From the IMG/VR virus record IMGVR_UViG_3300031718_000177: DNA of 64,000 bases; one strand, given 5' to 3'. The stretch's first letter is position 1. Every line of letters begins with the position of its first letter. Under the pieces are notes generated by a model. That model saw only the letters and a program-made list of their open reading frames with translations. It was not told where the DNA came from and did not search any database. A program made the translations under genes and the position numbers. Shown here one piece after another: positions 1 to 64,000 of the stretch. The DNA comes from a virus (Duplodnaviria; Heunggongvirae; Uroviricota; Caudoviricetes).

Positions 1-446
1 AGGATCATATGTAATAATTCTTCTTCTTTCTTTGACGATTTGTCGTATTCGGCTAACACCCTAACTTTATTTTTACCACATATTGTTTCATCTATTCTAT
101 TTCTGCTATCTTTGTGCTTTGTAAAACCTACCTTTACAATATAGTTATCATTAATCAAACCATCTGGGAATAGGTGATGAACATACACGCGTGGATCTAT
201 TTTTGTTGCAACGTTTTTTGAATGTGAAAACTTGATTTTGTGTTCTGTACATTTAGATTTAATTTGGCCGACGTGTTCTCTAGGAACAATTTTTGTTATA
301 TTGCCGGTGCTAGGATGAATACATTCATCGACAAGATACCATAATTTATATGTATTGAGAACGGTTTTGATGCGGTTATAACGGTTCTTGCCCCAAACTT
401 GCTCGCATATGTCTGTTAGTAATGTGCCATCGTCAAAATTAATCAT
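1..446 (-). CDS. hypothetical protein, partial (C-terminus runs off the window start)
   Basis: Hand translation of the minus strand from ATG at 444-446: MINFDDGTLLTDICEQVWGKNRYNRIKTVL..., open to position 1; lies directly downstream of the RNA ligase gene on the same strand. Confidence 0.45.
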   Translation of the reverse strand, partial: MINFDDGTLLTDICEQVWGKNRYNRIKTVLNTYKLWYLVDECIHPSTGNITKIVPREHVGQIKSKCTEHKIKFSHSKNVATKIDPRVYVHHLFPDGLINDNYIVKVGFTKHKDSRNRIDETICGKNKVRVLAEYDKSSKKEEELLHMI

Positions 447-555
447 CTGAGACCCTTTCTTGCTAGGTATCAGACGAGAGTATAACAGGATTTTTGCTGG
501 AAAGCAACGGCACTCAGCGACGAAGGCAACGGCAACTGTTTTTCGGGTGAGTGTA

Positions 556-1218
556 TTACATAAGTTCTTCTAATTCTTCCCAATCTTTTTCATTTAAGTG
601 TTTCTTGGCTTCTGTTTTCCATGCGGCAGTTTTGACTTTTGCCATGAAGAGTTTATGCTTACCGCCATCAAACTTTGCGACTATGCCTTCGGGTATTGGT
701 TGTTTAATAGCGAACTTGCTTTGTAAGTTGATTGTATTGTCGATAACGCTTTGGATAAACGGCTCGTTGAATATCCCAACATAAACCTCTTGTGCGGTAT
801 GATAAAGATGACCAAACGTATCCATAAATTGTTTAGGCGGCATTAGCCCTTGCTTGTAAGGAACGCAATCAAAAATTACGAGATTTTTAGGGTCTTCCGA
901 ATCTGGGTAATGATGTCCAGAAAAGGATTTTTGGCCATACCATTCTCCGAAGAAGACTATCTGTTTCATACAGCGTAAGTACTTGTCCTTACGTATCACT
1001 TGCTCTAAACCATCAGCAAGCAGTTCGTGAAATAAGGGAATCACGCTACCAAAGTGTTTACTTGAAGAATCAAAAAGATTCTTGCGAGTTCCGAACATAC
1101 AGAAGCCACGCTTACGATCAAATAGGATACGGATATTGCTCCCATCTAATTTCAGTTGGGCTCGGCAATGCTGGTGCGGAGCACCACTTGGCCCTGGAAT
1201 ACTTGGATATTGACGCAC
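556..1218 (-). CDS. RNA ligase, Rnl2-like nucleotidyltransferase domain (ATP-dependent)
   Basis: Motif I KLDGSN (KxDGxN), motif III FFGEWYG, motif IV EGIVAKFD and motif V KHKLFMAKVK, in the canonical order of covalent nucleotidyltransferases. The N after the motif I Gly favours RNA over DNA ligase. Confidence 0.7.
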   Translation of the reverse strand: MRQYPSIPGPSGAPHQHCRAQLKLDGSNIRILFDRKRGFCMFGTRKNLFDSSSKHFGSVIPLFHELLADGLEQVIRKDKYLRCMKQIVFFGEWYGQKSFSGHHYPDSEDPKNLVIFDCVPYKQGLMPPKQFMDTFGHLYHTAQEVYVGIFNEPFIQSVIDNTINLQSKFAIKQPIPEGIVAKFDGGKHKLFMAKVKTAAWKTEAKKHLNEKDWEELEELM

Positions 1219-1282
1219 AGATTTTCCTCCATCATTATCTTACGACAAGAGAAGGCGATTTTCAAGGGGGATTTAGAAAACA

Positions 1283-1320
1283 AAACCCCGCTACCAACTT
1301 TCGCTGATAACGGGGTTTTT
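1283..1320. terminator. rho-independent terminator-like hairpin with flanking A/T runs
   Basis: aaaaCCCCGctaccaactttcgctgataaCGGGGttttt; sits between the minus-strand gene ending at 1566 and the ligase gene. Confidence 0.45.
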
Positions 1321-1565
1321 AGTACACCTTAATGAATCACTGACCCCGACGAGTCCGATTCGTCTTTCGCTTCGTGGACTTGGCGTTCGCTTGTCGCGTA
1401 TTCCAAGCCTTTTTCCCGAAGCCCGAGATTTGTTTCTCGGTATAGTTTTCACGAATTGTCTTCCACGCACGCTTCGCAGATTCACTGGACATGACACAAA
1501 TCCTTTCACAAAAAGAAACCGACGTTCCATCATATCACACAGTACAGCTAATTTCAACTGGCTCT

Positions 1566-1928
1566 TTATCGTTCATTTTCCCAATTATCGTTGTAATAGA
1601 GTTTCCCATCAACCCCTTGCACCATAATCACAGTTTTTATAGGGAACCAGTTCTGGATTTCTGGTTTCTTTTTGACTAACTCAACAATATCTTTCCAATC
1701 CGTAGAGTCCGTTTCAATATAGGAGGTACATCTAAGTCCGTTCTTATTGACGAACATTACACGATATAGTTTTTTGGTGCTTTCGTTGTGCATACGCTTT
1801 CGTTCCCTTTCTTTTCGCTGCCTTTTCATAATTCGCAATAGTAAATCTGTTGGATTATTCCTTTGTAAAAGTTCTGCGTCAAGTTCATCTAGCGACTTGT
1901 AAAGCTGAATCGCCTTGATTAAGTTCAT
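1566..1928 (-). CDS. hypothetical protein
   Basis: 120-aa ORF in the minus-strand gene chain; basic Arg/Lys-rich segment. Confidence 0.45.
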   Translation of the reverse strand: MNLIKAIQLYKSLDELDAELLQRNNPTDLLLRIMKRQRKERERKRMHNESTKKLYRVMFVNKNGLRCTSYIETDSTDWKDIVELVKKKPEIQNWFPIKTVIMVQGVDGKLYYNDNWENER

Positions 1929-2631
1929 TCTGCACCCACTCTTCCCAATCCCTTTGCCATTGTTGCATATCTAGGCCATATGCTTCTTTAATTGCCTTCG
2001 TCCAACTTCGATTTTTACCCATTTCGATGAATGATACAAATACCTTCGGGCCGTTGCGTTGGAGGAGGTATTCCACCGCTAATGATGATTGACTGTAGAA
2101 TCTTTCATTTACTTCATTGTTATTTGTATAATCAGCTTGCATCAAAGTACGCAACCGAGGGCATAATTCTACATGTGGATAATGCTTGTGGAAGCGATCC
2201 CGTTCCTCGGCTACCTCATTGAGTTCCATATGGATAGCACAGCCCTCATCTAGCCATCGGGGTGTAACACCAAAACGGTCAGCGAATAATAGATGATTGA
2301 CTTCGTGAGGTATAATATGATCGAGAATGAAATCTAACTTTGCGTCTGAACTAAGTTTACCATCTATGATTAGATTCATGTTTCTGAGCGGACGATCCCT
2401 ATATGTTACTTTAGCACCATTTGCATCTCCAAACCATATTTGGCATTTGGTTCGCCAATTAGGCAAGGAATGCCCAAACCAATAAATAGCTTGGGAAGTT
2501 CGGCATGCTTCCGCTCTCTCAACAATCCGTGTCGCGTATGCTTTATCACGAATATCAAAAGAGAAGTTAGGCGATTCAGCAGCGAATAGATTAGTTGGGA
2601 TTAGGATTATTAGGAGGGGAAGAAGACGCAT
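1885..2631 (-). CDS. secreted zinc metallopeptidase (HExxH)
   Basis: N-terminal signal peptide MRLLPLLIILIPTNLFAAE; HEVNH zinc-binding motif followed by a downstream LDEG. Confidence 0.6.
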   Translation of the reverse strand: MRLLPLLIILIPTNLFAAESPNFSFDIRDKAYATRIVERAEACRTSQAIYWFGHSLPNWRTKCQIWFGDANGAKVTYRDRPLRNMNLIIDGKLSSDAKLDFILDHIIPHEVNHLLFADRFGVTPRWLDEGCAIHMELNEVAEERDRFHKHYPHVELCPRLRTLMQADYTNNNEVNERFYSQSSLAVEYLLQRNGPKVFVSFIEMGKNRSWTKAIKEAYGLDMQQWQRDWEEWVQNELNQGDSALQVAR

Positions 2632-2749
2632 GTTGAATCACCAATGAACATTTATAGATATACATCCCCCGCATAGGAAAAACGTGAGTACACCTAGAAT
2701 TGCGACACCGACAAGTATCTCTGACCAGTGATAACTACCAGAAGTGCCT

Positions 2750-3331
2750 TTATCCAATAGGTTTAGCAGTAGAAGAATTGTTGCTACTGTTAGGAAGATC
2801 GGGATTTTCCACCACATCTTTTTTCACATCTTTCCTACACAAAAGATGTCCTTTGGCTTCAAGTTTAGCGAAACTCTCTGTGAAGACACGCTTAAAGAGG
2901 TTGATTGACCATCTGCACGTAGCCATCTCGTCCTTGTGTAAGGCGTGTCCGACTTCATGTAAGTACACCAGTACAGAAAATCTCCCGTCGCTCTCACGCT
3001 CTAAAATTATCACATTTCCTGTTGGAAAGTAGCAGCTTCCAGTAGCGAACTTATCTACAAAGACAAGCTGGGGTTCTTCTATACGATAGATTGCCGATAA
3101 CTCAGCGTTTAGCTGCCGAAACTTCTCTTGCTGATTTCCTTCCCACGGTTTACTTTTCTTAAACTTCTTTAGAACTGCTAACGTATCTTCCCTAAATCTA
3201 AGGTTATCATCGATAACCTCGGCTACCGTTTGGGGATACGGGTTTTTCTCTTGTAATTTACGTTGTTTTCGCTTTAACAACTTGCCTAAGATGTAATCTT
3301 CAATTCTCTCTTCAATCTTATTCATGTTCAT
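2750..3331 (-). CDS. putative zinc metallopeptidase (HExxH)
   Basis: VLVYLHEVGHALH motif; no signal peptide. Confidence 0.5.
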   Translation of the reverse strand: MNMNKIEERIEDYILGKLLKRKQRKLQEKNPYPQTVAEVIDDNLRFREDTLAVLKKFKKSKPWEGNQQEKFRQLNAELSAIYRIEEPQLVFVDKFATGSCYFPTGNVIILERESDGRFSVLVYLHEVGHALHKDEMATCRWSINLFKRVFTESFAKLEAKGHLLCRKDVKKDVVENPDLPNSSNNSSTAKPIG

Positions 3332-3620
3332 AGTGCCTTCATCATACCATTTCCGTAAGAAAAGTCAATCCCCCTATTAGCCGCGATTCTGTTCTATCTT
3401 GCGATAGCTGCCGTCATTTCTCTCATGTTTTTCAACATGGTGGGGTCTTTACGACTTTACCACTGCACCTACCAGCTTCACTGTGCAACTCACACACTCA
3501 GCTATTTGGCTTGCACGCTTCGCAGTTCAAACGAGTTTTAACTCTCCTACGAGGGGTTGTGTGTCGCGAACTTTCCCTCTATGGCTTACGCCACAGCGAC
3601 AGCACCGGAGGATTGACTTT

Positions 3621-4586
3621 TCACTCCTTCAACTCAAACCTTGTTTTCACTCTTTCTGGCGGCACAATATTGTACTGTAATTCCCAAGGATATATTAACT
3701 CTAAATCAACGTCCTGTAACATCGGAAACGGTTGTTGGAACGGTACATCTCGGTTGATTTTCACTTTATCCAGATTCACTATTGTTGAGATATAACCAGT
3801 CCCCACAGGAACCATTCTGGTTATCTCAGAAATATATCCATCTAGGAAGCAATACTGTTTCATCCTAGAGCGTATTTCGTTGCTAAATAACAAGGTAGCT
3901 GTTGTATCCCACATATATTGGCCGTATGGCACTTCTAACATTCTTTCCCACGATTTCCCATTAAATCCATAAATGCCAGTAAAGTAATAATGGAAAATAT
4001 AGTTCTCTTCAATCTTATGCCCGTTTTGAATTATAGATTTAAGCGGACCATAAACAGGAACTAACTTCGTCAAAACTATTTGCTTCTCCCATTCAGCACG
4101 TCTTTTATTATATGCTATTTGAGCTTCTTCCTGTTTTTTTCTAACTATGATATTGAAATAAACATTACCAGTCCTCTCTGGCGGCTTCCATCCTTCAACT
4201 AGTCCTTCGGAGTAAAGAGATACAGAAGGGTCAGTGTGCGCTACGTCTATCATAACTCTAAGTGTTAAAAGCGGGAAGCTCGTTGTCAGAAACGCACGGT
4301 CATCAAACGATTCCCAATGATTATAGGTCTTCAACTTAAATGCCGGGAACTTCTTTACACCGGCGGTATTCTCTGAACTTTGTGGCACATATATGATGTT
4401 ATAATAGTCATGTAAGGAGTTGGATAGCAGTGCTAAATCCGTTGCCCCATACTTCTCCCATTTCCTTTCCAATTCCGCTTGTAGCATTTTTGAATTGGGG
4501 CTATCATCAATCGCTATATAAATAGTTTTCTTATTATCTGCCAGTGCGGGAGTTGTCAATAAAAGAAATAGCAGGATCGCTTTCAC
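3621..4586 (-). CDS. secreted protein, paralog A of a two-member family
   Basis: Signal peptide MKAILLFLLLTTPALA; shares blocks (RAFLTTSFPLLTL / KRAFSNTTFPLLTV, C-terminal P-rich W-E-x-QYN) with the ORF at 5604..6455. Confidence 0.6.
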   Translation of the reverse strand: MKAILLFLLLTTPALADNKKTIYIAIDDSPNSKMLQAELERKWEKYGATDLALLSNSLHDYYNIIYVPQSSENTAGVKKFPAFKLKTYNHWESFDDRAFLTTSFPLLTLRVMIDVAHTDPSVSLYSEGLVEGWKPPERTGNVYFNIIVRKKQEEAQIAYNKRRAEWEKQIVLTKLVPVYGPLKSIIQNGHKIEENYIFHYYFTGIYGFNGKSWERMLEVPYGQYMWDTTATLLFSNEIRSRMKQYCFLDGYISEITRMVPVGTGYISTIVNLDKVKINRDVPFQQPFPMLQDVDLELIYPWELQYNIVPPERVKTRFELKE

Positions 4587-4587
4587 A

Positions 4588-5619
4588 TCACTTGTGTTCT
4601 TTCATCACGCTATCGAAGAAATCAACTAACCAGTTCTTTTCGGGCATTTTATCCGTTTCATATAAAGGTCGCCACTCGGGCCAAAGTACATCTTCTAGGT
4701 TGTTCAAGTGGAGCAGCTTAGGATTGCTTTTCAGATCAGCGATGCCAAAACCTGACCTTTTGATAAAGGCACCAACTTCGCCAGTCGTTGTCGTGCCATA
4801 ATATTGATAGCCACCATAAGCATAAGCTGTGCCAGGATAATTCGCACTTGGTTTTGGTTCTTCGAGTTTATCGGCAAGTGATTTACCATCTGCATATCGC
4901 TTGAAGAAATAACACAAGCCCAAACTGTGCATAAGATTTGTCTTTAAGTTACTTATGTCTCCGGTTTGATAAACATAATTTGCCAATATGCTAAAACTAT
5001 GTCCGCTATTTCTGACGTAACCAGAAAATACATAATGTAGGGCTTGGAAGAAATGTATTTTGGGATTTTTCTCCAATAACTTAACAATCAACCAAGGTAT
5101 TTGGGGTGTGCTATCGGCAAAACGATAACAACACAAAGCGGCATAGACACAATGTCTGCTTGCTCCTTTACCGTGAATAGTACAGTAGTTCCCTCCGTCT
5201 TTGGATTCAGCCGTGGTGCTTAACGGCATTAGGCCATGTTCTTTACAAAGTTCTACCCATCTGAGAAACTCAGTCGATGGAAGCACGCTCTTTAATGGTT
5301 GCTGCGGGGGTTCTACTTGCCAACCACCCATACCGTTCTGGATAAATTGCCCCTTACTATCCTTCATGTATATCGGTACTGAATTAGGGCGGCAGTTATA
5401 GATATAATCATTAAGTTTTCTGGTATAAGTTACATTTCCAAAGCACGCCGCATTTACCATTTCCGTTACTAAGGGTGGGTCATCATATGAAGTAAGTTTC
5501 ATCGATACATAATCGGTTGCAGGGGCAGCAAAGGGGATGGAGATATCGTACCAGTGGTTAGTCATCTTAATCTTTCGTAATTTGGTTAAGAACTTATACA
5601 ACACTATTCTTCTATACAA
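4588..5619 (-). CDS. hypothetical protein, aromatic-rich, flanked by the two secreted paralogs
   Basis: 343-aa ORF; no signal peptide; W/Y/F-rich composition compatible with an alpha/alpha-toroid enzyme. No family assigned. Confidence 0.55.
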   Translation of the reverse strand: MYRRIVLYKFLTKLRKIKMTNHWYDISIPFAAPATDYVSMKLTSYDDPPLVTEMVNAACFGNVTYTRKLNDYIYNCRPNSVPIYMKDSKGQFIQNGMGGWQVEPPQQPLKSVLPSTEFLRWVELCKEHGLMPLSTTAESKDGGNYCTIHGKGASRHCVYAALCCYRFADSTPQIPWLIVKLLEKNPKIHFFQALHYVFSGYVRNSGHSFSILANYVYQTGDISNLKTNLMHSLGLCYFFKRYADGKSLADKLEEPKPSANYPGTAYAYGGYQYYGTTTTGEVGAFIKRSGFGIADLKSNPKLLHLNNLEDVLWPEWRPLYETDKMPEKNWLVDFFDSVMKEHK

Positions 5620-6455
5620 TCGGATGGAAAATAATTATACTGAGGTTCCCAAGGCGGTAAAGGTTGCCTGTAAACCTTGGGGAAAGGGGCTGGGGGTATG
5701 TTGATGTCGGGTACTTTTAATTCATCGCTATTTTCATAACTCCCAAAGCCAATCAATCTTACTACTTTACCATAAACCACATGGTATTCAAGTGATTTAT
5801 CTTTCATGTACACCTTGGATGTTCTTGCGTCAATAGGTTCGCCACTGTAAACACAGTGCCATCTATTATCCTTGAAACAGTAAATAGCAGTAATTCCTTT
5901 AATCCATAGATATTGCTCGAACTTATACACTTTACGTAATCTCAAGTTTGTATCTTTAGCGAATTGGAAAAGATCACCGGTATATTTCTCCATTACTGCT
6001 GTCTGCTCTTCATCATATTGTTCGTTAATAAGGTCAATTTGCTTTAGGTCAAGATAGTATTTTACAGTTAGCAAAGGGAAAGTAGTGTTTGAGAACGCTC
6101 TTTTGTCCAGAACAATCCATTCGGAACGACGGCTATATTTAATTGCTGGACCAGGGAGCGTTACATCAGTTATATAATGTAGATTAGCCCGCCGTTTAAT
6201 CTCAGCAGAGACCGCATTATAGTGAAGCAAAGTTGGTTCGTTATCTTTATTTCTGAATGGTGTATTCAACCAATTTCTGGTTAGTTCATTCTTTAAGAAC
6301 TTTGCTTCGTTACTGTTATCTAGCCCTATGAACAGGTCTATCTTCTTTTCGCGTTCCTTCTTAGTAAGGCGTGGACGCAACGGAAAGATAGGACCAATTG
6401 CTTGTGTTTGGCTAGTGAGTAACAAAAAGACAAACATAGAAACAATAAACTTCAT
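5604..6455 (-). CDS. secreted protein, paralog B of the two-member family
   Basis: Signal peptide MKFIVSMFVFLLLTSQTQA; paralogous to 3621..4586. Confidence 0.6.
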   Translation of the reverse strand: MKFIVSMFVFLLLTSQTQAIGPIFPLRPRLTKKEREKKIDLFIGLDNSNEAKFLKNELTRNWLNTPFRNKDNEPTLLHYNAVSAEIKRRANLHYITDVTLPGPAIKYSRRSEWIVLDKRAFSNTTFPLLTVKYYLDLKQIDLINEQYDEEQTAVMEKYTGDLFQFAKDTNLRLRKVYKFEQYLWIKGITAIYCFKDNRWHCVYSGEPIDARTSKVYMKDKSLEYHVVYGKVVRLIGFGSYENSDELKVPDINIPPAPFPKVYRQPLPPWEPQYNYFPSDCIEE

Positions 6456-6469
6456 GTAGTAGATATGTT

Positions 6470-6560
6470 AAATGCTCAAAAAAGCTAGACACTCTCATTT
6501 CGGCCCTGCCTACCCCCATTTTATGGAGAAGGTCGCGAGTTATGTCTAGCTTGTTTCGAG
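6470..6560 (-). terminator. large stem-loop followed by a U-tract downstream of the acidic-protein gene
   Basis: GCTAGACA...(about 55 nt)...TGTCTAGC stem, then TTTTTTGAGCATTT on the minus strand. Confidence 0.4.
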
Positions 6561-6570
6561 CACTTCTTGA

Positions 6571-6774
6571 TTAGTCGTCTTCGTCTTCGTCCTCTTCGTC
6601 GTCGTCGTCGAGGTCTTCTTCTTCGTCGTCGTCGAGGTCGTCTTCGTCCTCGTCGTCGAAGTCGTCTTCGCCCTCAGCGTCATCCTCTTCTTCATCGAAG
6701 AGAGGGTGATCGAATTGCTGCGTTACAACATCGTCATCGTCATAAACATCGGAACCGTGACCAAAGCCGTTCAT
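6571..6774 (-). CDS. small extremely acidic protein (poly-Asp/Glu)
   Basis: 67 aa, about 60% D/E (…DEEEDDAEGEDDFDDEDEDDLDDDEEEDLDDDDEEDEDEDD). Own promoter and terminator. The plus-strand Arg-rich ORF 6567..6851 is its mirror image. Confidence 0.55.
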   Translation of the reverse strand: MNGFGHGSDVYDDDDVVTQQFDHPLFDEEEDDAEGEDDFDDEDEDDLDDDEEEDLDDDDEEDEDEDD

Positions 6775-6812
6775 TGGAACCTACTCCGCAAAAGGGGAAA
6801 AGGGAAAAGGTG

Positions 6813-6841
6813 AATCTACCACTGTTTGCCAGACTTGTCAA
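6813..6841 (-). promoter_or_regulatory. sigma70-like promoter (TTGACA-17-TAGATT) for the acidic-protein gene
   Basis: Minus-strand read: TTGACAagtctggcaaacagtggTAGATT, about 35 nt upstream of the ATG; GGAG-type RBS follows. Confidence 0.5.
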
Positions 6842-7404
6842 GTCTCTCTGAAAGCAATCTGTTTATCTTGTCTGCGTCTTTTTCTGAATAACTTTCTCAT
6901 TTTATCCTTGTCGAAATCGCCGTGTGCCATCTTGAGGAAATGTCTAATCTTCATTAGTCCTACTTCCGTCTTAAACTCTGCTTCTCTCGCAGCAACAATC
7001 GTGTTATGTGTTGATATTTGACTGGCAAGCTCGAAAGCCCAAGGACACTTCTGATAAAAGTTATTAGCAACCTTTATCGCCTCCTTCTCCATTTGGCGTC
7101 GCATATACCATTCAACCTTCTCATCGTCTATATACCGTTTGCCATAACGGTGGATAACAAAAGATAAGTCAAAGCCATCGGGATAATTCAACGACTCGAA
7201 GGTGCCGTCTTCCGTCAGTACAGCAACGAGTACGAATTCCATTTCTTTGCCATTCCAATGCGCAGCCTCCTCACACGGACTTATACGACATGCTTCTGCA
7301 TTTATGGGAATAACATTCAAGTTACCGTTGATATATTTGCCGGTATAACCTACGTTATAAATTGGAAACTCCAATTCTTCCCGTAAAAGCCTTGGACGTT
7401 TCAA
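6838..7404 (-). CDS. hypothetical protein
   Basis: 188-aa ORF in the minus chain. Confidence 0.5.
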   Translation of the reverse strand: MKRPRLLREELEFPIYNVGYTGKYINGNLNVIPINAEACRISPCEEAAHWNGKEMEFVLVAVLTEDGTFESLNYPDGFDLSFVIHRYGKRYIDDEKVEWYMRRQMEKEAIKVANNFYQKCPWAFELASQISTHNTIVAAREAEFKTEVGLMKIRHFLKMAHGDFDKDKMRKLFRKRRRQDKQIAFRET

Positions 7405-7567
7405 GAGACTATCCTCATCTTGCTTTCAAGCGTTTTTCCCACAAGGAAAGTATTGTCCGATAAACATGCATATTAGGTTGATAACTTTTGAAGAATCGTT
7501 CATCCTCATTGAAATAGATTTTCGATAAAGCCCCTGCAACTGCGGGAGAACGGGAATAGCCCATATT

Positions 7568-7870
7568 TCAATGAATCATCAAAATGTCTATCTCAAATTG
7601 GAGACGTTCAACGAACTCTAAGATAGAAGCAGCGTCACTTTCATCGAATAGACGGACATCTTTATCAACTCGTCCTTCGTCCTTGCATTCCTGTAAATAT
7701 TTTTCAGTGTCATAATCACCAAATGTGAGTTGAAGAAGCCCTATCAGTTTATTATCTGCGTGGATTTTAGGTCGGTCTTCTTCCTCTGTTACTATGGAGA
7801 TACACGCCCAAGGTTTATCGGTATGATAAACCTCTGCATTGGCTCTGCTTAGTGTGATGATTTCTTGCAT
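7568..7870 (-). CDS. hypothetical protein
   Basis: 100-aa ORF. Confidence 0.45.
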   Translation of the reverse strand: MQEIITLSRANAEVYHTDKPWACISIVTEEEDRPKIHADNKLIGLLQLTFGDYDTEKYLQECKDEGRVDKDVRLFDESDAASILEFVERLQFEIDILMIH

Positions 7871-7897
7871 TTTCTATTCTTTGGGCATATATAAGGT

Positions 7898-8107
7898 ATG
7901 AACACCGTATTACTAATCTGTGCCATCATAAGTGCTACGTTTGCTGGGGCATTTTTCTATCGTGCTTATCTTGAAATGCAAGCCCAAAAGGAAAAGAAGG
8001 GCTTTTTAATGCTTGCAGTTGGTGGTTTACTAATCTTCTTTCTTCCCGGTATATTCTTTCTGCTTTTGGTTGGTGCCATTATATTGATGATGATGCACGT
8101 CCTTTAA
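7898..8107 (+). CDS. small membrane protein (2 TM)
   Basis: 69-aa hydrophobic ORF in a gap between minus-strand genes. Confidence 0.3.
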   Translation: MNTVLLICAIISATFAGAFFYRAYLEMQAQKEKKGFLMLAVGGLLIFFLPGIFFLLLVGAIILMMMHVL

Positions 8108-8493
8108 TCGTGGAAAACAAGTTTCTTCATAAGGAAAATCGGAACAGTTGCCACGGTTGCCATGATGGCATAAAGTATACGCACTACACTTATGATCGGA
8201 CTTGATAGATAAAGTAAGACGATACCGCAAGCGTCGAGCTTGTTTACTTCCATGTATTCTCTTGTATTTTTGGATGTCCAACGGTCAGCTATCATCTTAA
8301 AATCATCCCTGCCGTTATAGACGGAGTTCAAGAAGTTTAACGTACTTCTCTTACCCATAGTAAAAAGTAAGGTGATATAACCAACGAGAAACCACCACCC
8401 AGGACTAAGAGATGAAAGCTGATTGTATAGTTGTTGCGGACTGGTGCTATAATGAAGCACTTGGCCAACTATTTGTTGGATTTGGTCTTGCAT
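8104..8493 (-). CDS. membrane protein
   Basis: 129-aa ORF with hydrophobic segments. Confidence 0.45.
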   Translation of the reverse strand: MQDQIQQIVGQVLHYSTSPQQLYNQLSSLSPGWWFLVGYITLLFTMGKRSTLNFLNSVYNGRDDFKMIADRWTSKNTREYMEVNKLDACGIVLLYLSSPIISVVRILYAIMATVATVPIFLMKKLVFHD

Positions 8494-9086
8494 TTTTTCT
8501 CATCTTTCTCAGGCGTGAACTTCGCCGAGGGCAATAGTACAGGAAAATGCTGCTTCAGAATGGGATTCAACTTCTTTATAGTTCTTGCTTTTTCTTCTCG
8601 CAATTCCTTGGTTCTGTCTCTACAATCCTCTATCTTTCGATCTATATCGGATAAGATATTGTTAAGATAGATCGTTTCGGCCAGGACGAAATGTTCTCTG
8701 TTTCTCCGGTAGAAAGATAACAAGACAGGATACAGGGACTTGCGGAAGTTCTCTTCTAATTTGGGTGATAAGTTAGATGATAAAGAGCCGTCTTCTTCTA
8801 ATGGGACGACTTGTCTTTTTGATATTTTCCCGCTAAAAGTAAAGGATACCTTATAAAGTGTCTTTGATTTTTTGTAAGTAAGTAAGGTGGAAAGACAAGA
8901 GACATTAAAGGTATTACCGCTAGTAGGAGTAATGTGTATAGTACCAGAAATTGCTTGAAAAGCAATATTTGTCTTGAAAGATGGAAAATCCATCTTTCGC
9001 AATGGACTTGTGCTGTACATCACTTTGTCCACAAAGATACCCACCAGCTTCCTACTCTGATGATAAGCGGCAGAGCAACACAACAA
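8469..9086 (-). CDS. hypothetical protein
   Basis: 205-aa ORF; true start may be an internal Met. Confidence 0.45.
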   Translation of the reverse strand: MLCCSAAYHQSRKLVGIFVDKVMYSTSPLRKMDFPSFKTNIAFQAISGTIHITPTSGNTFNVSCLSTLLTYKKSKTLYKVSFTFSGKISKRQVVPLEEDGSLSSNLSPKLEENFRKSLYPVLLSFYRRNREHFVLAETIYLNNILSDIDRKIEDCRDRTKELREEKARTIKKLNPILKQHFPVLLPSAKFTPEKDEKKCKTKSNK

Positions 9087-9422
9087 GCCAGAAACGCATA
9101 AACCATCCAGCTATATCTTTTCCAATGACCAGACGTGAAATAATTCTTACCGTTATGAAATGGCTTATCCAACGCCTGTAAATTGTTCCTCTCTTTAAGT
9201 AAAGAGAACAAATGGTCTGTGTCCATATGCATATTTATGAACTAATCTAAAGTTTTTGGGTCGATGCATAGGACGACGAGCAGGTACGTTTTGCCAATTC
9301 TGGATATTTCAGAACAATAATCGTCCGCAATCTGTTTAGACGTGATAAAGCCCTGCGGAAAGCGATATAACCGGCCTGATCTTTACGGTTTTTTCGATAA
9401 TGTGCCTCTAATCTATTAACTT

Positions 9423-9716
9423 TCAGGGTAAGATAAGCAATTTGTGCCGATAGAGAGTATCACACCAACTTCTCCTTACCGTATTACTTGGCAGCCAACT
9501 TTGTCGATATCTTTTGGCTCCTAAATCAAACCACTTTTGATATTGTTCAGAATCGTCAAAGCGTGGGCACATAAACTTTGCACCATGCTGCATCTCAATG
9601 AATAGTTGTGGTTGTGAGTCATCATTACGATAATAGATATCTTCGTTTTCAGTTTGTCCAACGAGTTTCCATACATTAGGATCGAGGCAACTGCTAAACT
9701 TTGGTTGGAGTTTCAT
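9423..9716 (-). CDS. hypothetical protein
   Basis: 97-aa ORF; 4-nt overlap with the upstream gene. Confidence 0.45.
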   Translation of the reverse strand: MKLQPKFSSCLDPNVWKLVGQTENEDIYYRNDDSQPQLFIEMQHGAKFMCPRFDDSEQYQKWFDLGAKRYRQSWLPSNTVRRSWCDTLYRHKLLILP

Positions 9717-11314
9717 TCGCCCATCTCGCGGAGTTTCTCAAACTCGGCCCGTGCTGGCTCGTAATTATCGGGTTTGTATTCCAACGTTTTTCGATCGAAT
9801 TCGAACTTCGACCAGGAACCCGCTTTCGTATAAAAACTAAATAGCGAAAAACCTTCTTTCAACCGGCGGTTGATTCTATCGTAGAATTCGTCTGTGAGAT
9901 ATTCTGTTTTGGATGTCCTAATTTCATTGTCAAAAGAATCGTTATGATAACACGCTATTAACATATAAGGAATGACCTGGCTCGTGCCGACCACCACGCC
10001 TGGACGACCGGGATAGGAGAGGCCATCGTTTCTTGCAAGTACTACAGTGTATTTATTCTTTCTCTCAACTCTTAGGATTTGATCTACTTTCATATGAAAG
10101 AAAGCGGCAATTTCTGCACTTCGGTAGCCATTCCTTGGAAAGTGAGTTGGAGACATTTTATTCTGATAACGGGTCGGCCCAACAATTTGTTCGTCAGTCA
10201 GAACAGTATCATTATTCTTCTTTCTCTCCTTGGTAAAATCTCTTTTAATAAAATCTGTGAATATAGTGAATATCGTAGCATTACTTTCATGTATAGGGAA
10301 GAGTTCAAATAACGAACGTGTTTCTAATTTTTCTAATCCTTCCTTAATTTTAAGTGCCTCAGCCGCAGAGCATTCTCTCTGCACATAAGTTTTAAGTTCA
10401 GTGCTCGTTGCGTCCATATATTCTATAGCAAACAACATATATGGCAACCAGTTGTTAGATTTTTGTAATGCCGCCAACATTAAACCGTAACTACCTATAC
10501 GTTCGTAATCTATGGACTTAGTTATAAAATTAGATGGAAATCTGGCAGTAAATTGTCTAACTTCATCATCAACGCTGATTTCAGTTATCTCCTCAATTTT
10601 CCTCTTTGAGAAGAGAAAATCTGCTAATGCTACCTGGACGTTAACGGTATCGTACGGAATGATTCCAGATAAAGAAAGTCCGTTATTTAAGCTCTGTATA
10701 ATATGAGAAGTTTGCTCTCGGGTACAATAAGCAATATCGCTATTATAATAATAAGGCCCATGCTTGTTCCATCGAACCAATTTATGTGTAAGCGGCTGCG
10801 AGCTTGGACCCTGTGTATTTTTAAGTTCTATCAACATAATAAACCGGTCGGCCTTTAGCTCTACTACTAGTACCTCATCTGGTCCAATGATACCGGAAGG
10901 AATCTCTTTTAATAGTTCATCGGTAGGTAGCGTTATTGTATCTCTTAATTTTATCTTGCCGTTTGCGTTCGCGTGCTGCTGCTCGTTTTGCTCGCCGTCT
11001 CTCGGGTTTACTTTTCCTATTTCCTTTTTTTTTTCTGCAATTATCCTTTCTTTTCTGCTCTTACAACATTTCGTACAAACGCAAGTATCGGGTTTACCGG
11101 TACAGCTTTCTTCCTTAGCTTTTTGTCTTTCTTCATATCGTTGTAAGTCGATTTCTATCGCTTTCGCATGAGCCGCCAACCTGTCTTCAATAGTAAAGAT
11201 AGAATAAGCGTAATCAGGGAGGTCCATCTTTTTATACTTCTTACCTATCTCACGAAGTTTTGTACAAACATCTGTTATCCCGGATAGAAGTTGTCTATTA
11301 TAATCTTGTGTCAT
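9713..11314 (-). CDS. hypothetical protein with a possible PD-(D/E)xK nuclease-like core
   Basis: 533-aa ORF; the segment GIIGPDEVLVVELKADRFIMLIELK carries a PD…(E)xK pattern. The nuclease assignment is tentative. Confidence 0.55.
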   Translation of the reverse strand: MTQDYNRQLLSGITDVCTKLREIGKKYKKMDLPDYAYSIFTIEDRLAAHAKAIEIDLQRYEERQKAKEESCTGKPDTCVCTKCCKSRKERIIAEKKKEIGKVNPRDGEQNEQQHANANGKIKLRDTITLPTDELLKEIPSGIIGPDEVLVVELKADRFIMLIELKNTQGPSSQPLTHKLVRWNKHGPYYYNSDIAYCTREQTSHIIQSLNNGLSLSGIIPYDTVNVQVALADFLFSKRKIEEITEISVDDEVRQFTARFPSNFITKSIDYERIGSYGLMLAALQKSNNWLPYMLFAIEYMDATSTELKTYVQRECSAAEALKIKEGLEKLETRSLFELFPIHESNATIFTIFTDFIKRDFTKERKKNNDTVLTDEQIVGPTRYQNKMSPTHFPRNGYRSAEIAAFFHMKVDQILRVERKNKYTVVLARNDGLSYPGRPGVVVGTSQVIPYMLIACYHNDSFDNEIRTSKTEYLTDEFYDRINRRLKEGFSLFSFYTKAGSWSKFEFDRKTLEYKPDNYEPARAEFEKLREMGE

Positions 11315-11329
11315 TGGTTATTCCGTATT

Positions 11330-11719
11330 CTACGATCTTTCATAATCGCCACCATGTGTTTTGGATATCAGAATTGAAAATATTTGCCCATTATAGTTGA
11401 TTGCCATTACCTCGGATACAGAAAAGGCGAGAGAATCAACACGATAACTGCCAGAGACAGGAACTTTTTTTACTTTAACCGGGTCACGAAAAAAGTTATC
11501 CTTTATTTCCATTGTGTTAAATAAACCGGGTTCTTTTGATTCCTTGCTATAATATCTGTTAAAAGCATCCCACGATGTTTCTTTCTGTGGTTCTCGCTTT
11601 TGTTCTTGTTGTAAGATACCTTCTACCGGAGGGGATTTACCAGCCGGTAATACAAAAACCTCTGTGCCCAGTAATAAATCTAATATCTGTTGAAAGAGCT
11701 TAACTACCTTGGCATCCAT
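11330..11719 (-). CDS. hypothetical protein
   Basis: 129-aa ORF directly downstream of tilS. Confidence 0.45.
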   Translation of the reverse strand: MDAKVVKLFQQILDLLLGTEVFVLPAGKSPPVEGILQQEQKREPQKETSWDAFNRYYSKESKEPGLFNTMEIKDNFFRDPVKVKKVPVSGSYRVDSLAFSVSEVMAINYNGQIFSILISKTHGGDYERS

Positions 11720-12760
11720 CTATGTCATCTTTTGGAATGTCACTATATCGCTATTACGTCGTGTTACCTGGACGTTACCAGGAAACGTGGCGGAACCACC
11801 ATCTCTAAAGAGATGATACATTTTTTGCCAATGTTCGCAAGTGAGTTTTCCAATCTCCCACTCCACTCCTTGCCAAAACTTAATCAGCACTTCTTTAGCA
11901 AGATAGGGATGTTGAGCCATAATGGGACCGGTGGGAAGTCTGTAGCTACCGTCCTTATATTGGTCTAGTTTTTTATCAAACATACGGTGGAGCACTTTTG
12001 ATACTTCTTTATCAATGAAATCCCTTACGTCCTCTGCTTGATTACCTAAGTTGGTTAAAGCTGATTTAACTTGAACGTTGTAATTACTTAATAGAGGCAA
12101 TAGCTCTTTTCTAATACGATTACGGGCATAATCCATTGAATCGTTGCTGGAATCGGTTCTAAAAGATTGTCCTTTAGATTCCAGATAAGATAACACTTCT
12201 TCTCGCGTACAGTTAAGCATCGGTCTAATGAGTTTAACATCATCATTTAACCAACGGATAGCTGGCATACCGGCAAGCCCTTTAACGCCAGTGCCGCGAA
12301 TAATACGAAATAAAATTGTTTCTGCTTGGTCATCTGCGGTATGAGCTACGGCTACATAGTCGCATTCGTGAATATCTGCCTCTTTCTCAAATGTTTTATA
12401 TCGGATATATCTCGCAGCTTCCTCGATACCATTACCGCGTTTTTCTGCTAATGCTTTAACATCGCAATCGACGATAACGCAACTTATTTTAAGATTGCTA
12501 CATAAATCTCCAACAAACCGGGCATCTTCATCTGATTCTTTGCCCCGTAGTTGATGATTGATATGGCAAGCGATTGGAGCAAGGCTATATTCGTCCCGTA
12601 GTTCATTTAAGGTAAGCAGCAAGGATACGCTATCGGCACCGCCAGATACGCCAACTAGGATTCTGCCGCCTGCAACTTCTGGCTGCATCGCATGCGGATC
12701 GCCTTCAATTTTATTCTCTTTCAAGAACTTATAAATCGGAAACAGCGTGTTCATGGTCAT
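11720..12760 (-). CDS. tilS: tRNA(Ile)-lysidine synthetase
   Basis: PP-loop ILVGVSGGADSVSLL (SGGxDS) and HINHQLRG block typical of TilS; 346 aa. Confidence 0.85.
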   Translation of the reverse strand: MTMNTLFPIYKFLKENKIEGDPHAMQPEVAGGRILVGVSGGADSVSLLLTLNELRDEYSLAPIACHINHQLRGKESDEDARFVGDLCSNLKISCVIVDCDVKALAEKRGNGIEEAARYIRYKTFEKEADIHECDYVAVAHTADDQAETILFRIIRGTGVKGLAGMPAIRWLNDDVKLIRPMLNCTREEVLSYLESKGQSFRTDSSNDSMDYARNRIRKELLPLLSNYNVQVKSALTNLGNQAEDVRDFIDKEVSKVLHRMFDKKLDQYKDGSYRLPTGPIMAQHPYLAKEVLIKFWQGVEWEIGKLTCEHWQKMYHLFRDGGSATFPGNVQVTRRNSDIVTFQKMT

Positions 12761-13407
12761 GCTACCCTCTTGACTAATCTGACCCTGCGGGCAACATAGT
12801 TTTCGTTCTTGAAAATACTATGTGTAAAATCTTGACAAGCGATATATCCGATCTTATATCCTATCCTCGGATGCTTCCTGTAACTACTCCAGTCGCCATT
12901 ACACATAGTATATAATCTCCAAAATGTTTCATAACTATCCGACTTTGATGTTGGACACGGAGCATGATTAATCAGTACAGGATCGTCTGCTTCGCACAAA
13001 TACGCTTCGATATTGTCCGCAATAGCAGCTTCTCCTGCCGCATGAGCTATTGCGTTGATTTTACCCTTGAATAGAAAGATACGACCGAAGTTAGGAGTAG
13101 TCCATTTACCTAGATTATATTCCAAATCCCAATAAGGGTCATCTTGTAAATCATATAAAGACCGAAGCCGATTGCCTTCTCTGCGCACAAGTTTATAGTA
13201 CAACTCATGGTCTAAAACATTACTGTTTATGCCTTCTTCTTCCCAGCCGAGATAATTAAATGACCTTGCGGGGTCTTCGCTTTCTTTTAAGGAATCTAGG
13301 AGGATGTGTAGTGCTTGCTTGTACGTATCGGCTACAATGCCTACTCTAGGCTTTTTTATCTGCCTGCGGTCATAAGTCGCACAATCGTACTCAAAGAAGT
13401 GGAGCAT
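12757..13407 (-). CDS. hypothetical protein, translationally coupled to tilS
   Basis: 216-aa ORF; ATGA overlap with the tilS start. Confidence 0.5.
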   Translation of the reverse strand: MLHFFEYDCATYDRRQIKKPRVGIVADTYKQALHILLDSLKESEDPARSFNYLGWEEEGINSNVLDHELYYKLVRREGNRLRSLYDLQDDPYWDLEYNLGKWTTPNFGRIFLFKGKINAIAHAAGEAAIADNIEAYLCEADDPVLINHAPCPTSKSDSYETFWRLYTMCNGDWSSYRKHPRIGYKIGYIACQDFTHSIFKNENYVARRVRLVKRVA

Positions 13408-13410
13408 GGC

Positions 13411-14226
13411 TTATGTAAATAAAAAGCCTTCTTTGGGGCAAACCTTACACTTCTTGATTTCCACTCCGTCTGTTGGAATGTCAAATGCTTCCCAGCATTT
13501 GATAACTTCCTTTGCTTCATCCAGAGTTTCTACAATTGCAATTCCACTATTGAATTGTAAGATACCATCATCTTTTACAAGAGCGTAACCATCAAGTTCC
13601 CCGAAGGATTCAGCGATAAAGGCGTTGAACTTATTTAGGAACGGCATCACTTTTGCTATCTCGTATTTAAGATTAGCTCCCATGTGAAACTTGGTATCTT
13701 CTGTCGGTTTGATTAACAGATACTCGCCACCAAGATAGTTGATAAACTCACTCACTTGAAATAAAGAATCAGAAAGATTCTTGGGACTTCTTGTTTGTAC
13801 ATCGGCACTAATAAATCCTTTCAAGCTTTCGGCGATGTGAGTGATAACAGATATGGGGTGGGGGCTCTCCCGTTCAAGATCAGACGTTCTATCCTGTGAT
13901 GGATATGTAGCGTCCACCTTCTCAAACTCATCTTTATGATGACTCAACTTACAAAATAGTCCGATTTGTATCATATCTTCGGCAGAGAACTCCTGATTTT
14001 GCCGCAGAGCGTTTACAAAGATTTCTCTTATATTGCTCACTTCTTCACAACAAGCAGGAAGCAAGCTACCTTCTGCATTTATAAGCTCAAACCATGTTTG
14101 CGGTTCAAATGGTATATGAACAGATTGCACTTGAATAACGCCATCGGAGTAATCAAATGTGCGTACATCACGCATATTGATTCCCAAATCAGCAAGAACA
14201 CCAACTAATTCTTCTTTATTTGGCAT
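13411..14226 (-). CDS. hypothetical protein
   Basis: 271-aa ORF upstream in the same operon-like run. Confidence 0.5.
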   Translation of the reverse strand: MPNKEELVGVLADLGINMRDVRTFDYSDGVIQVQSVHIPFEPQTWFELINAEGSLLPACCEEVSNIREIFVNALRQNQEFSAEDMIQIGLFCKLSHHKDEFEKVDATYPSQDRTSDLERESPHPISVITHIAESLKGFISADVQTRSPKNLSDSLFQVSEFINYLGGEYLLIKPTEDTKFHMGANLKYEIAKVMPFLNKFNAFIAESFGELDGYALVKDDGILQFNSGIAIVETLDEAKEVIKCWEAFDIPTDGVEIKKCKVCPKEGFLFT

Positions 14227-14514
14227 CTAGTAACCCCTTCCTGAAGTGTCTTGGTTGACGAAATTGTCAGGAACTTCGTCTTTCTTCAGTTTCTTGAACA
14301 GCAATTTTTTATATCCTTGTAATGCTGCAATCTCCTTGCGTGCTTCAGCAAGGTCTTTCACAAGTTTTGTATTTTCTTCTTGCTTCCTTTTTAATCTACT
14401 CTGGGCAAGTACAACTTTACCTTCGGTAAGCCGCAACTTTGCCTGTAGAGATTCCGTATCCAATAGTTCATCTATTGAAATACCGGCATCTGAGAGAGCA
14501 CGAATTACTTTCAT
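14227..14514 (-). CDS. coiled-coil protein
   Basis: 95 aa, heptad-like charged repeats. Confidence 0.45.
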   Translation of the reverse strand: MKVIRALSDAGISIDELLDTESLQAKLRLTEGKVVLAQSRLKRKQEENTKLVKDLAEARKEIAALQGYKKLLFKKLKKDEVPDNFVNQDTSGRGY

Positions 14515-16103
14515 TATACATGTTTACTAACTAGTGCAACATCCCTTAGAGGAAGACGGTGGTAAGCCGGAGCACCTGTTCTAGCGTAATAAATGCCGGG
14601 CTCGACTTCATCGATTCTCGAAACTACTACTGTATCGCCCTTGGATAAAAGAGTAGAGTTTTCTGGTTTCCAAGCACCCACAGTATTCTTCAACACCTTA
14701 ACTGTATCGCCGGGCTCAATGACTGGTTTCTTAGCACCTTTACTAACAAGTTCAACGTCGGTTAGAGGAAGCCAATTTTTACCAGTAGAAATATCGTACC
14801 AAATAGCATCTCTACTGCCCCAACCTGATTTGCCAAGACTTTTGACTACTACCGTAGGCCGCGAGCAGTTCTGCGCAGTCGCGCAGTGAAGCTCACGCGG
14901 CGAATTGCTTTCCAGTAACCTGGCGGCTAGAAAGCCGATCAAAACAGCTAGAGCACCTGCGATAATGTATGCAGTATCACCAGGTTTAAGCCGTTGTCGA
15001 AACGATATCAAAGCGCCCACATCATTCTTCAACACCTTAACTGTATCACCGGGCTCAATAACTGGTTTAACAGCTTTGCTAACAAGTTCAACGTCTGTTA
15101 GTGGCAAATAACATTCTGGGAGACCCGGATGAAGCGAATCGTACCATATACAATTTGGACCTGATTTCGTATAATACGCTTGACCGTCCGTTCTTTTAAC
15201 TATCACGGTGTCTCCGGGTTTAAGATGTTGATTTGTATCGTTTCGCCAAGCACTTACGTTATTTCTCAACACTCTAACGGTATCGCCGGGTTCAATGACT
15301 GGTTTTTCTGATTGCTTAACGGCTTTGCTAACAAGTTCAACGTCTGTTAGTGGAATGTATTGTTCGACATCAGCAGGAATCCTATTGCTATCATAGTGGA
15401 TTCTATCACCCGAAACTCTCTTGACCAGAATAGTATCGCCAGGAACACAGTTGCGACCATTTGGACTATTTGCGTCTTCCCAAGTATCTTTACATGTCCA
15501 AGCACTTACAATATTCCTCAGCACCCTAACGGTATCGCCAACTTCAATGACTGGTTTGACACCTTTGCTAACTAATTCAACGTCCTTTAAGAGAATGTAT
15601 TGTTCGACACCAGCAGGACTCCTATTGCTAGCGTAATAGATTTTATCAACCGAAACTCTCTTGACTAGAATAGTATCGTCAGGAACACAGTTGCGACCAT
15701 TTGGACTATTTGCGTCTTTCCAAGTATCTTTACATGTCCAAGCATTTACAGTATTTCTAAGTACTTTAACAGTATCACCGGGTTCGATGATTGGTTTATC
15801 TAGTTGTTTAGCGGCTAATTTCTGTAATCGCTCAACCTCAGTGTTAAGACGCTTAATCTCTCCATCTCTCTGTTGCACGACCGTTTTAAGTTCTTCATAA
15901 CGCTTTTTATCTATTTCAGCGTTATACTTCATATCTTGAACAAGTTGTGTAAGTTGCACTTTTTCTCGATAAACTTCTAAGTAAAGATTTGGGTCTATGG
16001 GCGGTTGTAGTGCGGCTAGACCCTCGGTAATATCTCGGTCAACTGACCTATCAATGATGGAAATAGGCAGTCCAATAATCGCTCTACCTAATTGCTTGAA
16101 CAT
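14514..16103 (-). CDS. leader-bearing repeat protein (6 tandem ~45-aa PGDTV(K/R)VL barrel-like repeats, one TM helix)
   Basis: N-terminus MFKQLGRAIIGLPI (leader family); coiled coil; repeats of ...IEPGDTVKVLRN...LTDVELVSK; hydrophobic segment TAYIIAGALAVLIGFLAARLL. Confidence 0.65.
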   Translation of the reverse strand: MFKQLGRAIIGLPISIIDRSVDRDITEGLAALQPPIDPNLYLEVYREKVQLTQLVQDMKYNAEIDKKRYEELKTVVQQRDGEIKRLNTEVERLQKLAAKQLDKPIIEPGDTVKVLRNTVNAWTCKDTWKDANSPNGRNCVPDDTILVKRVSVDKIYYASNRSPAGVEQYILLKDVELVSKGVKPVIEVGDTVRVLRNIVSAWTCKDTWEDANSPNGRNCVPGDTILVKRVSGDRIHYDSNRIPADVEQYIPLTDVELVSKAVKQSEKPVIEPGDTVRVLRNNVSAWRNDTNQHLKPGDTVIVKRTDGQAYYTKSGPNCIWYDSLHPGLPECYLPLTDVELVSKAVKPVIEPGDTVKVLKNDVGALISFRQRLKPGDTAYIIAGALAVLIGFLAARLLESNSPRELHCATAQNCSRPTVVVKSLGKSGWGSRDAIWYDISTGKNWLPLTDVELVSKGAKKPVIEPGDTVKVLKNTVGAWKPENSTLLSKGDTVVVSRIDEVEPGIYYARTGAPAYHRLPLRDVALVSKHV

Positions 16104-16106
16104 TGT

Positions 16107-16322
16107 TCATTCTTTCTTTTGGAAATCAGGATAACCGAGATGTTTCAACAGCATGACAAAAGCGGGGATAAACAACAACATACCGACTGCCCAATAAACG
16201 TTATGGCTTTGGAATAGTCGGTATATGCATGGAGCTACAAAGAGGAGCCAAGCAAGAAGCGTATATGGGGCTAAAGAGAACCATATATGCTTAAACCAAG
16301 CCCAATAATTTTGGAAAAACAT
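16107..16322 (-). CDS. small membrane protein
   Basis: 71 aa, two hydrophobic helices. Confidence 0.45.
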   Translation of the reverse strand: MFFQNYWAWFKHIWFSLAPYTLLAWLLFVAPCIYRLFQSHNVYWAVGMLLFIPAFVMLLKHLGYPDFQKKE

Positions 16323-16324
16323 TA

Positions 16325-16504
16325 TTACTTGCCGGGACAGTGCTTACACTTACAATTCGGGCAATGGCAGTTATGGTCTTTACAAGTACACCCTTTGCCT
16401 TCCGCACAATGACAACCTGCTTTGGAATCAACAGGACTCTCGCAACCCACACAAGAAAAACCAACAAACAACGCACAGCATACCAAACCGATCAAACTTT
16501 TCAT
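16325..16504 (-). CDS. Cys/His-rich secreted miniprotein (59 aa), below the ORF-track threshold
   Basis: Hand translation: MKSLIGLVCCALFVGFSCVGCESPVDSKAGCHCAEGKGCTCKDHNCHCPNCKCKHCPGK. Signal-peptide-like N-terminus, then about 14 Cys and 4 His in 35 residues. Its stop lies 2 nt from the next gene's ATG. Confidence 0.5.
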   Translation of the reverse strand: MKSLIGLVCCALFVGFSCVGCESPVDSKAGCHCAEGKGCTCKDHNCHCPNCKCKHCPGK

Positions 16505-16622
16505 TGAAACACCTTTCTTTGAGAAAAAACTGACTGCCTATTATATAGGCATCTCCTTTAATAATTGCCCGCTTCCGAGTTGAACGGAAATCGCGAGGGT
16601 CAGAACCTCGTGTGTTAGCCAA

Positions 16623-16946
16623 TTACACCAACGGGCCACCATCATCCTCAAACCGCATAAGTTCGAGATTTTCCATATACCAATCAATCTTACTTTGTAT
16701 ATTAAAATAACAACTTAATAGATTATGTACACCTTTCCACGACTTTTGTTCTCTAATAGCAAATACCAACATATGGCTCGCGTCAATACCTATGATGTGC
16801 ATATGAAAAAACTTACCTATCTTCAGGTTCCGTTCTATGTAAATCTCAGCATCTTCTATTTCCTTGACGCGATATAACTTCCAAGATACATTCTTGTGAT
16901 AAACTCCCTTGTCATATTCGATTAAGGTAAGGCTAGATGCCGCCAT
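16623..16946 (-). CDS. hypothetical protein
   Basis: 107-aa ORF. Confidence 0.45.
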   Translation of the reverse strand: MAASSLTLIEYDKGVYHKNVSWKLYRVKEIEDAEIYIERNLKIGKFFHMHIIGIDASHMLVFAIREQKSWKGVHNLLSCYFNIQSKIDWYMENLELMRFEDDGGPLV

Positions 16947-17088
16947 CTTTGCTCATTTTTACCTCGATACATACCAAAAGACAACTATCATAATACACAC
17001 AGCCGCAGCTATGATTGAATAGCCAAAGATTTTGTCTCTATCGTGCATGATGATGCTACCCTCATTCTACGACAAAATCACTCCAATT

Positions 17089-17724
17089 TCAAGTCGCTGG
17101 GTGCGGATTTTGCTTTTTAAGTTCATCTAGCAGTTTGTCTTGTATCTCGCCGGTAAACTGCTTCTTTGCGTTTGATGCATCAATATTTAATTCTGAGTAA
17201 ATAACATCTAGAACTTCAAGTAAAGTATATTCTCTAGTTCCCTTAAACTTCGTAGTGGCATCAATCAACAATGAACTCTCTTTATCCAAGAGAACTTCCT
17301 TAGCTAGTAAGTTCCCAATAGAAATACCATCTAACGGGTAATCTATCTTATTACCATCAGTTCCCATAAAATTGATAGAACTCTCAAGCCAACTTCTGCC
17401 ATCATAAGCATTATGCTCAAAGTAAGAGCGAATGATAAGTTTATTGATATGCTCAGCACCAACATCAAGTTTATATTGATGAAACGCCTTCGCATCGCAC
17501 GATGTATAATCCGATATGAATTGAGTTAAGCCGTAATTCTCAACTATCTCGAATATGTCCCCAAGCGTAGTGCTTTGCTCTATTTCGCAAAATAATCTGA
17601 GTTTGCTTGTTACATTACTTTTACCGACAGGGATAAGTTTAATTTGCTTGTCTATCGGGTCGAACTCAAGCAATCCTCGCTTACTGAATATAATACAATG
17701 ATTAGTGAAGATGTTATCTGTCAT
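17089..17724 (-). CDS. hypothetical protein
   Basis: 211-aa ORF; ATGA overlap with the upstream gene. Confidence 0.5.
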   Translation of the reverse strand: MTDNIFTNHCIIFSKRGLLEFDPIDKQIKLIPVGKSNVTSKLRLFCEIEQSTTLGDIFEIVENYGLTQFISDYTSCDAKAFHQYKLDVGAEHINKLIIRSYFEHNAYDGRSWLESSINFMGTDGNKIDYPLDGISIGNLLAKEVLLDKESSLLIDATTKFKGTREYTLLEVLDVIYSELNIDASNAKKQFTGEIQDKLLDELKKQNPHPAT

Positions 17725-18314
17725 GGTCTTCTCAACGGATTTCCGCCTCTATAATAATACTCAATCAAATCATCCAAATCATCCAAAACTGTTGCGGCAC
17801 AATCTATTTCTTTGGCGCAAGACGGTTTAAGTACTGTTTTGCCACTAAGAAAATCCTTAAATATATCTCTGAGACGCCGCCTTCTAAAGTACTTAGATTG
17901 CTTTATAAGCTTATCTATATTCTTGGTATGACCGTAGCTAATGCCATCCTTTAGACAAGCGGTAAACATCGCTCGTCTAAACTTATTACATCGCCAGAAA
18001 TATGCCGGTTTGATACGAATGGCTTTTTGAGCATTCTTCTTTTTATTACTTACTATTATAGTAAACTTGGTTTTGTGTTTTAGGCGTAATTTATTCTCTA
18101 TGAAACGGATATACCGGATTATATTATCTACTTCCCGCGAGCGATTAGGTTTATAGCCAAAGGATTTAGTGTCTTTATCAAAGACATAATCGTGGGCGAA
18201 CTCTCTGCAATCGTCACAGTCGAAGTAATAACCGTCATCTTCCGCCCCTGGTAATTCTTCCATCTTGAAGAAACCAGATGCTTCTATTATTCCAATTCTT
18301 ACAATTCGTTTCAT
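17721..18314 (-). CDS. hypothetical protein (basic, Cys-containing)
   Basis: 197-aa ORF. Confidence 0.5.
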   Translation of the reverse strand: MKRIVRIGIIEASGFFKMEELPGAEDDGYYFDCDDCREFAHDYVFDKDTKSFGYKPNRSREVDNIIRYIRFIENKLRLKHKTKFTIIVSNKKKNAQKAIRIKPAYFWRCNKFRRAMFTACLKDGISYGHTKNIDKLIKQSKYFRRRRLRDIFKDFLSGKTVLKPSCAKEIDCAATVLDDLDDLIEYYYRGGNPLRRP

Positions 18315-18559
18315 TAGTTTGTATTCTTCGCTATAATCATTTGTTCGGCAAATTCGTCTACATCTAATTCAGCTTCTCTTTCTATGTATCGTCCTTCGCC
18401 TTCGCCATCTTCCTCGAAGATATGAATTCTATTACACTTAAAATTACGATATCTTCCTTTTGCTTCATCTCTCTTTTGTGCAGAAGAATAGCATCCTAAA
18501 TAACTGATGCTATAATCATCATATGAACCCCTCTCGAACTCTAAATGGTAAAGTTTCAT
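18314..18559 (-). CDS. hypothetical protein
   Basis: 81-aa ORF; coupled overlaps on both sides. Confidence 0.4.
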   Translation of the reverse strand: MKLYHLEFERGSYDDYSISYLGCYSSAQKRDEAKGRYRNFKCNRIHIFEEDGEGEGRYIEREAELDVDEFAEQMIIAKNTN

Positions 18560-19053
18560 TTCTCCCCTTCCTTTGTCTCTTCCTTCTTAACAGTAAGCCA
18601 ATGGTCGAAAGATATAATAAGTTGTTCTAAAGCTTGTAGAACAAAAGCTATCCCTTTTAACTCAAATTGTACCTCTATCTTATTATTGCTGATATTGCGT
18701 ATCATTACAAGAAATGCTCTATCAACAATCTCAGGCAATCCTACTTCCCTCGTCTCTTTGGGTATAGCAATGATAAATTCACGGTGTTCGCCACGTTTAA
18801 CCCACATACCGAGCGGGCCGTCATCTTGGACAGGGACAAACTTTCTTTTGAGGAAATAGTTCCTGGTCATACGCTTACAAGCAAGACTGGTATCTTTTAT
18901 ATGAACACGCTTATGGAGACGTGCCAGCTGTTTACGTTCCTCTATCTTTGTAGCCTCTGTCTCAAGGCTTCCCTTAATAATATCATCGATGGATGGTTGG
19001 ACAGATGGTTCAGGCATAATTAAACGTCCATTGCGGGATTCTTTTTGAGCCAC
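18556..19053 (-). CDS. hypothetical protein (likely true start at the internal Met near 19017, MPEPSVQ…)
   Basis: The ORF-track start lies inside the conserved NPAMDV-coding repeat of the upstream gene; TAAttATG junction. Confidence 0.45.
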   Translation of the reverse strand: MAQKESRNGRLIMPEPSVQPSIDDIIKGSLETEATKIEERKQLARLHKRVHIKDTSLACKRMTRNYFLKRKFVPVQDDGPLGMWVKRGEHREFIIAIPKETREVGLPEIVDRAFLVMIRNISNNKIEVQFELKGIAFVLQALEQLIISFDHWLTVKKEETKEGEK

Positions 19054-19391
19054 ATAGTAAAATCTTTATTTAACGAAACTTCTGTCTTTCTCGATTTGAC
19101 TATCCACCGATAAAACTGCCATCCCTTTTTGGGATTCAATGAGAATATCGCCGAATCATGGCATCGTGAGCAAGTCATTTCAATGGTGTCTCTAGTCTCA
19201 AAATCGGTAATAAATATTATACTACCACCGTTCTTGGGATAGCCAGTAGTTATCTTAAATCTTTCTTTCTTGATAGAATCTTTATCTGATGCCCAGTTGT
19301 GGAAACCCAAACTACAAAGCAGTCCCTCGAAAAACTTGTTCATGTTAAACATCCATTGCGGGGTTTCTGATTGGTGTTTGATAGGAGGCAA
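19020..19391 (-). CDS. hypothetical protein ending in NPAMDV (likely true start MNKFFEG near 19343)
   Basis: C-terminal ...KKNPAMDV*; contains a CxxC...C..H stretch (MTCSRCHD). Confidence 0.45.
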   Translation of the reverse strand: MPPIKHQSETPQWMFNMNKFFEGLLCSLGFHNWASDKDSIKKERFKITTGYPKNGGSIIFITDFETRDTIEMTCSRCHDSAIFSLNPKKGWQFYRWIVKSRKTEVSLNKDFTMWLKKNPAMDV

Positions 19392-19614
19392 TATCGACTT
19401 TCACTTTACTACGCTTGCGGACTTCCGTGATTTTCTTTTTAGGTTTCAATGTTTCAACAGATACGTCGTGTGCCAAAGTAGTATCTAATCCTATCCAACG
19501 CTGCTCTTCCTTGACCTTACGGAATGCTTCTTTTTTACTAGCTGCCTTTACAGTGAAAAAGCCTTTAGCTTTTAGTACGAACGGGACTCTAAATGTTTTA
19601 TACTTAGCCATCAC
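19345..19614 (-). CDS. hypothetical basic protein ending in NPAMDV
   Basis: 89 aa, Lys-rich; C-terminal ...IRNPAMDV* encoded by the same conserved 20-nt element as the next gene. Confidence 0.45.
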   Translation of the reverse strand: MMAKYKTFRVPFVLKAKGFFTVKAASKKEAFRKVKEEQRWIGLDTTLAHDVSVETLKPKKKITEVRKRSKVKVDIASYQTPIRNPAMDV

Positions 19615-20063
19615 TATTCTTTCGCAGCGAACTTCTCAAGAAACATCTTATAACGATCCGGCATGTAGTCAGAAGGTAAGCAATGTTCTGGGGCCAACGG
19701 TTCTGTAAGAATATCGCCAGCAAGCAATCCCTTGATAATCTTCGCATATTCCTTGGCAACTTTCTTACGTTCGGATTCTTTCGTAGCAACACTAAACCTT
19801 GTAACTAATAGATCAAGATTTTCTAGTTGTTCATCGTGCTTACGTTCTTTGACTTTCTCAACAGGGGCTTTCCCGCTAATAAGCCGTTCCAGTTTCTCTC
19901 GTTCTTTTTTAGCACCTACCCCCTTACCTAGTCGGAAGTCCAACGCAGCTAATTGCTGCTTAGGAGTACGTTCGGCTCTATCAAGAGAGCGTTTCTTTGC
20001 TTCCTCAATCCGAACATTTTTGGAACTCATGCTAACCTTTCTATTCGGGCAACTTGTCGCCAA
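19614..20063 (-). CDS. hypothetical protein
   Basis: 149-aa ORF. Confidence 0.5.
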   Translation of the reverse strand: MATSCPNRKVSMSSKNVRIEEAKKRSLDRAERTPKQQLAALDFRLGKGVGAKKEREKLERLISGKAPVEKVKERKHDEQLENLDLLVTRFSVATKESERKKVAKEYAKIIKGLLAGDILTEPLAPEHCLPSDYMPDRYKMFLEKFAAKE

Positions 20064-20391
20064 GAAAAAGCCTTGCTTTGACCCACGGACAATCGTGACT
20101 GTGATGTTTCAGATTACGCCCAGCATATAATCCCTTTCGGGGTGGCATTCCTCCGCACCATACACAACCGCCTTGTTCGTCTTGATTCATCGGGTCAGAT
20201 GGTGCTAATTCTTCTATAAGACCAGAAATATTTTCGACCTTTATATTATCTACGTTTAAACCCATGATAAACTCGGCACGCTCTTCATTCGTCGCTAGGT
20301 TCCACGCTGCTTTCAACATGTCTCGCGGATTACCCACGAGTGTTCCATCAGATAATTTTATATAAGGAGGAGGCCCAAGTGGATTGCTCAT
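20041..20391 (-). CDS. hypothetical protein
   Basis: 116-aa ORF with CVWCGG...HSHDCPW Cys/His motifs. Confidence 0.45.
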   Translation of the reverse strand: MSNPLGPPPYIKLSDGTLVGNPRDMLKAAWNLATNEERAEFIMGLNVDNIKVENISGLIEELAPSDPMNQDEQGGCVWCGGMPPRKGLYAGRNLKHHSHDCPWVKARLFLGDKLPE

Positions 20392-20696
20392 TTCATTTTC
20401 CCGTCCAACATCGGAAGTTTCTTGGTCAAAACAGTATAATCTTTATCTTCGCCTTTGATAATCTCAATTACAACGTCTTCGTGTATAAACTCAATATTCT
20501 TGTGTTGGGGCTCGCCCTTAGTGTTGTAAGTACAGGTGGGTTCGCCAAGCCCGGCTTCCTTACATAACCCTACTATTTCTCTACGTAAATCCCTACTTTC
20601 GTTTGTTAAATCAGTTATACTTTGACCTATTTCTACTATTCTGGTAATCTTACGCAAGATTTCATTATGGAGTTTGACCATTTTTGACTTTACCAA
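20388..20696 (-). CDS. hypothetical protein
   Basis: 102-aa ORF; ATGA overlap. Confidence 0.45.
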   Translation of the reverse strand: MVKSKMVKLHNEILRKITRIVEIGQSITDLTNESRDLRREIVGLCKEAGLGEPTCTYNTKGEPQHKNIEFIHEDVVIEIIKGEDKDYTVLTKKLPMLDGKMK

Positions 20697-20769
20697 GTGA
20701 AATCATTGGAAATGTACGACGATTTAGAAATATCTGATTTCGCTTTACGAACCCTTTCTTTACGACGTG

Positions 20770-21303
20770 CTAGTTCCCAGGCTTCTCTGTTAAAGAATTT
20801 TGAGATGAACATTCTTCACTCCTCATAATCTCCTCAATCGGAATATTGGCAGTTGCTAAAGACAATCCACCGCGTTTATTTTCTAAATAAGCATTCTTTA
20901 ACATAATAAACTCTTCAGTATAACCGAATCTTACGGGGTTAGAGTATTGTTTTGGTTCCTTTGGCAGCCACAATACTAAGTCATCAAACGAAGGGTTATT
21001 TATGTTGTAAGGTTCGCACTCTACATACCATTTCTTGTCGGCTGATGCTTTAACATGTATATCTATATTAAACTCTGCAACAGGATAGTGGAGGGCGAAG
21101 GGTTTATTGGGGATAGCTTCATATGTTATATTTAATACCCTGCCTATCCTATAGTACCATAAACTAAGATAAACATTACCCAAGGTAAGCAATTCATCTA
21201 TCGGTACTGGTGATACTTGTGATTCACAAGATTGTGCTAAATCTTCACTCGGATATGATGTTTTACATATCTCGCAAATATATTGTGTTATGGCTTTAAC
21301 CAT
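20770..21303 (-). CDS. hypothetical protein
   Basis: 177-aa ORF; its start overlaps the upstream stop (TAATG). Confidence 0.5.
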   Translation of the reverse strand: MVKAITQYICEICKTSYPSEDLAQSCESQVSPVPIDELLTLGNVYLSLWYYRIGRVLNITYEAIPNKPFALHYPVAEFNIDIHVKASADKKWYVECEPYNINNPSFDDLVLWLPKEPKQYSNPVRFGYTEEFIMLKNAYLENKRGGLSLATANIPIEEIMRSEECSSQNSLTEKPGN

Positions 21304-21587
21304 TAGATATCAATGTGTCTTACAATCTCTATTTGTGGAACACAACTCGGCTTGGTTAGTGAAATAAACGGAGGTTCATTACTAAAGAATATATGATGAA
21401 TGACTACGCCCATAATCCAGATAGAACCAATAAATAATGTTATAAAACATGTCCACCAGTATTGTGACCCTCCCGCAACTTGAAGGGCAAAAACAACATA
21501 GGCTACACCGGCAGGAGGGATAAGAAATGTAAGAATGCCTGTAAGTAAAGTATTTATAGCGTATTCTGCTATCTTACGTAAAATCAT
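21303..21587 (-). CDS. small membrane protein (3 TM)
   Basis: 94 aa hydrophobic; its 3' end is a 30-nt element duplicated at 21592..21625. Confidence 0.45.
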   Translation of the reverse strand: MILRKIAEYAINTLLTGILTFLIPPAGVAYVVFALQVAGGSQYWWTCFITLFIGSIWIMGVVIHHIFFSNEPPFISLTKPSCVPQIEIVRHIDI

Positions 21588-21610
21588 ATATCAATGTGCC
21601 TGACAATCTC

Positions 21611-21751
21611 TATTTGCGATTCTACCGTGGGGATTTGTGTAAACTTCGCTTTAACAAAATCTATGAACATTATTGTAAGCCCTAGTATGGCAATTGGAAT
21701 AATAGGAAAAAATATACATACAGCAACGGCATTTTCAATGAAAACAGTCAT
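21611..21751 (-). CDS. small membrane protein (46 aa), likely a paralog of 21303..21587, sub-threshold
   Basis: Hand translation MTVFIENAVAVCIFFPIIPIAILGLTIMFIDFVKAKFTQSPTVESQ; ATGA overlap with the upstream gene stop; shares the 3'-junction repeat. Confidence 0.35.
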
Positions 21752-22029
21752 ATACCTTCACCCATCACCATATCCAAAATATTGTCAATGACAATTCCGT
21801 TCCCTTGGCCAACAACCCAACGGCTACCGTCGCCATCTACACTCTCTATTTGGCACTGCATAACAGGCCAAGTGCCGTTAGCTTTCTTACGCTCAATAAC
21901 TGGCTTATCCCAAACTACTTCGGGACTCTCGAAGATTTCTATCACCTTGCCGATTCGGCCAAAGGCATAAACTAAATCACCAACTTTAGCATCTTTCATT
22001 TTGTCTCTCCAATCGAGTCTTCGCCCCAA
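21748..22029 (-). CDS. hypothetical protein
   Basis: 93-aa ORF. Confidence 0.45.
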   Translation of the reverse strand: MGRRLDWRDKMKDAKVGDLVYAFGRIGKVIEIFESPEVVWDKPVIERKKANGTWPVMQCQIESVDGDGSRWVVGQGNGIVIDNILDMVMGEGI

Positions 22030-22328
22030 TCATCTAGTTTATCATCGTCGGTTGCCATAAAGAGATTTATACCAGCACGATGATGAGAGCCATTAGGAGG
22101 ATAGATGATAGTTATAGTTTCGCCATTATCAAAACTTATGCGATATTCTTCGTTTGCTTTCTTAACACCTGCAACCTTATGTCCTACCAGCTTATTATAA
22201 AACGCTACCTGCTTTTGTATTCGTCGTTCCCACCTACGATCCACCTTATCTTCATGCTTCCACATGAAGATGACTGTACCTATTATTAGGACAGCAGGCG
22301 CCCACATAAAGATTGTTGAAAACTTCAT
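21996..22328 (-). CDS. membrane-anchored protein (paralog 1)
   Basis: 110 aa; N-terminal TM; its paralog lies immediately upstream. Confidence 0.5.
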   Translation of the reverse strand: MKFSTIFMWAPAVLIIGTVIFMWKHEDKVDRRWERRIQKQVAFYNKLVGHKVAGVKKANEEYRISFDNGETITIIYPPNGSHHRAGINLFMATDDDKLDDWGEDSIGETK

Positions 22329-22630
22329 TTTGGTGCCTCTTGGTTGGTTAGATTAACCTTTTCCGTAGCGAAAAAAATGTTTACGCCATCACGACGTGAG
22401 ATATTAGGTGGGTAGACAAGTATCATCGTATCACCCGTATCAAAGTCATACGATATTCATGCTACTGACTCAAACTCTGTAACCTTATGCCCAACCAATT
22501 TTTGGAAGATAAAAGTTTGTTTTTGTATTAGTTTCTCCTGTCCGGTTTTTTCTTGTTTCATATAAAGCCATCCGAAGACAGCCATACCTACGAGAATAAC
22601 AATCGTAGTCCACGCAAGAATTGTTCTCAT
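22325..22630 (-). pseudogene. tandem paralog of 21996..22328 interrupted by an in-frame TGA at 22457..22459
   Basis: Hand translation: 57-aa MRTILAWTTIVILVGMAVFGWLYMKQEKTGQEKLIQKQTFIFQKLVGHKVTEFESVA, then TGA, then in frame ISYDFDTGDTMILVYPPNISRRDGVNIFFATEKVNL…; both halves align to the downstream 110-aa paralog. Confidence 0.5.
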
Positions 22631-22637
22631 CTTTTCC

Positions 22638-22871
22638 TCACAACTTAAAATGTTTATTCTCGTAAATCAACCGCTTGCCTTTTTCTGGTCCTTCATCACC
22701 GTCAAGGACTTCAACTCTAATAATGGCTTGATAAGGCATATCTTTACGAGAATAAGGGTTCTCGCTCAACGCTTTAACAGCACTAGCGAAATCCCTGCAT
22801 CTTACTTTAAGATAAGCAGAAACTCTACGACCAGCCCGAGATAAATAGACAATTCTAGTGATGACTTGCAT
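22638..22871 (-). CDS. hypothetical protein
   Basis: 77-aa ORF. Confidence 0.4.
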   Translation of the reverse strand: MQVITRIVYLSRAGRRVSAYLKVRCRDFASAVKALSENPYSRKDMPYQAIIRVEVLDGDEGPEKGKRLIYENKHFKL

Positions 22872-23760
22872 TTCTCTCCTTCATTATCTCGTCATAAGCC
22901 TCTCCAACTTCCTTGAATCTTTGTATCGCCCCAGGACTCTTGTTAAGGTCTGGATGGTGCCTACGGCGAAGTTGTTTGTACCTTTTAGTAAGTTCTTCAG
23001 TTGATATGGTTCTCTTAACATCAAGAACCTTATAGTAATCTTTGGTGAGCAACCGCCACGCAGCCGGACGACTAAAGACATAATACCATCCATGTACAGC
23101 ATTTACAAGGTCATCGTGGGCGAAATCCGTATATCCATCAAGAAACCTCTCAAACGCCTGTCTCGTATCCCTCAGATAAGACATTGACAGACATTCCTCA
23201 AAGTTATCGTATCTCACTGAATACGATAATCCTACTCTCAGTAGGATGGTAAATAGCGATATACGAAACCGACGCTGCGTCCAAAACGGCGATATTCTCA
23301 TTCGTATAACACCGGGAACATCAATAGGATTAAATACTGTTTTTTTAATCTTTAATCTTGTTTCTACTTGGTCAATAAAGTATGCTACCGATTGAAATAA
23401 CTTTCCTGTTTCGATGTCCTTGTTAGTACCTAGTGTGAATAATAATCTTTCTTGTTTTATTTTAGAATTAAACCATGCTTTAAGGAATTGTTCCCGACTT
23501 CTATAAAATGTTTTAGAGTCAATAAGAGTAGCATACGCTCCTTTTAATTTGCCTATATCTGGATTTTTGCTCTTCCATTTAAGATTATTACCAAACTTCG
23601 GATGGGTTATATGCCATGCTTCTTTTGTGAGCGTTATTTTGTAGTTCTTGTAGAGAGTATGGATAAAAACAGCACCATCCTTGATTTCTGCCGAGATAAT
23701 ACCTGGATTGTCCCTAACTCCTGCATTACGTAGTAATTCAGCAGCAACTTCCTTCTCCAT
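22855..23760 (-). CDS. J-domain protein fused to a member of the W-x2-S-x-LRR...TALLK family
   Basis: C-terminal DnaJ J-domain with HPD (DYYKVLDVKRTISTEELTKRYKQLRRRHHPDLNKS…); central RISPFWTQRRFRISLFTILLRVGLSY aligns with three paralogs elsewhere. Confidence 0.7.
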   Translation of the reverse strand: MEKEVAAELLRNAGVRDNPGIISAEIKDGAVFIHTLYKNYKITLTKEAWHITHPKFGNNLKWKSKNPDIGKLKGAYATLIDSKTFYRSREQFLKAWFNSKIKQERLLFTLGTNKDIETGKLFQSVAYFIDQVETRLKIKKTVFNPIDVPGVIRMRISPFWTQRRFRISLFTILLRVGLSYSVRYDNFEECLSMSYLRDTRQAFERFLDGYTDFAHDDLVNAVHGWYYVFSRPAAWRLLTKDYYKVLDVKRTISTEELTKRYKQLRRRHHPDLNKSPGAIQRFKEVGEAYDEIMKERNASHH

Positions 23761-23797
23761 GTTTCATCTCATCACGTTCGATCTCGTCTAGAATGTG

Positions 23798-26700
23798 CTA
23801 TATTCGTCTTTCATATGCTATATTCTCCGTAAGCGAAACTCGAACGTGGTTAGGAGGTAATAACTTGGTAATCTTACCACGACGCATACCGTTAACCAAA
23901 AACTCATCACCCACCTTGAAGCCGCGAAGTTCTTTAGGAACTTCCTCGTCGTAATGTTCAACGTCACTGGCGAAAAACGACAGGCCCGGATTTCCTTCTC
24001 CAAATGACAGTGACCGGACATATAAAACATCTCTTTGCCTATTACCATTAGTAGAAGGTGCTATCTCAGTAATATCTCCGATACAACCTTTACGATTACC
24101 TCGTATAATTCTAACTTTATCACCAACCCCGAATGTTGAAGATTTCTCGTGTTCCAGAAGATCTATATTTACAAAAGCATGGCTTCCACTGCCAAGCATA
24201 ATATCAACCGTTTCTCCACCAATCTTCCAAATCGTTCCGCTTAAAGCACCTTTCGCATAATTTACAAAATCTCCAGCCTTGAACTTGCTGGGCAGTGTCT
24301 CTCCCTCTGCAAGGTTCGTTTCATCAACATGCTGTAAGCGTTCAAGTCCTACTGGTGAATCGTAATCCCAGGATGGATTGCCACGATCCGCAATAAAGCG
24401 TTTCAGGCCGGTAGCAACACCAACCTTGTACTCTAACACACCGTTATTATATGTTCCTTCGCTACCAGAGTAATCAGTGCTGTGAAGCGGGGCATAATGT
24501 CCCTCTCTTTTGATATTGGCTTGACCATTAGTAATTCCTATAATAGTGCCTCGCCATACTGCTACGCCAGGACATGAAGAAAACCTAACTCTATCGCCAA
24601 CCTTGAATGTAGTATAGTTATCGGGAAGTTTGACAAGTTCCTTAAACGGAAAAGGATATCGAGTGTTTGTGATTTCCGTTTCTTGAGCGGCCTGTAGGAC
24701 TGCAATTCTTTCGGCTCCAGCCAGATGCCCAGCATTGTATATGTCGCATATCTTACCGCAGCATGTTCCTTTGTAATCTCTTACCGTGTCTCCGATCTTG
24801 AATTGTTCTTTATGAGGAACAGGCGGTTTCTCTCGCTCTAATTTATCGTAAGGGCAAGGGATATTTACAAGGCTGCCCTCGGTATTTACTTCGATATATG
24901 CCAAATTATCATATGGTCCACTCTTTCCCCTGTTTTCAATACTCCGAAGGATACCCCTGTATGTCTTACCGTTTGACGTATATTGCACCCTTTCGCCAAT
25001 GGCCGGTCGGAAGATAGGTAATGTCTTTGTCTTTTCTGGTTGTTTCGTTAGAAAATCAACCTCAATATAGTCACTAGGGGCAGAATGCTCATACTCGTGA
25101 GGGCCAAAATACGCCATCGCAGTACTGTAAGCCATCTTTCCAAAAGAAAGAATAGGACGATATTCTTTATGGCAAGCACTTTTAGCCATATCGCCAATAT
25201 GGAAAGTGATGTTGTGTTTATTGGTGGCAACTACAAGTTTGTCTACATTGTCTGGCTTCGGTTGTTTCTCTAAAATATCAATGTCGCTTCGATATTCCCG
25301 AAAATTGCCTATTTGTTGATCACCTTCGGTTCTAATAGCAATTATTTGTTCGCCAATATGCTCAAAACGCTTGATGGGGAGCCAACCAGGATAGTCAGAT
25401 TTCGCACGAACCATATCACCAACAGTGAAGGTAATGCCACGTTCATTGATAGCAGTTGTAAGTTTATCTTCGTTGTCTGGTTGTTTCTCAACCAACTTTG
25501 TAATATCAGTATTTTCGTGAACTACGTTATCCGCCAACCAATAACCATCTCCTTTTATTCCAACCTCGTTTCTTCCATCAGGGAGTAGAGTTTCTACTGT
25601 AAAACCATAACCCATTTCTTTACCATTAAAGTGCCTCACTCTATCACCGACCTTGAATACTTGTCCATATTTATTAGGTTTAGTAGTAGTTGGCTTTTCC
25701 TCTTTCACTGCATTGTTAGCCAAGCAAGATATGGTTTTGCCGGTGAGAGGTTCGGTAGGGTGAGTTTCATAATGAAATATAACTATCGCACCCTTCGAAC
25801 CGCGTCCAAATCCTTTAATCTCTTGATAACCAGCCATCATTGATAAATCGCGACGAGCCATATCACCAATGCGGAAATGGACACCTTGCTTGTTTATGAC
25901 TTCTGTAATTTTTTCGTTCGGATCATATTTAACTGTCTCTCCGGTCTCGAATGCAGACCAGCCGTCATTCGCCGGAATAACTGGTTTGGGCAACTCTTCG
26001 TGCTTGGAATAATCGCCTACCCGAGTTATATTAACATCTCCAGTTAGGCCATCTCGAATGTCCGCAGCAGTCAAATACTCTGTAAAGCCATCTCTATCTG
26101 GTTTGGGTTCAGGAGGAGGATATTGGGCGAACTTTGACGGGACATTATTTTGCTTTACAACAAATGCTTGTAGTTTTTCGTATTCAGTTTTCCAGTAATC
26201 ACGGTCTTTCGTCAATATTCCATATTCTCTTTTCCAGGTGATATCACGCTTCTTAAAAAGATCAAGTTCCATTCTGTCAAGTTCCATCTTCGCTGCTTCA
26301 TACGATAATCCTTCTGTATGTTGATGTTGAACATCAGCCACCGCTTTATTTGTCGCTTGTATAACCTTATTGGTTTCATTGAACTTCTCTAGTATAGCGA
26401 AGGAATACCAAGATGATACAGGGCAAAGGCCGCGACAAAGTGCCACTTTTTTTCCAAATCGCTCCGCTATTTCTTTGATTTCCATTTTATTAACTTCAGT
26501 ATGCTCCTCGCCCTTGAAGACAACATAATTGCCAACTTGGAATTCACTGGTTTCACTTTCGTCAAGGGCAAGAAGCTGTTTTTTAAGATGATCGTCTATT
26601 ACTATCTTATTACCATCGACAACAACATGATCCCCGACCTTGAAAAGAGGCGTAGGTTTGGCGTGTTGTAAATAACGAACATTGTAAAATCCACTCAAAC

Positions 26701-27484
26701 CACTTAATTTAGCTCCTGTATCAGAGCCCCACTTATTTGGAGTCAATGATTCTATCTTGTGGGTCTCAGTGGGATCGTGGCCATTGTAGGATAAACGTTC
26801 ATTCCTAACCGTAACTTCGTCCCCAACCTTGAATTCACTACCATCAGACGTAGCGACATTGTTATACGAAACGACACCAACCTCAACCGGCTGGAACTTA
26901 TTCCGTAATTCATCTCCTAGAAGATTAGCACACCTTTTACTATGAAAACGGACGGCCTGCCGATAATCAGAATGCCATGTTGAATCTTTCGTCCAGTAGA
27001 ATACTCCGTCCGCAATCTGTCCTTTTTCATTACGTCGTATAATCCAATCTTGAGGACAATTCGCACCGTTAGACTCTTTGGACTTCTCTAAATTATTAGT
27101 ATGTACGTTCCACTCTATCCCGTTATCATCAACGCAATACGCTACATTACCCATCGGATTAAAACTCTTGATAGTTACATTTATTGGTTCTGAATGGACA
27201 GAACGTAGCCAATCGTGAGTGTGTCTGAAGTGAGCAACAACTTTATCCCCAACCTTGAATGGTTCATAAACATCATACTTCGGATTGGGGTCTAAGCCCA
27301 CTTCCTTACACCTACTATTTATCTGCTCCACAAAGTCAGCAAAGCCGATAGGGTCAGATGGCAGAGCCTTACCACAGGTATAGGGATATACAAAAGACAT
27401 TGGTTTAAGGGACATATCGACCTTGCCGTGTTCAACTTTCCTAATTGGCAATCCAGCAATCGCTTTGACTAGGTTTCTAAACAT
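23798..27484 (-). CDS. giant leader-bearing repeat protein (1228 aa) with 13 or more F-[KR]-[VI]-G-D-x-V SH3/KOW-like repeats
   Basis: N-terminus MFRNLVKAIAGLPI; repeats FKVGDKVVAHF, FKVGDEVTVRN, FKVGDHVVVDG, FRIGDMARRD, FKVGDRVRHF, FTVGDMVRAK, FKIGDTVRDY, FKVGDRVRFS, FKAGDFVNYA, FGVGDKVRII, FKVGDEFLVNG. Confidence 0.7.
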   Translation of the reverse strand: MFRNLVKAIAGLPIRKVEHGKVDMSLKPMSFVYPYTCGKALPSDPIGFADFVEQINSRCKEVGLDPNPKYDVYEPFKVGDKVVAHFRHTHDWLRSVHSEPINVTIKSFNPMGNVAYCVDDNGIEWNVHTNNLEKSKESNGANCPQDWIIRRNEKGQIADGVFYWTKDSTWHSDYRQAVRFHSKRCANLLGDELRNKFQPVEVGVVSYNNVATSDGSEFKVGDEVTVRNERLSYNGHDPTETHKIESLTPNKWGSDTGAKLSGLSGFYNVRYLQHAKPTPLFKVGDHVVVDGNKIVIDDHLKKQLLALDESETSEFQVGNYVVFKGEEHTEVNKMEIKEIAERFGKKVALCRGLCPVSSWYSFAILEKFNETNKVIQATNKAVADVQHQHTEGLSYEAAKMELDRMELDLFKKRDITWKREYGILTKDRDYWKTEYEKLQAFVVKQNNVPSKFAQYPPPEPKPDRDGFTEYLTAADIRDGLTGDVNITRVGDYSKHEELPKPVIPANDGWSAFETGETVKYDPNEKITEVINKQGVHFRIGDMARRDLSMMAGYQEIKGFGRGSKGAIVIFHYETHPTEPLTGKTISCLANNAVKEEKPTTTKPNKYGQVFKVGDRVRHFNGKEMGYGFTVETLLPDGRNEVGIKGDGYWLADNVVHENTDITKLVEKQPDNEDKLTTAINERGITFTVGDMVRAKSDYPGWLPIKRFEHIGEQIIAIRTEGDQQIGNFREYRSDIDILEKQPKPDNVDKLVVATNKHNITFHIGDMAKSACHKEYRPILSFGKMAYSTAMAYFGPHEYEHSAPSDYIEVDFLTKQPEKTKTLPIFRPAIGERVQYTSNGKTYRGILRSIENRGKSGPYDNLAYIEVNTEGSLVNIPCPYDKLEREKPPVPHKEQFKIGDTVRDYKGTCCGKICDIYNAGHLAGAERIAVLQAAQETEITNTRYPFPFKELVKLPDNYTTFKVGDRVRFSSCPGVAVWRGTIIGITNGQANIKREGHYAPLHSTDYSGSEGTYNNGVLEYKVGVATGLKRFIADRGNPSWDYDSPVGLERLQHVDETNLAEGETLPSKFKAGDFVNYAKGALSGTIWKIGGETVDIMLGSGSHAFVNIDLLEHEKSSTFGVGDKVRIIRGNRKGCIGDITEIAPSTNGNRQRDVLYVRSLSFGEGNPGLSFFASDVEHYDEEVPKELRGFKVGDEFLVNGMRRGKITKLLPPNHVRVSLTENIAYERRI

Positions 27485-27487
27485 TGA

Positions 27488-28147
27488 CTAGTCCTCAAAA
27501 AGATGCACAGACGAATCGTGAATCCGAATACCACGCTTAGATAACTTATAGAGAAACCATTGATAATCAGGATGGTCTAGATTGATAGAAATATCCCTCT
27601 TACAACTCCGACAATGATAATTGCGGTCGTAATTTATCATGCGACGAATCTTGATATGAGTAAGTTTAATGTATTTGCCACAATCGCAATAATAGATATA
27701 TTTCGGTAATTTCTCTCGTCGCTTACGTTCTACCGGAATACTATGGCATCTTTTAGCGTTTGGATAGCCCATCATAAGCATATTGTACCGCCATAAATCT
27801 CCGTGATGCCTATACGATCTTGTAGTTTCGTCTGTAACTATATGAGCGACTTCATGGAAGGTAGTTTCTCGTCTTTGTTCCTGTGTCGCTCGTTCCCAAA
27901 GAGGAATACTCAAAGTGATGATACCATGCTTTAATTCGTAGTTATAATTGGCTAAGCCAGCCGTAGACGTAAGACGATTACTCCACAGTACAGTTAGTTT
28001 CCCAAGAAGGTCGGGCTTGCCCACCATGTCACAGGCGGTTCTAAGCCACGATACTACGTCCTTAAAGAATGGGGTATCATACATAGCCAAGACCACCTGG
28101 GTCGCCATGATAAACTTCAAGAATAGTATATTCGTCAGATGCCTCAT
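27488..28147 (-). CDS. SprT-like zinc metallopeptidase with C-terminal zinc ribbon
   Basis: TTFHEVAHIV HExxH core plus YYCDCGKY…YHCRSCKR zinc ribbon; start may be an internal Met (around 28084..28108). Confidence 0.6.
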   Translation of the reverse strand: MRHLTNILFLKFIMATQVVLAMYDTPFFKDVVSWLRTACDMVGKPDLLGKLTVLWSNRLTSTAGLANYNYELKHGIITLSIPLWERATQEQRRETTFHEVAHIVTDETTRSYRHHGDLWRYNMLMMGYPNAKRCHSIPVERKRREKLPKYIYYCDCGKYIKLTHIKIRRMINYDRNYHCRSCKRDISINLDHPDYQWFLYKLSKRGIRIHDSSVHLFED

Positions 28148-28307
28148 GGAAACGTGGATTTTTAATCCACCTGTCTAGGAAATCATCTGCTGCCTTACGG
28201 TCTATGCTTCTAAATAATTCACGAAATAACTTTTGATCATTTAACTTACTGATACGTTCAATTCTAAAAACTATGAATCTTTTTTGTATCTTTCCCATGT
28301 GAATTAT

Positions 28308-28667
28308 CTACTCCAACAACTCGGTGACAGTGTAATCAAGATAATATCTGTCTCCATTATCGCTAACATCATAAGCCCGTCTAAGTAAGAACTTACGTGT
28401 TTGACCATCCCGACGAGTTTCGCTAGGCAATGTAAACATTACCCACCCGTTTCCAAGATATTTAACATCGGCAGCATTAGGAGGCAATGTTCTTTTCGCT
28501 TCCAATTCCAGTTTCTCTTCTCCCTTGACGACGTTGTAACTGTTGTTAAATGGTGTATCTGGCAGAGAATTGGTTTTATCGGTATAACGCAATAATAAGC
28601 TCAGGCCAAAAGGAAGCACGATGACTCCAACTAAGATTGTAATCCATAACCACATGCGATTTGACAT
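28308..28667 (-). CDS. membrane-anchored protein
   Basis: 119 aa, N-terminal TM. Confidence 0.45.
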   Translation of the reverse strand: MSNRMWLWITILVGVIVLPFGLSLLLRYTDKTNSLPDTPFNNSYNVVKGEEKLELEAKRTLPPNAADVKYLGNGWVMFTLPSETRRDGQTRKFLLRRAYDVSDNGDRYYLDYTVTELLE

Positions 28668-28668
28668 T

Positions 28669-29226
28669 TTACACGTCCTTAGCCGACTTTGGCAACCACA
28701 CGCAAGGGATTTTGGTCATGCCCAGTGCTACATAATGATGTAAGCGGTTCCAGCCGTCGCTAAATAATCCCCACTCTCTGATAGTGTGAGTGGAGTTTAA
28801 GATAACTGGCCACGGATTCTCTGACCCATAAGTTGATTTCGAGTTCCTACGATATACAATATCAATCTTTTGATAATGACGCATCAAAGCGGCGAAAGTG
28901 GGGCAATCTTCCTTGAAACTCTCATTCTCATAATAATCAAAAAGAGTATGTAATAGAACTAGAGTAGGAATAATGACTAAGCCAAATCTACGGTTCCCGT
29001 ATGTTTTAGAATAAAAGGATAAAGAGGAAACCGCCGGTTCTTCTTGGATACTGTAGGTTTCCCACGACCCAAGTTCTGTCATATATCGAGCAACAGCATA
29101 TTGGGCGGCTGGTATTAAGCTAGAAATTGGATAAATATTCCCCTTGTATTTGTCTATGAGGGGCTTTAATATTTCAAGATTACATCGGGGATAATCACGT
29201 TCCGTTAGCGAAATCCGTCTTCTCAC
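28669..29226 (-). CDS. hypothetical protein
   Basis: 185-aa ORF. Confidence 0.5.
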   Translation of the reverse strand: MRRRISLTERDYPRCNLEILKPLIDKYKGNIYPISSLIPAAQYAVARYMTELGSWETYSIQEEPAVSSLSFYSKTYGNRRFGLVIIPTLVLLHTLFDYYENESFKEDCPTFAALMRHYQKIDIVYRRNSKSTYGSENPWPVILNSTHTIREWGLFSDGWNRLHHYVALGMTKIPCVWLPKSAKDV

Positions 29227-29241
29227 AGGAATTATCCTATT

Positions 29242-29610
29242 TCATTCCTCTTCGTCGAAGATTTTGATATCAGGGTCGGTTTTAAGATATTCTCTACATG
29301 CTACCACGAGTTCTGGATTTGATTCCATTATCTCGATGCTTTTTTCCGTTACTCCAAACTTATTGTAAATCGTCCCGACATAAGCCACACAAGACAACCT
29401 GAAGTCTTCTATATTTTCCCATTTGATATATTTTTCTATTGTTTTCATAAATGGAGACGGACTATCAACTTTTATCTTTAGACGCTCGCCCGTCCAATCA
29501 GTAACTTCATTTAGATATTTCCGCACTAAGAGACGTATTGTTTCCTTAAAATACGATGTTTGTGTTATATCAATACCCAAGTCGGCTAAGTCCATTTCAC
29601 TCATTCTCAT
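29242..29610 (-). CDS. hypothetical protein
   Basis: 122-aa ORF. Confidence 0.45.
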   Translation of the reverse strand: MRMSEMDLADLGIDITQTSYFKETIRLLVRKYLNEVTDWTGERLKIKVDSPSPFMKTIEKYIKWENIEDFRLSCVAYVGTIYNKFGVTEKSIEIMESNPELVVACREYLKTDPDIKIFDEEE

Positions 29611-29613
29611 CTT

Positions 29614-30303
29614 TCAATCCTTTGGCGTCTCTCTTTCTGCTTGTTCCCAAAACTCTTTATCTCTACCGAAGGGCTTACCATTGGCTTCCCAAATGTAATA
29701 CGCTTTTTCTCTTATCTTCGGTATTAAGGGATTAACAAGGCGATCCCAGTTTAGTTTATACTGCATATGCCATTGCCAACTGTATTTAGTGGTAAAAAGT
29801 GCATGTCCTGTTTTGAGTGGCGGATCGTTGTTGAGTTCAGTACAGCCGCCAAGGAACTTGTGCAGAGCCGGAACGGAAGCTGAAAAGTATATCGAAGCTC
29901 CGCACGCTGTATCAAAATCACCAACAGGATGATACAATCCAGCTTTCAATAAAGCAGTATATACTGACCTACGTAATAGTGAAGAACGCCACCAAGCGGG
30001 TACATCTATCGCTATCATGTATGTCTGTTTACCACTCGTTCCTAAAAGGTGAGCTACATTGAACACACTCCTATTTCTAAGTCCAAGTCGCTCTTCTGCT
30101 TCCCTAACGAGTCTTACAGAACTATCTGGATTAGCCGAAGCGTATCCTAAAAATATTCTTTTTTCTGCGCCATCCCATATGCTAAGGAAGCCCTCGCGAC
30201 AAAGGCTATAGGCACCGTGATAATCAACAACTCGCTTATATAGTCCCCCATGTTGAGCCAAATTACTGTCTATAAATGGAACCTCTATATCAATAGCATT
30301 CAT
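29614..30303 (-). CDS. member of the W-x2-S-x-LRR...TALLK paralog family
   Basis: IDVPAWWRSSLLRRSVYTALLKAGLYH; the upstream LVREAEERLGLRNRSVF block aligns with 49032..49607 and 32792..33358. Confidence 0.55.
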   Translation of the reverse strand: MNAIDIEVPFIDSNLAQHGGLYKRVVDYHGAYSLCREGFLSIWDGAEKRIFLGYASANPDSSVRLVREAEERLGLRNRSVFNVAHLLGTSGKQTYMIAIDVPAWWRSSLLRRSVYTALLKAGLYHPVGDFDTACGASIYFSASVPALHKFLGGCTELNNDPPLKTGHALFTTKYSWQWHMQYKLNWDRLVNPLIPKIREKAYYIWEANGKPFGRDKEFWEQAERETPKD

Positions 30304-30313
30304 ACCTTACCCT

Positions 30314-30610
30314 TTATAAGATTTCTTTCTGAAACGCGTTACATAGTATGGCGAAAACTGTGTATCCAAGCGATATTGCGAATGTGTATTGCCAAGGCCA
30401 CGCAAACATCAACCATATTGCTAAGCCAACAGTAGCCATACCCATCAATGTTTGTAAGAACAAGTAGCACAATCCAAATAGTATCACGCCACCTTCACCA
30501 CACCACATCAGAACTAACGGGATGCCGCATGCAAGCCAATTCCAGCCGTATCCAATAGTGTAGAATACATCAAGTAAGCCGGTATCGTCCCACCTTTCCT
30601 TATACTGCAT
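30314..30610 (-). CDS. small membrane protein
   Basis: 98 aa, multi-TM, Trp-rich. Confidence 0.45.
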   Translation of the reverse strand: MQYKERWDDTGLLDVFYTIGYGWNWLACGIPLVLMWCGEGGVILFGLCYLFLQTLMGMATVGLAIWLMFAWPWQYTFAISLGYTVFAILCNAFQKEIL

Positions 30611-30666
30611 GGTTTTCTATTCTACCGTCTTATTTCGGGTTAGCAAGTTTCACGCCGCTAATGAGT

Positions 30667-30969
30667 TTACATCCACTTCGGAAGTTTATCCCATACCCAT
30701 AACGCTCTAACTAAAACAATAAAGGAGAGTACTATCGCTGCGATTAACCTCGCATGCAGCGTACAAAATGGATTCATACATATAAGCATAGGAATTGAAA
30801 TTATAATCATTGCCACAATGAATCGCCACGGGTCTTGCAACTTGGCATACGCCCTAAAGAATGAGTTAAACATTGAAACCAACCTCCTGAAAAAGTAACT
30901 AACTTTTCTTTTTCGGATCATCCAACGGTTTCTTGTTCGGTGGACACTTTTTCCTTTGCCCAGAATCAA
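30667..30969 (-). CDS. small membrane protein
   Basis: 100 aa, 2 TM. Confidence 0.45.
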   Translation of the reverse strand: MILGKGKSVHRTRNRWMIRKRKVSYFFRRLVSMFNSFFRAYAKLQDPWRFIVAMIIISIPMLICMNPFCTLHARLIAAIVLSFIVLVRALWVWDKLPKWM

Positions 30970-31051
30970 TCACTTCTGTTATCGCTTTATATCGACCTTT
31001 ATTGCTTTTATCCCTTAAAGATTTCCTAATACTACTACGGTCTAACATCGT

Positions 31052-31465
31052 TTAACCTATCACCACTTTAGAAAGAAGATGGAAAGCACCGCCTACCACC
31101 TTTAGTGGTGTCTTGAGTCCCAAAGTATATACGACATATAGCGGGGTAAATAGGAGAGCAACACCATTTGCAATCGTCTCAAACTTATCTCCCTTCATCG
31201 TTTTTCTAATGTTTTCAAGAGATTCTTTATCAGTCATATACCGCACTACCCCATCAGGAGAAACATTCTTACCTGTGAGAACAGAGTTCATCCGAACGAG
31301 GAATTGCCGCCCGAACACTATAATTGACATCACGTAGGCAACCGCCCAAGCCGTATGACTATGAACCAATTGACTAACCGTGATATCTTGGTGTAAAGCA
31401 TTCTGAACAAACTGTTGCAAATGTTGGATATCCATTGCTTTCTTCCTTTGACAAAAAGAGAACAA
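31052..31465 (-). CDS. membrane protein
   Basis: 137 aa. Confidence 0.45.
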   Translation of the reverse strand: MFSFCQRKKAMDIQHLQQFVQNALHQDITVSQLVHSHTAWAVAYVMSIIVFGRQFLVRMNSVLTGKNVSPDGVVRYMTDKESLENIRKTMKGDKFETIANGVALLFTPLYVVYTLGLKTPLKVVGGAFHLLSKVVIG

Positions 31466-31477
31466 ACTCCTGACCGT

Positions 31478-32518
31478 TTACTCGGCAACTTTCTTTTCTG
31501 GTTTCGCCAGATGATGACGTGGAACATTATTTCCATCCAACTTTACACTGGCATCGTTTAATATCAAGGGCAAACCATTACCGCTACCGCCGATAACAAT
31601 GATTTTCGCATTCGGAGAGTCGGCTAACAGTGTAGTGGCTTCAATGCCCTTCCACAATAGCAACTTGTCGCTAATGCCTTCCATAACAATCTTCTGGAAC
31701 TTCTGAATGCCGTTGGCTTCAATAACCTTACGGTCAGCTTCAAGAGATTCTTTCTTCAAGCGGAAAGTCATCGCTTGAGCCTCTTGATCGGCACTAACTT
31801 TCTTTTCGATCGCTATCTTTACAGTATCGGGAACATCTACTTTACCAATTAGGACTTCTGGCACAGAGATAACTTCAGTCGGAGCATCCTTATATCGCTC
31901 GACAATCTTTCTAACTTCCGCGTCTATATTCTTCTTGATGGTTTCTGCTAATTCTCCACGTTTGCCGCCAGTGGTAACATCACTCGAATAACATTCATGG
32001 TCGGTATATTTCGCAACAGCATCGGTTACAGCACTGCGAGCGGCCGGACGCACTAGTTTATCAATATACTCGCTGCCGAAGTTCTCATAAACCCACGGAG
32101 CAGAAGATTCTACGAGCCGATAGGGAATGCTAATTTCAAGATGCATTTGCATACCGTTGCTACTCATAGCAATAACGGAATCATTCCCTGGCTTTGCTCC
32201 CTCATTATCGTTCGGACTCATACGATAGTTGTCGGTTCTCACGGACATTTCATCCACAAAACAAAGCGGGTTGATTAAGTGCAATCCAGCGTGCAATGGC
32301 TCGTGATAGACATGCCCAAACAGCACTTGAACAGCCGTGTTACCGGCTTTAACAGTTACAATGCCTGATAAGAGACACAATAAGAATCCGAAACCAGCAG
32401 CACCTACCGCATACTTCCTGAGTGGAACAGCCCCTTTTGCACCTTGCGGAGCAAGGAAACGAATCGCAGCATATGCGAAAGCCGCACAACAAAGAACGAA
32501 AAAGCCGAGCCAAAACAT
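31478..32518 (-). CDS. SPFH/band-7 (prohibitin/HflKC-like) membrane protein
   Basis: N-terminal TM, then an SPFH core with a coiled-coil tail (AQAMTFRLKKESLEADRKVIEANGIQKF…; …NAKIIVIGGSG). Confidence 0.65.
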   Translation of the reverse strand: MFWLGFFVLCCAAFAYAAIRFLAPQGAKGAVPLRKYAVGAAGFGFLLCLLSGIVTVKAGNTAVQVLFGHVYHEPLHAGLHLINPLCFVDEMSVRTDNYRMSPNDNEGAKPGNDSVIAMSSNGMQMHLEISIPYRLVESSAPWVYENFGSEYIDKLVRPAARSAVTDAVAKYTDHECYSSDVTTGGKRGELAETIKKNIDAEVRKIVERYKDAPTEVISVPEVLIGKVDVPDTVKIAIEKKVSADQEAQAMTFRLKKESLEADRKVIEANGIQKFQKIVMEGISDKLLLWKGIEATTLLADSPNAKIIVIGGSGNGLPLILNDASVKLDGNNVPRHHLAKPEKKVAE

Positions 32519-32536
32519 TGCTTACCCTTTCGGAAA

Positions 32537-32725
32537 CTACTTGCCTTTCAACGGGAAAAACAAAGCACGGATGACGCCAGCAATACCGCCCCACAAGCAA
32601 GCACCTTGCCAGCCATTACCACTAATACCTACGCCCATCGCGTACCCTATGCTTGCCGCACTGATTACGAAGATTGCCGACGCAAAAAGGTATCTCGCCA
32701 TTGTTCTCACCTTTTGAGCGACCAA
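32537..32725 (-). CDS. small Gly-rich membrane protein upstream of the SPFH gene
   Basis: 62 aa, GxxxG-rich TM. Confidence 0.4.
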   Translation of the reverse strand: MVAQKVRTMARYLFASAIFVISAASIGYAMGVGISGNGWQGACLWGGIAGVIRALFFPLKGK

Positions 32726-32791
32726 ACCACTTCAAGAGCGTCTGAGTGTTGCGATAGTACAGCCCAAAACTAAGTGTTCCCTCATAAATCT

Positions 32792-33358
32792 TTAACCAAC
32801 CTTTGCACCGTTCGGCTTCCTTAGCTGTTTCCAAGTGTCTTGATAATGAAATGTATCGACCCAACCGTACCAAACATTCGAGCAAATCGTATAACCTTGT
32901 AGGAATCTATTAAATGCCTTGTTTGTATTCCCCCCGCCGATATAAGGCAAACCAATTATCTTCTTGTTCTTATAATACCTGCCGCCTTTAATAATAGCAG
33001 ACAAAAGGCTCATTCGTAACGGCGATCTTCGCCAAAACGGAGATACTTTTATTATCATAATGTTGTTATAGCCATAATAATAGTGCGTGTAAGTCGATTT
33101 CTCTTTAAGTTTGAGTCTCCTCTCGCAATAGATTAGTAATCTCTTTATATTGCAAGACATCGCATAAGAGCAAGACCATCCTATTCTAGCTTTGGAAGCA
33201 TAGGAAGCAGCAAACCCCTCTCGGCAGCCACCCATACTAGTAAAACGTCTTCCATCATAATTCCAAAATGAGTCGCCATAAACACCAGCACAAGCTATAT
33301 TCTTTATTCGCAGTGACTTTCGTTTAATCTTCCGCTTTGTTGGCTTTCGCTTTTTCAC
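32792..33358 (-). CDS. member of the W-x2-S-x-LRR...TALLK paralog family
   Basis: VSPFWRRSPLRMSLLSAIIKGGRYY; LLIYCERRLKLKEKSTY block; very basic N-terminus. Confidence 0.55.
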   Translation of the reverse strand: MKKRKPTKRKIKRKSLRIKNIACAGVYGDSFWNYDGRRFTSMGGCREGFAASYASKARIGWSCSYAMSCNIKRLLIYCERRLKLKEKSTYTHYYYGYNNIMIIKVSPFWRRSPLRMSLLSAIIKGGRYYKNKKIIGLPYIGGGNTNKAFNRFLQGYTICSNVWYGWVDTFHYQDTWKQLRKPNGAKVG

Positions 33359-33426
33359 GGCAATTCACAAATCTCTACCAAGAAACAAAAGCAAAAGAGC
33401 AAATAACGGAGCGGCCTGCATCCAAG

Positions 33427-34197
33427 TCATTTACTTACAACCTCACCATACGAACGAACCTTATGTGCCATCCATAAATCAACCCTAGTAAGTAATGCTT
33501 CTGCTCTTTCTAAGGAAAACTTATTCGCTTCATCCCGCACACCGGATTCAGAACCAATCCAGATATTCGCAGGTGGATCATTATCTTCTTTAACCATTTC
33601 AAGACGATCAACCATCATATCAAGATAATCTACAATATTTTCGGCTCTTAATCCGCCAGCATATCCTGTAAGTACGCCCTTGAAAGGTGGTAGCCACTCA
33701 GTTGGAACACCATGACCACCAGACGCATCATATAAGGGAAACACACAACCAAAGTCGTGAAACCATCCTAGAACATATTTAAGTTTTACATAATCGCCAG
33801 CAAAGATAAACGGTGTAAGACAATTCCTGAATTGAGCTAACCTTGTAAATAAATCACGATCAAGTAAAGATTTACCAAGTCGCTTTTTAGTCATATTAAG
33901 TTGATAACGATTGAATAGGAGCGAGTACGGCTCTTGTAGTATCGTACAACTTCTCATTGATTTCTCGTCTTTTACGATATCCGCTACATATTTGCCACAA
34001 AGGTGAGCACAAAGGTTTAAGTTTAGACCTTCAAGCGACCGAACCCATTTAAGAGTCGGAAAACGGTCTACGCCTTCTTTTTTCGGTGAAAGTAGGATAC
34101 CCCATTCAATAAACTTAAACCTCTCTGATAACGCAAGCATTTGCTTTGGGTCTACGGCATCATCTGCCCCATCAATACTGACGTATTTTATGAACAC
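33427..34197 (-). CDS. TIM-barrel protein resembling phosphoribosylanthranilate isomerase (TrpF-like)
   Basis: N-terminal GADDAVD…FIEWGILLSPK and C-terminal LYDASGGHGVPTEW…LTGYAGGLRAENIV blocks match the TrpF pattern (GAD…SPR; GGsG…W…AGGL..EN). Confidence 0.45.
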   Translation of the reverse strand: MFIKYVSIDGADDAVDPKQMLALSERFKFIEWGILLSPKKEGVDRFPTLKWVRSLEGLNLNLCAHLCGKYVADIVKDEKSMRSCTILQEPYSLLFNRYQLNMTKKRLGKSLLDRDLFTRLAQFRNCLTPFIFAGDYVKLKYVLGWFHDFGCVFPLYDASGGHGVPTEWLPPFKGVLTGYAGGLRAENIVDYLDMMVDRLEMVKEDNDPPANIWIGSESGVRDEANKFSLERAEALLTRVDLWMAHKVRSYGEVVSK

Positions 34198-34676
34198 TTC
34201 TTTTTTCTTTCTTTGCTATGTAATCGACGATGACAGTTGGCACATAATATATCACACTTACTAATTTCGGACATGATGACATCTTTCGAGTATTCGCCGG
34301 AAATTAAATACATTATACCATACTTCTTCTTGGACGGCTCTCTGTGGTGAAAATCAAGTACAACCGGATCGTATTCGTAGCAATTTTTACACCCTCTCGC
34401 AGCCTTATAGTTGGCTATCTCTTCCATAGTTCTTTGATAGCGAATTTTTTTATTCCTGGCCTTAACATCCTTAAAATCTGGATTGTTTTCACGATATTTT
34501 CGATTTCTTTTCAATATAGCCGTCGAGTTTTCCGCATAATATTTTTTAGACCGTTCGCTAATTTTACTTCTATTTTTGTAATAGTAATCAATTTGACTTT
34601 TACGAATTTTCTTCTTGTTTTTTCGATAATATTCGGCTTTTTGCCGGCGATTCTTATTTGTATATTTTCTGCTCAT
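34188..34676 (-). CDS. HNH endonuclease (free-standing)
   Basis: VLDFHHREPSKK…CDILCANCHRRLH HNH core; Lys/Arg-rich N-terminus. Confidence 0.7.
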   Translation of the reverse strand: MSRKYTNKNRRQKAEYYRKNKKKIRKSQIDYYYKNRSKISERSKKYYAENSTAILKRNRKYRENNPDFKDVKARNKKIRYQRTMEEIANYKAARGCKNCYEYDPVVLDFHHREPSKKKYGIMYLISGEYSKDVIMSEISKCDILCANCHRRLHSKERKKKCS

Positions 34677-34741
34677 GTATTAAATGAGTAAAGAAAGCAA
34701 AATTTCCCACAACAAAGGGGTTATCCGCATTAAATAAATAT

Positions 34742-35188
34742 TTAAGCTGCATTTTTAATCTCTGAATGAAACATGAGTTTACCAACTAAAGCGACCGGGT
34801 AATATACCGTGCTGATACCAAGGCGAAAGACGGATATTACTGGGCTGAACAAAGCTGTAATTCCCAACATAAATACGGACCCATGAAACATAAGTTTGTG
34901 TTTGATCGCACATCCAATCATCTGCTTTACATTATTCTCGGTAAGCGGTACATCATGGAGCACATCCTCACTCCACTCCTTCATATAACAAGCTCCGACT
35001 GCTCTGCGTAAATCGGTATTATCGGCCCACAACTTCGTCAAAACCTTAACAGTAGATGATTTGCCCATAGTTATTAATAAAACACCGTAAAGTGCGATGT
35101 ATGTCCAATACGAATGTAGTGCCGTGTCTACACTAATCTGTGAATGTGCTAGGCGGTCGAGGTTGATTAAAAAGTCGTTGATGTTCAC
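34742..35188 (-). CDS. membrane protein
   Basis: 148 aa. Confidence 0.45.
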   Translation of the reverse strand: MNINDFLINLDRLAHSQISVDTALHSYWTYIALYGVLLITMGKSSTVKVLTKLWADNTDLRRAVGACYMKEWSEDVLHDVPLTENNVKQMIGCAIKHKLMFHGSVFMLGITALFSPVISVFRLGISTVYYPVALVGKLMFHSEIKNAA

Positions 35189-35511
35189 TGTTTTTCCTTT
35201 TGTAAAGCACTCTCAGTAAATGTATCTTCATGGACAACGCCAAGATTGTCGGCATACTGGACGGTATATTCATACTCGTCGGCATAATGATGAATGTTCC
35301 CAACCACGCCCTTCTTGTTGTTTACTTTAATAATCACGGTATCTCCCCTTGAAAACTTAGATGGCGGCAAGGAATCACCCTCACTACCACATCCAAGAGC
35401 AATGAATACAATACTACTTAACAACAGACGTGAGAAACTCATTATCGGCTTCCTCTTTTGGTTGAAGAGAGACGACACGTTTATCATACGCCACTTGGGA
35501 CGAAACTTCAA
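35185..35511 (-). CDS. probable lipoprotein with a small beta-barrel (GDTVIIKV) domain
   Basis: Signal/lipobox-like FIALGCGSEG; likely starts at the internal MSFSRLLL. Confidence 0.45.
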   Translation of the reverse strand: MKFRPKWRMINVSSLFNQKRKPIMSFSRLLLSSIVFIALGCGSEGDSLPPSKFSRGDTVIIKVNNKKGVVGNIHHYADEYEYTVQYADNLGVVHEDTFTESALQKEKQ

Positions 35512-36196
35512 CTTGAAATTGGAATTGTAGTTCGAGCCATTCGTGAATCCAGTAAAGTAGCAACTTTTTAGTCCTTGAAAATCGTGTTCGCCCGCTAAAA
35601 GGCCGCCAATCTCGCTTTTCTACAATCCAACATCCGGTCTTTCTTAGATTCCACATATTGATGGCGTTATTCTTTTTGGCTTCTTTAATGATGTCCTTAT
35701 CTTCTACCCAATATTGTCTTATATAATATTTGGCTATGCCGTGAGCCGTATCTATATGCACTATAATTCCGCTATCTTCTACCCTAAGTATATCATCCTT
35801 CTTAGTAAGGAAAATTATCTTTTCAGTACGAACCCATTTATCTCGTGTATGCCAAAGAAAATCACGAAACTTATGTTGCATGAAGTACCAATCATTTAGT
35901 TCGACTGTTGTGCGGATACCAGTTTCATCTAAATCTAGTTTGCCATCATCATCATAAGTTTTCGTTATGCTTCCGACTTTGTGAATACCAAAAAGAACCG
36001 CTCTTTCGCCATAAAAAGCTGGTGCTGCATTCTCTGCTGGCGGATTCTTAACAGTAAACGGATACAGTACGAATATCTTTCTACCCGGAGAAGCAAATCC
36101 TAAGAAGAATAAAGGTTTAGGAAGAGTACGTCGCCAAGAGCAAGAGTGTATGCTATAAACGCAGTAGTAGGGGTTGGGGTTGAGATTGAGGGGCAT
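35414..36196 (-). CDS. hypothetical protein
   Basis: 260-aa ORF. Confidence 0.5.
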   Translation of the reverse strand: MPLNLNPNPYYCVYSIHSCSWRRTLPKPLFFLGFASPGRKIFVLYPFTVKNPPAENAAPAFYGERAVLFGIHKVGSITKTYDDDGKLDLDETGIRTTVELNDWYFMQHKFRDFLWHTRDKWVRTEKIIFLTKKDDILRVEDSGIIVHIDTAHGIAKYYIRQYWVEDKDIIKEAKKNNAINMWNLRKTGCWIVEKRDWRPFSGRTRFSRTKKLLLYWIHEWLELQFQFQVEVSSQVAYDKRVVSLQPKEEADNEFLTSVVK

Positions 36197-36399
36197 TTGG
36201 CACGCGAGTTACAACTCCAACGGGGTTTTGTTTCTCCTAAAAGTGGCCCCCCGGTGAATCGGACACCGCTCAGCGGCTTATACTGGTGGTTTAACCAAAG
36301 AGACCGCTGCATCGCCACAATGCTTGGGGGCCAAAACTATCAAACAATAATACCATAAGACTTGATCCATCTCCTCACTGCGTTCGAATATTTCTGTTT

Positions 36400-36690
36400 T
36401 CACCCTTTCCCTTCTCCCAACATCCTCCCTACCTCTCCTGCTTCTTCTGCTAATGTTTTACTACCATCGGGGTTTCTTGGATAAGGTCTATACACTCCCT
36501 TACCCCTTGTTGTCCACGCTTGGCGTATGCTATATGTAGCTTTTGAGGTTGTATCTCTTTCACATAATCGCATAATACAGTCGCACGCATCGTCAGATGA
36601 ATCGCAATCTTCGACTACGACGTTCTTTTCAACATCAACGACCTGATATACCATTCGCATCGGTCTAACTCCGTTCGCATTCACACTCAT
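36400..36690 (-). CDS. hypothetical protein
   Basis: 96-aa ORF. Confidence 0.4.
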   Translation of the reverse strand: MSVNANGVRPMRMVYQVVDVEKNVVVEDCDSSDDACDCIMRLCERDTTSKATYSIRQAWTTRGKGVYRPYPRNPDGSKTLAEEAGEVGRMLGEGKG

Positions 36691-36917
36691 CGTTTATCCT
36701 TTCTTCTGCTAAGTAAGATTCCAAGGCAATCTCAACTTGCCTATCACTTTCTCCTGTGAAAATCAACTCCTGGCACGATAAACACTTTGTAAGCGGCAGG
36801 TCTTCAACCACAAGGTCAATTATTCTGCCTTGTGCTTTCACCTTTATAGGATAACTGGCGATAGTTGTTTCTTCTAACTTCTTACTCGAACAAGACGGGC
36901 AACGACTTACGAAATGT

Positions 36918-38861
36918 TTAATTTGCGATCCTTTCTTTAGCTTTAGCTGCGTGAGCTAAAAGGTTCTCTGCAACTGCTTCCCCGCTACCATATTCCTCGC
37001 CATCTTCATCGTCCAAAAGATAGTGATAACATCCGTCACTATAAACTCCCGCACATTTAGACACGGTAAAGACACCTTTTTCTTGGAGAGATAACGCCCC
37101 TTCATGTAAAGGAGATTTCATCATTAAGACCCGACTGCCCCTCATATACTTGGGCGGCTCAGTAGGCATACTTTTCATCTGCATCAAATATTTTTCTTCT
37201 ATTCTCTTCTTCGAAACCTCTCCATTTTCTTCACCTTTGTATGCCACAGTATACCAGGGTAAGTTTACAGCATCATAAAAATAATCAAGCACACAACCAA
37301 CTGGCACTACTATGTCTGCTGGAGTAGTCACGCTCCATATAGGGTTGTAAACGTAGCTACCTATCTTGAACTTAGGTTCGGACTTTACAAAAGTTTCAGG
37401 TCGGGACTTATGCTCATGTTCATCATCTATCGTTTCTTCGGCCCCCGGCTTACCTTTATTGACCCACTCGGCAAAATCTTCGTGTGATTTAGTTACTTCC
37501 TTTGGCTTCGTATCAGACAAAAGATATTCCGCAATACCAGTGTATACAGGACGATTGTTTACATTCACAAGATCATAATAAAAATCGCCATTTTCAACAT
37601 ATGATTTTGATACTTTTCCAAATCCCACTACTGGATATCGCTTAGAAGGAAGAATATAAACTCTCTCACCAACTTGGAACTTCATCCTTCTACCAGTAGT
37701 TAAATAATCCGTTAAATAATCCGCACTAAAAAGCCAATCTTCCGCAAATTGGGCTCCCTTAGAAAGCAATCGACCCTTAACATCCCTAACTTTATAGTAG
37801 TAATCTCCCTCTATGTCCCCACCGCCTATACCTATATATTCTCTTTCTGCCACTAGGCCAACATTAGATTCGTCTTTATCAAGTTGAGAAGCATGAACGC
37901 ATACTCTATCTCCGATCTTAAACTTGGGCTCCCCCATCAAGGTAAGATTATCTTCTCGGACGGAACTTGGGAGTAATCGGCCATCATCATCTTTAACTGT
38001 ATAATAATTCTTCCCATCATTATGATGTCCTTTTACAACTATTCCAAATTGGGATTCAGGATATCCTGCCGTTGGACTAACCATAACTCTATCGCCTACC
38101 TTAAACTTGAACTCATCTTCCGCTTCACTGGTAATAATGGATGGCCGAGGAATATGCACAAGTTCATGTAACTTAAAGTTTAAGCCACCAATAATATCAG
38201 AAAGCTCACTCGCATCACGAGTATGAGCAACAGCATTCACAAGGTTCGCGATACCTTGACTACGTTTTGCTTCTTCATATTTCCTATATGCTCCGGTCAA
38301 GTCCGAAAGAAGAAGATTGATATCATTTTCTGACCAAGTATTACATACCTGCATTACAAAACGACCAAGGGCAATCGTAACTGCTCGTCGTTTGTTGTAA
38401 TTCTCTTTGTAGAGACATCTTATTGTAAAAGTATAGGCTTTACCATGATGCTCGTAGGAATAGTCCTTCTTAGCTTCAACTGGATTCTCTTTGTAAGTTT
38501 GAGGAACAGTTAGAATAACTTGAAACTTGCCACCCTTAGGCAGAATACCATTAGGGTTCATCGCCGATAGGTTTCGATAATCCTTGCGACGATTATGCCG
38601 AACTGAGACGCCCCAACCACTCATAAAGAGAGTATCAAGGTTGAGAACTTCGCGAATCCTCTCGCTATACTTGTAGTAATTAGCACTGCGAGCGTTCTGC
38701 CAAAGCGAATTATCCCGCCTCAACGATTTAAGCGTATGTTTCGCTAGTTCAATACGTCCGCGTTCATATGGGCTACAATTCGTTGGGTCTTGTTCAGCCA
38801 ATTCACGCAACGTTGTCAAAGTTTCAACGCTATTTGTCATCGTTCTTTTCCTTCGGTTCAT
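36918..38861 (-). CDS. large protein with four (F/K)K(V/I)GDRV SH3/KOW-like repeats
   Basis: 647 aa; FKFKVGDRVMVSP, PKFKIGDRVCVHAS, MKFQVGERVYILPS, PKFKIGSYVYNP. Confidence 0.6.
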   Translation of the reverse strand: MNRRKRTMTNSVETLTTLRELAEQDPTNCSPYERGRIELAKHTLKSLRRDNSLWQNARSANYYKYSERIREVLNLDTLFMSGWGVSVRHNRRKDYRNLSAMNPNGILPKGGKFQVILTVPQTYKENPVEAKKDYSYEHHGKAYTFTIRCLYKENYNKRRAVTIALGRFVMQVCNTWSENDINLLLSDLTGAYRKYEEAKRSQGIANLVNAVAHTRDASELSDIIGGLNFKLHELVHIPRPSIITSEAEDEFKFKVGDRVMVSPTAGYPESQFGIVVKGHHNDGKNYYTVKDDDGRLLPSSVREDNLTLMGEPKFKIGDRVCVHASQLDKDESNVGLVAEREYIGIGGGDIEGDYYYKVRDVKGRLLSKGAQFAEDWLFSADYLTDYLTTGRRMKFQVGERVYILPSKRYPVVGFGKVSKSYVENGDFYYDLVNVNNRPVYTGIAEYLLSDTKPKEVTKSHEDFAEWVNKGKPGAEETIDDEHEHKSRPETFVKSEPKFKIGSYVYNPIWSVTTPADIVVPVGCVLDYFYDAVNLPWYTVAYKGEENGEVSKKRIEEKYLMQMKSMPTEPPKYMRGSRVLMMKSPLHEGALSLQEKGVFTVSKCAGVYSDGCYHYLLDDEDGEEYGSGEAVAENLLAHAAKAKERIAN

Positions 38862-39129
38862 TGTGATTTGGGTTTAACCAATAGTTGGTGTAAATGTCAA
38901 TAGCTGCCGCTACTACGATCGTTAGAACTCCGCCCACTATAACTTCTGTTGATTGAAGTACAGCACCGGCAGCAAGCATGATTGCCCCAATTAAGACAAT
39001 GATAACTGCCGCTCCAAACATCTTATCTTGATTAGTCATGTTAATCGTGAAAAGGGTTAGATAAGTCTGCATTTTCCTTGCAAGGGACGTGAATCGGTTC
39101 CACATACGCTTGCAGCATATCCTCATCAA
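38830..39129 (-). CDS. membrane protein
   Basis: 99 aa, 2 TM. Confidence 0.4.
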   Translation of the reverse strand: MMRICCKRMWNRFTSLARKMQTYLTLFTINMTNQDKMFGAAVIIVLIGAIMLAAGAVLQSTEVIVGGVLTIVVAAAIDIYTNYWLNPNHNEPKEKNDDK

Positions 39130-39310
39130 AATCGGGGAGCGAAACTGTCGCGGTCATACCGGAGCCAGGAGGATTGTTACTATGAGGGTTGGGACATTCC
39201 TCAACATCCAATTTTATTAAGATTGGAGGATACCCCTTGATAGCAATCTCAATATCACGAATATAGGGCAACTCAGTGACTACTTGGCGGCGACGTGTTT
39301 CTTTTGCCAT
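39041..39310 (-). CDS. hypothetical protein
   Basis: 89-aa ORF overlapping the previous one; one of the two is probably shorter than called. Confidence 0.3.
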   Translation of the reverse strand: MAKETRRRQVVTELPYIRDIEIAIKGYPPILIKLDVEECPNPHSNNPPGSGMTATVSLPDFDEDMLQAYVEPIHVPCKENADLSNPFHD

Positions 39311-39488
39311 TGCTCATTCTTCCGGTGCTTGATGGTTCTCGGGCCAACCTCTTAGAAGTACGGAAACATAGAAAAATGCAGTCTTAACCAGTAGGACAAG
39401 GACACTCACGATAATGAGGAAAAAGACGCCTTGACCCAGGGGTTCCCACTTAGAGATGATATCCCAAAAGTGTTCCATTGTTTAATCC

Positions 39489-40175
39489 TCAATCTTTTTC
39501 GATTCTGCGAAATGCTTCGGCCAGCATAGTGAACTTATCTAAGTGTGTTTCAATGTACAACCTGCTGGCACTGTGAAAATCGTGGTCGTTATCACCATAT
39601 CGTGCCAAAACTGAGTGGTCAAGCGTCTCAGTACAGTGATACAAATCGTGGCCTTGGAAATGGCCGAGGAACGTACAGTTTGGGCAGACGTGCTTAAATC
39701 TAGGCTGTTCTTTACTCATGTTTTTTCCTTCTGGGTCAATACTTTTTAACGCATCGTCCGTAGGATCAACTTGTAAACTATATATTAAATAAGACGTTAG
39801 ATTTTCAATATTCTCAAGATACATGTCGATAGCCGAATAGACATTACGTTCTACTTGCTTTAACTGTGCTTCAATGGTTCCTTTATACTTCTCCCACTTA
39901 TCCAACGCCTCGTCTGGCGTTTTATGACAAGGGGCCTTTACAAATGCTTCCTTTAACTTATACTTATTTGCTTCCCATCCCATACGGGTTAAATAATATG
40001 GGTAACTCTTTTTACTCCCCTTTGGTGCCGGTAACTTAGTTCCCGGTTCTAACTGACAAATCCAATTATCCGGTACTTCCTCCGATTCTATTGGAGTGAC
40101 TCTATGGGTGTTTATTTCCAGAGTCATGTTTCCATGACTAGCATAAAACAATATAGCGTCTTTAGGGAGTAGCAT
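39489..40175 (-). CDS. hypothetical protein
   Basis: 228-aa ORF. Confidence 0.5.
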   Translation of the reverse strand: MLLPKDAILFYASHGNMTLEINTHRVTPIESEEVPDNWICQLEPGTKLPAPKGSKKSYPYYLTRMGWEANKYKLKEAFVKAPCHKTPDEALDKWEKYKGTIEAQLKQVERNVYSAIDMYLENIENLTSYLIYSLQVDPTDDALKSIDPEGKNMSKEQPRFKHVCPNCTFLGHFQGHDLYHCTETLDHSVLARYGDNDHDFHSASRLYIETHLDKFTMLAEAFRRIEKD

Positions 40176-40176
40176 G

Positions 40177-40377
40177 TTATTCGTGTTGCAAAAAGTCCCA
40201 CATGCGACTTATCAATCCGGGTTTGGCACTAACTCTTTTTTTCTTTTGCTTCTTGATTTGCTTGGATCGCTTCTTCTCGAAGTTAAGCGAATCTTCCAAG
40301 TCAGGCGGAAAATCACTTAACTTGACTTTGCCGCTCTGCCAGCTTGGCTCGAAATCTGTGTATTTGCTTTCTTTCAT
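40177..40377 (-). CDS. small basic protein
   Basis: 66 aa. Confidence 0.35.
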   Translation of the reverse strand: MKESKYTDFEPSWQSGKVKLSDFPPDLEDSLNFEKKRSKQIKKQKKKRVSAKPGLISRMWDFLQHE

Positions 40378-40734
40378 TTAGTCATTCCCAATTCTTGCTT
40401 CACTCTCAATATAAGGAACTAATTGTTCTCTGCTGATGTGCGGCGTCACTGCTTTGTGTCGCATGGTTTGTAATTGCTGAAGTAAATCAGCTACGACCAA
40501 TTTGATGTGTGTTGGCTGTTTGTTAAATACTCTATGTGTATTGCCCAAAAGGTCTTTCAATGAATCCGCTTCCTCTTCGGTAAACTTCTTATCTGCCAAA
40601 GCGATATCAACCAGTCCCAGCATTTGAGCATGAAGTTCTTCGGAGAAATTAAGCATATCTCCCACTGGGTCTGCTTCCTTGATAAAATCATTCTGTCTGG
40701 CTTCTTCTAAGGCGTTAGCTACTCGGTTTGACAT
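40378..40734 (-). CDS. hypothetical protein
   Basis: 118 aa. Confidence 0.45.
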   Translation of the reverse strand: MSNRVANALEEARQNDFIKEADPVGDMLNFSEELHAQMLGLVDIALADKKFTEEEADSLKDLLGNTHRVFNKQPTHIKLVVADLLQQLQTMRHKAVTPHISREQLVPYIESEARIGND

Positions 40735-40978
40735 CTTTACCGTCTTTCTGTTTCTCGTTCAGGTAATCTTTGAGAGATTGAGTATAACCGCTTTTGCCAA
40801 TGAAGTTAAGTAAAATCCTTACCTGGTGACTGCGAGACCAACCGTTCTTAACGATGGCTTCACCGAAGACGACAGAAGCATCGAGAGAATCTTGTTTGGT
40901 CATCAATTTCTTTCTAAGTACAGCAAGAGCAAGGCTTGAAACGTCACCATAGACAACACGATACAGTAAGACACCCAT
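40715..40978 (-). CDS. hypothetical protein
   Basis: 87 aa. Confidence 0.4.
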   Translation of the reverse strand: MGVLLYRVVYGDVSSLALAVLRKKLMTKQDSLDASVVFGEAIVKNGWSRSHQVRILLNFIGKSGYTQSLKDYLNEKQKDGKDVKPSS

Positions 40979-41283
40979 TTTTTACAATATTCGTTGATGA
41001 TAATCATGGCTATTATTGCCAGTACAGTTCCCACTGCCTTAAACAATAGAAAACTGTGTACATCGTAATTTGATATAAACCAACGCCCTACTGGGTTTTG
41101 CTCAAAGTCCAATATAATACTACCAGTGCGAATTACTAGATAGCCATCATAAACAGAAACCCCTCCGATAAAAAGGAGGCATAAAAACAAACATACCCTA
41201 TTCACTACTCCATAAGATAGTGAAGTAAAAATGAAAATAATCCCATCCCCTCGACAAGGTAAACCGGCGGCACACCATTGCAC
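40903..41283 (-). CDS. membrane protein
   Basis: 126 aa multi-TM. Confidence 0.4.
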   Translation of the reverse strand: MQWCAAGLPCRGDGIIFIFTSLSYGVVNRVCLFLCLLFIGGVSVYDGYLVIRTGSIILDFEQNPVGRWFISNYDVHSFLLFKAVGTVLAIIAMIIINEYCKKWVSYCIVLSMVTFQALLLLYLERN

Positions 41284-41412
41284 CTTGAAGATAGGATTAT
41301 ATTCGTTTGGAAGCTAAGGCACGACCAGGATTTCGGAAGTTGCTTCCTACCTACTAGCAATTCGTTGCCTTGCGGGCAATAGGGTTGCCAGTATAACCCT
41401 ACCGGTGTTTCC

Positions 41413-41934
41413 TTATGGTTTAGGTGGAACAATAGCTGGGCCGTGGCTACCCGGCTTAACGGGCTCGCCTTGTTTACCGGAATGAGGCCCAGGAGTAGGT
41501 ACTGGTTTGCTTGTCATTGCCTTCTCCATTTCCTTCGTTTGTTCTAATGCTTTCAATCTTTTTAATGCTGCTTCTCGCGAATCTTCTTCGCCACTTGTTA
41601 TCGGTGGCAAAGGTATAGGTATAGGCGTTGGATGTGGAGTCGGATGAGGATGTGGTGGCTCAGGTCTCGGTGATGGTTCGGGTTCTTTTTCTGATATAGT
41701 TCCTACTGCATCGCATTCTAAACAACACAATAACTCGGGGTTAGTTTCAGCCAATCGAAGCATTTTTTTCAAGAGTTTCGCACTACCATATTCTCCGGTA
41801 ACTTCATCGGCAGCCAACGCGCCTGTTAGCTTTCCATCCTTTTTATGCCATACTTCACAAACAACACCAGCATCGTCATCGTCTAGGGTAGCAATCTTAC
41901 TTTCTTCACCACAGCTAGAGCAAATCCAAGTCAT
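41413..41934 (-). CDS. hypothetical protein with Pro-rich linker and N-terminal Cys cluster
   Basis: 173 aa; CSSCGEE…CCLECD; PEPSPRPEPPHPHPTPHPTPIPIPLPP linker. Confidence 0.5.
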   Translation of the reverse strand: MTWICSSCGEESKIATLDDDDAGVVCEVWHKKDGKLTGALAADEVTGEYGSAKLLKKMLRLAETNPELLCCLECDAVGTISEKEPEPSPRPEPPHPHPTPHPTPIPIPLPPITSGEEDSREAALKRLKALEQTKEMEKAMTSKPVPTPGPHSGKQGEPVKPGSHGPAIVPPKP

Positions 41935-42174
41935 GTATAACTCCTAAAACCACGATTTAAAAAAGCCCTTGAAGAAATTAGGATAACGCTGTGAAATCAC
42001 AGCCGCAACTAGAAAACCAACCATCAAACCAATGATGAACATCCACATGATTTACTTCTTTACATTAGGACAATCGGGTAATACGTCTTTCTTTTCTGTT
42101 ATATTGGGACATTTAGGAGCCAATTCTGCGTTTAGTGCTATATAATCTTTCCTCCGAACTCCAACCAAAGCAAT

Positions 42175-43582
42175 TCACAAATGAACTGCCCTTACCCCAT
42201 CGGATTGAGTAAGTAGAAACCAAAAGTCGTTTGTTCCATTAGTAAAACTCCGTAGTTCTACTAGCGAATCTCTGTTGAGAACTTTCTTCGGCCTCTTATT
42301 GAGTAGGTTCCATTGCGACCAACTATGCTTTGCTCTTTCTCCACTGCGGAGTAGCGAAGCAATTTTGGATGGCACCTTCTCATTATACCCTTGTCCTCTC
42401 CTGCCTACAACCTGCGCTGCACAAGAATGAACGCTCCTGCCAAGCGGGATAGCATACTTTAACTTCGCAATTACACTCGTATAAGCAGGATTAGTTTCTT
42501 TAACTAATACGCCGTTCTTGACCGCACAGGATTTTAAGTAAGTAATAAACTTCCTATAAGTAATCAAACTAACTTTTCTGTTTATTCGCTTGTTATAACC
42601 AAATTGTTTTTTACCTAAGTCAATATTTTCAATAACTATATTTGCTTTATTTTCTTTTGCCTGCTTTACAACTGCTCTAGCTATTTGTATTATCTTTTCT
42701 TTAACTTGATTACTTTTAAGTTCTGAATTATATTTGTAGTCAGTATAACTTTCAGGATTGCCATCTGCTTTTAACAGGCAGGTATTAAACATATTATAGT
42801 TTATATCTACGCCGACCGCTCTTAATTGACTTGGACACTCGTTATTAAACTTAAAACTTACTTGTACATACAGTTGCCGTTTTCTCTCTGGAATATCTGA
42901 TAAGTTAGCGGTTTTCCCTCACTAATTGCTTGAATTAAGTATTGATATATCTCTTTTTTATGTGTAAAATCAACATTAAGAATAAGTTTATTTTGCTCAA
43001 ATGAGTAAGGTAAAGTAAGTACTAATTTAGTTAAAGTTTGTAATTGGCAAAGTTGATTACCGAAACTCTCATCTTTACTGCCTACTAAATAGATAAAGTT
43101 ATTCCTTTTACGCCGCCACTCACTTAACCACTCCTTATGACTTTTATGTTGCCACTGCTTCTTATAGTATTGATACCCGCTCCAAGTCGCTTTTGCTATT
43201 CCTTTATTAAGTTTGGCGTTATTTAATCTTTGCTTTGTCCTGTTAAGTTTGTTATTAAGATGATAAATATTAAACTGGCTTTTACACTTCTTTAACTTTT
43301 GTTCTATTTCTGCTACTTTTGCTTCAATATACTTAACTTTATTTATATTAGCCGAAAGTATTGACTACCTTTAACATCTATATGGATAGCATTAAGTAAT
43401 CTTGCGTGGATATGATAATCTTTAAGTAATTGTTTCTTTAATTGAGAGGAATAAGTATTGTTATCAGTTAAGATATTAAACAATTTTCTTGATAAAGTTT
43501 GCTGTAAAGTGCCGTATTTGACAAGTAAATCCTGATTAGGATTGTAAATCTTTGACTCAACTGTTAAAACTATTGTTTTCAC
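42175..43582 (-). pseudogene. decayed IS200/IS605-family tnpB (three frame-shifted fragments)
   Basis: N-terminal fragment 43343..43582; C-terminal RuvC-like fragment 42175..42792 (IVIENIDL, NPAYTS, HSCAAQVVGRRG). The middle lies in a third frame with no start codon. Confidence 0.6.
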
Positions 43583-43637
43583 TGTTCTTTATTATAACAA
43601 TTTTGTCCTTAAAAGCAATAGGAATATTCTTAATTTT

Positions 43638-43859
43638 TCATTTTCTACTCCCCGCTATACAAATAAAACACTTCCTCGGTACTTTACGGGCAACACTTTC
43701 GTCTGCAAACTCTAAATCCACGGTGTCATCACCATTATCTTTGATAATCTTGGCTATTCTTTCTTCGCCCATTCTAAAACATTCAGTAAATGATATTACC
43801 GAACTATTCGGATTAGCGGATATCAACTTTAACTCCATCGCTTTTGTAAAACGAATCAT
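43638..43859 (-). CDS. hypothetical protein
   Basis: 73 aa. Confidence 0.35.
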   Translation of the reverse strand: MIRFTKAMELKLISANPNSSVISFTECFRMGEERIAKIIKDNGDDTVDLEFADESVARKVPRKCFICIAGSRK

Positions 43860-44440
43860 ACGAGTGGCTTCGGCATGAACCGTTTTAGGAAGTCCCGAAA
43901 CGGCGTGTCTGTTACGTAAGTTTGCAATCTTTCCTCGAAAGGGGGTGGCGATGGTATGCCCCTACCTCCTCCCCACCCATTGAGAGGAACTTTAGTATCT
44001 TTACCGCTTGAATACAAAAGTCCTTTCTCCCGGTCGTAGTCAGATTCTAAATTAGCTAAAATTGGTAACTTAGAATCTATCCCTGTGTTATACCCTAACC
44101 TGGGAGCAGTAGCACCTCTTGATGCTTTTTCAGAAGCACGAGCTTTCATACTATCGTTGAACGCTTTAGCTTCTTTAATCTCGTTCTGCCATTGTTCCAG
44201 TCCTTGATTTTCAGAAAAAACACCATTGGCAGCGTCATCAATTTGTAGGTCTACGCCACAACTTACATGCTCTGAAAGTAAACTTGGATATTTAGCACAT
44301 TGAATATTACTATCGTTAAGATATTTATTCAATATCTCTATGCTGGGAGCCTCTACCCACTTCATTAAATCAGAGTTTAATTTTAATGAAGCGGGAGCCA
44401 TGTCGAACCACCCATCCAAAAATAGCTCATAGACAGCCAT
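43856..44440 (-). CDS. hypothetical protein
   Basis: 194 aa. Confidence 0.5.
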   Translation of the reverse strand: MAVYELFLDGWFDMAPASLKLNSDLMKWVEAPSIEILNKYLNDSNIQCAKYPSLLSEHVSCGVDLQIDDAANGVFSENQGLEQWQNEIKEAKAFNDSMKARASEKASRGATAPRLGYNTGIDSKLPILANLESDYDREKGLLYSSGKDTKVPLNGWGGGRGIPSPPPFEERLQTYVTDTPFRDFLKRFMPKPLV

Positions 44441-44516
44441 CTTTTCCTCCGCTATCTATGGTAACAAAAGTTTCGGCAGTGCCAAGAGCATCTTTGATGT
44501 GTTCTTCGATAGCCAT

Positions 44517-44903
44517 TTAAAACCAACCAGCAAACGAACCAATCGCTCGGACCAAACAGTAAAGAAGAGGGACAACAAATAAAACTAAAACTACCAAAAT
44601 GAGCTTATCTGTAAGATCAAACTCATTTCCCCTTTGAGGTGGATGTAAGTCGTAATCGCCATGAAAATCAACACACCACTTTTGTTTGCGTCTCTTAAAA
44701 AGAACATTTAACGTCATAGTTCCGTTAGAAATCTTTGCCGAAGGATGACCATTCATCGGAAAACATAAGGATTGTATTACAAACTTATTTTGCCCTTGAA
44801 GTTTGATTGAAGATTCCAGTGAGGGTATATAAACGGCATCGCCTTTTTTGAGGCTTCTCGCCGGTCTTATAGGATTTAATTGATGAAGCACTAATTCGGT
44901 CAT
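44517..44903 (-). CDS. membrane-anchored protein
   Basis: 128 aa, C-terminal TM. Confidence 0.45.
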   Translation of the reverse strand: MTELVLHQLNPIRPARSLKKGDAVYIPSLESSIKLQGQNKFVIQSLCFPMNGHPSAKISNGTMTLNVLFKRRKQKWCVDFHGDYDLHPPQRGNEFDLTDKLILVVLVLFVVPLLYCLVRAIGSFAGWF

Positions 44904-45307
44904 TTAGCGTCTAATCTTTCAGTCCTACGCAATATGTTTAACATAGAATATAACAGCACTGGCTATGAGCAGTGTCGTAAAACATAAACCTATAAAGAAA
45001 TAAGTGCTACCCTCATCTGGTTCCATAACTTATATAGGGTTATTATAATAACAAACAAGGGGGCAGCTTTCGCTAAAACCCCCTTGCGGGAAGCTATTCG
45101 CCACCCTAGTCTTTGATTGGCTCAAAAACCGAAAACCACTACGTTTGGGTGATCCGCAGCGTATCAGCGATATAGTTATCCGCGAAACATCTGTTTGTCA
45201 GACGGATGTTAATGTAAGCAAGTTCCTCTGGGGACACCGTGAGGCACTAACCCCTTCGTAGCCAACTTACAATGCAGACAACAGCAACACCGCCAAGCTA
45301 AACGTTT

Positions 45308-45334
45308 AATGCCTGTTCCGGGCATTGGTTTTTA
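45308..45334 (+). terminator. rho-independent terminator-like hairpin
   Basis: AATGCCtgttccGGGCATTggttttt. Confidence 0.4.
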
Positions 45335-45627
45335 GAGTACCACAACTCGGATGACGTTACGACACATCAACACTCCATTCGCGAAATGCCGATGCAATCA
45401 GTTAAACGTCCCAAAACTTTAATCTTTAACCGAGTCGGTGTGATGGTCGCGGCTGTGCTTTTGCACGGACGAGAAGAATTGCCAGCCTGTGAGAAAAGCA
45501 GCGACCAAGCATGCGATCATGTACACCCACATTCGCCACCGTTATCCTCTGGATTTACAGTAACCGAAAGTGTCTTTACATAGTCCTTCGGCATATCTTT
45601 TTTAATTGTTTCGTTGACTTTCATTTT

Positions 45628-46236
45628 TTATTCCATATGCAAAGTGAAGTAGTACTTATTACTGTGCTCCCTAATCATATTATCGTGTTTAAGATGATTT
45701 AGGGTTTCGCGAATGTGACCGTCTTCTACCATGTTGTCGTATTTTTGTTTTACTCGCTTACATATTGTTTCGTATGAAACACCTGGATTATGCGTCAAAA
45801 AGTTACAAATAAAGTAGTTAAGAGAAATCCCTATTTCTTCAATTTCCTCATCAATTTCATCTTCCTTACAATCTAAGCACAATTTTAACTTACTTATATC
45901 CAATTGGAAGTTTTCGCAGCAACTACGGCATATCTGTATCGGCCCGCCACAACTATCACATTCTAGTCCCTGATAGCTACCATACTTTTTGTCAAAACAT
46001 ACGCGACACGGAATACCAATATCCTTAGCCCATAGTTCGCGGTTTAACGCTCGGTGTTCCTTAACAGTCCATTTCGCAGGTAAATCTAATGCGAACACAT
46101 AGTCATCGCGTTCTAGACCGGGAGGATCAACTTTATGGATAGATGGCTCTAGACCATGACTTCTGCATATCTCAATTGTACGACTATAAGCCCCGCAATT
46201 GCAATCAGGGCCGCACACGTCAAACTTTTTCCGCAT
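45628..46236 (-). CDS. Cys-rich (multi zinc-finger) protein beginning MRKKFD
   Basis: 202 aa; several CxxC pairs; shares a 45-nt 5' repeat with 46496..46711. Confidence 0.5.
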   Translation of the reverse strand: MRKKFDVCGPDCNCGAYSRTIEICRSHGLEPSIHKVDPPGLERDDYVFALDLPAKWTVKEHRALNRELWAKDIGIPCRVCFDKKYGSYQGLECDSCGGPIQICRSCCENFQLDISKLKLCLDCKEDEIDEEIEEIGISLNYFICNFLTHNPGVSYETICKRVKQKYDNMVEDGHIRETLNHLKHDNMIREHSNKYYFTLHME

Positions 46237-46283
46237 TTGCGCAGTATACCATATTTGGATTCAGAAATCAATGGTCGGAATGC

Positions 46284-46499
46284 CTACCTGATACCGAACA
46301 ACGCACGTTGTTGCCGAGATATCTCTTCGTTACGTTTTCGGTTACGTTCTCTTTGTTCCGCACGCCTATCAGCATCTCTAAGTGCTTCTGCCAATTCGTG
46401 TCCGCTTAACCCTTCATTTCTTAAACTGTTTATAAAATCTATCCTATCGGCAAGTGCCTCAAGTTGGCTAGCTTCTTCATCAGTAATTTCTCTGCTCAT
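46284..46499 (-). CDS. hypothetical protein
   Basis: 71 aa, charged helical. Confidence 0.4.
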   Translation of the reverse strand: MSREITDEEASQLEALADRIDFINSLRNEGLSGHELAEALRDADRRAEQRERNRKRNEEISRQQRALFGIR

Positions 46500-46711
46500 C
46501 GTTCAATCCTTCTTCTCGCGTTATCTGAATTGTAAAGATGCCATTGACGTTCTAGCCATTCTTTATACTTTTCATCTTCATAAACTTTATGTAGCGTATT
46601 ATATCGCCGTTCTGGGCTGGTAGCAATCAATTCATCCTCAAACTTAGCTAAATCATTGGCATTTGGTCTGGTCATTTTGTTTTTATCCGCACAGTCAAAC
46701 TTTTTCCGCAT
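46496..46711 (-). CDS. hypothetical protein beginning MRKKFD
   Basis: 71 aa; same 5' repeat as 45628..46236. Confidence 0.4.
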   Translation of the reverse strand: MRKKFDCADKNKMTRPNANDLAKFEDELIATSPERRYNTLHKVYEDEKYKEWLERQWHLYNSDNARRRIER

Positions 46712-47012
46712 TTGCGCAGTATACCATATTTATGTGGGGCTCGGAAGAGCGAATCTGGCCCAAGTCATCTGTTTTAATAAAAAAGCTATGTTTAGGTATA
46801 AGAGTATCCATACGGAATGCAGTGATGTATTCGCGAACCCATATGTTAACGCGATAACACGCTTCTTTTATCTTGGTAACGGATACTCTTTGTAAAGTAT
46901 CGGGGCGACCCAAGAGTTGTAATACCTGTGTTTTAACAAGGTCTTGGATTTCCTCCTCGGTTTTCTGAACTGGCACCGCGATAACCTCTGATGATAACTT
47001 TGGATTTTCCAT
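46695..47012 (-). CDS. hypothetical protein
   Basis: 105 aa. Confidence 0.4.
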   Translation of the reverse strand: MENPKLSSEVIAVPVQKTEEEIQDLVKTQVLQLLGRPDTLQRVSVTKIKEACYRVNIWVREYITAFRMDTLIPKHSFFIKTDDLGQIRSSEPHINMVYCANAEKV

Positions 47013-47278
47013 TTTATCCCTTTAAAAATCTAAAAGCTCACAGACAACCCAAAATAAACAAAAAAGTCCTACCAGAACTATAATGATAGGAAACAGCATA
47101 ACGATAAGCGGTAGTAACGCAACGAATAAGGCGATTAAAATTACTCCGACGATAAGACAGCTACAGCCGTCCTTCATTAAGTCACCAAGAGTAAAAGCAC
47201 AATCCCGCCAATGCCCAACAAAATAAAGAATACAACCACTCCGACAGTTGAGTTTTCGTCACGCAGTCCATTCATGGT

Positions 47279-48547
47279 TTACCAATCATGATTTTTCTTG
47301 ATTTTCTGATACTTTTTCTTGAAGGAGAGCAATTCTAACGGTTTGTTCTCAAGTTGGCAAGCCATGTCAAACGGCTCCTCAGCATAAATCATCTCAATAG
47401 TTGATGGTTCTGACAAACTCAGACTCTCCCGCCGAGCAGTGCAGATAGCCATCGCTTGAGGCACGGATCGTTCGTGGAATACGACGAGACATTCGGTAAC
47501 AACATCCCAAAACTTATCATTAAGCTCTTCTTGCATAACTTCACTTTTAGAAGTGTATAATTCTGAGGCGATATTGTCTAAGTGCTCAATGACAGTTAAA
47601 TAGTCCATATTGTAAAACTCAATTCCGGGCGCTCTCTTAACCGCCAACGCATTTGCCGTTTTTGTATCACAATGCATTTCGTAGAAATACCGAACCCAAT
47701 ATTTAAGGCACTCAATCGTATATTCAATTTCGTTCTTCACACCATAATCAATACACTTTTCTGCCCATGCTTTAACTTCTTCCTCGGAAGTGCCGTGTAA
47801 TTTACAAGGACAATCGCCAGTGCAAGATACACGAGGGAAACCAAGTTCAAGCGTATAAGGTGCGAGCGGGACATAATAGGGACTATTGACGCCGCGATTG
47901 GAGTTGTTTTCTGATTTAGCAGGAAACTTATAGCCGCATACGGAGCAAATATGTGATCTACTCCCTAGAATTGAATTACATTTAATACATCGCTTACGTC
48001 CGCGACCTTCTTCCTCATAAGTAGGAACATCATTAGCTTTTTTAGTAAAGTCCTCATTACCACAGAGGCATCGCAAAGCGCAAGCCGGAATATACTGGCC
48101 GCAATTTGAGCAATATTTACGTCCCTTACCACTTTCCTCATAAGTGGTCATCGGCTTATGTTCTGGCTTGGCCGCTTTGATGAATTCAGTTGAGGAGCAG
48201 ATACATTGAGAATGGCGTGCGCCAATGAATTTTTTACATTTAGCACATTGCTTCTTACCTTGACCACCTTCGTCAAAGGTTTTAATTATATGTTCCCCTT
48301 CGGGAACTACTGCTCTCTTAACGAATTCTGTGGACTGGCAAATCGGACAGAGACCTACGCGGGCACCTATAAAGGTAGTTCTGCCTTTCTGTAAACAACC
48401 GGCACATTGCTTTCTACCTCTACCGCCTTCGGTATAAGTAGTAGTATTGACAAGACCACAAGCCATCTCAATCAATTCTTCTTCGGTTGGCATCTTAACT
48501 CCTTGCTGTCTCGTTTTTCGATCCATCCAGGTCCAAAAAAGTCCCAT
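47279..48547 (-). CDS. protein with four tandem zinc-ribbon repeats plus a C-terminal domain (start probably the internal MPTEEEL near 48493)
   Basis: Four copies of T-x-[YD]-[ET]-E-x-G-x-G-[RK]-[KR]-x-C-x-x-C…C-x-[IV]-C (TTYTEGGRGRKQCAGC…CPIC, KTFDEGGQGKKQCAKC…CIC, TTYEESGKGRKYCSNC…CLC, PTYEEEGRGRKRCIKC…CSVC). Confidence 0.6.
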   Translation of the reverse strand: MGLFWTWMDRKTRQQGVKMPTEEELIEMACGLVNTTTYTEGGRGRKQCAGCLQKGRTTFIGARVGLCPICQSTEFVKRAVVPEGEHIIKTFDEGGQGKKQCAKCKKFIGARHSQCICSSTEFIKAAKPEHKPMTTYEESGKGRKYCSNCGQYIPACALRCLCGNEDFTKKANDVPTYEEEGRGRKRCIKCNSILGSRSHICSVCGYKFPAKSENNSNRGVNSPYYVPLAPYTLELGFPRVSCTGDCPCKLHGTSEEEVKAWAEKCIDYGVKNEIEYTIECLKYWVRYFYEMHCDTKTANALAVKRAPGIEFYNMDYLTVIEHLDNIASELYTSKSEVMQEELNDKFWDVVTECLVVFHERSVPQAMAICTARRESLSLSEPSTIEMIYAEEPFDMACQLENKPLELLSFKKKYQKIKKNHDW

Positions 48548-48735
48548 GTATAACCCATCTCATAATCGTCCCATTGTACCCGAAAGCTCCTGAGTTCGAT
48601 TTTGACGACCTTCCCAAAAATGCCATGATAGCAAGCCGTATATCCCGGTTCAGGCCAGATTCGCTTAATACGGCAATCTTCAACAGTGTCGCCAACTACA
48701 AGTGGGAGCATCTTAACTTTCCTTTGGTTAACCAA
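48472..48735 (-). CDS. hypothetical protein (start probably the internal MLPLVVGDT)
   Basis: Repeat-borne RBS AAGGAAAGTTAAGATG. Confidence 0.4.
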   Translation of the reverse strand: MVNQRKVKMLPLVVGDTVEDCRIKRIWPEPGYTACYHGIFGKVVKIELRSFRVQWDDYEMGYTWDFFGPGWIEKRDSKELRCQPKKN

Positions 48736-49030
48736 ACTTGATTGTAATCACATGGGTATAATGATAGTCATTTGATACTTCTTTTTGATTTTCTGTGATA
48801 TTTACTACGTTTTCTGTCTTGAAAACTACCATTGCCCCGTCGCTAGAATCGCCATCGGATATAGCCACATAGTACAAACTTTCATCATCAAGGTCTTTTC
48901 TTAATTCTCCATCCAGAACGAGGGCACAACAACAATCGGGATGTCCGTCAATCCGAATACGAACCCTATTGCCCACGTATCCTGCTGGCGTAAGCAAATC
49001 TAATTGTTTGCGGGCTTCTTCAGTTGGCAT
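48728..49030 (-). CDS. hypothetical protein beginning MPTEE
   Basis: 100 aa; same RBS-containing repeat. Confidence 0.45.
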   Translation of the reverse strand: MPTEEARKQLDLLTPAGYVGNRVRIRIDGHPDCCCALVLDGELRKDLDDESLYYVAISDGDSSDGAMVVFKTENVVNITENQKEVSNDYHYTHVITIKFG

Positions 49031-49031
49031 C

Positions 49032-49607
49032 TTAACTTTCCTTTGGTTCGTACAAGGTTCCCCAACGCTCTTTCTGTCCCTGCATATAACACTTCCAATT
49101 AGCGCGACTGGTGAATGTTAGCGTAGAAGCTGTTTTACCAGATAAAAACATTTCTAGGGCAGGATACGATCCCCAAAAATAACCAGCTTTACACGCATAC
49201 CTGAAAGGCAATCTTGTATGCTGGTAGCCACTTTTCAACAAGGCAGTAAATACACCCTTCCGCAGCATTGATTGCATCCAGAAATCGGCTACATGGATAC
49301 TCAGTACAGTTATAGGTTTGTGTATACCGCACTTCAATTTCACCAATAAGAAGGTAGTTTTGTCTTTAAGGTTTAGTTTCTTTTCTGCGTGAACAATAAG
49401 ACGAATAACTCTTTGTGGATTTTTCCCCCCGTAGGTAAAATATATATCGGGGTTATCAAAGTGACTATGAAATGTTTCTCTACAATGGAAGATAAATAAC
49501 GAGTTTTCAAGCGAAGTACAAAACCGTCCCCACTTTCGTATGTCGGCCGCCATATATGCTACGTTCTTTTCGGTGATTTCTAGTTTGGAGAAGGGAGACC
49601 ACATCAC
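49032..49607 (-). CDS. member of the W-x2-S-x-LRR...TALLK paralog family
   Basis: IHVADFWMQSMLRKGVFTALLKSGYQH; RLIVHAEKKLNLKDKTTF block. Confidence 0.55.
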   Translation of the reverse strand: MMWSPFSKLEITEKNVAYMAADIRKWGRFCTSLENSLFIFHCRETFHSHFDNPDIYFTYGGKNPQRVIRLIVHAEKKLNLKDKTTFLLVKLKCGIHKPITVLSIHVADFWMQSMLRKGVFTALLKSGYQHTRLPFRYACKAGYFWGSYPALEMFLSGKTASTLTFTSRANWKCYMQGQKERWGTLYEPKES

Positions 49608-49918
49608 AAGACTTTCTTTACTGGCAATTCCATCTTTATTTGATGTTCATGGCGACGATCTAGCAAATCAATTTGGCTATCGGCAGCTTCTAACCGATAC
49701 AATGTTGCTTTACCCATAGGTTCGTGTCCTAACTTAAACTTAATGTTTTTGCCGAAATTATAAGGTTCAACTAAATCTTCGTCGGTCCAAGTTTTTCCTG
49801 TAGCAAGATGATAACGACCCATAATTTCTGCAACATGCAGGTATTTTGTAATCCAACTGCCGGCACGCAATATCGTTAAAGATGGATTCGGAGAACCGTG
49901 ATAATACGTTCGTATCAT
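49604..49918 (-). CDS. hypothetical protein
   Basis: 104 aa. Confidence 0.45.
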   Translation of the reverse strand: MIRTYYHGSPNPSLTILRAGSWITKYLHVAEIMGRYHLATGKTWTDEDLVEPYNFGKNIKFKLGHEPMGKATLYRLEAADSQIDLLDRRHEHQIKMELPVKKVL

Positions 49919-49920
49919 TT

Positions 49921-51012
49921 TTAAGCCGCGTCAAGTTCTTTCTCTTTAGTACAGTGTTGGGCTTTGTAAATTGCTCCCTCGGGCAACAAAGTAATCCCCT
50001 TGGGGGTCAATTTGATCCAATTCTGTCCCATCCCAATCAAACCCGGAATAATTTCATCCACTACTTCTATATAAGACCTGCCACTCATACACACCAGACG
50101 TTCAATACCCGTATATTCACCCTCGTTCAACGCCCCGATAACCTCACGGGTACTTCTGTCAATACCCAAAGAATCTATGCCTTTATTTACAACAATACGA
50201 GCGACAGCTTCTTCCCAACTAGAGCCGGCATAATTCTTTTCGTGCTTGAAGGACTTAATAAAACCAATAGCCAATCGGGGAACATTTTTACCATATTTAG
50301 CAGCACAAGCGGCTACTGGCCTGGGAACCTTTGGGAACCTAGCCAAGAGTATATCTACGACTTCATTCTTAGAATAGGGACGAAGTTCAATTACCTCAAA
50401 TCTATCACGAAATGGTTTGGGCAACTGATGCCAATCAGTCGTAGATACAATCCAACAGATTTGTCTACAATCCAATGTCCATTGACCTTGTTTGGTCAAA
50501 ATAGAATCATCGGGTTCGGTGGCTTTTAGAAGTTCTGCCATGATACCGTTCGGCACTTTGCGGGTTTTGCCTACGTATTTGTGAACTTCATCAACAAAAA
50601 TAGTACAAGGTGGAACGAGGCATTTATCATCTTCTTCATACAACGGAGTTTCGTATTTATCCATTGCGTCAGCGATAGCGTCATAGATTTGCTGAATGTC
50701 GCTAATTCTGCCGAGTTCAATGAAAGGCAAAACAACTGTTTGAGCAAACTTTCTGGCAAGGGTGGTTTTACCAAAACCAGCAGGGCCAACCAGAGCGATA
50801 TTGGTTTTTTCGCCATGACCAGCAGAATAATCTACTACGGCGTGATTACTATTACGCCAAGCACAGAAAGCGATTGCAGACAATATACGTAGTGCTTCTT
50901 CGTTGCCTATGAAAGAACTTAGCGGACATTCTTTATTAGACCTAGCTAGAATTGCCCGGATTTCTTGGTCTGTCGGCTTGTGGTCGGCATCAAAGAGAAC
51001 TTCCGTGTACAT
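49921..51012 (-). CDS. RuvB-like AAA+ ATPase
   Basis: Walker A ALVGPAGFGKTTLA, Walker B TIFVDEVH, C-terminal RuvB-type winged helix (…IEVVDEIIPGLIGMGQNWIKLTPKGI…). Confidence 0.6.
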   Translation of the reverse strand: MYTEVLFDADHKPTDQEIRAILARSNKECPLSSFIGNEEALRILSAIAFCAWRNSNHAVVDYSAGHGEKTNIALVGPAGFGKTTLARKFAQTVVLPFIELGRISDIQQIYDAIADAMDKYETPLYEEDDKCLVPPCTIFVDEVHKYVGKTRKVPNGIMAELLKATEPDDSILTKQGQWTLDCRQICWIVSTTDWHQLPKPFRDRFEVIELRPYSKNEVVDILLARFPKVPRPVAACAAKYGKNVPRLAIGFIKSFKHEKNYAGSSWEEAVARIVVNKGIDSLGIDRSTREVIGALNEGEYTGIERLVCMSGRSYIEVVDEIIPGLIGMGQNWIKLTPKGITLLPEGAIYKAQHCTKEKELDAA

Positions 51013-51223
51013 TTGTTGTTGCTTTCTTGTTTGCTTTTTGCCGCGCTAGTTCTTCAAGGTAATATTTACCTCCAATTCGCCATAATGGATCGCTCTGTGT
51101 CCATTCTTCATCTAACCGAACAGGTACTTGACCTAGCGCTTTATAATGACGCCACAAAAGACTTAACTGTTTCCGTGAAAACTTTGACCAGTCGGTGTCA
51201 TCAATCGTAGTAATTCGGGTCAT
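50990..51223 (-). CDS. hypothetical protein
   Basis: 77 aa. Confidence 0.35.
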   Translation of the reverse strand: MTRITTIDDTDWSKFSRKQLSLLWRHYKALGQVPVRLDEEWTQSDPLWRIGGKYYLEELARQKANKKATTNVHGSSL

Positions 51224-51491
51224 CCATTTTACCTTTCATATCATATTGTAGAGAAGATACATCGTTATGGAGATTCGTGAGGTACATTTCCACATAATGC
51301 TTCCAGCCGTTATTGCGTATTTCGTCAATCTTGACTTTAAGTTCTGCTTGTCTTTCTTCCTTCCGTTTCTTAGTTGCGAATAACATACAACTGCGGTCTA
51401 ACAGCGTGTAGGAGTTTTCCCACGCTTGCTCTTCCGTAAGACCGCCGTTTTTTACTCTCTCAAAATAGTTTAGAATCTCGAATTCGTTCAT
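51201..51491 (-). CDS. hypothetical protein
   Basis: 96 aa. Confidence 0.4.
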   Translation of the reverse strand: MNEFEILNYFERVKNGGLTEEQAWENSYTLLDRSCMLFATKKRKEERQAELKVKIDEIRNNGWKHYVEMYLTNLHNDVSSLQYDMKGKMDDPNYYD

Positions 51492-51748
51492 TTCTCAAAC
51501 TTCTTTCTAAGTTTCTCGTATTGTTCACGGTCTGTTTGATTTTCCTTTTCTTTCTTCTCATTGCGCATTGCGTTAAGGTCTAATTTCTTTCGCCCAGCAA
51601 TAGCGAATATCGTCGCCTTATCTATACCTTGTTCATCTTGCCTTCGCCTCTTCCGTCGTATCTATCTCTTTTGGCAACATTACAAACTTCTGACCACAAG
51701 CAATACTATAATCACAGCCGCCACCTTGACAGTACAGGACAGCGAATC

Positions 51749-52108
51749 TCATTTTGATTCTCCACAAGCTGGACAAGTCTTACCGTCTTCTGATTCCCAT
51801 TCGTGTTTGCAGGCGGTACAACGCCAAAGTCCTATTTGTTTGCCCTGTGTAATATCGTAAACATTTGCATCCGTTTTACATAAAGGACAGGAACAATCGG
51901 CATATACCGGAGGGTCAATCTCGGGGTTGTCCTTGACTCTCCATTCCAAGCCACACCGAACACACTTTAGATCATGCTCGTGTGAACAGAATTGCCCGAT
52001 ATGCTCATGTCCAAACCAAAACAAACGGGGAATAGCTGTCTCTGGCAGTTGTCCGCTTTCAACTAGCGTTGCCATCTTGCTTAATTCGTCAGCGAACTCT
52101 TGCCGCAT
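51749..52108 (-). CDS. zinc-ribbon protein
   Basis: 119 aa; CVRCG…CSCPLC…CTAC…CPAC. Confidence 0.45.
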   Translation of the reverse strand: MRQEFADELSKMATLVESGQLPETAIPRLFWFGHEHIGQFCSHEHDLKCVRCGLEWRVKDNPEIDPPVYADCSCPLCKTDANVYDITQGKQIGLWRCTACKHEWESEDGKTCPACGESK

Positions 52109-52114
52109 TATTTG

Positions 52115-53014
52115 CTACCCCGCCTCTCTCTCGATATTCATATTGTGATAAGCTCTCTGTATCTTTTCGTGTATTCGTACCATTATATCGTGTGCAGTTT
52201 GAGAAGTTACGGGCTTACCTGTTTTGGGGTTCATTATATCACGAGCGATTCTGGATTTCAAGCCCCAATCATTACCGAAACTTGAAGTCATAACCGCTTC
52301 TAAAACTTGTTTTTCTACCGGGCTAAGGTCTGCGCTATCAACTGCCTTTTGCCAATCCGGATTAAACTTATGATTATCCTCGTATACGCCCTCATTGATG
52401 TCGTCATCATCACGACTTAACTGTGAACGCGAGATAACCTTACACCTTGCCCGCGTTAATTTACGATAATCATTTTGAGTTACATTATGACGAACACAAG
52501 CTTCATCAAAGGTAATGGGCTCAGGAAGACCAGAACGATAATCCTCTAAGGTTTGCAGCAATTCTTGGATACGACGGGAAGCAATATTTTGGTGAGCACG
52601 CTGACAATCGATAATATGATTTTTAATAGAACAACTCACGAAGGTACTGCATTTACTCTTAGTCGGGTCTGTATATCCATAGATACCTTTAAGCAAGCCG
52701 TTGATGGCTTCTTCTTGTACATCAAATAGACAATTCAGATAGCGGTATCTACGAGCAAACCTCTTAGCTAAACGGCAGTAATGTGCCATAAGCTGAGGCA
52801 CAACTTCGGATAGCATAATATTTACCAAAGATTGTTCATTGGTAGTTAAAGTAATGTTTAATTCGCCAGAAAAGAACTTAACTCTAAACGTATTATACTC
52901 TAAGTTAAGTCCTTCGGCTTTTGTTCGGAGCATTTTATTACAAGAAATAGCAACTTTTAAGAGTCTTTTACGAATAGATTGATTTAATGTGATGGGAGAG
53001 ATTCCACAAATCAA
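52115..53014 (-). CDS. sigma-70 family sigma factor
   Basis: Region 2 match (LFDVQEEAINGLLKGIYGYTDP…KCSTFVSCSIKNHI versus DLIQEGNIGLMKAVEKFDP…KFSTYATWWIR); region 4-like LSPVEKQVLEAV…VTSQTAHDIMVRIHEKI. Confidence 0.55.
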   Translation of the reverse strand: MICGISPITLNQSIRKRLLKVAISCNKMLRTKAEGLNLEYNTFRVKFFSGELNITLTTNEQSLVNIMLSEVVPQLMAHYCRLAKRFARRYRYLNCLFDVQEEAINGLLKGIYGYTDPTKSKCSTFVSCSIKNHIIDCQRAHQNIASRRIQELLQTLEDYRSGLPEPITFDEACVRHNVTQNDYRKLTRARCKVISRSQLSRDDDDINEGVYEDNHKFNPDWQKAVDSADLSPVEKQVLEAVMTSSFGNDWGLKSRIARDIMNPKTGKPVTSQTAHDIMVRIHEKIQRAYHNMNIEREAG

Positions 53015-53091
53015 GGGTCTAACTCCATTTACGAGATTTGGGCGACTGAAACAGTACAGAGACAGATGGAGGTGAACGGGGGTATAGGTCG

Positions 53092-53487
53092 TTAATGTCT
53101 GCGATAATAGCCGTTCGCTAAGAACAATTTTTGGCTAACGTGAAGTATATCAGATTGCGTTAGATTTTCAACCAGAGCATCGGGGAAAAACTTATTCTCG
53201 GTAACTCCGCACCTCCCGACATCTCTATTTATCCGAAAACGGTCTCCTTCTTGAGCCATTATTCCGATTTCAGGATGAAAAGAAAGAATAATCTTAAATG
53301 ATGGACTCGGATAACCCCCGAAAAACCCCGACCAAATCCGCACAATAGGATAAAGTACAAAATCGTTATCGTTATTTAACTCGTCAGGTAGTGGTTCGCC
53401 AATCGCATTATAGTGCTGCCGCAAAATACTTAACTGTGCGAAAGAGAACATGAGTGATATAGTACAGGAAGAAGAGAGGAGGGGCAA
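53092..53487 (-). CDS. hypothetical protein
   Basis: 131 aa. Confidence 0.45.
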   Translation of the reverse strand: MPLLSSSCTISLMFSFAQLSILRQHYNAIGEPLPDELNNDNDFVLYPIVRIWSGFFGGYPSPSFKIILSFHPEIGIMAQEGDRFRINRDVGRCGVTENKFFPDALVENLTQSDILHVSQKLFLANGYYRRH

Positions 53488-53499
53488 GGGATTTTAATA

Positions 53500-53910
53500 C
53501 TAACCGGATAAACTCTGAACCATCTGGAGCGACATGCGGAGCGAATCATTTAGCTGCAAGACAATTAACTGAACTTGATTGTAAAGATCACTTATGGAAT
53601 AATTGTCTCTTCCAAAGAATTGCTGCAAACCATTCCTATCCACTTCTAAAGTATAGGTTGACATTATGCCGGTTCCTAGCGGAGTGTTCTTAATTACGTA
53701 CTTCCAAGTAACAGGTGAACCGGTAATTGGTTGCGAAATATTACCAGGAGTTCCTGGCGTTGTACCTACTGCTTGTGTTGCTGTTGCCGTAAAAGTAATA
53801 CCATCACCTAATGATGTCCAGTTAAGTTTACCAGATGTAGTGGCTTGAATTAACTCTCCCACAAGGTTTGTTGCATACGAATTTTGGAGATCCAAAAGGG
53901 TTGTGGACAT
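53500..53910 (-). CDS. hypothetical protein (Thr/Gly-rich)
   Basis: 136 aa; first gene of the long minus-strand block. Confidence 0.45.
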   Translation of the reverse strand: MSTTLLDLQNSYATNLVGELIQATTSGKLNWTSLGDGITFTATATQAVGTTPGTPGNISQPITGSPVTWKYVIKNTPLGTGIMSTYTLEVDRNGLQQFFGRDNYSISDLYNQVQLIVLQLNDSLRMSLQMVQSLSG

Positions 53911-54127
53911 GTAAGTATATATCTATACTAACTTTAATTTTCTTCTCGGCTTAGGAACAAAATTACCCTAATCACAATCAGGAAAGTTTAAGTAACACCC
54001 TTGTCCTCCTGTAAATCCCGCACTATCAGTTCCCTTATTTTCTCGCTAACCGTCTTGTATTCCTTTTTACACTTTTTTTCCAATTTCTCAAAAAGAGAGG
54101 GTTGTATCACAACCGAAATTAACCGTG

Positions 54128-54156
54128 TTGTCAGTTCTTTCTTCATATACTATAAT
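54128..54156 (+). promoter_or_regulatory. sigma70-like promoter TTGTCA-17-TATAAT for the plus-strand module
   Basis: ttgtcagttctttcttcatatacTATAAT in the divergent intergenic region. Confidence 0.5.
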
Positions 54157-54190
54157 ATAGTATCTCAAAACGAAAATTAAGAAAAAATTA

Positions 54191-54427
54191 TTGAAAATCT
54201 TCCTCCTCTTGCCATTTTCCCTGGCGTGTGGTAGAGTGAGAGGTACGAATATGAAGGGAAAATCGTCTGCGAATTACGTTTGCTCCAAATGCAATAAACC
54301 ATTCACTTATGACGGACAGACCGATAATTTTATCATTTATGATGCAAAAGATGATAAAGTCCTAATCCTATGCAGGAGTTGTAGTAAAGTAGCACGATCA
54401 CGATTGAAAATAAGGAAAATAAAATGA
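54191..54427 (+). CDS. small zinc-ribbon protein (likely starts at the internal MKGKSS)
   Basis: CSKCN…CRSC. Confidence 0.4.
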   Translation: MKIFLLLPFSLACGRVRGTNMKGKSSANYVCSKCNKPFTYDGQTDNFIIYDAKDDKVLILCRSCSKVARSRLKIRKIK

Positions 54428-54642
54428 AAACCCCTAAGGAAAAGTTTGATGGAGTAATTATATTTAACATATGCGTAGGGAATGCCTCACTAGATGCCGC
54501 TATGGAATATATTGAAAAAAGGAAAAAAGCAAACGATTTCAATAGGTGGCCAGATAATTATGACCGTTTGTGGCTACCCACATGGAACGATAATAAGGAC
54601 AGCATACAGTTAATGCCCTTTAATCAATTAGGAAACAAATAA
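54424..54642 (+). CDS. hypothetical protein
   Basis: 72 aa; ATGA coupling. Confidence 0.4.
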   Translation: MKTPKEKFDGVIIFNICVGNASLDAAMEYIEKRKKANDFNRWPDNYDRLWLPTWNDNKDSIQLMPFNQLGNK

Positions 54643-55352
54643 TGTCGCAACGAGTAGCTACCAGAAATGGTAATAAAAACCTGTTATTAGTATGTCCACA
54701 TGGGTTTGATGATACCAATACGGATATCATAACCGAAGAGTTAGCATCTTCGCTTGATTGCTTCTCTCTCATCAATTACGGATGGGAAAGGACGCGAAAG
54801 CCGGATGATGTTAAAGGGTGGGCCGATTGTAATAACAGCAAACACGTTATGGATAAAAATTCGGTTGTGTTCGCCGAATTCGGCAAACCGTTCATACAAA
54901 TGCGGGCAAAGATATACAAGTTTAACAAGTCATTTTACACTCTTTATATTCACGGTTGTGGCAGCCGTGTTAGAAAAGTCACTAAAGACCCCGATTTGGG
55001 TATGATTATCGGTTTCGGACAAGGTACTACTCCGTCACTAACTTGTGAAAAATGGATGGCCGAGGTATTAGCAATTCATGCTACTGCGAACAATATCAAA
55101 ACATACTTGGGCAAAGCCGATGGCGATTATGCAGCATGGCTACAAAACAATATGTGCCAATATTATCGCAAGAAACGACCTGAACCGCTTATTCACAGTA
55201 TGCAGTTAGAAATCGTGAGTGCTTTGCGTAAAGACAGTAATTGTAAAGCGACAGCTACGCTGCTAGCTAAAGCCATTGACGAATTACTTAAATTAGATAT
55301 CAAAGGTGGAGACCCGAATGCAGGGAAGCAGTTGAATATACCGGAGTGTTAG
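54642..55352 (+). CDS. putative amidohydrolase (N-formylglutamate amidohydrolase-like)
   Basis: N-terminal LLLVCPHGFDD resembles the FGase-family HxG motif; family assignment is weak. Confidence 0.4.
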   Translation: MSQRVATRNGNKNLLLVCPHGFDDTNTDIITEELASSLDCFSLINYGWERTRKPDDVKGWADCNNSKHVMDKNSVVFAEFGKPFIQMRAKIYKFNKSFYTLYIHGCGSRVRKVTKDPDLGMIIGFGQGTTPSLTCEKWMAEVLAIHATANNIKTYLGKADGDYAAWLQNNMCQYYRKKRPEPLIHSMQLEIVSALRKDSNCKATATLLAKAIDELLKLDIKGGDPNAGKQLNIPEC

Positions 55353-55649
55353 ATGTGTCAAAACGGTAAGTGCGATTATCCCGCTCAATTTCACATAACT
55401 TCTGATAGTCCTTACATCTGGGTTGAAAAAGATTTAAGGGGCACAAACACATCTCTCAAGAAGTTGCTTGCTGATATGTCTGACGAACAAAGAAAGGCCA
55501 TTTCACATCAATTTCATAAGCAAAGAGGAGGGACAGTAAAGATAAGTGATGTTACTGAATTATATGTATGTCCAGAAAGTTTCCAGAAAGTTGTAAAGAT
55601 AAATGGCCTTAAGTTATATGTGCAAGCAGAAAGCTTCCAACAATGCTAG
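55353..55649 (+). CDS. hypothetical protein
   Basis: 98 aa. Confidence 0.4.
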   Translation: MCQNGKCDYPAQFHITSDSPYIWVEKDLRGTNTSLKKLLADMSDEQRKAISHQFHKQRGGTVKISDVTELYVCPESFQKVVKINGLKLYVQAESFQQC

Positions 55650-56287
55650 TCATTATATTCGGTCGTCCAGGTGCCGGCAAAGGTACTCACGGAAAAACCT
55701 TAGCCAAAGCTTTTGGCATACCATATATTGGAACTGGCGATATTCTAAGACAAAGAGCAGCATGCGACCTTAAAATTGGCAACTTAATGGAAGAATATGC
55801 GGCCAAAGGCCACTTATTGCCCGATGAAATCCTGAATCCAATTGTATTAGATTGTTTATCAAAACATAAGGATAAAGGGGCTATCATCGATGGCTACCCA
55901 CGCAACGAGACACAAGCCCGTTTCTTATTAGGATATCATACAAGTAATGAAATAAGAATCGATTGGATATTGAACTTTGTTGTATCCGAACTAGTAGCCA
56001 TTAAACGTCTTATGAAGCGAGGCAGAAGTGATGATTCTGATATTTCCGTTATCCGAGATAGAATGGAAGTTTATGAAAAGGAAACCTTGCCTGCTCTGTG
56101 CTTACTAGAACAACATTTACTAGTTAGTACGGTAGACGGCGAAGGAAGTATTGAAGAAGTGAAAGAAAAAATCATCTTGGCTTGGGAGGACTACTCGCGG
56201 AAGGTCTTACGAGCATATTACGACAAATTTATCGATCAAGAATTAAGAAGTAAAAAATACATCTTGCAACGTAATATGGAAACATAA
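55643..56287 (+). CDS. adk: adenylate kinase
   Basis: P-loop IIFGRPGAGKGT, NMP-binding region, IIDGYPRNETQA, LID-like RGRSDDS…RDRMEVY. Confidence 0.8.
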   Translation: MLVIIFGRPGAGKGTHGKTLAKAFGIPYIGTGDILRQRAACDLKIGNLMEEYAAKGHLLPDEILNPIVLDCLSKHKDKGAIIDGYPRNETQARFLLGYHTSNEIRIDWILNFVVSELVAIKRLMKRGRSDDSDISVIRDRMEVYEKETLPALCLLEQHLLVSTVDGEGSIEEVKEKIILAWEDYSRKVLRAYYDKFIDQELRSKKYILQRNMET

Positions 56288-56560
56288 ATGAACCAATGGG
56301 AAGAGTTGAAGCGTATTAAGAGCAAGGTAGGGATTTTATTCATCACGGAGGATTTCGGTCGGACAAACTATTGGCTTATAGAGAGTATTCAATTCAGGGA
56401 GAATTGGGGCGGGGGCTTCGCGGTTAAACTGGATAGTATTACAAATCCAGTCTTCGATAAGGGAGAAGTAGCAATAACTTATTTTAACAAATACTACAAA
56501 GAAGTTCCGAAGAATGAAGTGCCAAAAGAGTTGCAACAATATGATAGGAGATTCCAATGA
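56288..56560 (+). CDS. hypothetical protein
   Basis: 90 aa. Confidence 0.4.
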   Translation: MNQWEELKRIKSKVGILFITEDFGRTNYWLIESIQFRENWGGGFAVKLDSITNPVFDKGEVAITYFNKYYKEVPKNEVPKELQQYDRRFQ

Positions 56561-56775
56561 ATGTCTGGCAAATTCAAGGGCAAATACGTGCAGTTAAAAA
56601 AGAAGCATTAAAGAAATATAAGGGGAAGAAATTAGACGAAAAAGCATGCAAGAAATTGGTTAAGGATATTATTGAAGCAGTAAATCAAATCTGTCGCGTA
56701 GATATAATAGTTTCCAAAGAATGGATCGTTGAAGATATTATCATAGACACAGGGATGGGGATGATGCCGGTGTGA
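56557..56775 (+). CDS. hypothetical protein
   Basis: 72 aa. Confidence 0.4.
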   Translation: MNVWQIQGQIRAVKKEALKKYKGKKLDEKACKKLVKDIIEAVNQICRVDIIVSKEWIVEDIIIDTGMGMMPV

Positions 56776-57179
56776 TTTCCATAGCTAACCGAATTATACC
56801 AACGATAAATCTTAAAGAAGAAGATAGTGCCTATAAGATCATATATGCTATCATTCCCTGGCCTGATAAAAGTATAACCTATTATTTAAGTTATGGAGAT
56901 TGGCCGTTACTACGAAACACTGGCGGCGGGATCTGTCATAGCGAGATACTCCGAAAGTACGATAAGACTAGCTATTTTACTAATGTAGTCAATAGCGAAA
57001 AAGATTCTGCCGGAATATGTATAGGTGCTCTCGTTAAGCTTGTATTGATTAAGAACCCCCAAAATATACCGATGGTACTGGCTTTTCTAACACAAGTCCC
57101 ATATGATAGCAGTAAGTTTTTAATCAATACATTTACGAATAAACCAAGTATTCTTTATCCACCATCGAACGGACGGTAA
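56772..57179 (+). CDS. hypothetical protein
   Basis: 135 aa. Confidence 0.45.
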   Translation: MISIANRIIPTINLKEEDSAYKIIYAIIPWPDKSITYYLSYGDWPLLRNTGGGICHSEILRKYDKTSYFTNVVNSEKDSAGICIGALVKLVLIKNPQNIPMVLAFLTQVPYDSSKFLINTFTNKPSILYPPSNGR

Positions 57180-57249
57180 CTTGAGGTGAGCACCCCAATC
57201 GTATGCTGAAAATGACGAAAACCGACGAATTGCGGTTATGATTGGGGAA

Positions 57250-57891
57250 TCATCTAATCAATTTATCCAATGCTTTACTGGCTCTGTCGCCATATGTAAT
57301 ATTCGTAGGTTTTCTATTGATTTTCCAATCGTCGCCGATAGAAATGTATTCATTATTGTTTGTAGTTTTCCGAGCGACGGCGGCGTTCTCATCATTAGCT
57401 ATCGCTAACAACCAAACCTTCTTCTGAACTTCTAATAAATCGTGGTGACTTTGCTCGGACAATCTATCTACTGCCGCTTTCAAGTTATTATATGCCCTTT
57501 CAGAGTCAAACTTCTCTGATTTGTTATTATCTACTTCTCTGCTGGCGACTGGATTAGTTTGGTCACTTGTACTGCCGTGAATCAAACTACCAAATTTGTC
57601 GGGAAACATCCACGCAAAAATACATATTAAAATTAGAATTAGCACTACAATTCCAAGACCAACCGTTAATAAATTGGATTTATGTGACGGTCCATTTGGT
57701 TCACCTACATCTTCTCGCAATTTATTTTCCCAATCATCAGTTGTTACTACGATTGGTTTGCTTACAGTTGGTTGACTTGCCACTTTAAGTTGCTCAAGTC
57801 GTTTACGAGCAACTGCTTTTTCTACTTCTAGACGTAATTGTTCTCGGTTCATACTATATCTATACCTTGTAGAGCGGTTTTCAACGACCAA
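57250..57891 (-). CDS. membrane-anchored protein
   Basis: 213 aa; TM near residue 80. Confidence 0.5.
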   Translation of the reverse strand: MVVENRSTRYRYSMNREQLRLEVEKAVARKRLEQLKVASQPTVSKPIVVTTDDWENKLREDVGEPNGPSHKSNLLTVGLGIVVLILILICIFAWMFPDKFGSLIHGSTSDQTNPVASREVDNNKSEKFDSERAYNNLKAAVDRLSEQSHHDLLEVQKKVWLLAIANDENAAVARKTTNNNEYISIGDDWKINRKPTNITYGDRASKALDKLIR

Positions 57892-59380
57892 GTTTACTCT
57901 GGAGGAAATTGGTGAACTTCAATAGTTCTTTGCCAACCGAGGCTAATTTCCACGCTCGGTAATTATCCTTATCATATTGATTATGTTTTTCTTCGTCTGG
58001 GTTGTAATGTTGCTCTACCGCTTGACGCCAAACTTGAAGATTTTGTTGTATGAGTTTCATCGCTGCTTGTGGTAAGTTGGCCATCACCTCCTTTTCGGAT
58101 ATCTCGCCTTTGCCGTATAAGCCAAAGAAATTACCCATATAGTTTGCAGCCGATGTTGATGTGTTTCTAGGTTCTTTCAGTATAAAATTACACCAAAATG
58201 CGGCATCTTCCCGATATCTCGATGCGGCGTGATAACCTAAGTTAATCATAAACGTGCCTTGTGGATAAACTTTTACGTAGTCGGCAGTTTCGCCTTGAAC
58301 CTTGGGGGCTTTACCGAAACCCAATAATGTACAAATCTGCTGAATAAGCATCTGTGTATATCGGCCTCTATCTTGTCTAAAATTGTTCGGGTTAGCAAGA
58401 TAAGTGTGAATATTTGATATCATCCTTTCTAAATTGCTATCTAGAGTTTCTTCATCATCGAGTGGAATTTCAAAGTTTTCAGTATGGTAATCATGCCCGT
58501 GTTGCAGTGAGAGAAAGATTTGACCTCTTAAAGAGTGTCTTAATATATTTTTCTCGTGCGGCTCGGATGGTTCTTCGTAATTCAACGACAAAGTTCCGGA
58601 CATTCCATTTATTTCACCTCTTGCGGTCATACGAACTCTGTTTCTGTAGGAACTATCCCTTGCCATACTAGTACGATGGTCTTGAAAGATAGCTTCGCCT
58701 AATTTGTTCAGCATTCGTGTTGCTAGATTTTTATAGATATTTACCGGACTAACTTGGAACTTTTCAAGCTGCGTAAATGCCATTGGATTTAATATAACCA
58801 CCTGGGATGGTTCGTTGCTGTGGATTATAGAATCTCCGTCATCGATAAGAGCATCAAAGCCACCTGCCTTCTTAAAGAGTTTGTTCCAAGTTATGTTTTT
58901 TTGCCAATTATGATAACGACCACTGGGGGCATATTTTTCATATTGGGCATTTACGGCTTTATCCATAGTTTGCCAGAGGAAATGACCTGCTTTTGCAACT
59001 ATACCAGGGCGCTGGTGGGTAGCATGTTGACGATATTCACCAATTCCCATCTTATCAATTAAGTTATCGGCCTCTGTGTGGGTCAATTTGGATAGGTTTA
59101 GAACTTTGGCATTGTCTTTAAGTTTCAGGATGAATGTATAGGGCATCCCGAAGAAATGACTATTTCTATTAAATGTCTTATTCAGCACATAGGATTTTGG
59201 AAATGTAAAGATACCTACTGGGTCCGTATGAGTAGGATTAGGGTTGATGCCTACCTTATCGACATTACTAAAATGCACCAATACATCATCAGGTTGGTTC
59301 CGTAAATAGTCGAATAGTTTAGGTAAATAGTCAGATACAGCCTCCAAAATATTCTGTTCTAGCCAATTCTTAAATTGCAT
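57881..59380 (-). CDS. hypothetical protein
   Basis: 499-aa ORF, no recognised motifs. Confidence 0.55.
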   Translation of the reverse strand: MQFKNWLEQNILEAVSDYLPKLFDYLRNQPDDVLVHFSNVDKVGINPNPTHTDPVGIFTFPKSYVLNKTFNRNSHFFGMPYTFILKLKDNAKVLNLSKLTHTEADNLIDKMGIGEYRQHATHQRPGIVAKAGHFLWQTMDKAVNAQYEKYAPSGRYHNWQKNITWNKLFKKAGGFDALIDDGDSIIHSNEPSQVVILNPMAFTQLEKFQVSPVNIYKNLATRMLNKLGEAIFQDHRTSMARDSSYRNRVRMTARGEINGMSGTLSLNYEEPSEPHEKNILRHSLRGQIFLSLQHGHDYHTENFEIPLDDEETLDSNLERMISNIHTYLANPNNFRQDRGRYTQMLIQQICTLLGFGKAPKVQGETADYVKVYPQGTFMINLGYHAASRYREDAAFWCNFILKEPRNTSTSAANYMGNFFGLYGKGEISEKEVMANLPQAAMKLIQQNLQVWRQAVEQHYNPDEEKHNQYDKDNYRAWKLASVGKELLKFTNFLQSKLGR

Positions 59381-60277
59381 AAATATATATATAGTATGAA
59401 AATTATTATCGCTCTTATGCTTCTATTCTGTGCTTCTACTGCCCTGGCTCAGGATATAAAGCTTGAAGGAAAAGGGTCCGTTGGACATATCTCAGGATAT
59501 GCAGGGGCATCAAAATGGAATATTAGAATGCTTGTACTACGGCACTGCCCAGATGAGAACGGTGTTAGTGATGCCGCATTAGCGATGCAAGCCGCTAATT
59601 TAGGAGCCTCCAAGGGATTACACATTAAAGACCTTGGCGATTTTCGCGTGAATAGCGAGGGACTAACGGGTACCGAAGCCAAATTCGCATGGAACGAGCA
59701 AAAATATACTGGGGAAAGCCTCAAAGAGTTTATTGGTCGAGAGATGAAAGTTGATGCTAGGCCGGGCGATACATTTATTGTATATACCATCGGACATGGC
59801 GGAGAAGATGGCGGTATGGCAACATTAGGACAAAGAAGCGACTTTATGAATATTGTTGCTTCATTAAGCGAAGAGCAAAAACAGAGAACATTATGGTGGC
59901 AAATGAGTTGTCATGCGGCTGCATGTCTGCCGCCTATTTCGTCGCTGCCTGAAAAAGGACAAAAGTTATTCACCATGATTGCTAGTTCTACTGCCGAAAA
60001 TCTCAGTTATTTCGGCGTTGAGGGCGAAATCCTACAACAATTATTTGTTGCCTTAGCAGAAAATAGTCCATCTATAAATCCAAATAGAGGCAATACTATC
60101 ACTGCCGATGATTTGCGTGGGTTTCTTCTTTCAATAAATAGCGGAATAGATAAACTAGTTTTCGCCAGAAGTGGCGATACGGTAATATTTGGCGTTGGCG
60201 GATTCCCTCATGTACCTATTGTAGACGAGAATAATCCTCAAGGCACTTATCCTGATGACTACGTAACAGTGCCGTGA
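59375..60277 (+). CDS. secreted caspase-like (clan CD) cysteine peptidase (likely start at 59396, MKIIIALMLL…)
   Basis: Signal peptide MKIIIALMLLFCASTALA; His in TFIVYTIGHGG and Cys in TLWWQMSCHAAA, spaced as in clan CD peptidases. Confidence 0.55.
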   Translation: MHKYIYSMKIIIALMLLFCASTALAQDIKLEGKGSVGHISGYAGASKWNIRMLVLRHCPDENGVSDAALAMQAANLGASKGLHIKDLGDFRVNSEGLTGTEAKFAWNEQKYTGESLKEFIGREMKVDARPGDTFIVYTIGHGGEDGGMATLGQRSDFMNIVASLSEEQKQRTLWWQMSCHAAACLPPISSLPEKGQKLFTMIASSTAENLSYFGVEGEILQQLFVALAENSPSINPNRGNTITADDLRGFLLSINSGIDKLVFARSGDTVIFGVGGFPHVPIVDENNPQGTYPDDYVTVP

Positions 60278-60290
60278 CTTACTAATATTT

Positions 60291-60602
60291 CTATTGTAGA
60301 AAATCGTCTTTACCGTGATATTCTGGTTCGGGATGACGAGGTACGAAGTGGGTTTCCCACCACGGTCTATTATCCTCTTTAACTGGTGGTTGAGTTACAT
60401 GAGGATTACTTGCTTGAACCAGAGATTCAATTCTTCGTAGTAAAGTCAAGATTTCGCTACTAGATGAATCTAGTTTCTGTTCTAGCTGTACGATTCTTGC
60501 TTCAAGTTTTACAACTGGATTTGGACGATAGCCCGTTGGTTCAGGAGTAATCTTCTCTCCTACACTCAACCATAAAATCGCTTTTGTGATATTCCGTAGC
60601 AT
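60291..60602 (-). CDS. short leader-bearing protein
   Basis: N-terminus MLRNITKAILWLSVGEKITPEP (leader family); 103 aa. Confidence 0.5.
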   Translation of the reverse strand: MLRNITKAILWLSVGEKITPEPTGYRPNPVVKLEARIVQLEQKLDSSSSEILTLLRRIESLVQASNPHVTQPPVKEDNRPWWETHFVPRHPEPEYHGKDDFLQ

Positions 60603-60688
60603 TTTTTACAATCCTTGATAATGCGGACAATTACATGATCCCCGGATCCCACGACTTCGGAGCAAACACGCTAACAGAGGCAACGGCT

Positions 60689-62194
60689 TTAATTCTTGTT
60701 TGTCGCCAATAACTTTGGGTAATAGATAATATCATAATTGATTCCAGGTAGTAGATGTTGTTTCTGGTATTCGGCGTTAGCTACAAGTAGGTCCGAAACA
60801 ATTTTATCGGCTGCGACCTTAGTTAAAAAACTTGCTTGCTTTATCTCAGAACCCCAACTGTTACCATTTATGTAATAGCTTTTGTTTGACGTATTCTTGA
60901 TTATATACCTCTGTTCATCTTGTTTATCAGCTTTATAGGGCGTCAAGCAATGCGTAGGACATATTAATGTTTCTTTCCCAATCAACTTAGCGAAGTGTAT
61001 GTCTATTTTAAGAACAATATATGGTACATCTGGATATTCGGCGAAGGCAAGGAACTGCTTAGAGACACGCACTTTATCATTTGGCTTAATTGTGAAAGAA
61101 CTCGGAGTTGTGTTGTTTGGCGTGTGAAAATAACCACTCGGTTTAGTATTCGGCTTCCGTTCTTTTGAGTAAATTGTATCGCCTTTATCGACGTAATATT
61201 TATCTTTCTCATTCAGAACTTTAACCAATTCGTCAGCTTCCTTTGCGGTAATTTCAACAGCATCTTCTATCTTCCCGCTCCATCTATAAGGATATCCTAT
61301 GGAGGGCTCAATACAATAATAAGGGTAGTTAAGGTGCGACGATTTAACAACCCACTCTTTTTTGTCTTTCTTCATATCTATAGGGATGCCGCCATGCTTT
61401 CTTGCATTTTCCTTTGCTTCTTCTTCGGTTAGGTATGTCGCATTATCCAAATTGCCCCAAGGCCAAGCATGCTCACTGCTGCTGCCTCCATAAGTAGGAA
61501 AACCAAAATAAACGGGAGTGCCCTTAAAGTTCCATGTAATAACCCAGTTCTTTTCCACCTCCGGTTTATCAAGAGGCTTACCATTCACATCAACCGTGTT
61601 CGGAGTAACCATATCTACTCTAATTGAAATAATTGTGTTGTAAGTTCCCCAAGTAGCATAATAACGTCCTATTTCCTTTTTTGCCTCTTCCTTAGTGTAA
61701 AAAGAAGCATGTTGGAAATCATTTCGCCATTCACCGGAGCCATATGAGGCAGGAGACTTAGAATAGTAATACTTCTTATGCCCAACATGACTCGTGTGTT
61801 GGATAACCCAGATTTTGTCATTTTTGATTTCTATGGCATGGCCGCCGTGCTTTCTTGCTTCTTCCTTTGCTTCTTCTTCGGTTAAATATGTCGCATTATC
61901 CAAATCAGTCCAAGCGTAGCTAGTACCACCATTAAAACGAAGATAAATCTTGTCGCTCTCATAACCGTTATTATATTCAACAACCCAATTCTTTTCTTTG
62001 TTAAAAGTTCCATCGCCCATCACTGATTCGTACTGCTCTTGTGTAAGAGGAGGTATTTGAGAACTCCAACCATATGCACTGCCGTAGCCAACGGGGTTAG
62101 GAACATCTCTTACATAGCCGGGTGGTAAGCAATGTTCTACTGGTTCAGCGTCAATTTTCTGCCCTAGAACTGCTCTGACGATGTTTTTCAGCAT
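60689..62194 (-). CDS. leader-bearing protein with duplicated NLDNATYLTEEEAKE-ARKHGG modules
   Basis: N-terminus MLKNIVRAVLGQKI; two near-identical about 40-aa repeats plus two degenerate copies (ASFYTKEEAKKEI, ASFLTKVAADKIV). Confidence 0.65.
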   Translation of the reverse strand: MLKNIVRAVLGQKIDAEPVEHCLPPGYVRDVPNPVGYGSAYGWSSQIPPLTQEQYESVMGDGTFNKEKNWVVEYNNGYESDKIYLRFNGGTSYAWTDLDNATYLTEEEAKEEARKHGGHAIEIKNDKIWVIQHTSHVGHKKYYYSKSPASYGSGEWRNDFQHASFYTKEEAKKEIGRYYATWGTYNTIISIRVDMVTPNTVDVNGKPLDKPEVEKNWVITWNFKGTPVYFGFPTYGGSSSEHAWPWGNLDNATYLTEEEAKENARKHGGIPIDMKKDKKEWVVKSSHLNYPYYCIEPSIGYPYRWSGKIEDAVEITAKEADELVKVLNEKDKYYVDKGDTIYSKERKPNTKPSGYFHTPNNTTPSSFTIKPNDKVRVSKQFLAFAEYPDVPYIVLKIDIHFAKLIGKETLICPTHCLTPYKADKQDEQRYIIKNTSNKSYYINGNSWGSEIKQASFLTKVAADKIVSDLLVANAEYQKQHLLPGINYDIIYYPKLLATNKN

Positions 62195-62217
62195 TTTTGC
62201 GAAACTCCTGTCCCGTC

Positions 62218-62246
62218 AGCATATCAGGATTGGGATTTGATGTCAA
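62218..62246 (-). promoter_or_regulatory. sigma70-like promoter TTGACA-17-TATGCT upstream of 60689..62194, inside the tnpB 3' flank
   Basis: Minus-strand read TTGACAtcaaatcccaatcctgaTATGCT, about 25 nt before the ATG. Confidence 0.4.
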
Positions 62247-62259
62247 GTTTTTCAAGGAA

Positions 62260-63480
62260 CTAAAATGATGGTGACAATAATTTCTCAGTTCTACGACGAC
62301 CACTGCCACAAACGGCTGTAACCTTATCGTCTCCATGAGCGTTAATTCGGACGTGTCCCGTCCTATTTTTCCCTAAGTTTTCAATTAAACTTTGGCGATT
62401 AAAAGCAAAATCTTTAATGTTATTTGCGGCTAATACATCCCTATCATGTGTCCTACCGCATTCGCATGTCCATTCTCTTTCGTTAAGTTTAAGGTTACTG
62501 TTGATTTTGCCACAACTACACATTTTACTGCTCGGCTCAAATCTACCAATTTGTAAAATATTGCTTCCATACCACTCACCCTTGTATTGAAGCATCCTTA
62601 CGAAATTGCTCCAACCAGCCGAGGATATTGAATATGCTAAATTGTGATTCTGCAACATTTCCTTTACACTTAAATCTTCAAGACAAATAGATTGGTTCTC
62701 TCGTATTAGTCTTGTTGATAACTTTTGTAAGAAGTCATTTCTTTGATTTGCTACTTTTTCGTGAAGTAAAGCTAACTTCAATCTTGCTTTCTCTCTGCGA
62801 TTGCTGCCTTTTACTTTTCTATCTTTCCATCGTGAAAATAGTTTCAATTTATCTGCGGATTTCTCTAAGTATTTAGGATTTTCTACTCTCTCGCCAGTGG
62901 ACAGAGTAATAAAATGTCTCAGTCCCAAGTCAATTCCGATTGCTTTCTTTCTATCCGGTTTCCTTTTCTTTTTTGGTTGTTCAGTTGTTTCAACCACTAC
63001 CGAAGCAAAATATTTATTTGTCGGCGTCTTACTTATAGTAACTGTTTTAATCGTCCCGTTAAACTTGCGATGCAATGTTGCTTTAATATTTTTGATTTTT
63101 GGTACAGTAATTGTTTCCTTATCAAAATCTACTTTGTTACTTTGCGGACACTGGAACGACTGGTAACTTGATTTCTTCTTAAACTTTGGGAAACCATTCT
63201 TCTCTCGGAAGAAACGAGTATAAGCGTTGTCCAAGTTTCTTAATGCCATTTGTAGCGACTGGGCATTAACTTCGGTAAGCCATTCTATTTTTTGTTTCAA
63301 TTTAGTTAATTCGCCGTTCAGGTCTATACAAGATAGACCTTTCTTTGTTTCTTTATATGTTTGTATTTTAGTTTCTAGCCCCCAATTGTAAACAAATCTT
63401 GAACAACCAAAATGTTTGCTGAAAAGTGCCTTCTGTTCTTCTGTGGGATAAATCCTATATTTGTACGCTTTCAATATCAT
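62260..63480 (-). CDS. tnpB: IS200/IS605-family TnpB (OrfB), intact
   Basis: RuvC-I IGIDLG, RuvC-II ICLEDLSVKEM, zinc finger CSCGK…CECG, RuvC-III RDVLAANNI; 406 aa. Confidence 0.85.
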   Translation of the reverse strand: MILKAYKYRIYPTEEQKALFSKHFGCSRFVYNWGLETKIQTYKETKKGLSCIDLNGELTKLKQKIEWLTEVNAQSLQMALRNLDNAYTRFFREKNGFPKFKKKSSYQSFQCPQSNKVDFDKETITVPKIKNIKATLHRKFNGTIKTVTISKTPTNKYFASVVVETTEQPKKKRKPDRKKAIGIDLGLRHFITLSTGERVENPKYLEKSADKLKLFSRWKDRKVKGSNRREKARLKLALLHEKVANQRNDFLQKLSTRLIRENQSICLEDLSVKEMLQNHNLAYSISSAGWSNFVRMLQYKGEWYGSNILQIGRFEPSSKMCSCGKINSNLKLNEREWTCECGRTHDRDVLAANNIKDFAFNRQSLIENLGKNRTGHVRINAHGDDKVTAVCGSGRRRTEKLLSPSF

Positions 63481-63575
63481 TACAACTTATATAGTAATAT
63501 AATTTAGAAAAAATCTAATTTTTTCTAAATATTTAGAAAATTTTCCAAAATATACTCCACTAAATATAGAGAGTG

Positions 63576-64000
63576 TATGCGTTATAGGGCTGCAGCTAAT
63601 ATAAGTATCGAGTTTGAGAGCGATGACACTCATATTGCTGCTTCAAATAATTTCAAGAATATAATAGATAAACTTTTTGAGAGCAGCAAAATAGGCGACT
63701 ACAACTCATACTCATCACAAGTCAATTTGTTAAATGTACCGACCAAACGCCACCCAAAGAGAATCGGCGAGTTTACAATTGAGGAAGTTCTTCCGTATAT
63801 TACGGAATATGAGTCCTATAAAACATATACCGTAAATGGACAGAAATACGAAGTACGAATGAATATAGACAAGTACTTTGTGTTTCTCGAACATATCCAT
63901 TGTGCTGCTTGTAACTTAGAAGGAACAAAGATGATGTTGGAATTGAGTACGGAAGACATTCCTCATTTCAACTTGTACGGAGTTGATAATGGTAAGTTAG
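63576..64000 (+). CDS. hypothetical protein, partial (runs off the window end)
   Basis: ORF from ATG at 63576: MRYRAAANISIEFESDD…HCAACNLEGT…; no stop before 64000. Confidence 0.4.

What the first reader, a model, noticed from the sequence alone, without database searches (positions are those of the whole stretch)
1885..6455. Cluster of Sec-signal-peptide proteins in a phage: secreted HExxH peptidase plus two paralogous secreted proteins flanking an aromatic-rich enzyme-like ORF
Three ORFs here start with textbook signal peptides: 1885..2631 (HEVNH metallopeptidase), 3621..4586 and 5604..6455 (mutual paralogs). They flank a cytoplasmic-looking 343-aa W/Y-rich ORF and a second HExxH protein (2750..3331). 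Phage-encoded proteins exported by the host Sec system are uncommon. They suggest an extracellular or periplasmic function such as envelope remodelling, superinfection exclusion, polysaccharide degradation or matrix remodelling.
Basis: partly seen in the sequence, partly recalled or inferred. Interest (0 to 1): 0.6.

Follow-up and report, generated by a model that had tools for sequence, protein, structure and literature searches.

The report
Exported phage proteins beside a metallopeptidase
A probable giant phage carries, within 4.6 kb, a zinc peptidase and two related proteins of a previously undescribed phage-only family, all with bacterial export signals, so they most likely act in the host cell envelope; what they do there is still unknown.

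Summary
ORFs A (1885-2631), C (3621-4586) and E (5604-6455), all on the minus strand, start with short cleavable Sec-type signal peptides. They have no lipobox and no further membrane segment. Only one other such protein exists among about 116 ORFs in the window.

- **A** is a gluzincin (HEVNH plus Glu129 in WLDEGCA), just above the Pfam Peptidase_MA_2 cut-off.
- **C and E** are full-length paralogs. They define an unannotated family of 69 clusters: signal peptide, IYIAxDD, S..L..ELTRDW, PAxK..W..D.RAF..PL.T, and a proline-rich C-terminal PPWE tail. All eight sequence-distinct contexts read were phage or prophage. In a 176-kb phage contig a signal-peptide-bearing trypsin-like peptidase lies 6.6 kb away.
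- **D**, the ORF between them, is not exported and probably starts at codon 19 (325 aa). It belongs to an unrelated nine-protein family with no detectable fold relative, and looks like a passenger.
- **B** is a weakly supported cytoplasmic zincin.

Function is inferred only. I favour periplasmic action on the envelope (exclusion or remodelling) over lysis.

Unexpectedly, the "intergenic" gap 3361-3616 holds a shrunken RNase P RNA. It keeps P1-P4 and the conserved core regions CR-I and CR-V but has almost no specificity domain.

The parts
1885..2631 (-). ORF A, 248 aa: exported gluzincin metallopeptidase precursor. HEVNH is at aa 109-113 (nt 2293-2307). The likely third zinc ligand is Glu129 in WLDEGCA. 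The mature protein is about 231 aa with 4 Cys.
   Evidence: PF13485, 34.6 bits, cut-off 32.4; weak M9; weak flagellinolysin.
2581..2631 (-). Signal peptide of A (aa 1-17, MRLLPLLIILIPTNLFA|AE).
   Evidence: The -3 residue is Leu, which is less canonical than in C and E.
2638..2817 (-). Possible 59-aa gene for a small protein with two TM segments (aa 1-19 and 30-48). It overlaps the 3' end of B by 68 nt and stops 6 nt before the ATG of A. The contig's gene caller did not call it.
   Evidence: No homolog was found. Its status is uncertain.
2750..3325 (-). ORF B, 191 aa (193 aa from the ATG at 3331): cytoplasmic HExxH (HEVGH) protein, a putative minimal zincin.
   Evidence: DUF6782, E=0.011, below cut-off; PHROG peptidase families, E=0.02-0.08. 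One weak hit among 50,697 phage records.
3341..3368 (-). Sigma-70-like promoter match (TTGACT-16-TATGAT with an extended TG) just upstream of B. Its -35 hexamer lies in the 3' strand of the RNase P-like P1 helix.
   Evidence: This is a consensus match only; the count in the region is not above shuffles.
3361..3616 (-). RNase P RNA-like gene, 256 nt, bacterial type A catalytic core. The specificity domain is replaced by about 51 nt. It lies inside the finding's interval but is not part of the exported-protein set.
   Evidence: RF00010, 42.8 bits against a gathering score of 100, E=7.7e-11, model positions 1-367. P1 10/10, P2 7/7, P3 7/7 with a GUAA loop, and P4 with a bulged U; fold z = -3.3.
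3621..4586 (-). ORF C, 321 aa: exported member of the new ELTRDW/PPWE family. The signal peptide is aa 1-16 (nt 4539-4586, ALA|DN). The GTG start lies 1 nt after the stop codon of D.
4588..5565 (-). ORF D, 325 aa from the ATG at 5565: non-exported protein of a separate small family (motif YAALCC[YF]R[WF]ADSTP...NPK.HFFQALHY...GHSF). No fold relative was found.
5604..6455 (-). ORF E, 283 aa: second exported member of the ELTRDW/PPWE family. The signal peptide is aa 1-19 (nt 6399-6455, TQA|IG).
6479..6551 (-). Inverted repeat (AAGCTAGAC ... GTCTAGCTTTTTT) followed by a T-run, between the acidic 67-aa ORF and E. It may be a terminator that sets E-D-C apart as a transcription unit.
   Evidence: Read directly from the sequence. 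The scan did not call it (long loop), so this is inference.

Best explanation
This is a stretch of accessory genes in a probable huge phage. It encodes three proteins that the host Sec system exports into the periplasm of a diderm host, where signal peptidase I cleaves them.

- **A** is a zinc endopeptidase of the gluzincin type. HEVNH supplies two His ligands and the catalytic Glu, and Glu129 in WLDEGCA supplies the third ligand.
- **C and E** are divergent paralogs of a phage-restricted, previously unannotated exported family. Its conserved residues (Glu38, Arg41, Trp43, Pro81, Phe99 in C numbering) sit in a roughly 120-aa N-terminal domain. A variable middle region follows, then a proline-rich tail ending in PPWE. 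I read C and E as binding proteins rather than enzymes.

Most likely mechanism (inferred): after export they change the envelope of the infected cell. A cleaves a periplasmic or envelope protein or peptide, and C and E bind envelope components. The purpose would be to exclude or blunt further attack, or to condition the envelope. This is the logic of T4 Spackle and T5 Llp, not that of the lysis machinery.

D, B and the RNase P-like RNA lie between these genes but are probably functionally unrelated.

Shown: the signal-peptide features, the peptidase motifs, the family and its phage-only contexts. Inferred: actual export, the cleavage sites, catalytic activity, the target and the biological role.
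For: Signal peptides:
- The n, h and c regions and the -3/-1 rule are met by A, C and E, with no lipobox and no second TM segment.
- 55 of 67 remote relatives of C/E also carry a short uncharged hydrophobic N-terminus, typically about 9-12 residues, upstream of the ELTRDW motif.

Peptidase A:
- Pfam Peptidase_MA_2 above its cut-off, and weak M9/flagellinolysin similarity over the same region.
- HEVNH plus WLDEGCA were read directly from the sequence.

C/E family:
- A profile search of 1.84 billion representatives gave 67 relatives beyond C and E, E from 5e-16 to 8e-4.
- The shared motifs extend to the C-terminal PPWE tail.
- No Pfam family matches any member.

Contexts, all phage or prophage:
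- Several are huge-phage-like contigs carrying NUDIX, HNH, SmpB, SSB, RNR, PhoH, tRNA arrays or DNA ligase.
- Three are HK97-type or TerL/portal-type temperate phages.
- The neighbourhoods differ, as expected for a stand-alone accessory gene.

Peptidases near C/E-family genes:
- The window has A, with a signal peptide.
- L021 has a 725-aa Trypsin_2 protein with the signal peptide MKYILTTLILLIASTVSA|RE, 6.6 kb away.
- L012 has a Peptidase_M28 gene, and L015/L016 have a Peptidase_C1 gene.

Phage origin: the window shares several other gene families with these contigs, one of which carries T4 gp13.
Against: - No experiment or dedicated predictor (SignalP) was available, so export is rule-based.
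- A passes the Pfam cut-off by only 2 bits. It has no detectable relative in PDB sequences, IMG/VR, GTDB genomes or 50,697 phage records. Its -3 residue is Leu.
- The C/E fold is unknown. The AF2 model built from two sequences was useless (pLDDT 31), so 'binding protein, not enzyme' is a guess. An invariant Glu could be catalytic.
- A and C/E co-occur only here. The peptidases near other family members belong to different families, at different distances, and one of them (C1) has no signal peptide.
- In three temperate relatives the gene lies just upstream of packaging genes. In two of them it sits next to a small TM protein, a peptidase and a lipoprotein, which is where lysis cassettes often sit.
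- The host, and therefore its envelope type, is unknown.
- No virion or packaging gene lies in the window.
Confidence: 0.5

Rival explanations
1. Lysis-associated proteins. The exported peptidase A, with the small two-TM protein just upstream acting as a holin-like partner, degrades the cell wall or its anchoring proteins. C and E would be periplasmic lysis accessories or regulators.
For: - In L015 and L016 the family member follows a small TM protein, a Peptidase_C1 protein and a 340-355-aa lipoprotein, immediately upstream of ParB-like, terminase-like, portal, protease and capsid genes.
- In L018 it lies about 6 kb upstream of TerS, TerL and portal genes.
- In the window a 59-aa two-TM ORF ends 6 nt before the start of A.
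- No recognisable endolysin lies elsewhere in the window.
Against: - No lysozyme, amidase, M15, M23 or transglycosylase domain, and no PHROG lysis family, is present in any of these loci.
- In the five large-phage contexts the gene sits among tRNA, nucleotide-metabolism or ligase genes, not next to holin- or endolysin-like genes.
- Peptidase_MA_2 is not a known endolysin family (own knowledge).
- The 59-aa ORF is uncalled and has no homolog.
Confidence: 0.2
2. There is no joint function. The cluster is a by-product of a local duplication (C/E) next to an unrelated exported peptidase in a region of shuffled accessory genes.
For: - D, B and an RNA gene are interleaved. The D and C/E families never co-occur elsewhere, and A has no relative in any C/E locus.
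- The clustering P of about 0.017 is post hoc and inflated by paralogy.
- A promoter-like site separates the B-A unit from the E-D-C unit.
Against: - Exported proteins are rare in this window (4 of about 116 ORFs).
- A second phage with a C/E-family gene also encodes a signal-peptide-bearing peptidase within 7 kb.
Confidence: 0.15
3. The N-terminal hydrophobic segments are uncleaved anchors, and the proteins are membrane-bound or virion-associated.
For: - E has an uncharged stretch of 24 residues, and a 19-residue window passes a TM threshold.
- Some relatives have longer N-terminal hydrophobic segments preceded by cytoplasmic extensions, for example P0037 and P0048.
Against: - The hydrophobic cores in A, C, E and most relatives are about 8-12 residues. 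Polar or Pro-rich linkers and small -3/-1 residues follow.
- There is no similarity to any PHROG structural family.
Confidence: 0.08
4. The element is not a phage but a plasmid or chromosomal island, so exported proteins would be unremarkable.
For: The window has no capsid, portal, terminase or tail gene. It carries TnpB, DnaJ, SPFH, adenylate kinase and PP-loop genes that also occur in cells.
Against: - All eight sequence-distinct C/E-family contexts and the D-family contexts are phage-like. One D-family locus carries T4 gp13, and others carry portal, capsid or TerL genes.
- The window contains PHROG HNH endonucleases, a clamp loader, an exonuclease and an RNA ligase.
- About 80% of ORFs are orphans in a one-strand, tightly packed array.
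- Gene families are shared with those phage contigs.
Confidence: 0.07

Closest known systems
T4 Spackle (gp61.3) and T5 Llp: phage-encoded, Sec-exported periplasmic or outer-membrane proteins that mediate superinfection exclusion (PMC7677548, PMC7650644, PMC9586334)
   Same: These are small-to-medium phage accessory proteins with N-terminal export signals. They act in the envelope of the infected cell and are stand-alone genes outside structural modules.
   Different: There is no sequence similarity. Spackle is about 10 kDa and inhibits the gp5 lysozyme, and Llp is a lipoprotein that blocks FhuA. C and E are 28-35 kDa, have no lipobox and carry a distinctive Pro-rich PPWE tail. Their target and any exclusion activity are untested.
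Gluzincin metallopeptidases of clan MA(E): Pfam Peptidase_MA_2 (PF13485), with M1 aminopeptidase-like HExxH-X18-E (WLNEGFA) and M9 collagenase/flagellinolysin as relatives
   Same: A has HEVNH and a downstream WLDEGCA glutamate. It scores above the PF13485 cut-off and aligns weakly to M9 and flagellinolysin over the catalytic region.
   Different: A is only about 231 aa when mature. The His-to-Glu spacer is 15 residues, against 18 in M1 (own count). It has no close relative in PDB, IMG/VR, GTDB or cultured phages. It is phage-encoded and exported, and its substrate is unknown.
Sec- or SAR-exported endolysins and two-component spanins (for example fOg44 Lys44, P1 Lyz, lambda Rz/Rz1; own knowledge)
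   Same: These are phage proteins that reach the periplasm through the host Sec system. A small TM protein lies next to an exported hydrolase.
   Different: No muralytic domain is present. There is no lipoprotein partner in the window. C and E have cleavable signal peptides rather than type II anchors, and they lack long coiled coils.
Minimal RNase P RNAs: type T of Thermoproteaceae (PMC3579882) and engineered E. coli C-domain-only ribozymes (PMC5839562). This comparison concerns the RNA gene at 3361-3616.
   Same: The catalytic domain is kept (P1-P4, CR-I, CR-V, a P15-like loop with GGU), and the specificity domain is almost entirely missing.
   Different: The core is bacterial type A, it is encoded by a probable phage, and it is only 256 nt. 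It scores 42.8 bits against a gathering score of 100. No relatives were found, so covariation could not be tested.

Membership tests
Sec-type (SPase I) signal peptide | Positively charged n-region, a 7-15-residue hydrophobic h-region, a polar c-region with small residues at -3 and -1, and no Pro at +1. | tested here: met
   A MR/LLPLLIILIP/TNLFA|A (the -3 Leu is marginal); C MK/AILLFLLL/TTPALA|D; E MK/FIVSMFVFLLL/TSQTQA|I.
Sec-type (SPase I) signal peptide | A positive score from a trained predictor (SignalP, DeepTMHMM), or experimental export. | not testable with these tools
   No predictor was available. Only my own rule-based script was used.
Lipoprotein (SPase II) signal peptide | Lipobox [LVI][ASTVI][GAS]C at the end of the h-region. 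| tested here: not met
   A, C and E have no Cys in or after the h-region.
Pfam Peptidase_MA_2 / gluzincin (clan MA(E)), for ORF A | Whole-protein score above the curated Pfam gathering cut-off. | tested here: met
   34.6 bits against 32.4, E=2.1e-8, aa 107-235 matched to profile positions 70-201 of 201. The margin is narrow.
Pfam Peptidase_MA_2 / gluzincin (clan MA(E)), for ORF A | HExxH zinc-binding and catalytic motif, plus a downstream Glu as third ligand. | tested here: met
   H109-E-V-N-H113, and E129 in WLDEGCA, which resembles the M1 WLNEGFA motif.
Pfam Peptidase_MA_2 / gluzincin (clan MA(E)), for ORF A | Zinc-dependent peptidase activity. | not testable with these tools
   This needs a biochemical assay.
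Zincin metallopeptidase, for ORF B | HExxH plus a family-level profile match above threshold. | tested here: inconclusive
   HEVGH is present. The best hits are below threshold: DUF6782 at 15.4 bits against 27, and PHROG peptidase families at E=0.02-0.08.
New ELTRDW/PPWE exported phage family (defined here), for ORFs C and E | N-terminal signal peptide; the strand [IL]Y[IV]xxDD; the helix S..L..EL[TE]R[DNK]W; PAxK..x.W...D.RAF...PL.T; and a C-terminal Pro-rich tail with P[PW]WE. | tested here: met
   The family HMM scores C at 152.5 bits and E at 169.6 bits. C has IYIAIDD, ELERKW, PAFKLKTYNHWESFDDRAFLTTSFPLLT and YPWELQYN. E has LFIGLDN, ELTRNW, PAIKYSRRSEWIVLDKRAFSNTTFPLLT and PPWEPQYN.
Thioredoxin-like fold (considered for the C/E N-terminal domain) | Profile or structural similarity to thioredoxin-fold proteins. 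| tested here: not met
   hhalign of the family profile against E. coli TrxA gave probability 0.3%. A profile search against PDB sequences found nothing. The AF2 model was unusable.
Phage lysis cassette (holin, endolysin, spanin) | A recognisable muralytic domain, a holin family match, or an i-spanin/o-spanin pair. | tested here: not met
   Searches found no such family in the window or in the related loci. Only positional and topological hints exist.
Bacterial RNase P RNA class A (RF00010), for the RNA at 3361-3616 | Catalytic core: P1-P4 with a bulged U in P4, CR-I (GAGGAAAGUC-like) and CR-V (ACAGAAnnCGGCU-like). | tested here: met
   P1 10/10, P2 7/7, P3 7/7, and P4 as A-U, G-C, bulged U, U.G, C-G, G-C, C-G, G-C. 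The conserved stretches are GAGGGAAAGUUCGCG and ACAGAAUCGCGGCUAA.
Bacterial RNase P RNA class A (RF00010), for the RNA at 3361-3616 | A specificity domain (P7-P14, CR-II/III) and a score at or above the Rfam gathering threshold. | tested here: not met
   42.8 bits against 100. About 51 nt replace the S-domain.

The most novel reading that the evidence does not exclude
The ELTRDW/PPWE proteins are a new class of phage periplasmic effectors that work together with phage-exported peptidases: MA_2 here, and a trypsin-like enzyme in a 176-kb phage contig that also carries a family member. They would act as substrate adaptors, inhibitors or immunity partners, docking through the PPWE tail. This would give large and temperate phages of diderm hosts a dedicated toolkit for proteolytic remodelling of the host envelope, for exclusion of rival phages or evasion of envelope-based defences.
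Probability: 0.15. Interest if true: 0.65.

Novelty: new variant of a known kind. Interest (0 to 1): 0.42.

Why it matters
Phage proteins that act in the periplasm, such as Spackle, Llp and Bor, are few, and most were found one at a time. Here a family of at least 69 sequence clusters, present in both huge and temperate phages and absent from Pfam, carries export signals and a conserved C-terminal docking-like motif. It sits next to an exported zinc peptidase that has no relative in cultured phages. If these proteins remodel or guard the envelope, they would open a testable route to how uncultured large phages control the surface of infected cells.

On its own, though, this is one more uncharacterised accessory module, and its function is not established.

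The by-product may matter more. A probable phage-encoded, catalytic-domain-only bacterial RNase P RNA lies in a region that also encodes an RNA ligase, and the window also carries a TilS-like PP-loop enzyme and a tRNA gene. In a syntenic phage contig, tRNA genes occupy the corresponding position.

Tried and rejected
- **blastn against cultured phages.** It seemed to link ORF D to Erwinia and Dickeya jumbo phages. The hits were really to the acidic D/E-repeat ORF at 6571-6774, because query coordinates were offset by 1499. This is low-complexity similarity only.
- **Searches with no hit.** tblastn of A, C, D and the 1228-aa ORF against 50,697 phage records found nothing. IMG/VR and GTDB scans with A, C, D and TnpB found no relatives, so no host clue was gained.
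- **Word-indexed search with C.** It returned only C itself. Only the full HMMER profile search revealed the family.
- **The search for related loci with the 47-sequence family alignment.** It failed because no stretch was conserved enough. A back-translated ELTRDWTK DNA pattern gave one chance hit in IMG/VR.
- **AF2 on the two-sequence C/E alignment.** It should have been run on the 69-member alignment.
- **afdb50 fold library.** It was unavailable.
- **Thioredoxin-fold idea for the C/E N-domain.** No support.
- **D as a partner of C/E.** Rejected. In other phages D-family genes occur as three tandem paralogs next to NAMPT and NUDIX genes, with no C/E member nearby.
- **Tat export of D from the upstream TTG start.** Rejected by inspection: the RR is followed by a charged, not hydrophobic, segment.
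- **Pattern scans for relatives of the small RNase P RNA.** Scans of IMG/VR and JGI metagenomes returned only chance hits inside ORFs. No RNase P match was found in L017, L021 or L022.
- **Literature.** Searches found no paper reporting a phage-encoded RNase P RNA and none mentioning PF13485. The searched library does not cover most subscription journals.

Full report
**1. What is in the interval**

All genes in window positions 1-52,000 run on the minus strand. In transcription order the region holds:
- E (6455-5604, 283 aa).
- D (5565-4588, 325 aa; the longest ORF begins at a TTG at 5619).
- C (4586-3621, 321 aa; its GTG start lies 1 nt after D's stop codon).
- A 289-nt gap.
- B (3325/3331-2750).
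- A possible 59-aa two-TM ORF (2817-2638).
- A (2631-1885, 248 aa).
- A 120-aa ORF, and then an RNA ligase gene (1218-556).

The sequences around the starts were read. The window is part of ENA ERZ27256860 contig k141_3387926 (292,671 bp). That contig's gene calls agree with these ORFs, except that the 59-aa ORF is not called.

**2.

A rule-based scan looked for a positive n-region, an uncharged hydrophobic core, small -3/-1 residues, no lipobox and no further TM segment. It gives clean cleavable signal peptides for three ORFs:
- A: LFA|AE, cut after residue 17.
- C: ALA|DN, cut after residue 16.
- E: TQA|IG, cut after residue 19.

Among about 116 greedy ORFs in the window, only one other protein of at least 200 aa has this pattern (59375-60277, + strand). 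The other hydrophobic N-termini belong to small or multi-TM proteins. Three of four such genes within six consecutive genes has a permutation probability of about 0.017. That figure is post hoc and inflated, because C and E are paralogs.

No trained predictor was available, so export itself is inferred.

**3. ORF A**

- Pfam Peptidase_MA_2 scores 34.6 bits against a cut-off of 32.4, covering aa 107-235. There is weak Peptidase_M9 similarity and weak flagellinolysin similarity in NCBIfam.
- The sequence shows H109-E-V-N-H113, and sixteen residues after H113 comes E129 within WLDEGCA. This resembles the third-ligand motif WLNEGFA of M1 gluzincins (own knowledge).
- A has no relative detectable by phmmer in PDB sequences, by pattern plus tblastn in IMG/VR or GTDB genomes, or by tblastn at E<=1 in 50,697 phage records.
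- I read A as a small, divergent, exported gluzincin. Its substrate is unknown.

**4. ORFs C and E**

- BLASTP links their N-terminal ~140 residues (27% identity, E=2e-9). MAFFT aligns them end to end with shared C-terminal motifs.
- C alone is an orphan in the word-indexed 5.8-billion-protein search.
- A two-sequence profile searched with full HMMER against 1.84 billion representatives found 67 further proteins, with E from 5e-16 to 8e-4.
- The family signature runs as follows:
  - a short hydrophobic N-terminus (55 of 67);
  - a strand [IL]Y[IV]xxDD;
  - a helix S..L..ELTRDW (60 of 67; Glu and Trp are invariant in the 47-sequence alignment);
  - a variable insert;
  - PAxK..G.Y..W...D.RAF...T.PL.T;
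  - a variable C-terminal half;
  - a proline-rich tail ending in PPWE, FPWE or LPYE, often at the very C-terminus.
- No member matches any Pfam family at E<=0.001; three isolated one-member hits at E 0.004-0.007 are noise, and C and E have no meaningful PHROG or NCBIfam match. A family profile finds nothing in PDB sequences.
- The window has exactly two copies.

**5. Where the family lives**

I read eight sequence-distinct genomic contexts, and all are phage or prophage.

| Locus | Context |
|---|---|
| L012-L014 | 32% GC, up to 89 kb; NUDIX, HNH, SmpB, PTH2, Peptidase_M28 |
| L017 | SSB, dCMP deaminase, RNR, dUTPase, PhoH, tRNAs |
| L021 | 176-kb contig; gene sits directly after tRNA genes inside an array of at least 25 tRNAs, followed by a 68-aa ORF and an RNA ligase as in the window; NAMPT nearby |
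| L022 | DNA ligase, TnpB, sigma factor |
| L018 | TerS, TerL, portal and ClpP genes downstream |
| L016 | 64% GC; Peptidase_C1, lipoprotein, family member, then portal, S78 protease and HK97 capsid |
| L015 | The same module inside a 1-Mb bacterial contig with secretin, BON and DUF1579 genes, that is, a prophage |

The window shares several other gene families with these contigs and with the D-family contigs, one of which encodes T4 gp13. This is the main support for calling the source a large phage. The window itself contains no virion or packaging gene. It does contain PHROG HNH endonucleases, a clamp loader, an exonuclease, an RNA ligase, TnpB and a large majority of orphan ORFs.

**6. ORF D is a passenger**

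- D has one direct homolog (37% identity). With a four-sequence profile, nine proteins are found in all.
- In the best-sampled relative, three D-family paralogs (264, 243 and 281 aa) sit in tandem between NAMPT and NUDIX genes, in a contig with T4 gp13. None has a signal peptide.
- D-family and C/E-family genes never co-occur outside this window.
- The AF2 model from nine sequences is reasonable (pLDDT 75.6, pTM 0.80) but has no fold relative:
  - Foldseek against PDB gives best E=1.
  - BFVD returns only uncharacterised phage proteins at TM about 0.37.
- The conserved positions are L106, C107, Y141, R148, F172, Q174, H189 and Y302.
- D is not unusually aromatic compared with C and E.

**7. 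ORF B and the 59-aa ORF**

B has HEVGH, no signal peptide, and only sub-threshold similarity to putative metallopeptidase families.

The 59-aa ORF has two predicted TM segments and ends 6 nt before A's start, inside A's GGTGA ribosome-binding region. It overlaps B by 68 nt and has no homolog, so it remains a candidate only.

**8. How it most likely works**

- *Shown:* export-signal features, peptidase motifs, and a phage-restricted family with a conserved domain and tail.
- *Inferred:* SecYEG export, cleavage by signal peptidase I, and action in the periplasm of a diderm host. The short signal peptides of 16-19 residues fit that host type (own knowledge).

The family occurs as a single, highly divergent gene in changing neighbourhoods. 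It is found in both virulent-looking huge phages and temperate phages, and it is duplicated here. I therefore favour an envelope-level conflict role, such as exclusion of rival phages, masking or processing of envelope components, or protection from envelope-based defence. T4 Spackle and T5 Llp are the conceptual precedents (PMC7677548, PMC7650644, PMC9586334).

A would supply proteolysis. Exported or neighbouring peptidases recur near family members: Trypsin_2 with a signal peptide in L021, M28 in L012 and C1 in L015/L016. These peptidases are heterogeneous, however, so the link stays a hypothesis.

The main rival is a lysis role. In L015/L016 the family member follows a small TM protein, a peptidase and a lipoprotein, just upstream of the packaging genes. 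The lipoprotein carries a CQHC motif that looks thioredoxin-like by eye. Against this, no muralytic, holin or spanin family is detectable in any locus, and the large-phage contexts are not lysis-like.

**9. By-product: an RNase P RNA-like gene**

The 289-nt gap between C and B matches Rfam bacterial RNase P class A on the coding strand at 3361-3616. The score is 42.8 bits with E=7.7e-11 for a 9-kb search, the match spans model positions 1-367, and the family's gathering score is 100.

By direct pairing:
- P1 is 10/10, P2 is 7/7 and P3 is 7/7 with a GUAA loop.
- P4 reproduces the bacterial architecture, including the bulged U. It has compensated base pairs relative to E. coli P4 as I recall it, CGCG/CGCG in place of CCGGG/CCCGG.
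- CR-I (GAGGGAAAGUUCGCG) and CR-V (ACAGAAUCGCGGCUAA) are present.
- Also present are a GGU in a P15-like loop and several GNRA-capped hairpins.
- About 51 nt replace the whole specificity domain.

The fold z-score is -3.3.

The C-domain of E. coli RNase P RNA alone is catalytic, at reduced efficiency (PMC5839562). Natural S-domain-less forms are known in Thermoproteaceae (PMC3579882).

I found no relatives by pattern scans, so covariation is untested. I also found no paper describing a phage-encoded RNase P RNA in the searched library. The surroundings fit a role in phage tRNA processing: an RNA ligase about 2 kb downstream, a TilS-like PP-loop protein and a tRNA-Gln further along the window, and tRNA genes at the equivalent position in L021.

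**10. Verdict**

The exported-protein reading holds, while the 'enzyme-like centre' and polysaccharide ideas do not.
- The finding is a new variant of a known kind, namely phage-encoded exported envelope-acting accessory proteins. It brings a newly delineated family, but its function is unproven.
- Interest is moderate. The RNase P-like RNA deserves its own follow-up.

Noticed in passing
window 3361-3616 (minus strand): A 256-nt match to bacterial RNase P RNA class A (42.8 bits, E=7.7e-11). P1-P4, the bulged U of P4, CR-I and CR-V are intact, but the specificity domain is replaced by about 51 nt. If functional, it would be a phage-encoded, catalytic-domain-only RNase P RNA. No relatives and no literature precedent were found.
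   Followed up: partly
window 59375-60277 (+ strand): The fourth clean signal-peptide protein in the window: 300 aa, MKIIIALMLLFCASTALA|QD. It is on the opposite strand near TnpB, has no NCBIfam hit, and was not matched by the ELTRDW/PPWE (C/E) family profile.
   Followed up: partly
window 6571-6774 (minus strand): A 67-aa ORF that is almost pure Asp/Glu in its C-terminal two-thirds, followed by an inverted repeat and a T-run. It caused spurious blastn hits to acidic-repeat proteins of Erwinia and Dickeya jumbo phages.
   Followed up: yes
L004:9210-11579 (also L003, L005, L006, L008): Three tandem paralogs of the ORF D family (264, 243 and 281 aa) lie between a NAMPT gene and a NUDIX gene, in a phage contig that also encodes T4 gp13. 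The placement next to NAD-salvage genes may hint at the family's role.
   Followed up: partly
L016:8122-10627 and L015:7968-10612: A conserved module in high-GC temperate phage or prophage sequence. It comprises a Peptidase_C1 protein without a signal peptide, a 340-355-aa lipoprotein containing a CQHC / LPAVLYF stretch that looks thioredoxin-like by eye, and then the ELTRDW/PPWE family member. It lies just upstream of the packaging genes. The L015 host contig carries secretin, BON and DUF1579 genes.
   Followed up: partly
L021:1-20855: A 176-kb phage contig with at least 25 tRNA genes and a tmRNA-like hit within 20 kb. It also holds a 725-aa Trypsin_2 protein with a signal peptide, NAMPT, and the same order as the window: family member, small ORF, RNA ligase.
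   Followed up: partly
window 62260-63480 (minus strand), with a second phrog_506 match elsewhere in the window: An IS605-type TnpB (OrfB_IS605 with a Cas12f-like TNB domain, PHROG E=1.9e-120) lies inside the putative phage. No close relative was found in GTDB representative genomes, so it gave no host clue.
   Followed up: partly
window 11720-12760, 16564-16638, 556-1218: A set of genes related to translation and RNA repair: a TilS-like PP-loop protein (E=4e-56), tRNA-Gln(CUG) and an RNA ligase. Elsewhere in the window there are adenylate kinase, DnaJ, SPFH and SprT-like genes.
   Followed up: no

Follow-up and report, generated by a model that had tools for sequence, protein, structure and literature searches.

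A 67-codon open reading frame (ORF) on the minus strand, running from an ATG to a TAA at 6571..6774, most likely represents a genuine small gene that is transcribed from its own promoter in a probable jumbo phage, and its product is extremely acidic. The ORF lies in a stretch of viral DNA of 64,000 nucleotides (64 kb), which was analysed at its full length and is called the window below. The encoded protein, MNGFGHGSDVYDDDDVVTQQFDHPLFDEEEDDAEGEDDFDDEDEDDLDDDEEEDLDDDDEEDEDEDD, contains 28 Asp and 14 Glu residues (63% D/E), two His and neither Lys nor Arg, which gives a net charge of -42. We tentatively favour the reading that this protein may act as a disordered polyanionic decoy of a host nucleic-acid-binding protein, by analogy with the acidic segment of Gp44 from phage SPO1.

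The composition of the ORF sets it apart from everything else in the window, where the most acidic other ORF has 24% D/E and a scan of all six frames for 30-residue windows with at least 60% D/E returned the acidic ORF only. The protein falls into two parts. The N-terminal 26 residues (6697..6774, minus strand) are non-repetitive and contain the aromatic or hydrophobic residues F4, V10, Y11, V16, V17, F21, L25 and F26, and we regard this stretch as a candidate specificity or anchor segment. The C-terminal 41 residues (6574..6696, minus strand) are Asp or Glu at 36 of 41 positions (88%), with A33, G35, F39, L47 and L55 as the interruptions. Because residues 27-67 are so rich in D/E, they offer no material for a hydrophobic core, and AlphaFold2, run on the single sequence, predicted no helices or strands (mean pLDDT 59, pTM 0.12). 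On the basis of composition and this weak single-sequence model, the protein is expected to be a disordered polyelectrolyte in the form of an extended coil.

The sequence-only reading had described an ORF of about 60% Asp/Glu at this place, which agrees with our coordinates and composition, and had named a mirror Arg-rich ORF on the plus strand as the alternative. Since the GAC/GAA repeat described below leaves every frame open, the openness of a frame carries no information here, and we compared the strands by a codon-usage score trained on the long ORFs of the window. Over the whole ORF, the log-likelihood was +30.7 bits for the acidic frame and +7.6 bits for the Arg-rich frame, and the coding statistics thus favour the minus strand. 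The same was found in codons 1-30, which are free of the repeat: the acidic frame scored +11.2 bits there, a value that lies at the 92nd percentile of true in-frame windows of 90 nt and was attained by none of the off-frame windows and by 0.1% of the best-antisense windows, whereas the plus frames reached +1.4 bits or less. Moreover, the gene callers used in three public assemblies picked the acidic ORF, and its protein is identical across these assemblies, which possibly come from one sample. The neighbours of the ORF are all on the minus strand, in a densely packed gene run. If there is a gene here, it is the minus-strand acidic ORF; the plus-strand Arg-rich ORF of 94 aa (6567..6851) is the longest ORF across the region and has a weakly positive score over the repeat, but it begins with a TTG inside the 3' hairpin without a ribosome-binding site (RBS), lies antisense to a uniformly minus-strand gene run, loses by a wide score difference in its non-repeat part and was chosen by no gene caller, and we find it scarcely credible as the gene.

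Upstream of the ORF, a sigma70-like promoter candidate occupies 6813..6841 on the minus strand, with the -35 element TTGACA at 6841..6836, a 17-nt spacer and the -10 element TAGATT at 6818..6813. A TG at 6821..6820 makes this an extended -10, and the site scores 10/12, with a perfect -35 and 4/6 positions in the -10; the two hexamers are as previously described, and the earlier wording of a near-consensus promoter was right for the -35 and generous for the -10. The -35 overlaps the TGA stop codon of an upstream 188-aa ORF. We also considered a fusion with this upstream ORF by read-through and rejected it, because a TGA and a TAG stop separate the two, which share a reading frame. Generic sigma70-like sites occur at chance frequency, with 49 in the first 20 kb (1-20 kb) against 51.4 +/- 7.4 expected from shuffles and no enrichment, so the promoter alone proves nothing. 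The narrower pattern TTGACW-N14-15-TGnTAnnnT has two matches in 64 kb against 0.22 expected (at 6841 and 62246), and each lies between genes on the minus strand, just ahead of the start of a gene. Intergenic sequence makes up 9% of the total, compared with 4/20 of the minus-strand sites scoring at least 10/12 in the window and 3/6 of the sites at this score that also have the TG. Judged from these sequence features, promoter function of 6813..6841 is plausible.

The predicted 5' leader contains a pyrimidine-rich repeat (6790..6810, minus strand) that reads CCUUUU CCCUUUU CCCCUUUU. The threefold CCCUUUU repeat is unique in the window, with 0 expected by chance, and a search for the CU-rich motif at the other genes of the window found that it is not shared. 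The leader shows no significant structure (z +0.47). As a guess, it might work as a translational enhancer of the ribosomal-protein-S1 type. The leader is followed by a Shine-Dalgarno-like GGAG at 6787..6784, 9 nt 5' of the ATG, and by a second candidate, AGG, at 5-nt spacing; AAGGA/GGAG-type leaders are common to many other genes of the window. Together with the hairpin that follows the ORF, the promoter-like site, the GGAG and the reading frame form the compact unit inside the minus-strand gene run that the earlier reading had proposed, and every element of it was found in place.

The acidic tail is encoded by a tandem repeat with a period of 24 nt and four copies (6574..6670, minus strand; repeat family D1), which Tandem Repeats Finder reported with 86-88% matches. 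The repeat unit encodes E-E-D-L-D-D-D-D, and the four copies read GEDDFDDE, DEDDLDDD, EEEDLDDD and DEEDEDED, by which the hydrophobic residues F39, L47 and L55 are spaced exactly 8 residues apart. Codon use in the ORF also departs from that of the genome, as Asp is written GAC:GAT in a ratio of 22:6 compared with 270:660 in the genome (Fisher p = 1.4e-7), and D/E runs elsewhere in the window contain 37 GAT and 14 GAC. The G+C content is 53% in the ORF and 40% in the genome. Most simply, the tail would have arisen when slippage expanded a GAC-rich unit fairly recently; alternatively, the GAC bias may reflect selection of better-decoded NNC codons in a highly expressed gene.

The repeat raises the question of whether the ORF does anything at all. 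It could be a young, essentially functionless proto-gene, in which replication slippage multiplied a GAC/GAA-rich 24-nt unit within a short intergenic or orphan sequence; the frame would then lack stops for no other reason than that repeats of this kind have none in any frame. The four tandem copies, the opening of all six frames across the repeat, the deviating codon use and the lack of detected homologues agree with this, as does the fact that the flanking genes are also orphans, which is typical of fast-evolving accessory regions. The sequence-only reading had stated that a low-complexity repeat without conservation would speak against its proposal, and formally this is what we found, a 24-nt tandem repeat with no conservation detected, in a locus that is without relatives as a whole. 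However, the non-repeat N-terminal 30 codons carry a strong coding signal in exactly the acidic frame, and the ORF is bracketed precisely, by a promoter-like site belonging to a rare class and an ATG with its RBS on one side and by a strong 3' hairpin on the other. The identity of the protein in the three assemblies also argues against a proto-gene, with the reservation on their origin made above, and so does the recurrence of comparable ORFs in unrelated viral contigs. We consider a functionless proto-gene rather unlikely but take it seriously, as the expanded repeat and its codon use are equally compatible with it, and the present evidence fits both a functional decoy and a young repeat-derived ORF. 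If the ORF is merely the latter, it would be an ordinary feature of fast-evolving orphan regions in large phages.

Searches for relatives covered a very large sequence space. The acidic ORF had no homologue among about 15 billion proteins, and a pattern scan of IMG/VR together with tblastn returned only the ORF itself. The same self-match was the sole result of a word-indexed search of a 5.8-billion-cluster protein database and of an exhaustive HMMER search of 1.84 billion representatives. No match was obtained against PDB chains (E <= 10), against the Pfam (E <= 0.1), PHROG (E <= 0.01) and NCBIfam (E <= 0.1) family models, or by tblastn with the N-terminal 39 aa against a phage collection (E <= 10). 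A second member of the protein cluster (P0004), the sole apparent variant, was rejected as such: it is the same protein with a TTG start translated as Leu, and not a recorded gene product. The surroundings behaved in the same way, as protein searches with both flanking proteins returned only themselves, and scans of IMG/VR and JGI metagenomes with the neighbour proteins found no relatives. A near-identity DNA search gave no match, nor did a search of phage records with a 1228-aa protein of the window, and the TnpB element of the window had no relative in the reference genomes. Because the entire locus, flanking proteins included, is without relatives, the absent homologues say neither for nor against a function of the acidic ORF.

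The genome itself is probably that of a jumbo phage and less likely another giant extrachromosomal element. Over positions 1..16774, the window agrees with a stretch of a 292,671-bp ENA metagenome contig at 99.994% identity. Among 92 ORFs scanned, about 85% are ORFans, and the remainder of the gene content includes four HNH-endonuclease PHROG families, an RNA ligase, a clamp-loader-like AAA ATPase, an exonuclease, a PP-loop/TilS-like protein, an adenylate kinase, DnaJ, SprT, an SPFH protein, an IS605-type TnpB and one tRNA-Gln. The best matches of the TilS-like protein are from uncultured gut phages and jumbo phages. The 64-kb window was found to contain neither capsid nor tail genes, and the region is likely to be non-structural. 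The genetic code is standard, since all three stop codons are used to terminate long ORFs in the window; a reassigned stop codon, as a public gene call spanning a stop might suggest, was rejected because that call results from a single SNP (position 7568, TGA here and TGC in the ENA contig).

A separate observation was made elsewhere in the window. A 280-nt non-coding gap contains an RNase P-like RNA of 256 nt (3361..3616, minus strand), which matches the bacterial RNase P RNA class A model end to end with an E value of 3.4e-12 and a score of 42.8 bits, below the gathering score of 100 bits. The catalytic-core motifs are conserved and the entire specificity domain is missing, and the RNA was missed by both whole-window scans. 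Its neighbourhood is tRNA-themed, with the tRNA-Gln, the TilS-like protein and the RNA ligase, and a full-text literature search for descriptions of RNase P RNA encoded by a phage found none.

Although the acidic ORF has no relatives, ORFs of its kind are not restricted to this genome. When viral contigs were scanned by composition for runs of 12 or more D/E codons, at least 120 loci were found, and among the loci listed there were 105 complete ORFs with such runs, of which 17 were 130 aa or shorter. The listed loci include analogues of 45-90 aa that stand alone and combine a short non-acidic N-terminus with a D/E tail. Examples are L083 (45 aa, 69% D/E), which has an AGGAG RBS and lies inside a co-oriented gene run, L115 (53 aa, 58% D/E), L028 (70 aa, 50% D/E), which has an AAAGGAG RBS on a 221-kb contig, L021 (66 aa) and L012 (84 aa). 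Several analogues, among them L083, L028, L021 and L012, have a good RBS in co-oriented gene arrays, and in some of the analogues hydrophobic or aromatic residues are distributed through the acidic tract. The 33-47% identity of these five to the acidic ORF in alignment A2 is compositional and does not demonstrate homology. Viral genomes thus repeatedly contain small poly-acidic ORFs that stand alone, an uncharacterised class defined by composition, and the acidic ORF lies at its extreme end.

If the preferred reading of a Gp44-like decoy holds, host RNA polymerase (RNAP) would transcribe the unit from the extended -10 promoter, possibly early in infection, and the mRNA would end at the large 3' hairpin or be processed and stabilised by it. 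The action of the protein would be electrostatic, with the flexible charged tail covering the surface by which a host or defence protein binds nucleic acid. Candidate targets would be RNAP, a nucleoid protein (HU, H-NS), an SSB partner or a restriction or defence nuclease. Hydrophobic contacts that add affinity or specificity could be supplied by the N-terminal 26 residues (F4, Y11, V16-V17, F21, L25-F26) together with F39, L47 and L55.

Disorder and extreme charge suit an acidic chaperone as well as a decoy. The protein might neutralise the charge of the phage's own basic proteins, shielding very basic DNA-binding or packaged proteins until assembly, or it might be an acidic head-internal or scaffold peptide; nucleoplasmin-type acidic chaperones and the acidic internal peptides of T4 heads are models for such roles, and the sequence-only reading had also mentioned a chaperone-like or scaffolding peptide. 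Possible clients are present in the window, namely the proteins encoded at 32792..33358 (188 aa, net charge +32, pI 10.3), 42175..42792 (net +22) and 30667..30969 (net +16), and the C-terminus of the upstream neighbour is basic as well (KMRKLFRKRRRQDK). However, the three basic proteins are encoded 24-36 kb from the acidic ORF, genes for structure or assembly are missing from its surroundings, and it has a putative host-type promoter of its own in a region that looks non-structural. A search of the 92 ORFs of the 64-kb window for capsid, portal, protease and scaffold families, as in a T4 gp67/gp68-type context, found none. We regard a chaperone or scaffold role as an outside possibility that deserves attention.

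Another variant of the decoy idea, which we hold to be fairly doubtful, takes the protein as a free-standing, fully disordered and domain-free nucleic-acid mimic, that is, a multivalent decoy with a hydrophobic residue at every eighth position. It would sequester a host protein that binds single-stranded DNA or the SSB tail, or a defence nuclease. The C-terminal tip of SSB (...DFDDDIPF) is likewise acidic-hydrophobic, and DDFDD and DDLDD of the repeat are reminiscent of it. If this were true, the ORF would stand for an unrecognised class of small phage proteins, active in counter-defence or takeover and invisible to homology searches, that repeat expansion creates again and again, as the compositional analogues in other viral contigs hint. 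More generally, if the acidic ORF is functional, it would be a phage nucleic-acid decoy that needs no folded scaffold, only a short anchor and a poly-Asp/Glu tail produced by slippage. Proteins of this kind would be invisible to homology and structure searches and thereby systematically missed by catalogues of anti-defence and takeover proteins, and composition-based screens would be the way to find them.

The 3' end of the unit has to be considered in its own right. A large stem-loop at 6470..6565 (minus strand) begins 20 nt past the stop codon of the acidic ORF and consists of an A-rich/U-rich lower stem and a core hairpin at 6484..6550, followed by a U6 tract at 6478..6483. The whole structure folds with -41.8 kcal/mol, compared with -23.1 +/- 3.2 for dinucleotide shuffles (z -5.95; 0/200 as good), and the core hairpin, which is directly followed by TTTTTT, with -24.4 kcal/mol. 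The sequence-only reading had called this a large terminator hairpin with a U-tract; the hairpin and the U6 are real, and the structure far exceeds a canonical terminator in size and branching. The U6 directly follows an 8-bp closing stem with 4 G-C pairs, while the apparent loop is 51 nt with an inner hairpin and lies outside canonical terminator geometry. A standard terminator scan did not list the hairpin because it is too large and branched (67-95 nt), and in a noisy scan for a hairpin plus T5 or more it was one of two intergenic candidates on the minus strand. Rfam searches with the hairpin and the leader at E <= 10 gave chance-level matches only and no family, and the hairpin is not repeated elsewhere in the 64-kb window.

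A downstream ORF (5604..6455) starts about 15-30 nt past the U-tract, without a convincing promoter of its own. If this ORF is expressed, its closeness and its missing promoter mean that termination cannot be complete, and the hairpin is probably not a full stop. A role as an attenuator or as an RNase III-type processing or stability element would fit at least as well as a simple terminator. The early mRNAs of T7, including that of gene 0.3, are bounded by large RNase III-type processing hairpins. One may go further and suppose that the functional product is RNA, that the unit exists for its CU-rich leader and its structured 3' element, and that the acidic ORF is incidental; the 3' element could then be an attenuator for the downstream genes, a small RNA or a hairpin for stability or RNase III processing. 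The size and stability of the hairpin, unusual for a terminator (95 nt), the regulated read-through or processing implied by the promoterless downstream gene, and the unique leader repeat all point in this direction. Nevertheless, the hairpin matches no Rfam family and has no second copy in the window, and an RNA product leaves the coding signal of the acidic ORF unexplained, and we judge this explanation improbable as a replacement for the protein. RNA and protein roles of the unit are not mutually exclusive.

The sequence-only reading had taken extreme acidity and a strong host-type promoter as the signature of a DNA mimic of the Ocr or ArdA type, and had suggested looking for a charge pattern that resembles B-DNA. 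With a folded surface that resembles bent B-form DNA, such a protein would block BREX or type I restriction. Ocr (T7 gp0.3) and ArdA are small, very acidic and encoded by phages or mobile elements, as is the case here, and they are expressed early from host-recognised promoters; acidity, small size and a host-type promoter speak for this explanation, and nothing else does. Ocr and ArdA are folded helical dimers of roughly 117-170 residues, with carboxylates in a B-DNA-like pattern and roughly 25-30% D/E, and ArdA has an elongated three-domain fold of roughly 165 aa. By comparison, the acidic ORF has 67 aa and, with D/E at 63% of all residues and 88% of those in the tail, too few hydrophobic residues for a core. 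It matched no Pfam, NCBIfam or PHROG model at permissive thresholds and no PDB sequence, and the single-sequence structure model contains no secondary structure and no fold that could display a B-DNA-like charge pattern. On these sequence and model comparisons, the acidic ORF is not a member of the Ocr or ArdA families, and a folded mimic of this type is very unlikely. It may nevertheless be an early anti-defence gene of another kind.

The decoy reading, which we continue to prefer, finds better counterparts among disordered acidic proteins. The delta subunit (RpoE) of Firmicutes RNA polymerase has a C-terminal domain with a long disordered, repetitive D/E-rich tract, which is regarded as a nucleic-acid mimic and helps clear DNA or RNA from RNAP. 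The tail of the acidic ORF resembles this tract in being repetitive, D/E-rich and predicted to be disordered. The two differ in that a folded N-terminal domain, which binds RNAP, anchors the delta tail, and in that delta belongs to a conserved cellular family, whereas the acidic ORF is a free-standing and apparently viral orphan.

The closest characterised analogue of the acidic ORF is the middle domain of SPO1 Gp44. Gp44 is an early host-takeover protein of a Bacillus phage that inhibits RNA polymerase (PMC8208478). It is a protein of 27 kDa with three domains, of which the folded N-terminal DNA-binding domain and the C-terminal region are needed for full activity (PMC8208478). Its homologues are reported among Bacillus phages only (PMC8208478), and no homology to Gp44 was found for the acidic ORF by tblastn against the phage collection (E <= 10) or by the whole-protein searches, so that the likeness is one of analogy. 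The acidic ORF lacks both flanking domains, as 26 residues precede its tail and nothing follows it, and it has two His where the Gp44 segment also has none. The middle domain of Gp44 (residues 56-122) comprises 67 residues with 57% D/E, no basic residues and two repeats, and was found by NMR and MD to be disordered and likened to single-stranded DNA (PMC8208478). This segment binds the beta and beta' subunits of RNAP in a two-hybrid assay (PMC8208478). Like the probable source of the acidic ORF, Gp44 comes from a large lytic phage, and the proposed object of mimicry is flexible single-stranded nucleic acid and not B-DNA. In length (67 residues in both), in a D/E content above 50% (57% in the Gp44 segment; 63% in the acidic ORF and 88% in its tail), in the absence of Lys and Arg, in internal repeats and in disorder, which is predicted here, the acidic ORF resembles the Gp44 segment, and it may work in a comparable way.

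The non-coding gap of 280 nt between the ORFs 3621..4586 and 2750..3331 holds an element resembling RNase P RNA (3361..3616, minus strand), which matched the Rfam model of bacterial RNase P RNA class A (RF00010) with E = 3.4e-12 and a score of 42.8 bits, below the gathering score of 100 for this model. The whole model (positions 1-367) was spanned by just 256 nt. P1-P3, GAGGAAAGU (CR-I), CAAGCCAAAUAG, the L15 GGU and ACAGAAnCGGCUNA were kept in this RNA, while the specificity domain (P7-P12) was deleted. The element 3361..3616 is a candidate for a minimal, phage-encoded RNase P RNA that would consist of the catalytic domain only. Its neighbourhood includes a tRNA-Gln, a TilS-like PP-loop protein and an RNA ligase. 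The element was not picked up by either of two scans of the whole window, and a full-text literature search found no paper on phage-encoded RNase P RNA.

The 67-aa Asp/Glu-rich ORF (6571..6774, minus strand) lies in the same reading frame as the 188-aa ORF upstream of it (6838..7404), whose protein carries a basic tail at its C-terminus, KMRKLFRKRRRQDK. The shared frame, which would arise by chance in one case out of three, is probably a coincidence; read-through from the 188-aa ORF into the acidic ORF is unlikely, as the 22 codons between them (6775..6840, minus strand) contain two different stops, TGA at 6838..6840 and TAG at 6781..6783. Over 16.8 kb, the window differed from the near-identical ENA metagenome contig solely at 7568, where the window has T and the contig has G. 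This changes a Cys codon (TGC) of the contig to TGA in a 151-aa gene (7415..7870, minus strand; weak match to PHROG 5614) and breaks it into ORFs of 100 aa and 49 aa. The T is either a population polymorphism that creates a nonsense codon or a mistake of sequencing or assembly.

The putative phage genome also contains an IS605-family TnpB (62260..63480, minus strand) with HTH_OrfB_IS605, OrfB_IS605 and Cas12f1-like TNB domains, which matched PHROG 506 with E = 2e-120; no close relative was found in the reference-genome scan. Immediately downstream of it, before the ORF 60689..62194, lies the only other member (62218..62246, minus strand) of the promoter class TTGACW-N14-15-TGnTAnnnT, to which the candidate promoter of the acidic ORF belongs. 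Elsewhere, a 38-nt sequence, GTCAAACTTTTTCCGCATTTGCGCAGTATACCATATTT on the plus strand, was present in two perfect copies (46219..46256 and 46694..46731); read on the minus strand, each copy puts AAATATGGTATACTGCGCAA immediately ahead of an ATG, that of the ORF 45628..46236 or that of the ORF 46496..46711. Because this extended -10-like element (TGnTATACT) leaves only ~7 nt to the start codon, the sequence suggests that their transcripts are leaderless or have a very short leader.

Three large orphan proteins (14514..16103, 23798..27484 and 36918..38861, all minus strand) are built from internal repeats. The 529-aa ORF has ~5 copies of a unit of ~240 nt with a DNA identity of 77-90%, and the 1228-aa and 647-aa ORFs have in common a short recurring FKVGD-type motif (DNA ...ACTCTATCGCCAACCTTGAA...), which resembled SH3-like/KOW-like small-barrel families (R67 DHFR, DUF1918) at scores below threshold.

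Three very basic orphan proteins, all on the minus strand, are encoded at 32792..33358 (net +32, pI 10.3), 42175..42792 (net +22) and 30667..30969 (net +16, pI 11.8). Such proteins might bind nucleic acid or be packaged, and it is conceivable that they are partners of an acidic chaperone, a polyanion that would shield the phage's own basic proteins. Among the matches listed from a composition scan of viral contigs for runs of at least 12 D/E codons, two loci (on IMG/VR contigs 3300009184_004189 and 3300009180_003275) encode homologous viral proteins of 86-88 aa. Their N-terminal domain (MS..EIW.ELKR.VN.VDRDEAAET...) is conserved and appears to be folded, and a poly-D/E tail follows it. They form a conserved family of small acidic-tailed phage proteins, which, unlike the acidic ORF 6571..6774, could be analysed comparatively.

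Follow-up and report, generated by a model that had tools for sequence, protein, structure and literature searches.

A gene on the minus strand of a viral sequence encodes a 529-aa protein made of a helical stalk followed by five small SH3/KOW-like barrels, the fourth of which carries an inserted helix of membrane type. We refer below to the whole stretch of 64,000 nucleotides that was analysed as the window. The protein appears to be non-enzymatic and modular, and the genome that encodes it appears huge-phage-like. It is not recognisable as a virion, injection or lysis protein, and is a curiosity.

Organization of the gene and its product

The ORF begins with ATG and occupies exactly the positions that an earlier note on this DNA had assigned to the gene (Table 1). 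An identical protein is recorded on a 292,671-bp metagenome contig (k141_3387926, ENA ERZ27256860). Scans of the protein against Pfam, PHROGs, NCBIfam and PADLOC returned only sub-threshold matches or PHROGs of unknown function, and neither the region, the protein, one repeat nor the homologue P0048 had a megablast or tblastn match among 50,697 GenBank phage records. In a word-indexed search of 5.8 billion proteins, the whole protein retrieved only itself and P0002, and residues 1-102 retrieved no homologue. The eight cysteines of the protein are all paired within repeats 1-4.

Table 1 Features of the repeat gene and its neighbours, with positions in the window
Feature	Position	Strand	Basis or remark
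Whole gene, 529 codons and a stop (14514-16)	14514..16103	-	ORF list; identical protein on record
N-terminal region, aa 1-45, acidic, 10-residue hydrophobic core AIIGLPISII	15969..16103	-	Hydropathy; pI 4.5
Charged helical stalk, aa 46-102, heptad pattern, putative coiled coil	15798..15968	-	Heptad count
Barrel repeat 1, aa 103-182, enlarged Cys124...Cys139 loop (WTCKDTWKDANSPNGRNC)	15558..15797	-	Domain score 98 bits
Barrel repeat 2, aa 183-262, same enlarged loop, Cys204...Cys219	15318..15557	-	Unit alignment
Barrel repeat 3, aa 267-345, modelled unit, enlarged beta2-beta3 loop, Cys318/Cys331	15069..15305	-	
Barrel repeat 4, aa 346-457, broken by insertion	14733..15068	-	Alignments; model of repeats 4+5
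Insertion, 120 nt/40 aa, aa 378-417, immediately ahead of beta2 in repeat 4	14853..14972	-	Alignments
Hydrophobic helix AYIIAGALAVLIGFLAARLLE, aa 378-398, transmembrane grade	14910..14972	-	Hydropathy; model
Imperfect GC-rich palindrome (hairpin), 44 nt, 3' part of insertion, coding SPRELHCATAQNCSRP	14858..14901	-	Folding
Barrel repeat 5, aa 459-529, shortest unit, without cysteine, protein C-terminus	14517..14729	-	Profile; model
Upstream neighbour, 71 aa, two hydrophobic helices	16107..16322	-	ORF and sequence
Second upstream neighbour, 59 aa, signal/lipoprotein-like N-terminus, then Cys/His-rich tail	16325..16504	-	ORF and sequence
Downstream neighbour, 95 aa, coiled-coil-like	14227..14514	-	Start codon overlaps stop of repeat gene

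The hydrophobic core near the N-terminus does not look like a membrane anchor, and would at best be a doubtful signal peptide. A search by hydropathy found no N-terminal membrane helix, the highest 19-residue value within the first 48 residues being 0.71. Of the features expected of a Sec signal, an n-region with K3 and R7 and a 10-residue h-region are present, and no small-x-small signal-peptidase site could be read in the sequence that follows. The leader postulated earlier amounts to no more than this hydrophobic core. Downstream, a single heptad register (register 1) runs from about residue 41 to 101-105 with hydrophobic residues at 12 of 19 a/d positions, as obtained by a heptad count, and the RDG at residues 79-81 breaks the putative coiled coil. 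Residues 46-102 plausibly form a helical or coiled-coil stalk, and the roughly 55 heptad-patterned residues would probably serve oligomerisation.

Five tandem repeats under purifying selection

The repetition within the protein is far beyond chance. Tandem Repeats Finder gives a score of 778 with a period of 240 nt, and the five units share 46-80% identity between pairs. Units are 71-80 aa long, apart from the fourth, which has 112 aa; they start with KP(V/I)IEPGDTV(K/R)VL(R/K)N and end with LPLTDVELVSK, the motif that had been read in the sequence before. The earlier note was right that the repeats are in tandem, but counted six of about 45 aa where there are five of 71-112 aa, probably because each unit contains two PGDT(V/I)xV half-motifs. 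It had also given a NAWTCKDTW insert to three repeats; the loop AWTCKDTW(K/E)DANSPNGRNCVP (AWTCKDTW...NCVP) is present in units 1 and 2 only. When a profile of the repeat was run against all six-frame ORFs of the window, the 529-aa ORF alone matched; the domain scores of its five units, 89-119 bits, are circular, as the same units built the profile. A possible further copy of the barrel in a 1228-aa neighbour was rejected, its weak DfrB/R67 match being a different SH3-like segment with no match to the repeat profile.

Purifying selection acts on every unit, both ends of repeat 4 included. Values of dN/dS between units range from 0.07 to 0.35 with dS often near 1, which indicates that the units are kept by selection at the protein level and are not just the product of recent duplication. 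Repeats 1 and 2 have a DNA identity of 85% and a dN/dS of 0.25.

Predicted fold of the barrels

Structure models were obtained with AlphaFold for repeat 3 alone and for repeats 4 and 5 together. In the predicted structures each barrel has an SH3-like fold of KOW-type topology with five strands, in agreement with the SH3-like or KOW-like barrel that had been anticipated for the repeat unit. In the model of repeats 4 and 5, pLDDT is 87-94 in the barrel parts of repeat 4 and 44-54 in its insertion, and the block means of repeat 5 lie at 86-98.

The best matches in fold searches were the Spt5 KOW domain, OapB and L24. The barrels resemble the KOW domains of NusG/Spt5, L24 and OapB in fold, but have no link to them at the level of sequence: the Pfam KOW model (PF00467) gives E 0.33 and 11.3 bits against a gathering cut-off of 22.3, and hhalign gives a probability of 10.8% for the KOW domain of E. 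coli NusG (13 columns) and 0.3% for L24. Comparison of the repeat profile with PDB sequences produced no match below E 1, and a fold search of BFVD returned just small phage proteins without names and weak matches to DUF4314. The SH3b domains of lysostaphin and phage endolysins differ in several respects, since no SH3b family appears among the Pfam matches up to E 10, no catalytic lysin domain is present in the protein or its neighbours, and the homologues look cytoplasmic. With PsaE, NdhS and PetP, peripheral SH3-like subunits of membrane complexes, the likeness is one of fold only (15-23% identity), and their photosynthetic context is absent at this gene.

A barrel family without a Pfam entry

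Judged from their sequences, the barrels belong to a family that has no Pfam entry and, so far seen in metagenomic proteins alone, comprises about 60 clusters, several of them on huge-phage-like contigs. A search of 1.84 billion representatives with the repeat profile recovered 64 proteins with E<=1e-3, of which 17 reach E<=1e-10; at least two of the 64 (P0024 and P0035) are false PKD-repeat matches. The independent members P0003-P0023 have E values from 7.5e-28 to 9.8e-9, and the family motif is PGDxVRVLRN...A...LxPGDxIxV...Y...NxIPxxDVELV. Of 35 family members, not one reached the cut-off of a Pfam family, KOW included, and a scan of IMG/VR with the repeat alignment yielded no confirmed locus.

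Many homologues either are single barrels of 75-140 aa that carry zinc-type tails or possess N-terminal membrane anchors. CxxC...CxxC zinc ribbons adjoin the barrels, and CxC...GCxCG tails occur in about 17 small members. Membrane-anchor segments are found in about ten family proteins, at the N-terminus in P0002-P0005, P0008, P0010, P0014 and P0017, and as hydrophobic segments between barrels in P0023 and P0064. Acidic residues precede these anchors and basic residues follow them, and this distribution of charge, together with the adjacent zinc ribbons, suggests that the barrels lie on the cytoplasmic side.

The genes around the homologues include DNA ligase, topoisomerase, an ABC/SMC-like ATPase, HU, an RF-1-domain gene and a class II aminoacyl-tRNA synthetase domain. 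A GatB/YqeY fusion occurs in one homologue, one lies directly upstream of the RF-1-domain gene, one is near the synthetase domain, and in one subfamily a partner ATPase is conserved. The barrels of the family are not basic (median pI 6.3), a property that lends no support to nucleic-acid binding.

A lineage-specific insertion in the fourth barrel

As far as alignments can tell, the 40-aa insertion with its transmembrane-grade helix is specific to this lineage: it is absent from the other four units and from all homologues, and blastp against the family members gave no match. The hydrophobic helix had been noticed before as an interruption of the repeat array; its transmembrane grade stands, although it lies inside unit 4 and not between repeats. 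For YIIAGALAVLIGFLAARLL (aa 379-397), a Kyte-Doolittle mean of 2.21, an Eisenberg <H> of 0.71 and a muH of 0.11 point to a segment of transmembrane type that is not amphipathic, and by hydropathy the stretch is long enough (at least 19 residues) for a single pass. A helix is predicted at residues 385-397 in the model of repeats 4 and 5, where barrel 4 closes despite the insertion, which loops out from the end of the long loop leading to beta2. The alignment that drives this closure consists of homologues without the insertion, and so the model is no independent test of it. An origin of the hydrophobic stretch in a double frameshift was rejected, since over residues 365-430 both alternative frames are stop-rich and free of repeat-like sequence.

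The DNA of the insertion has a GC content of 57% against 43% for the gene. Its hairpin folds with -25.2 kcal/mol (z -3.47), a stability reached by 0 of 200 shuffles, and neither an Rfam match nor a similar hairpin elsewhere in the window was found. A MITE-like or RPE-like element would be marked by multiple copies in the genome or host, terminal inverted repeats and a target duplication. Blastn, and blastp against all ORFs of the window, detected no second copy there; three public collections (viral, metagenome and genome), scanned for exact patterns and, in the case of the genomes, also by peptide, gave no match, and the junctions display neither terminal inverted repeats nor a target duplication.

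These properties bear on the possibility that the insertion is neutral or selfish DNA which settled in frame in a tolerant surface loop, in which case the membrane helix would be an accident and the protein soluble. Rickettsia palindromic elements, of about 100-150 nt, are palindromic, sit in frame in coding genes and are tolerated in surface loops; Ogata et al. are said to have described in-frame palindromic insertions of such size in Rickettsia genes in 2000. The 120-nt insertion is likewise palindromic, in frame and in a loop, and its restriction to one repeat of one protein, its deviating GC content, its hairpin and its place at a loop-strand junction of a barrel that is still predicted to fold are all consistent with such an origin. 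The Rickettsia elements, however, are defined by many copies per genome, whereas one copy is known here, with no recognisable ends, and selection would normally act against an uncharged hydrophobic stretch of 21 residues exposed at the surface of a soluble protein. We regard an accidental insertion of this sort as unlikely.

Genomic context

A gap of 3 nt separates the stop codon of the 71-aa gene from the start of the repeat gene, and the two genes possibly belong to the same unit. The 59-aa gene follows a terminator-like hairpin that trails tRNA-Gln. Neither upstream gene has a family match in Pfam, PHROGs, NCBIfam or PADLOC, and the only match of the 95-aa neighbour is a sub-threshold one to Pfam PUMA_CC. 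Other neighbours identified in the window are a TilS-type tRNA lysidine synthetase domain, an RNA ligase, DnaJ, SprT and SPFH proteins.

The proposal that this is a membrane-inserting or envelope-spanning protein for virion, injection or lysis functions was not borne out by this context, in which the neighbours are non-structural. Searches of the gene and its neighbours with Pfam, PHROGs, NCBIfam and PADLOC turned up nothing from structural, tail, endolysin or spanin families, the ORFs of the window that were scanned include no recognisable structural or packaging gene, and no peptidoglycan hydrolase domain occurs in the gene or 10 neighbours. A lipoprotein-like peptide, a 71-aa two-helix protein and a coiled-coil protein side by side do recall the i-spanin/o-spanin/holin cassettes, but an N-terminal membrane helix is missing from the 529-aa protein, and no endolysin or lysis PHROG is present among its neighbours. 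The sole point for a link to the envelope is the pair of upstream genes, one for a membrane protein with two helices and one for a secreted or lipoprotein-like peptide rich in Cys and His.

A possible scaffold at the inner membrane

We tentatively favour, with low confidence and with the chances somewhat against it, a role of the protein as a scaffold for multivalent binding that sits at the inner membrane on its cytoplasmic side, held there by the grafted hydrophobic helix. Several similar barrels with variable loops could contact a repeated or polymeric partner, and the helix may hold the protein at the membrane as the N-terminal and inter-domain membrane helices of about ten homologues would do. 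As for the ligand, weak clues favour nucleic acid or the translation apparatus over the cell wall. The repeat anatomy, the purifying selection on all units, the membrane anchors of homologues with the charge pattern and zinc ribbons beside them, the modelled closure of barrel 4 with its insertion looping out, and the non-structural context in the window and around the homologues argue for this scaffold. Against it, the helix is fully hydrophobic over 19-21 residues and its low hydrophobic moment gives it the look of a membrane-spanning segment, not of a surface anchor; if it did span the bilayer, the polar return linker of 19 residues would be unable to cross back, which would prevent barrel 4 from forming. 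The paired cysteines of repeats 1-4 would suit disulfides, and hence an extracytoplasmic or virion location, and both genes upstream have membrane or secreted peptides as their products.

The same observations can be taken together in another way, in which the product is a true single-pass inner-membrane protein with its N-terminus inside and helix 378-398 spanning, and works with the 71-aa and 59-aa neighbours as an envelope-spanning device for lysis, exclusion or injection. The stalk and barrels 1-3 would then lie in the cytoplasm, with the latter half of repeat 4 and barrel 5 in the periplasm. Such a topology accords with the hydropathy and hydrophobic moment of the helix, the greater positive charge on its N-terminal flank than on its C-terminal one, the position of Cys407 and Cys413 just past it, where they could form a periplasmic disulfide, and the tight packing of both upstream genes against the repeat gene. 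It would nevertheless split barrel 4, both halves of which keep the conserved blocks of the family under purifying selection and are modelled as one closed barrel. In anchored homologues, moreover, the family barrels seem to be on the cytoplasmic side, searches of the neighbourhood found no endolysin, holin, spanin or tail family, and the N-terminal membrane helix of i-spanins is absent. The probability that we give to a spanning protein is small.

To return to the scaffold, a more far-reaching form of it would see in these proteins an uncatalogued barrel family at the cytoplasmic membrane face, perhaps tethering nucleic acid, ribosomes or a partner ATPase, whose member described here gained its anchor through a hairpin-bearing insertion of 120 nt in a barrel loop; this full version we consider distinctly unlikely.

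Very improbable, in our estimate, is that the barrels are functional analogues of KOW domains that bind RNA, the ribosome or RNA polymerase, as part of a translation- or transcription-associated factor of huge phages. Spt5 has 5-7 tandem KOW domains, and its KOW fold is, with those of OapB and L24, the best match of the barrels; tRNA-Gln and the TilS domain among the neighbours, and the GatB/YqeY fusion, RF-1-domain and synthetase neighbours of the homologues, point in the same direction. The sequence comparisons nonetheless reveal no link to KOW domains, the barrels are not basic, translation genes are expected nearby by chance because huge phages carry many of them, and other homologues sit among DNA-metabolism genes. 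The virion reading of the earlier note, a fibre, whisker or decoration in which the coiled coil trimerises and the barrels follow like beads on a string stabilised by extracellular disulfides, is equally hard to credit, for although a coiled-coil stalk with tandem small beta-domains is a common design in phage fibres and decoration proteins and the cysteines are strictly paired within repeats, the scanned ORFs of the window include none recognisable as structural or packaging genes, the homologues lie among replication, translation and ATPase genes, many of them either are single barrels with zinc-type tails or have N-terminal membrane anchors, and BFVD offers nothing beyond unnamed small phage proteins.

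Significance and a phage precedent

The majority of huge-phage genes lack an assigned function, and the 529-aa gene provides a clean handle on a recurrent KOW/SH3-like barrel. A definition of the family would allow many hypothetical proteins to be annotated, and the family directs attention to an activity close to the membrane during infection. With its insertion, repeat 4 is a small natural experiment on whether a folded beta-barrel tolerates or uses a hydrophobic helix grafted into a loop; if the anchoring reading is true, it would represent a new membrane anchor caught in the act of arising inside a folded domain. The current view of phage biology would change only if a ligand came to light.

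Phage T4 offers a precedent in MotB, a non-essential early protein with a predicted KOW-like N-terminal domain, in which such a barrel is part of an accessory protein that binds macromolecules of the host (PMC7827196). MotB combines one barrel with an OB fold and has neither repeats nor a membrane element, unlike the 529-aa protein with its five barrels and grafted helix.

Five barrel repeats behind a putative stalk

The 529-aa protein is encoded on the minus strand, from an ATG at 16103 down to 14514 in the ORF list, and an identical protein is recorded on one metagenome contig (292,671 bp, ENA ERZ27256860). All five of its units start with KP(V/I)IE(P/V)GDTV(K/R)VL(R/K)N and end with (L/P)L(T/K/R)DV(E/A)LVSK, motifs that the earlier note had correctly read from the sequence. 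The note counted six repeats of ~45 aa, whereas there are five of 71-80 aa, the fourth being longer; the miscount probably arose from the two PGDT(V/I)xV half-motifs inside every unit. Likewise, the insert it placed in three repeats, AWTCKDTW(K/E)DANSPNGRNCVP, is present only in units 1 and 2, which share 85% identity in DNA and 80% in protein. Pairwise identity among units is 46-80%, the gene has a Tandem Repeats Finder score of 778, and such a repeat signal goes far beyond what chance would give; the unit profile matched no other ORF of the window in any frame. Since dN/dS among units is 0.07-0.35 and dS is often near 1, the units have been maintained by protein-level selection, and not by recent duplication alone.

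Structure prediction of unit 3, with the five units and the two units of the metagenomic homologue P0002 as alignment input, gave a five-stranded barrel (pLDDT 88.3, pTM 0.78). This bears out the expected SH3-like or KOW-like barrel at the level of fold only, and the barrel fold itself is already known. The eight cysteines (124/139, 204/219, 318/331 and 407/413) are strictly paired, one pair in each of units 1-4, at three differing structural positions. This pairing suggests disulfides or metal sites and, of all the evidence, argues most strongly for an oxidising location.

Residues 1-45 are acidic and contain a hydrophobic core of only 10 residues; the top 19-residue hydropathy of 0.71 means that this is not a membrane helix; no small-x-small site could be read near the core, and a signal peptide is doubtful. 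The coiled coil proposed for the following region keeps a single heptad register over aa ~41-101, a charged stretch in which 12 of 19 a/d positions are hydrophobic, and is interrupted by an RDG break. It is plausibly a helical stalk, probably oligomerising. No homologue of aa 1-102 was detectable.

A membrane-grade helix grafted into unit 4

Residues 379-397, YIIAGALAVLIGFLAARLL, have a KD hydropathy of 2.21, an Eisenberg <H> of 0.71 and a muH of 0.11, a spanning-type rather than amphipathic signature. The internal TM helix of the earlier note is thus of membrane grade, although it lies inside unit 4 and not between repeats. Five more long ORFs in the window have segments of similar grade, that of an SPFH protein among them. 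The helix belongs to an insertion that follows closely on the second PGDT of unit 4, where the long loop leading to strand beta2 ends; this insertion is absent from the other four units and from all 12 homologous domain pairs.

In a model of units 4 and 5 built with 13 aligned domain pairs, both barrels close, with pLDDT block means of 87-98 outside the insertion, which is extruded (pLDDT 44-54) and contains a helix at aa 385-397. As the aligned sequences lack the insertion, the model indicates compatibility, not proof. Support for barrel 4 that is independent of the model comes from both ends of the unit, which are still under purifying selection. Neither homologues nor the searched literature showed five barrels on a putative stalk combined with a membrane-grade helix inside one barrel. 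Specialists would not find a huge-phage repeat ORFan very surprising; the points worth keeping are this loop-grafted helix and the definition of the barrel family.

A barrel family in metagenomes

Searching the unit profile against 1.84 billion representative proteins recovered 64 at E<=1e-3 and 17 at E<=1e-10; the 64 include at least two spurious matches to PKD-type repeats, P0024 and P0035. The sequence family is absent from the Pfam catalogue, with no Pfam family match among 35 members. No BLAST-detectable copy was found in GenBank phage records, and some PHROGs without an assigned function weakly match the 529-aa protein.

Members include single barrels of 75-140 aa and proteins with two to four barrels in tandem. 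A conserved C-terminal tail, CxC-x(6-9)-GCxCG(A/V)FQRE, presumably metal-binding and not matched to any known family, follows the barrel in ~17 of the single-barrel proteins (P0012, P0018, P0020, P0021, P0028, P0036, P0043, P0046-48, P0053, P0056-58 and P0061-63). A helical C-terminal region without family assignment (example MNANREKLIDTLKDLL...ETVEMTQAEYEAYF) is common to P0006, P0009, P0016, P0022, P0029 and P0031. Membrane-grade segments are found in about ten family proteins: P0002-P0005 carry, in order, an N-terminal anchor, a CxxC...CxxC zinc ribbon, a charged coil and two barrels; P0008, P0010, P0014 and P0017 also have N-terminal anchors; and the barrels of P0023 and P0064 are separated by hydrophobic segments. 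In the four members examined (P0002, P0010, P0014 and P0017) the anchor is flanked by acidic residues before and basic residues after, while P0002-P0005 and P0008 have zinc-type motifs next to their barrels. From these two features we infer a cytoplasmic position for the homologue barrels, frequently with a tether to the inner membrane.

Table. Repeat units, neighbouring genes and homologue loci
Feature	Position	Strand	Remarks
Unit 1	aa 103-182
Unit 2	aa 183-262
Unit 3	aa 267-345
Unit 4	aa 346-457		112 aa
Unit 5	aa 459-529
Insertion in unit 4, 40 aa (aa 378-417)	14853-14972	-	hydrophobic helix is the first half
71-aa ORF	16107-16322	-	two hydrophobic helices, charged C-terminus
59-aa ORF	16325-16504	-	signal/lipoprotein-like N-terminus MKSLIGLVCCALFVGFSCVGC
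Terminator-like hairpin and T run	16535-16551		between tRNA-Gln and 59-aa gene, just before the latter
tRNA-Gln, anticodon CTG	16564-16638	-	ARAGORN and Rfam
TilS N-terminal domain (lysidine synthetase, PP-loop), full	11720-12760	-	346-aa protein, 198 bits vs cut-off 93.6
1228-aa ORFan	23798-27484	-	weak R67/DfrB dihydrofolate reductase match
TnpB (IS605 OrfB family), complete	62260-63480	-	HTH, OrfB and Cas12f-like TNB domains
ABC/SMC-like ATPase and anchored two-barrel pair	L002 7097-9119
ABC/SMC-like ATPase and anchored two-barrel pair	L009 4090-6653

Possible function

The overall layout is secure, with a plausible stalk, five barrels and, inserted in a loop, a helix of membrane grade. For its role we tentatively favour a multivalent binding scaffold, whose barrels would act on the cytoplasmic side while the grafted helix holds the protein at the membrane, in parallel to the homologue anchors. 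P0002 and P0003 are each encoded directly downstream of an ABC/SMC-like ATPase; throughout their subfamily a ~295-aa ATPase gene precedes with a gap of ~20 nt, and an HU-like gene lies a few genes upstream. This conserved pair may name a partner.

The main difficulty for the scaffold is physical, since a uniformly hydrophobic helix of 19-21 residues favours a bilayer-spanning position, and barrel 4 would then be split. As an alternative, if an unlikely one, the protein could be truly single-pass, perhaps acting with two small membrane or secreted neighbours. The first neighbour, of 71 aa, has its stop codon 3 nt ahead of the repeat-gene start codon and is like class II holins/pinholins in size and shape; it matches no family, and no endolysin was found close by. 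The second, of 59 aa and also without family match, ends in a metallothionein-like tail, CHCAEGKGCTCKDHNCHCPNCKCKHCPGK, with 9 Cys and 4 His in ~30 residues.

It is similarly unlikely that the insertion is an incidental, possibly selfish in-frame addition to a soluble protein. Its 120 nt have a GC content of 57% vs 43% for the gene, and its 3' part forms a 44-nt imperfect palindrome (-25.2 kcal/mol, z -3.47). It has neither terminal repeats nor a target duplication, no second copy in the window, and no match in Rfam or in viral, metagenome and genome collections. There is no sign of a frameshift origin.

A KOW-like RNA- or ribosome-binding factor is very unlikely; this reading is about the ligand and shares some ground with the favoured scaffold. 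Some homologues have translation-related neighbours: P0048, on a 585-kb contig, is directly upstream of an RF-1-domain gene, P0008 has a class II aminoacyl-tRNA synthetase domain nearby, and P0041 is fused to a GatB/YqeY domain. Translation genes are plentiful in huge phages, so the translation theme offers no more than a lead. P0006 is flanked by genes for an NAD-dependent ligase and a topoisomerase.

That the protein belongs to the virion, as a fibre or decoration, is very unlikely: homologue neighbourhoods are non-structural, and the scanned ORFs of the window showed no family of capsid, tail, terminase, endolysin, holin or spanin type.

Gene neighbourhood in the window

Nearly all genes of the window are co-directional and most lack a family. 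The recognisable ones include an RNA ligase, an MA-type peptidase, a DnaJ-domain protein, a SprT-like protein, the SPFH protein, TnpB and an AAA+ clamp-loader-like protein with its best phage match in a 595-kb uncultured phage (LR756511.1); PADLOC gave no match. The tRNA-Gln lies upstream of the repeat gene, beyond the two small genes, and the hairpin after it precedes a tightly packed co-directional string: the 59-aa and 71-aa genes, the repeat gene, one gene for a coiled-coil-like protein of 95 aa, then two ORFans and, as the fourth gene downstream of the repeat gene, the TilS-like one. The window holds a phage-encoded tRNA-modifying enzyme of TilS type near a phage tRNA.

The dihydrofolate reductase match of the 1228-aa ORFan covers aa ~954-1018 (Pfam E 3e-5, just under the cut-off). 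R67/DfrB is an SH3-like barrel too, and the ORFan segment, considered as a relative of the repeats, is unrelated to their profile. The sign of GC skew switches at ~52000-60500, and several genes (54642-56287, 59375-60277) are on the plus strand of an otherwise minus-strand window; the region may mark the edge of a module, or an origin or terminus.
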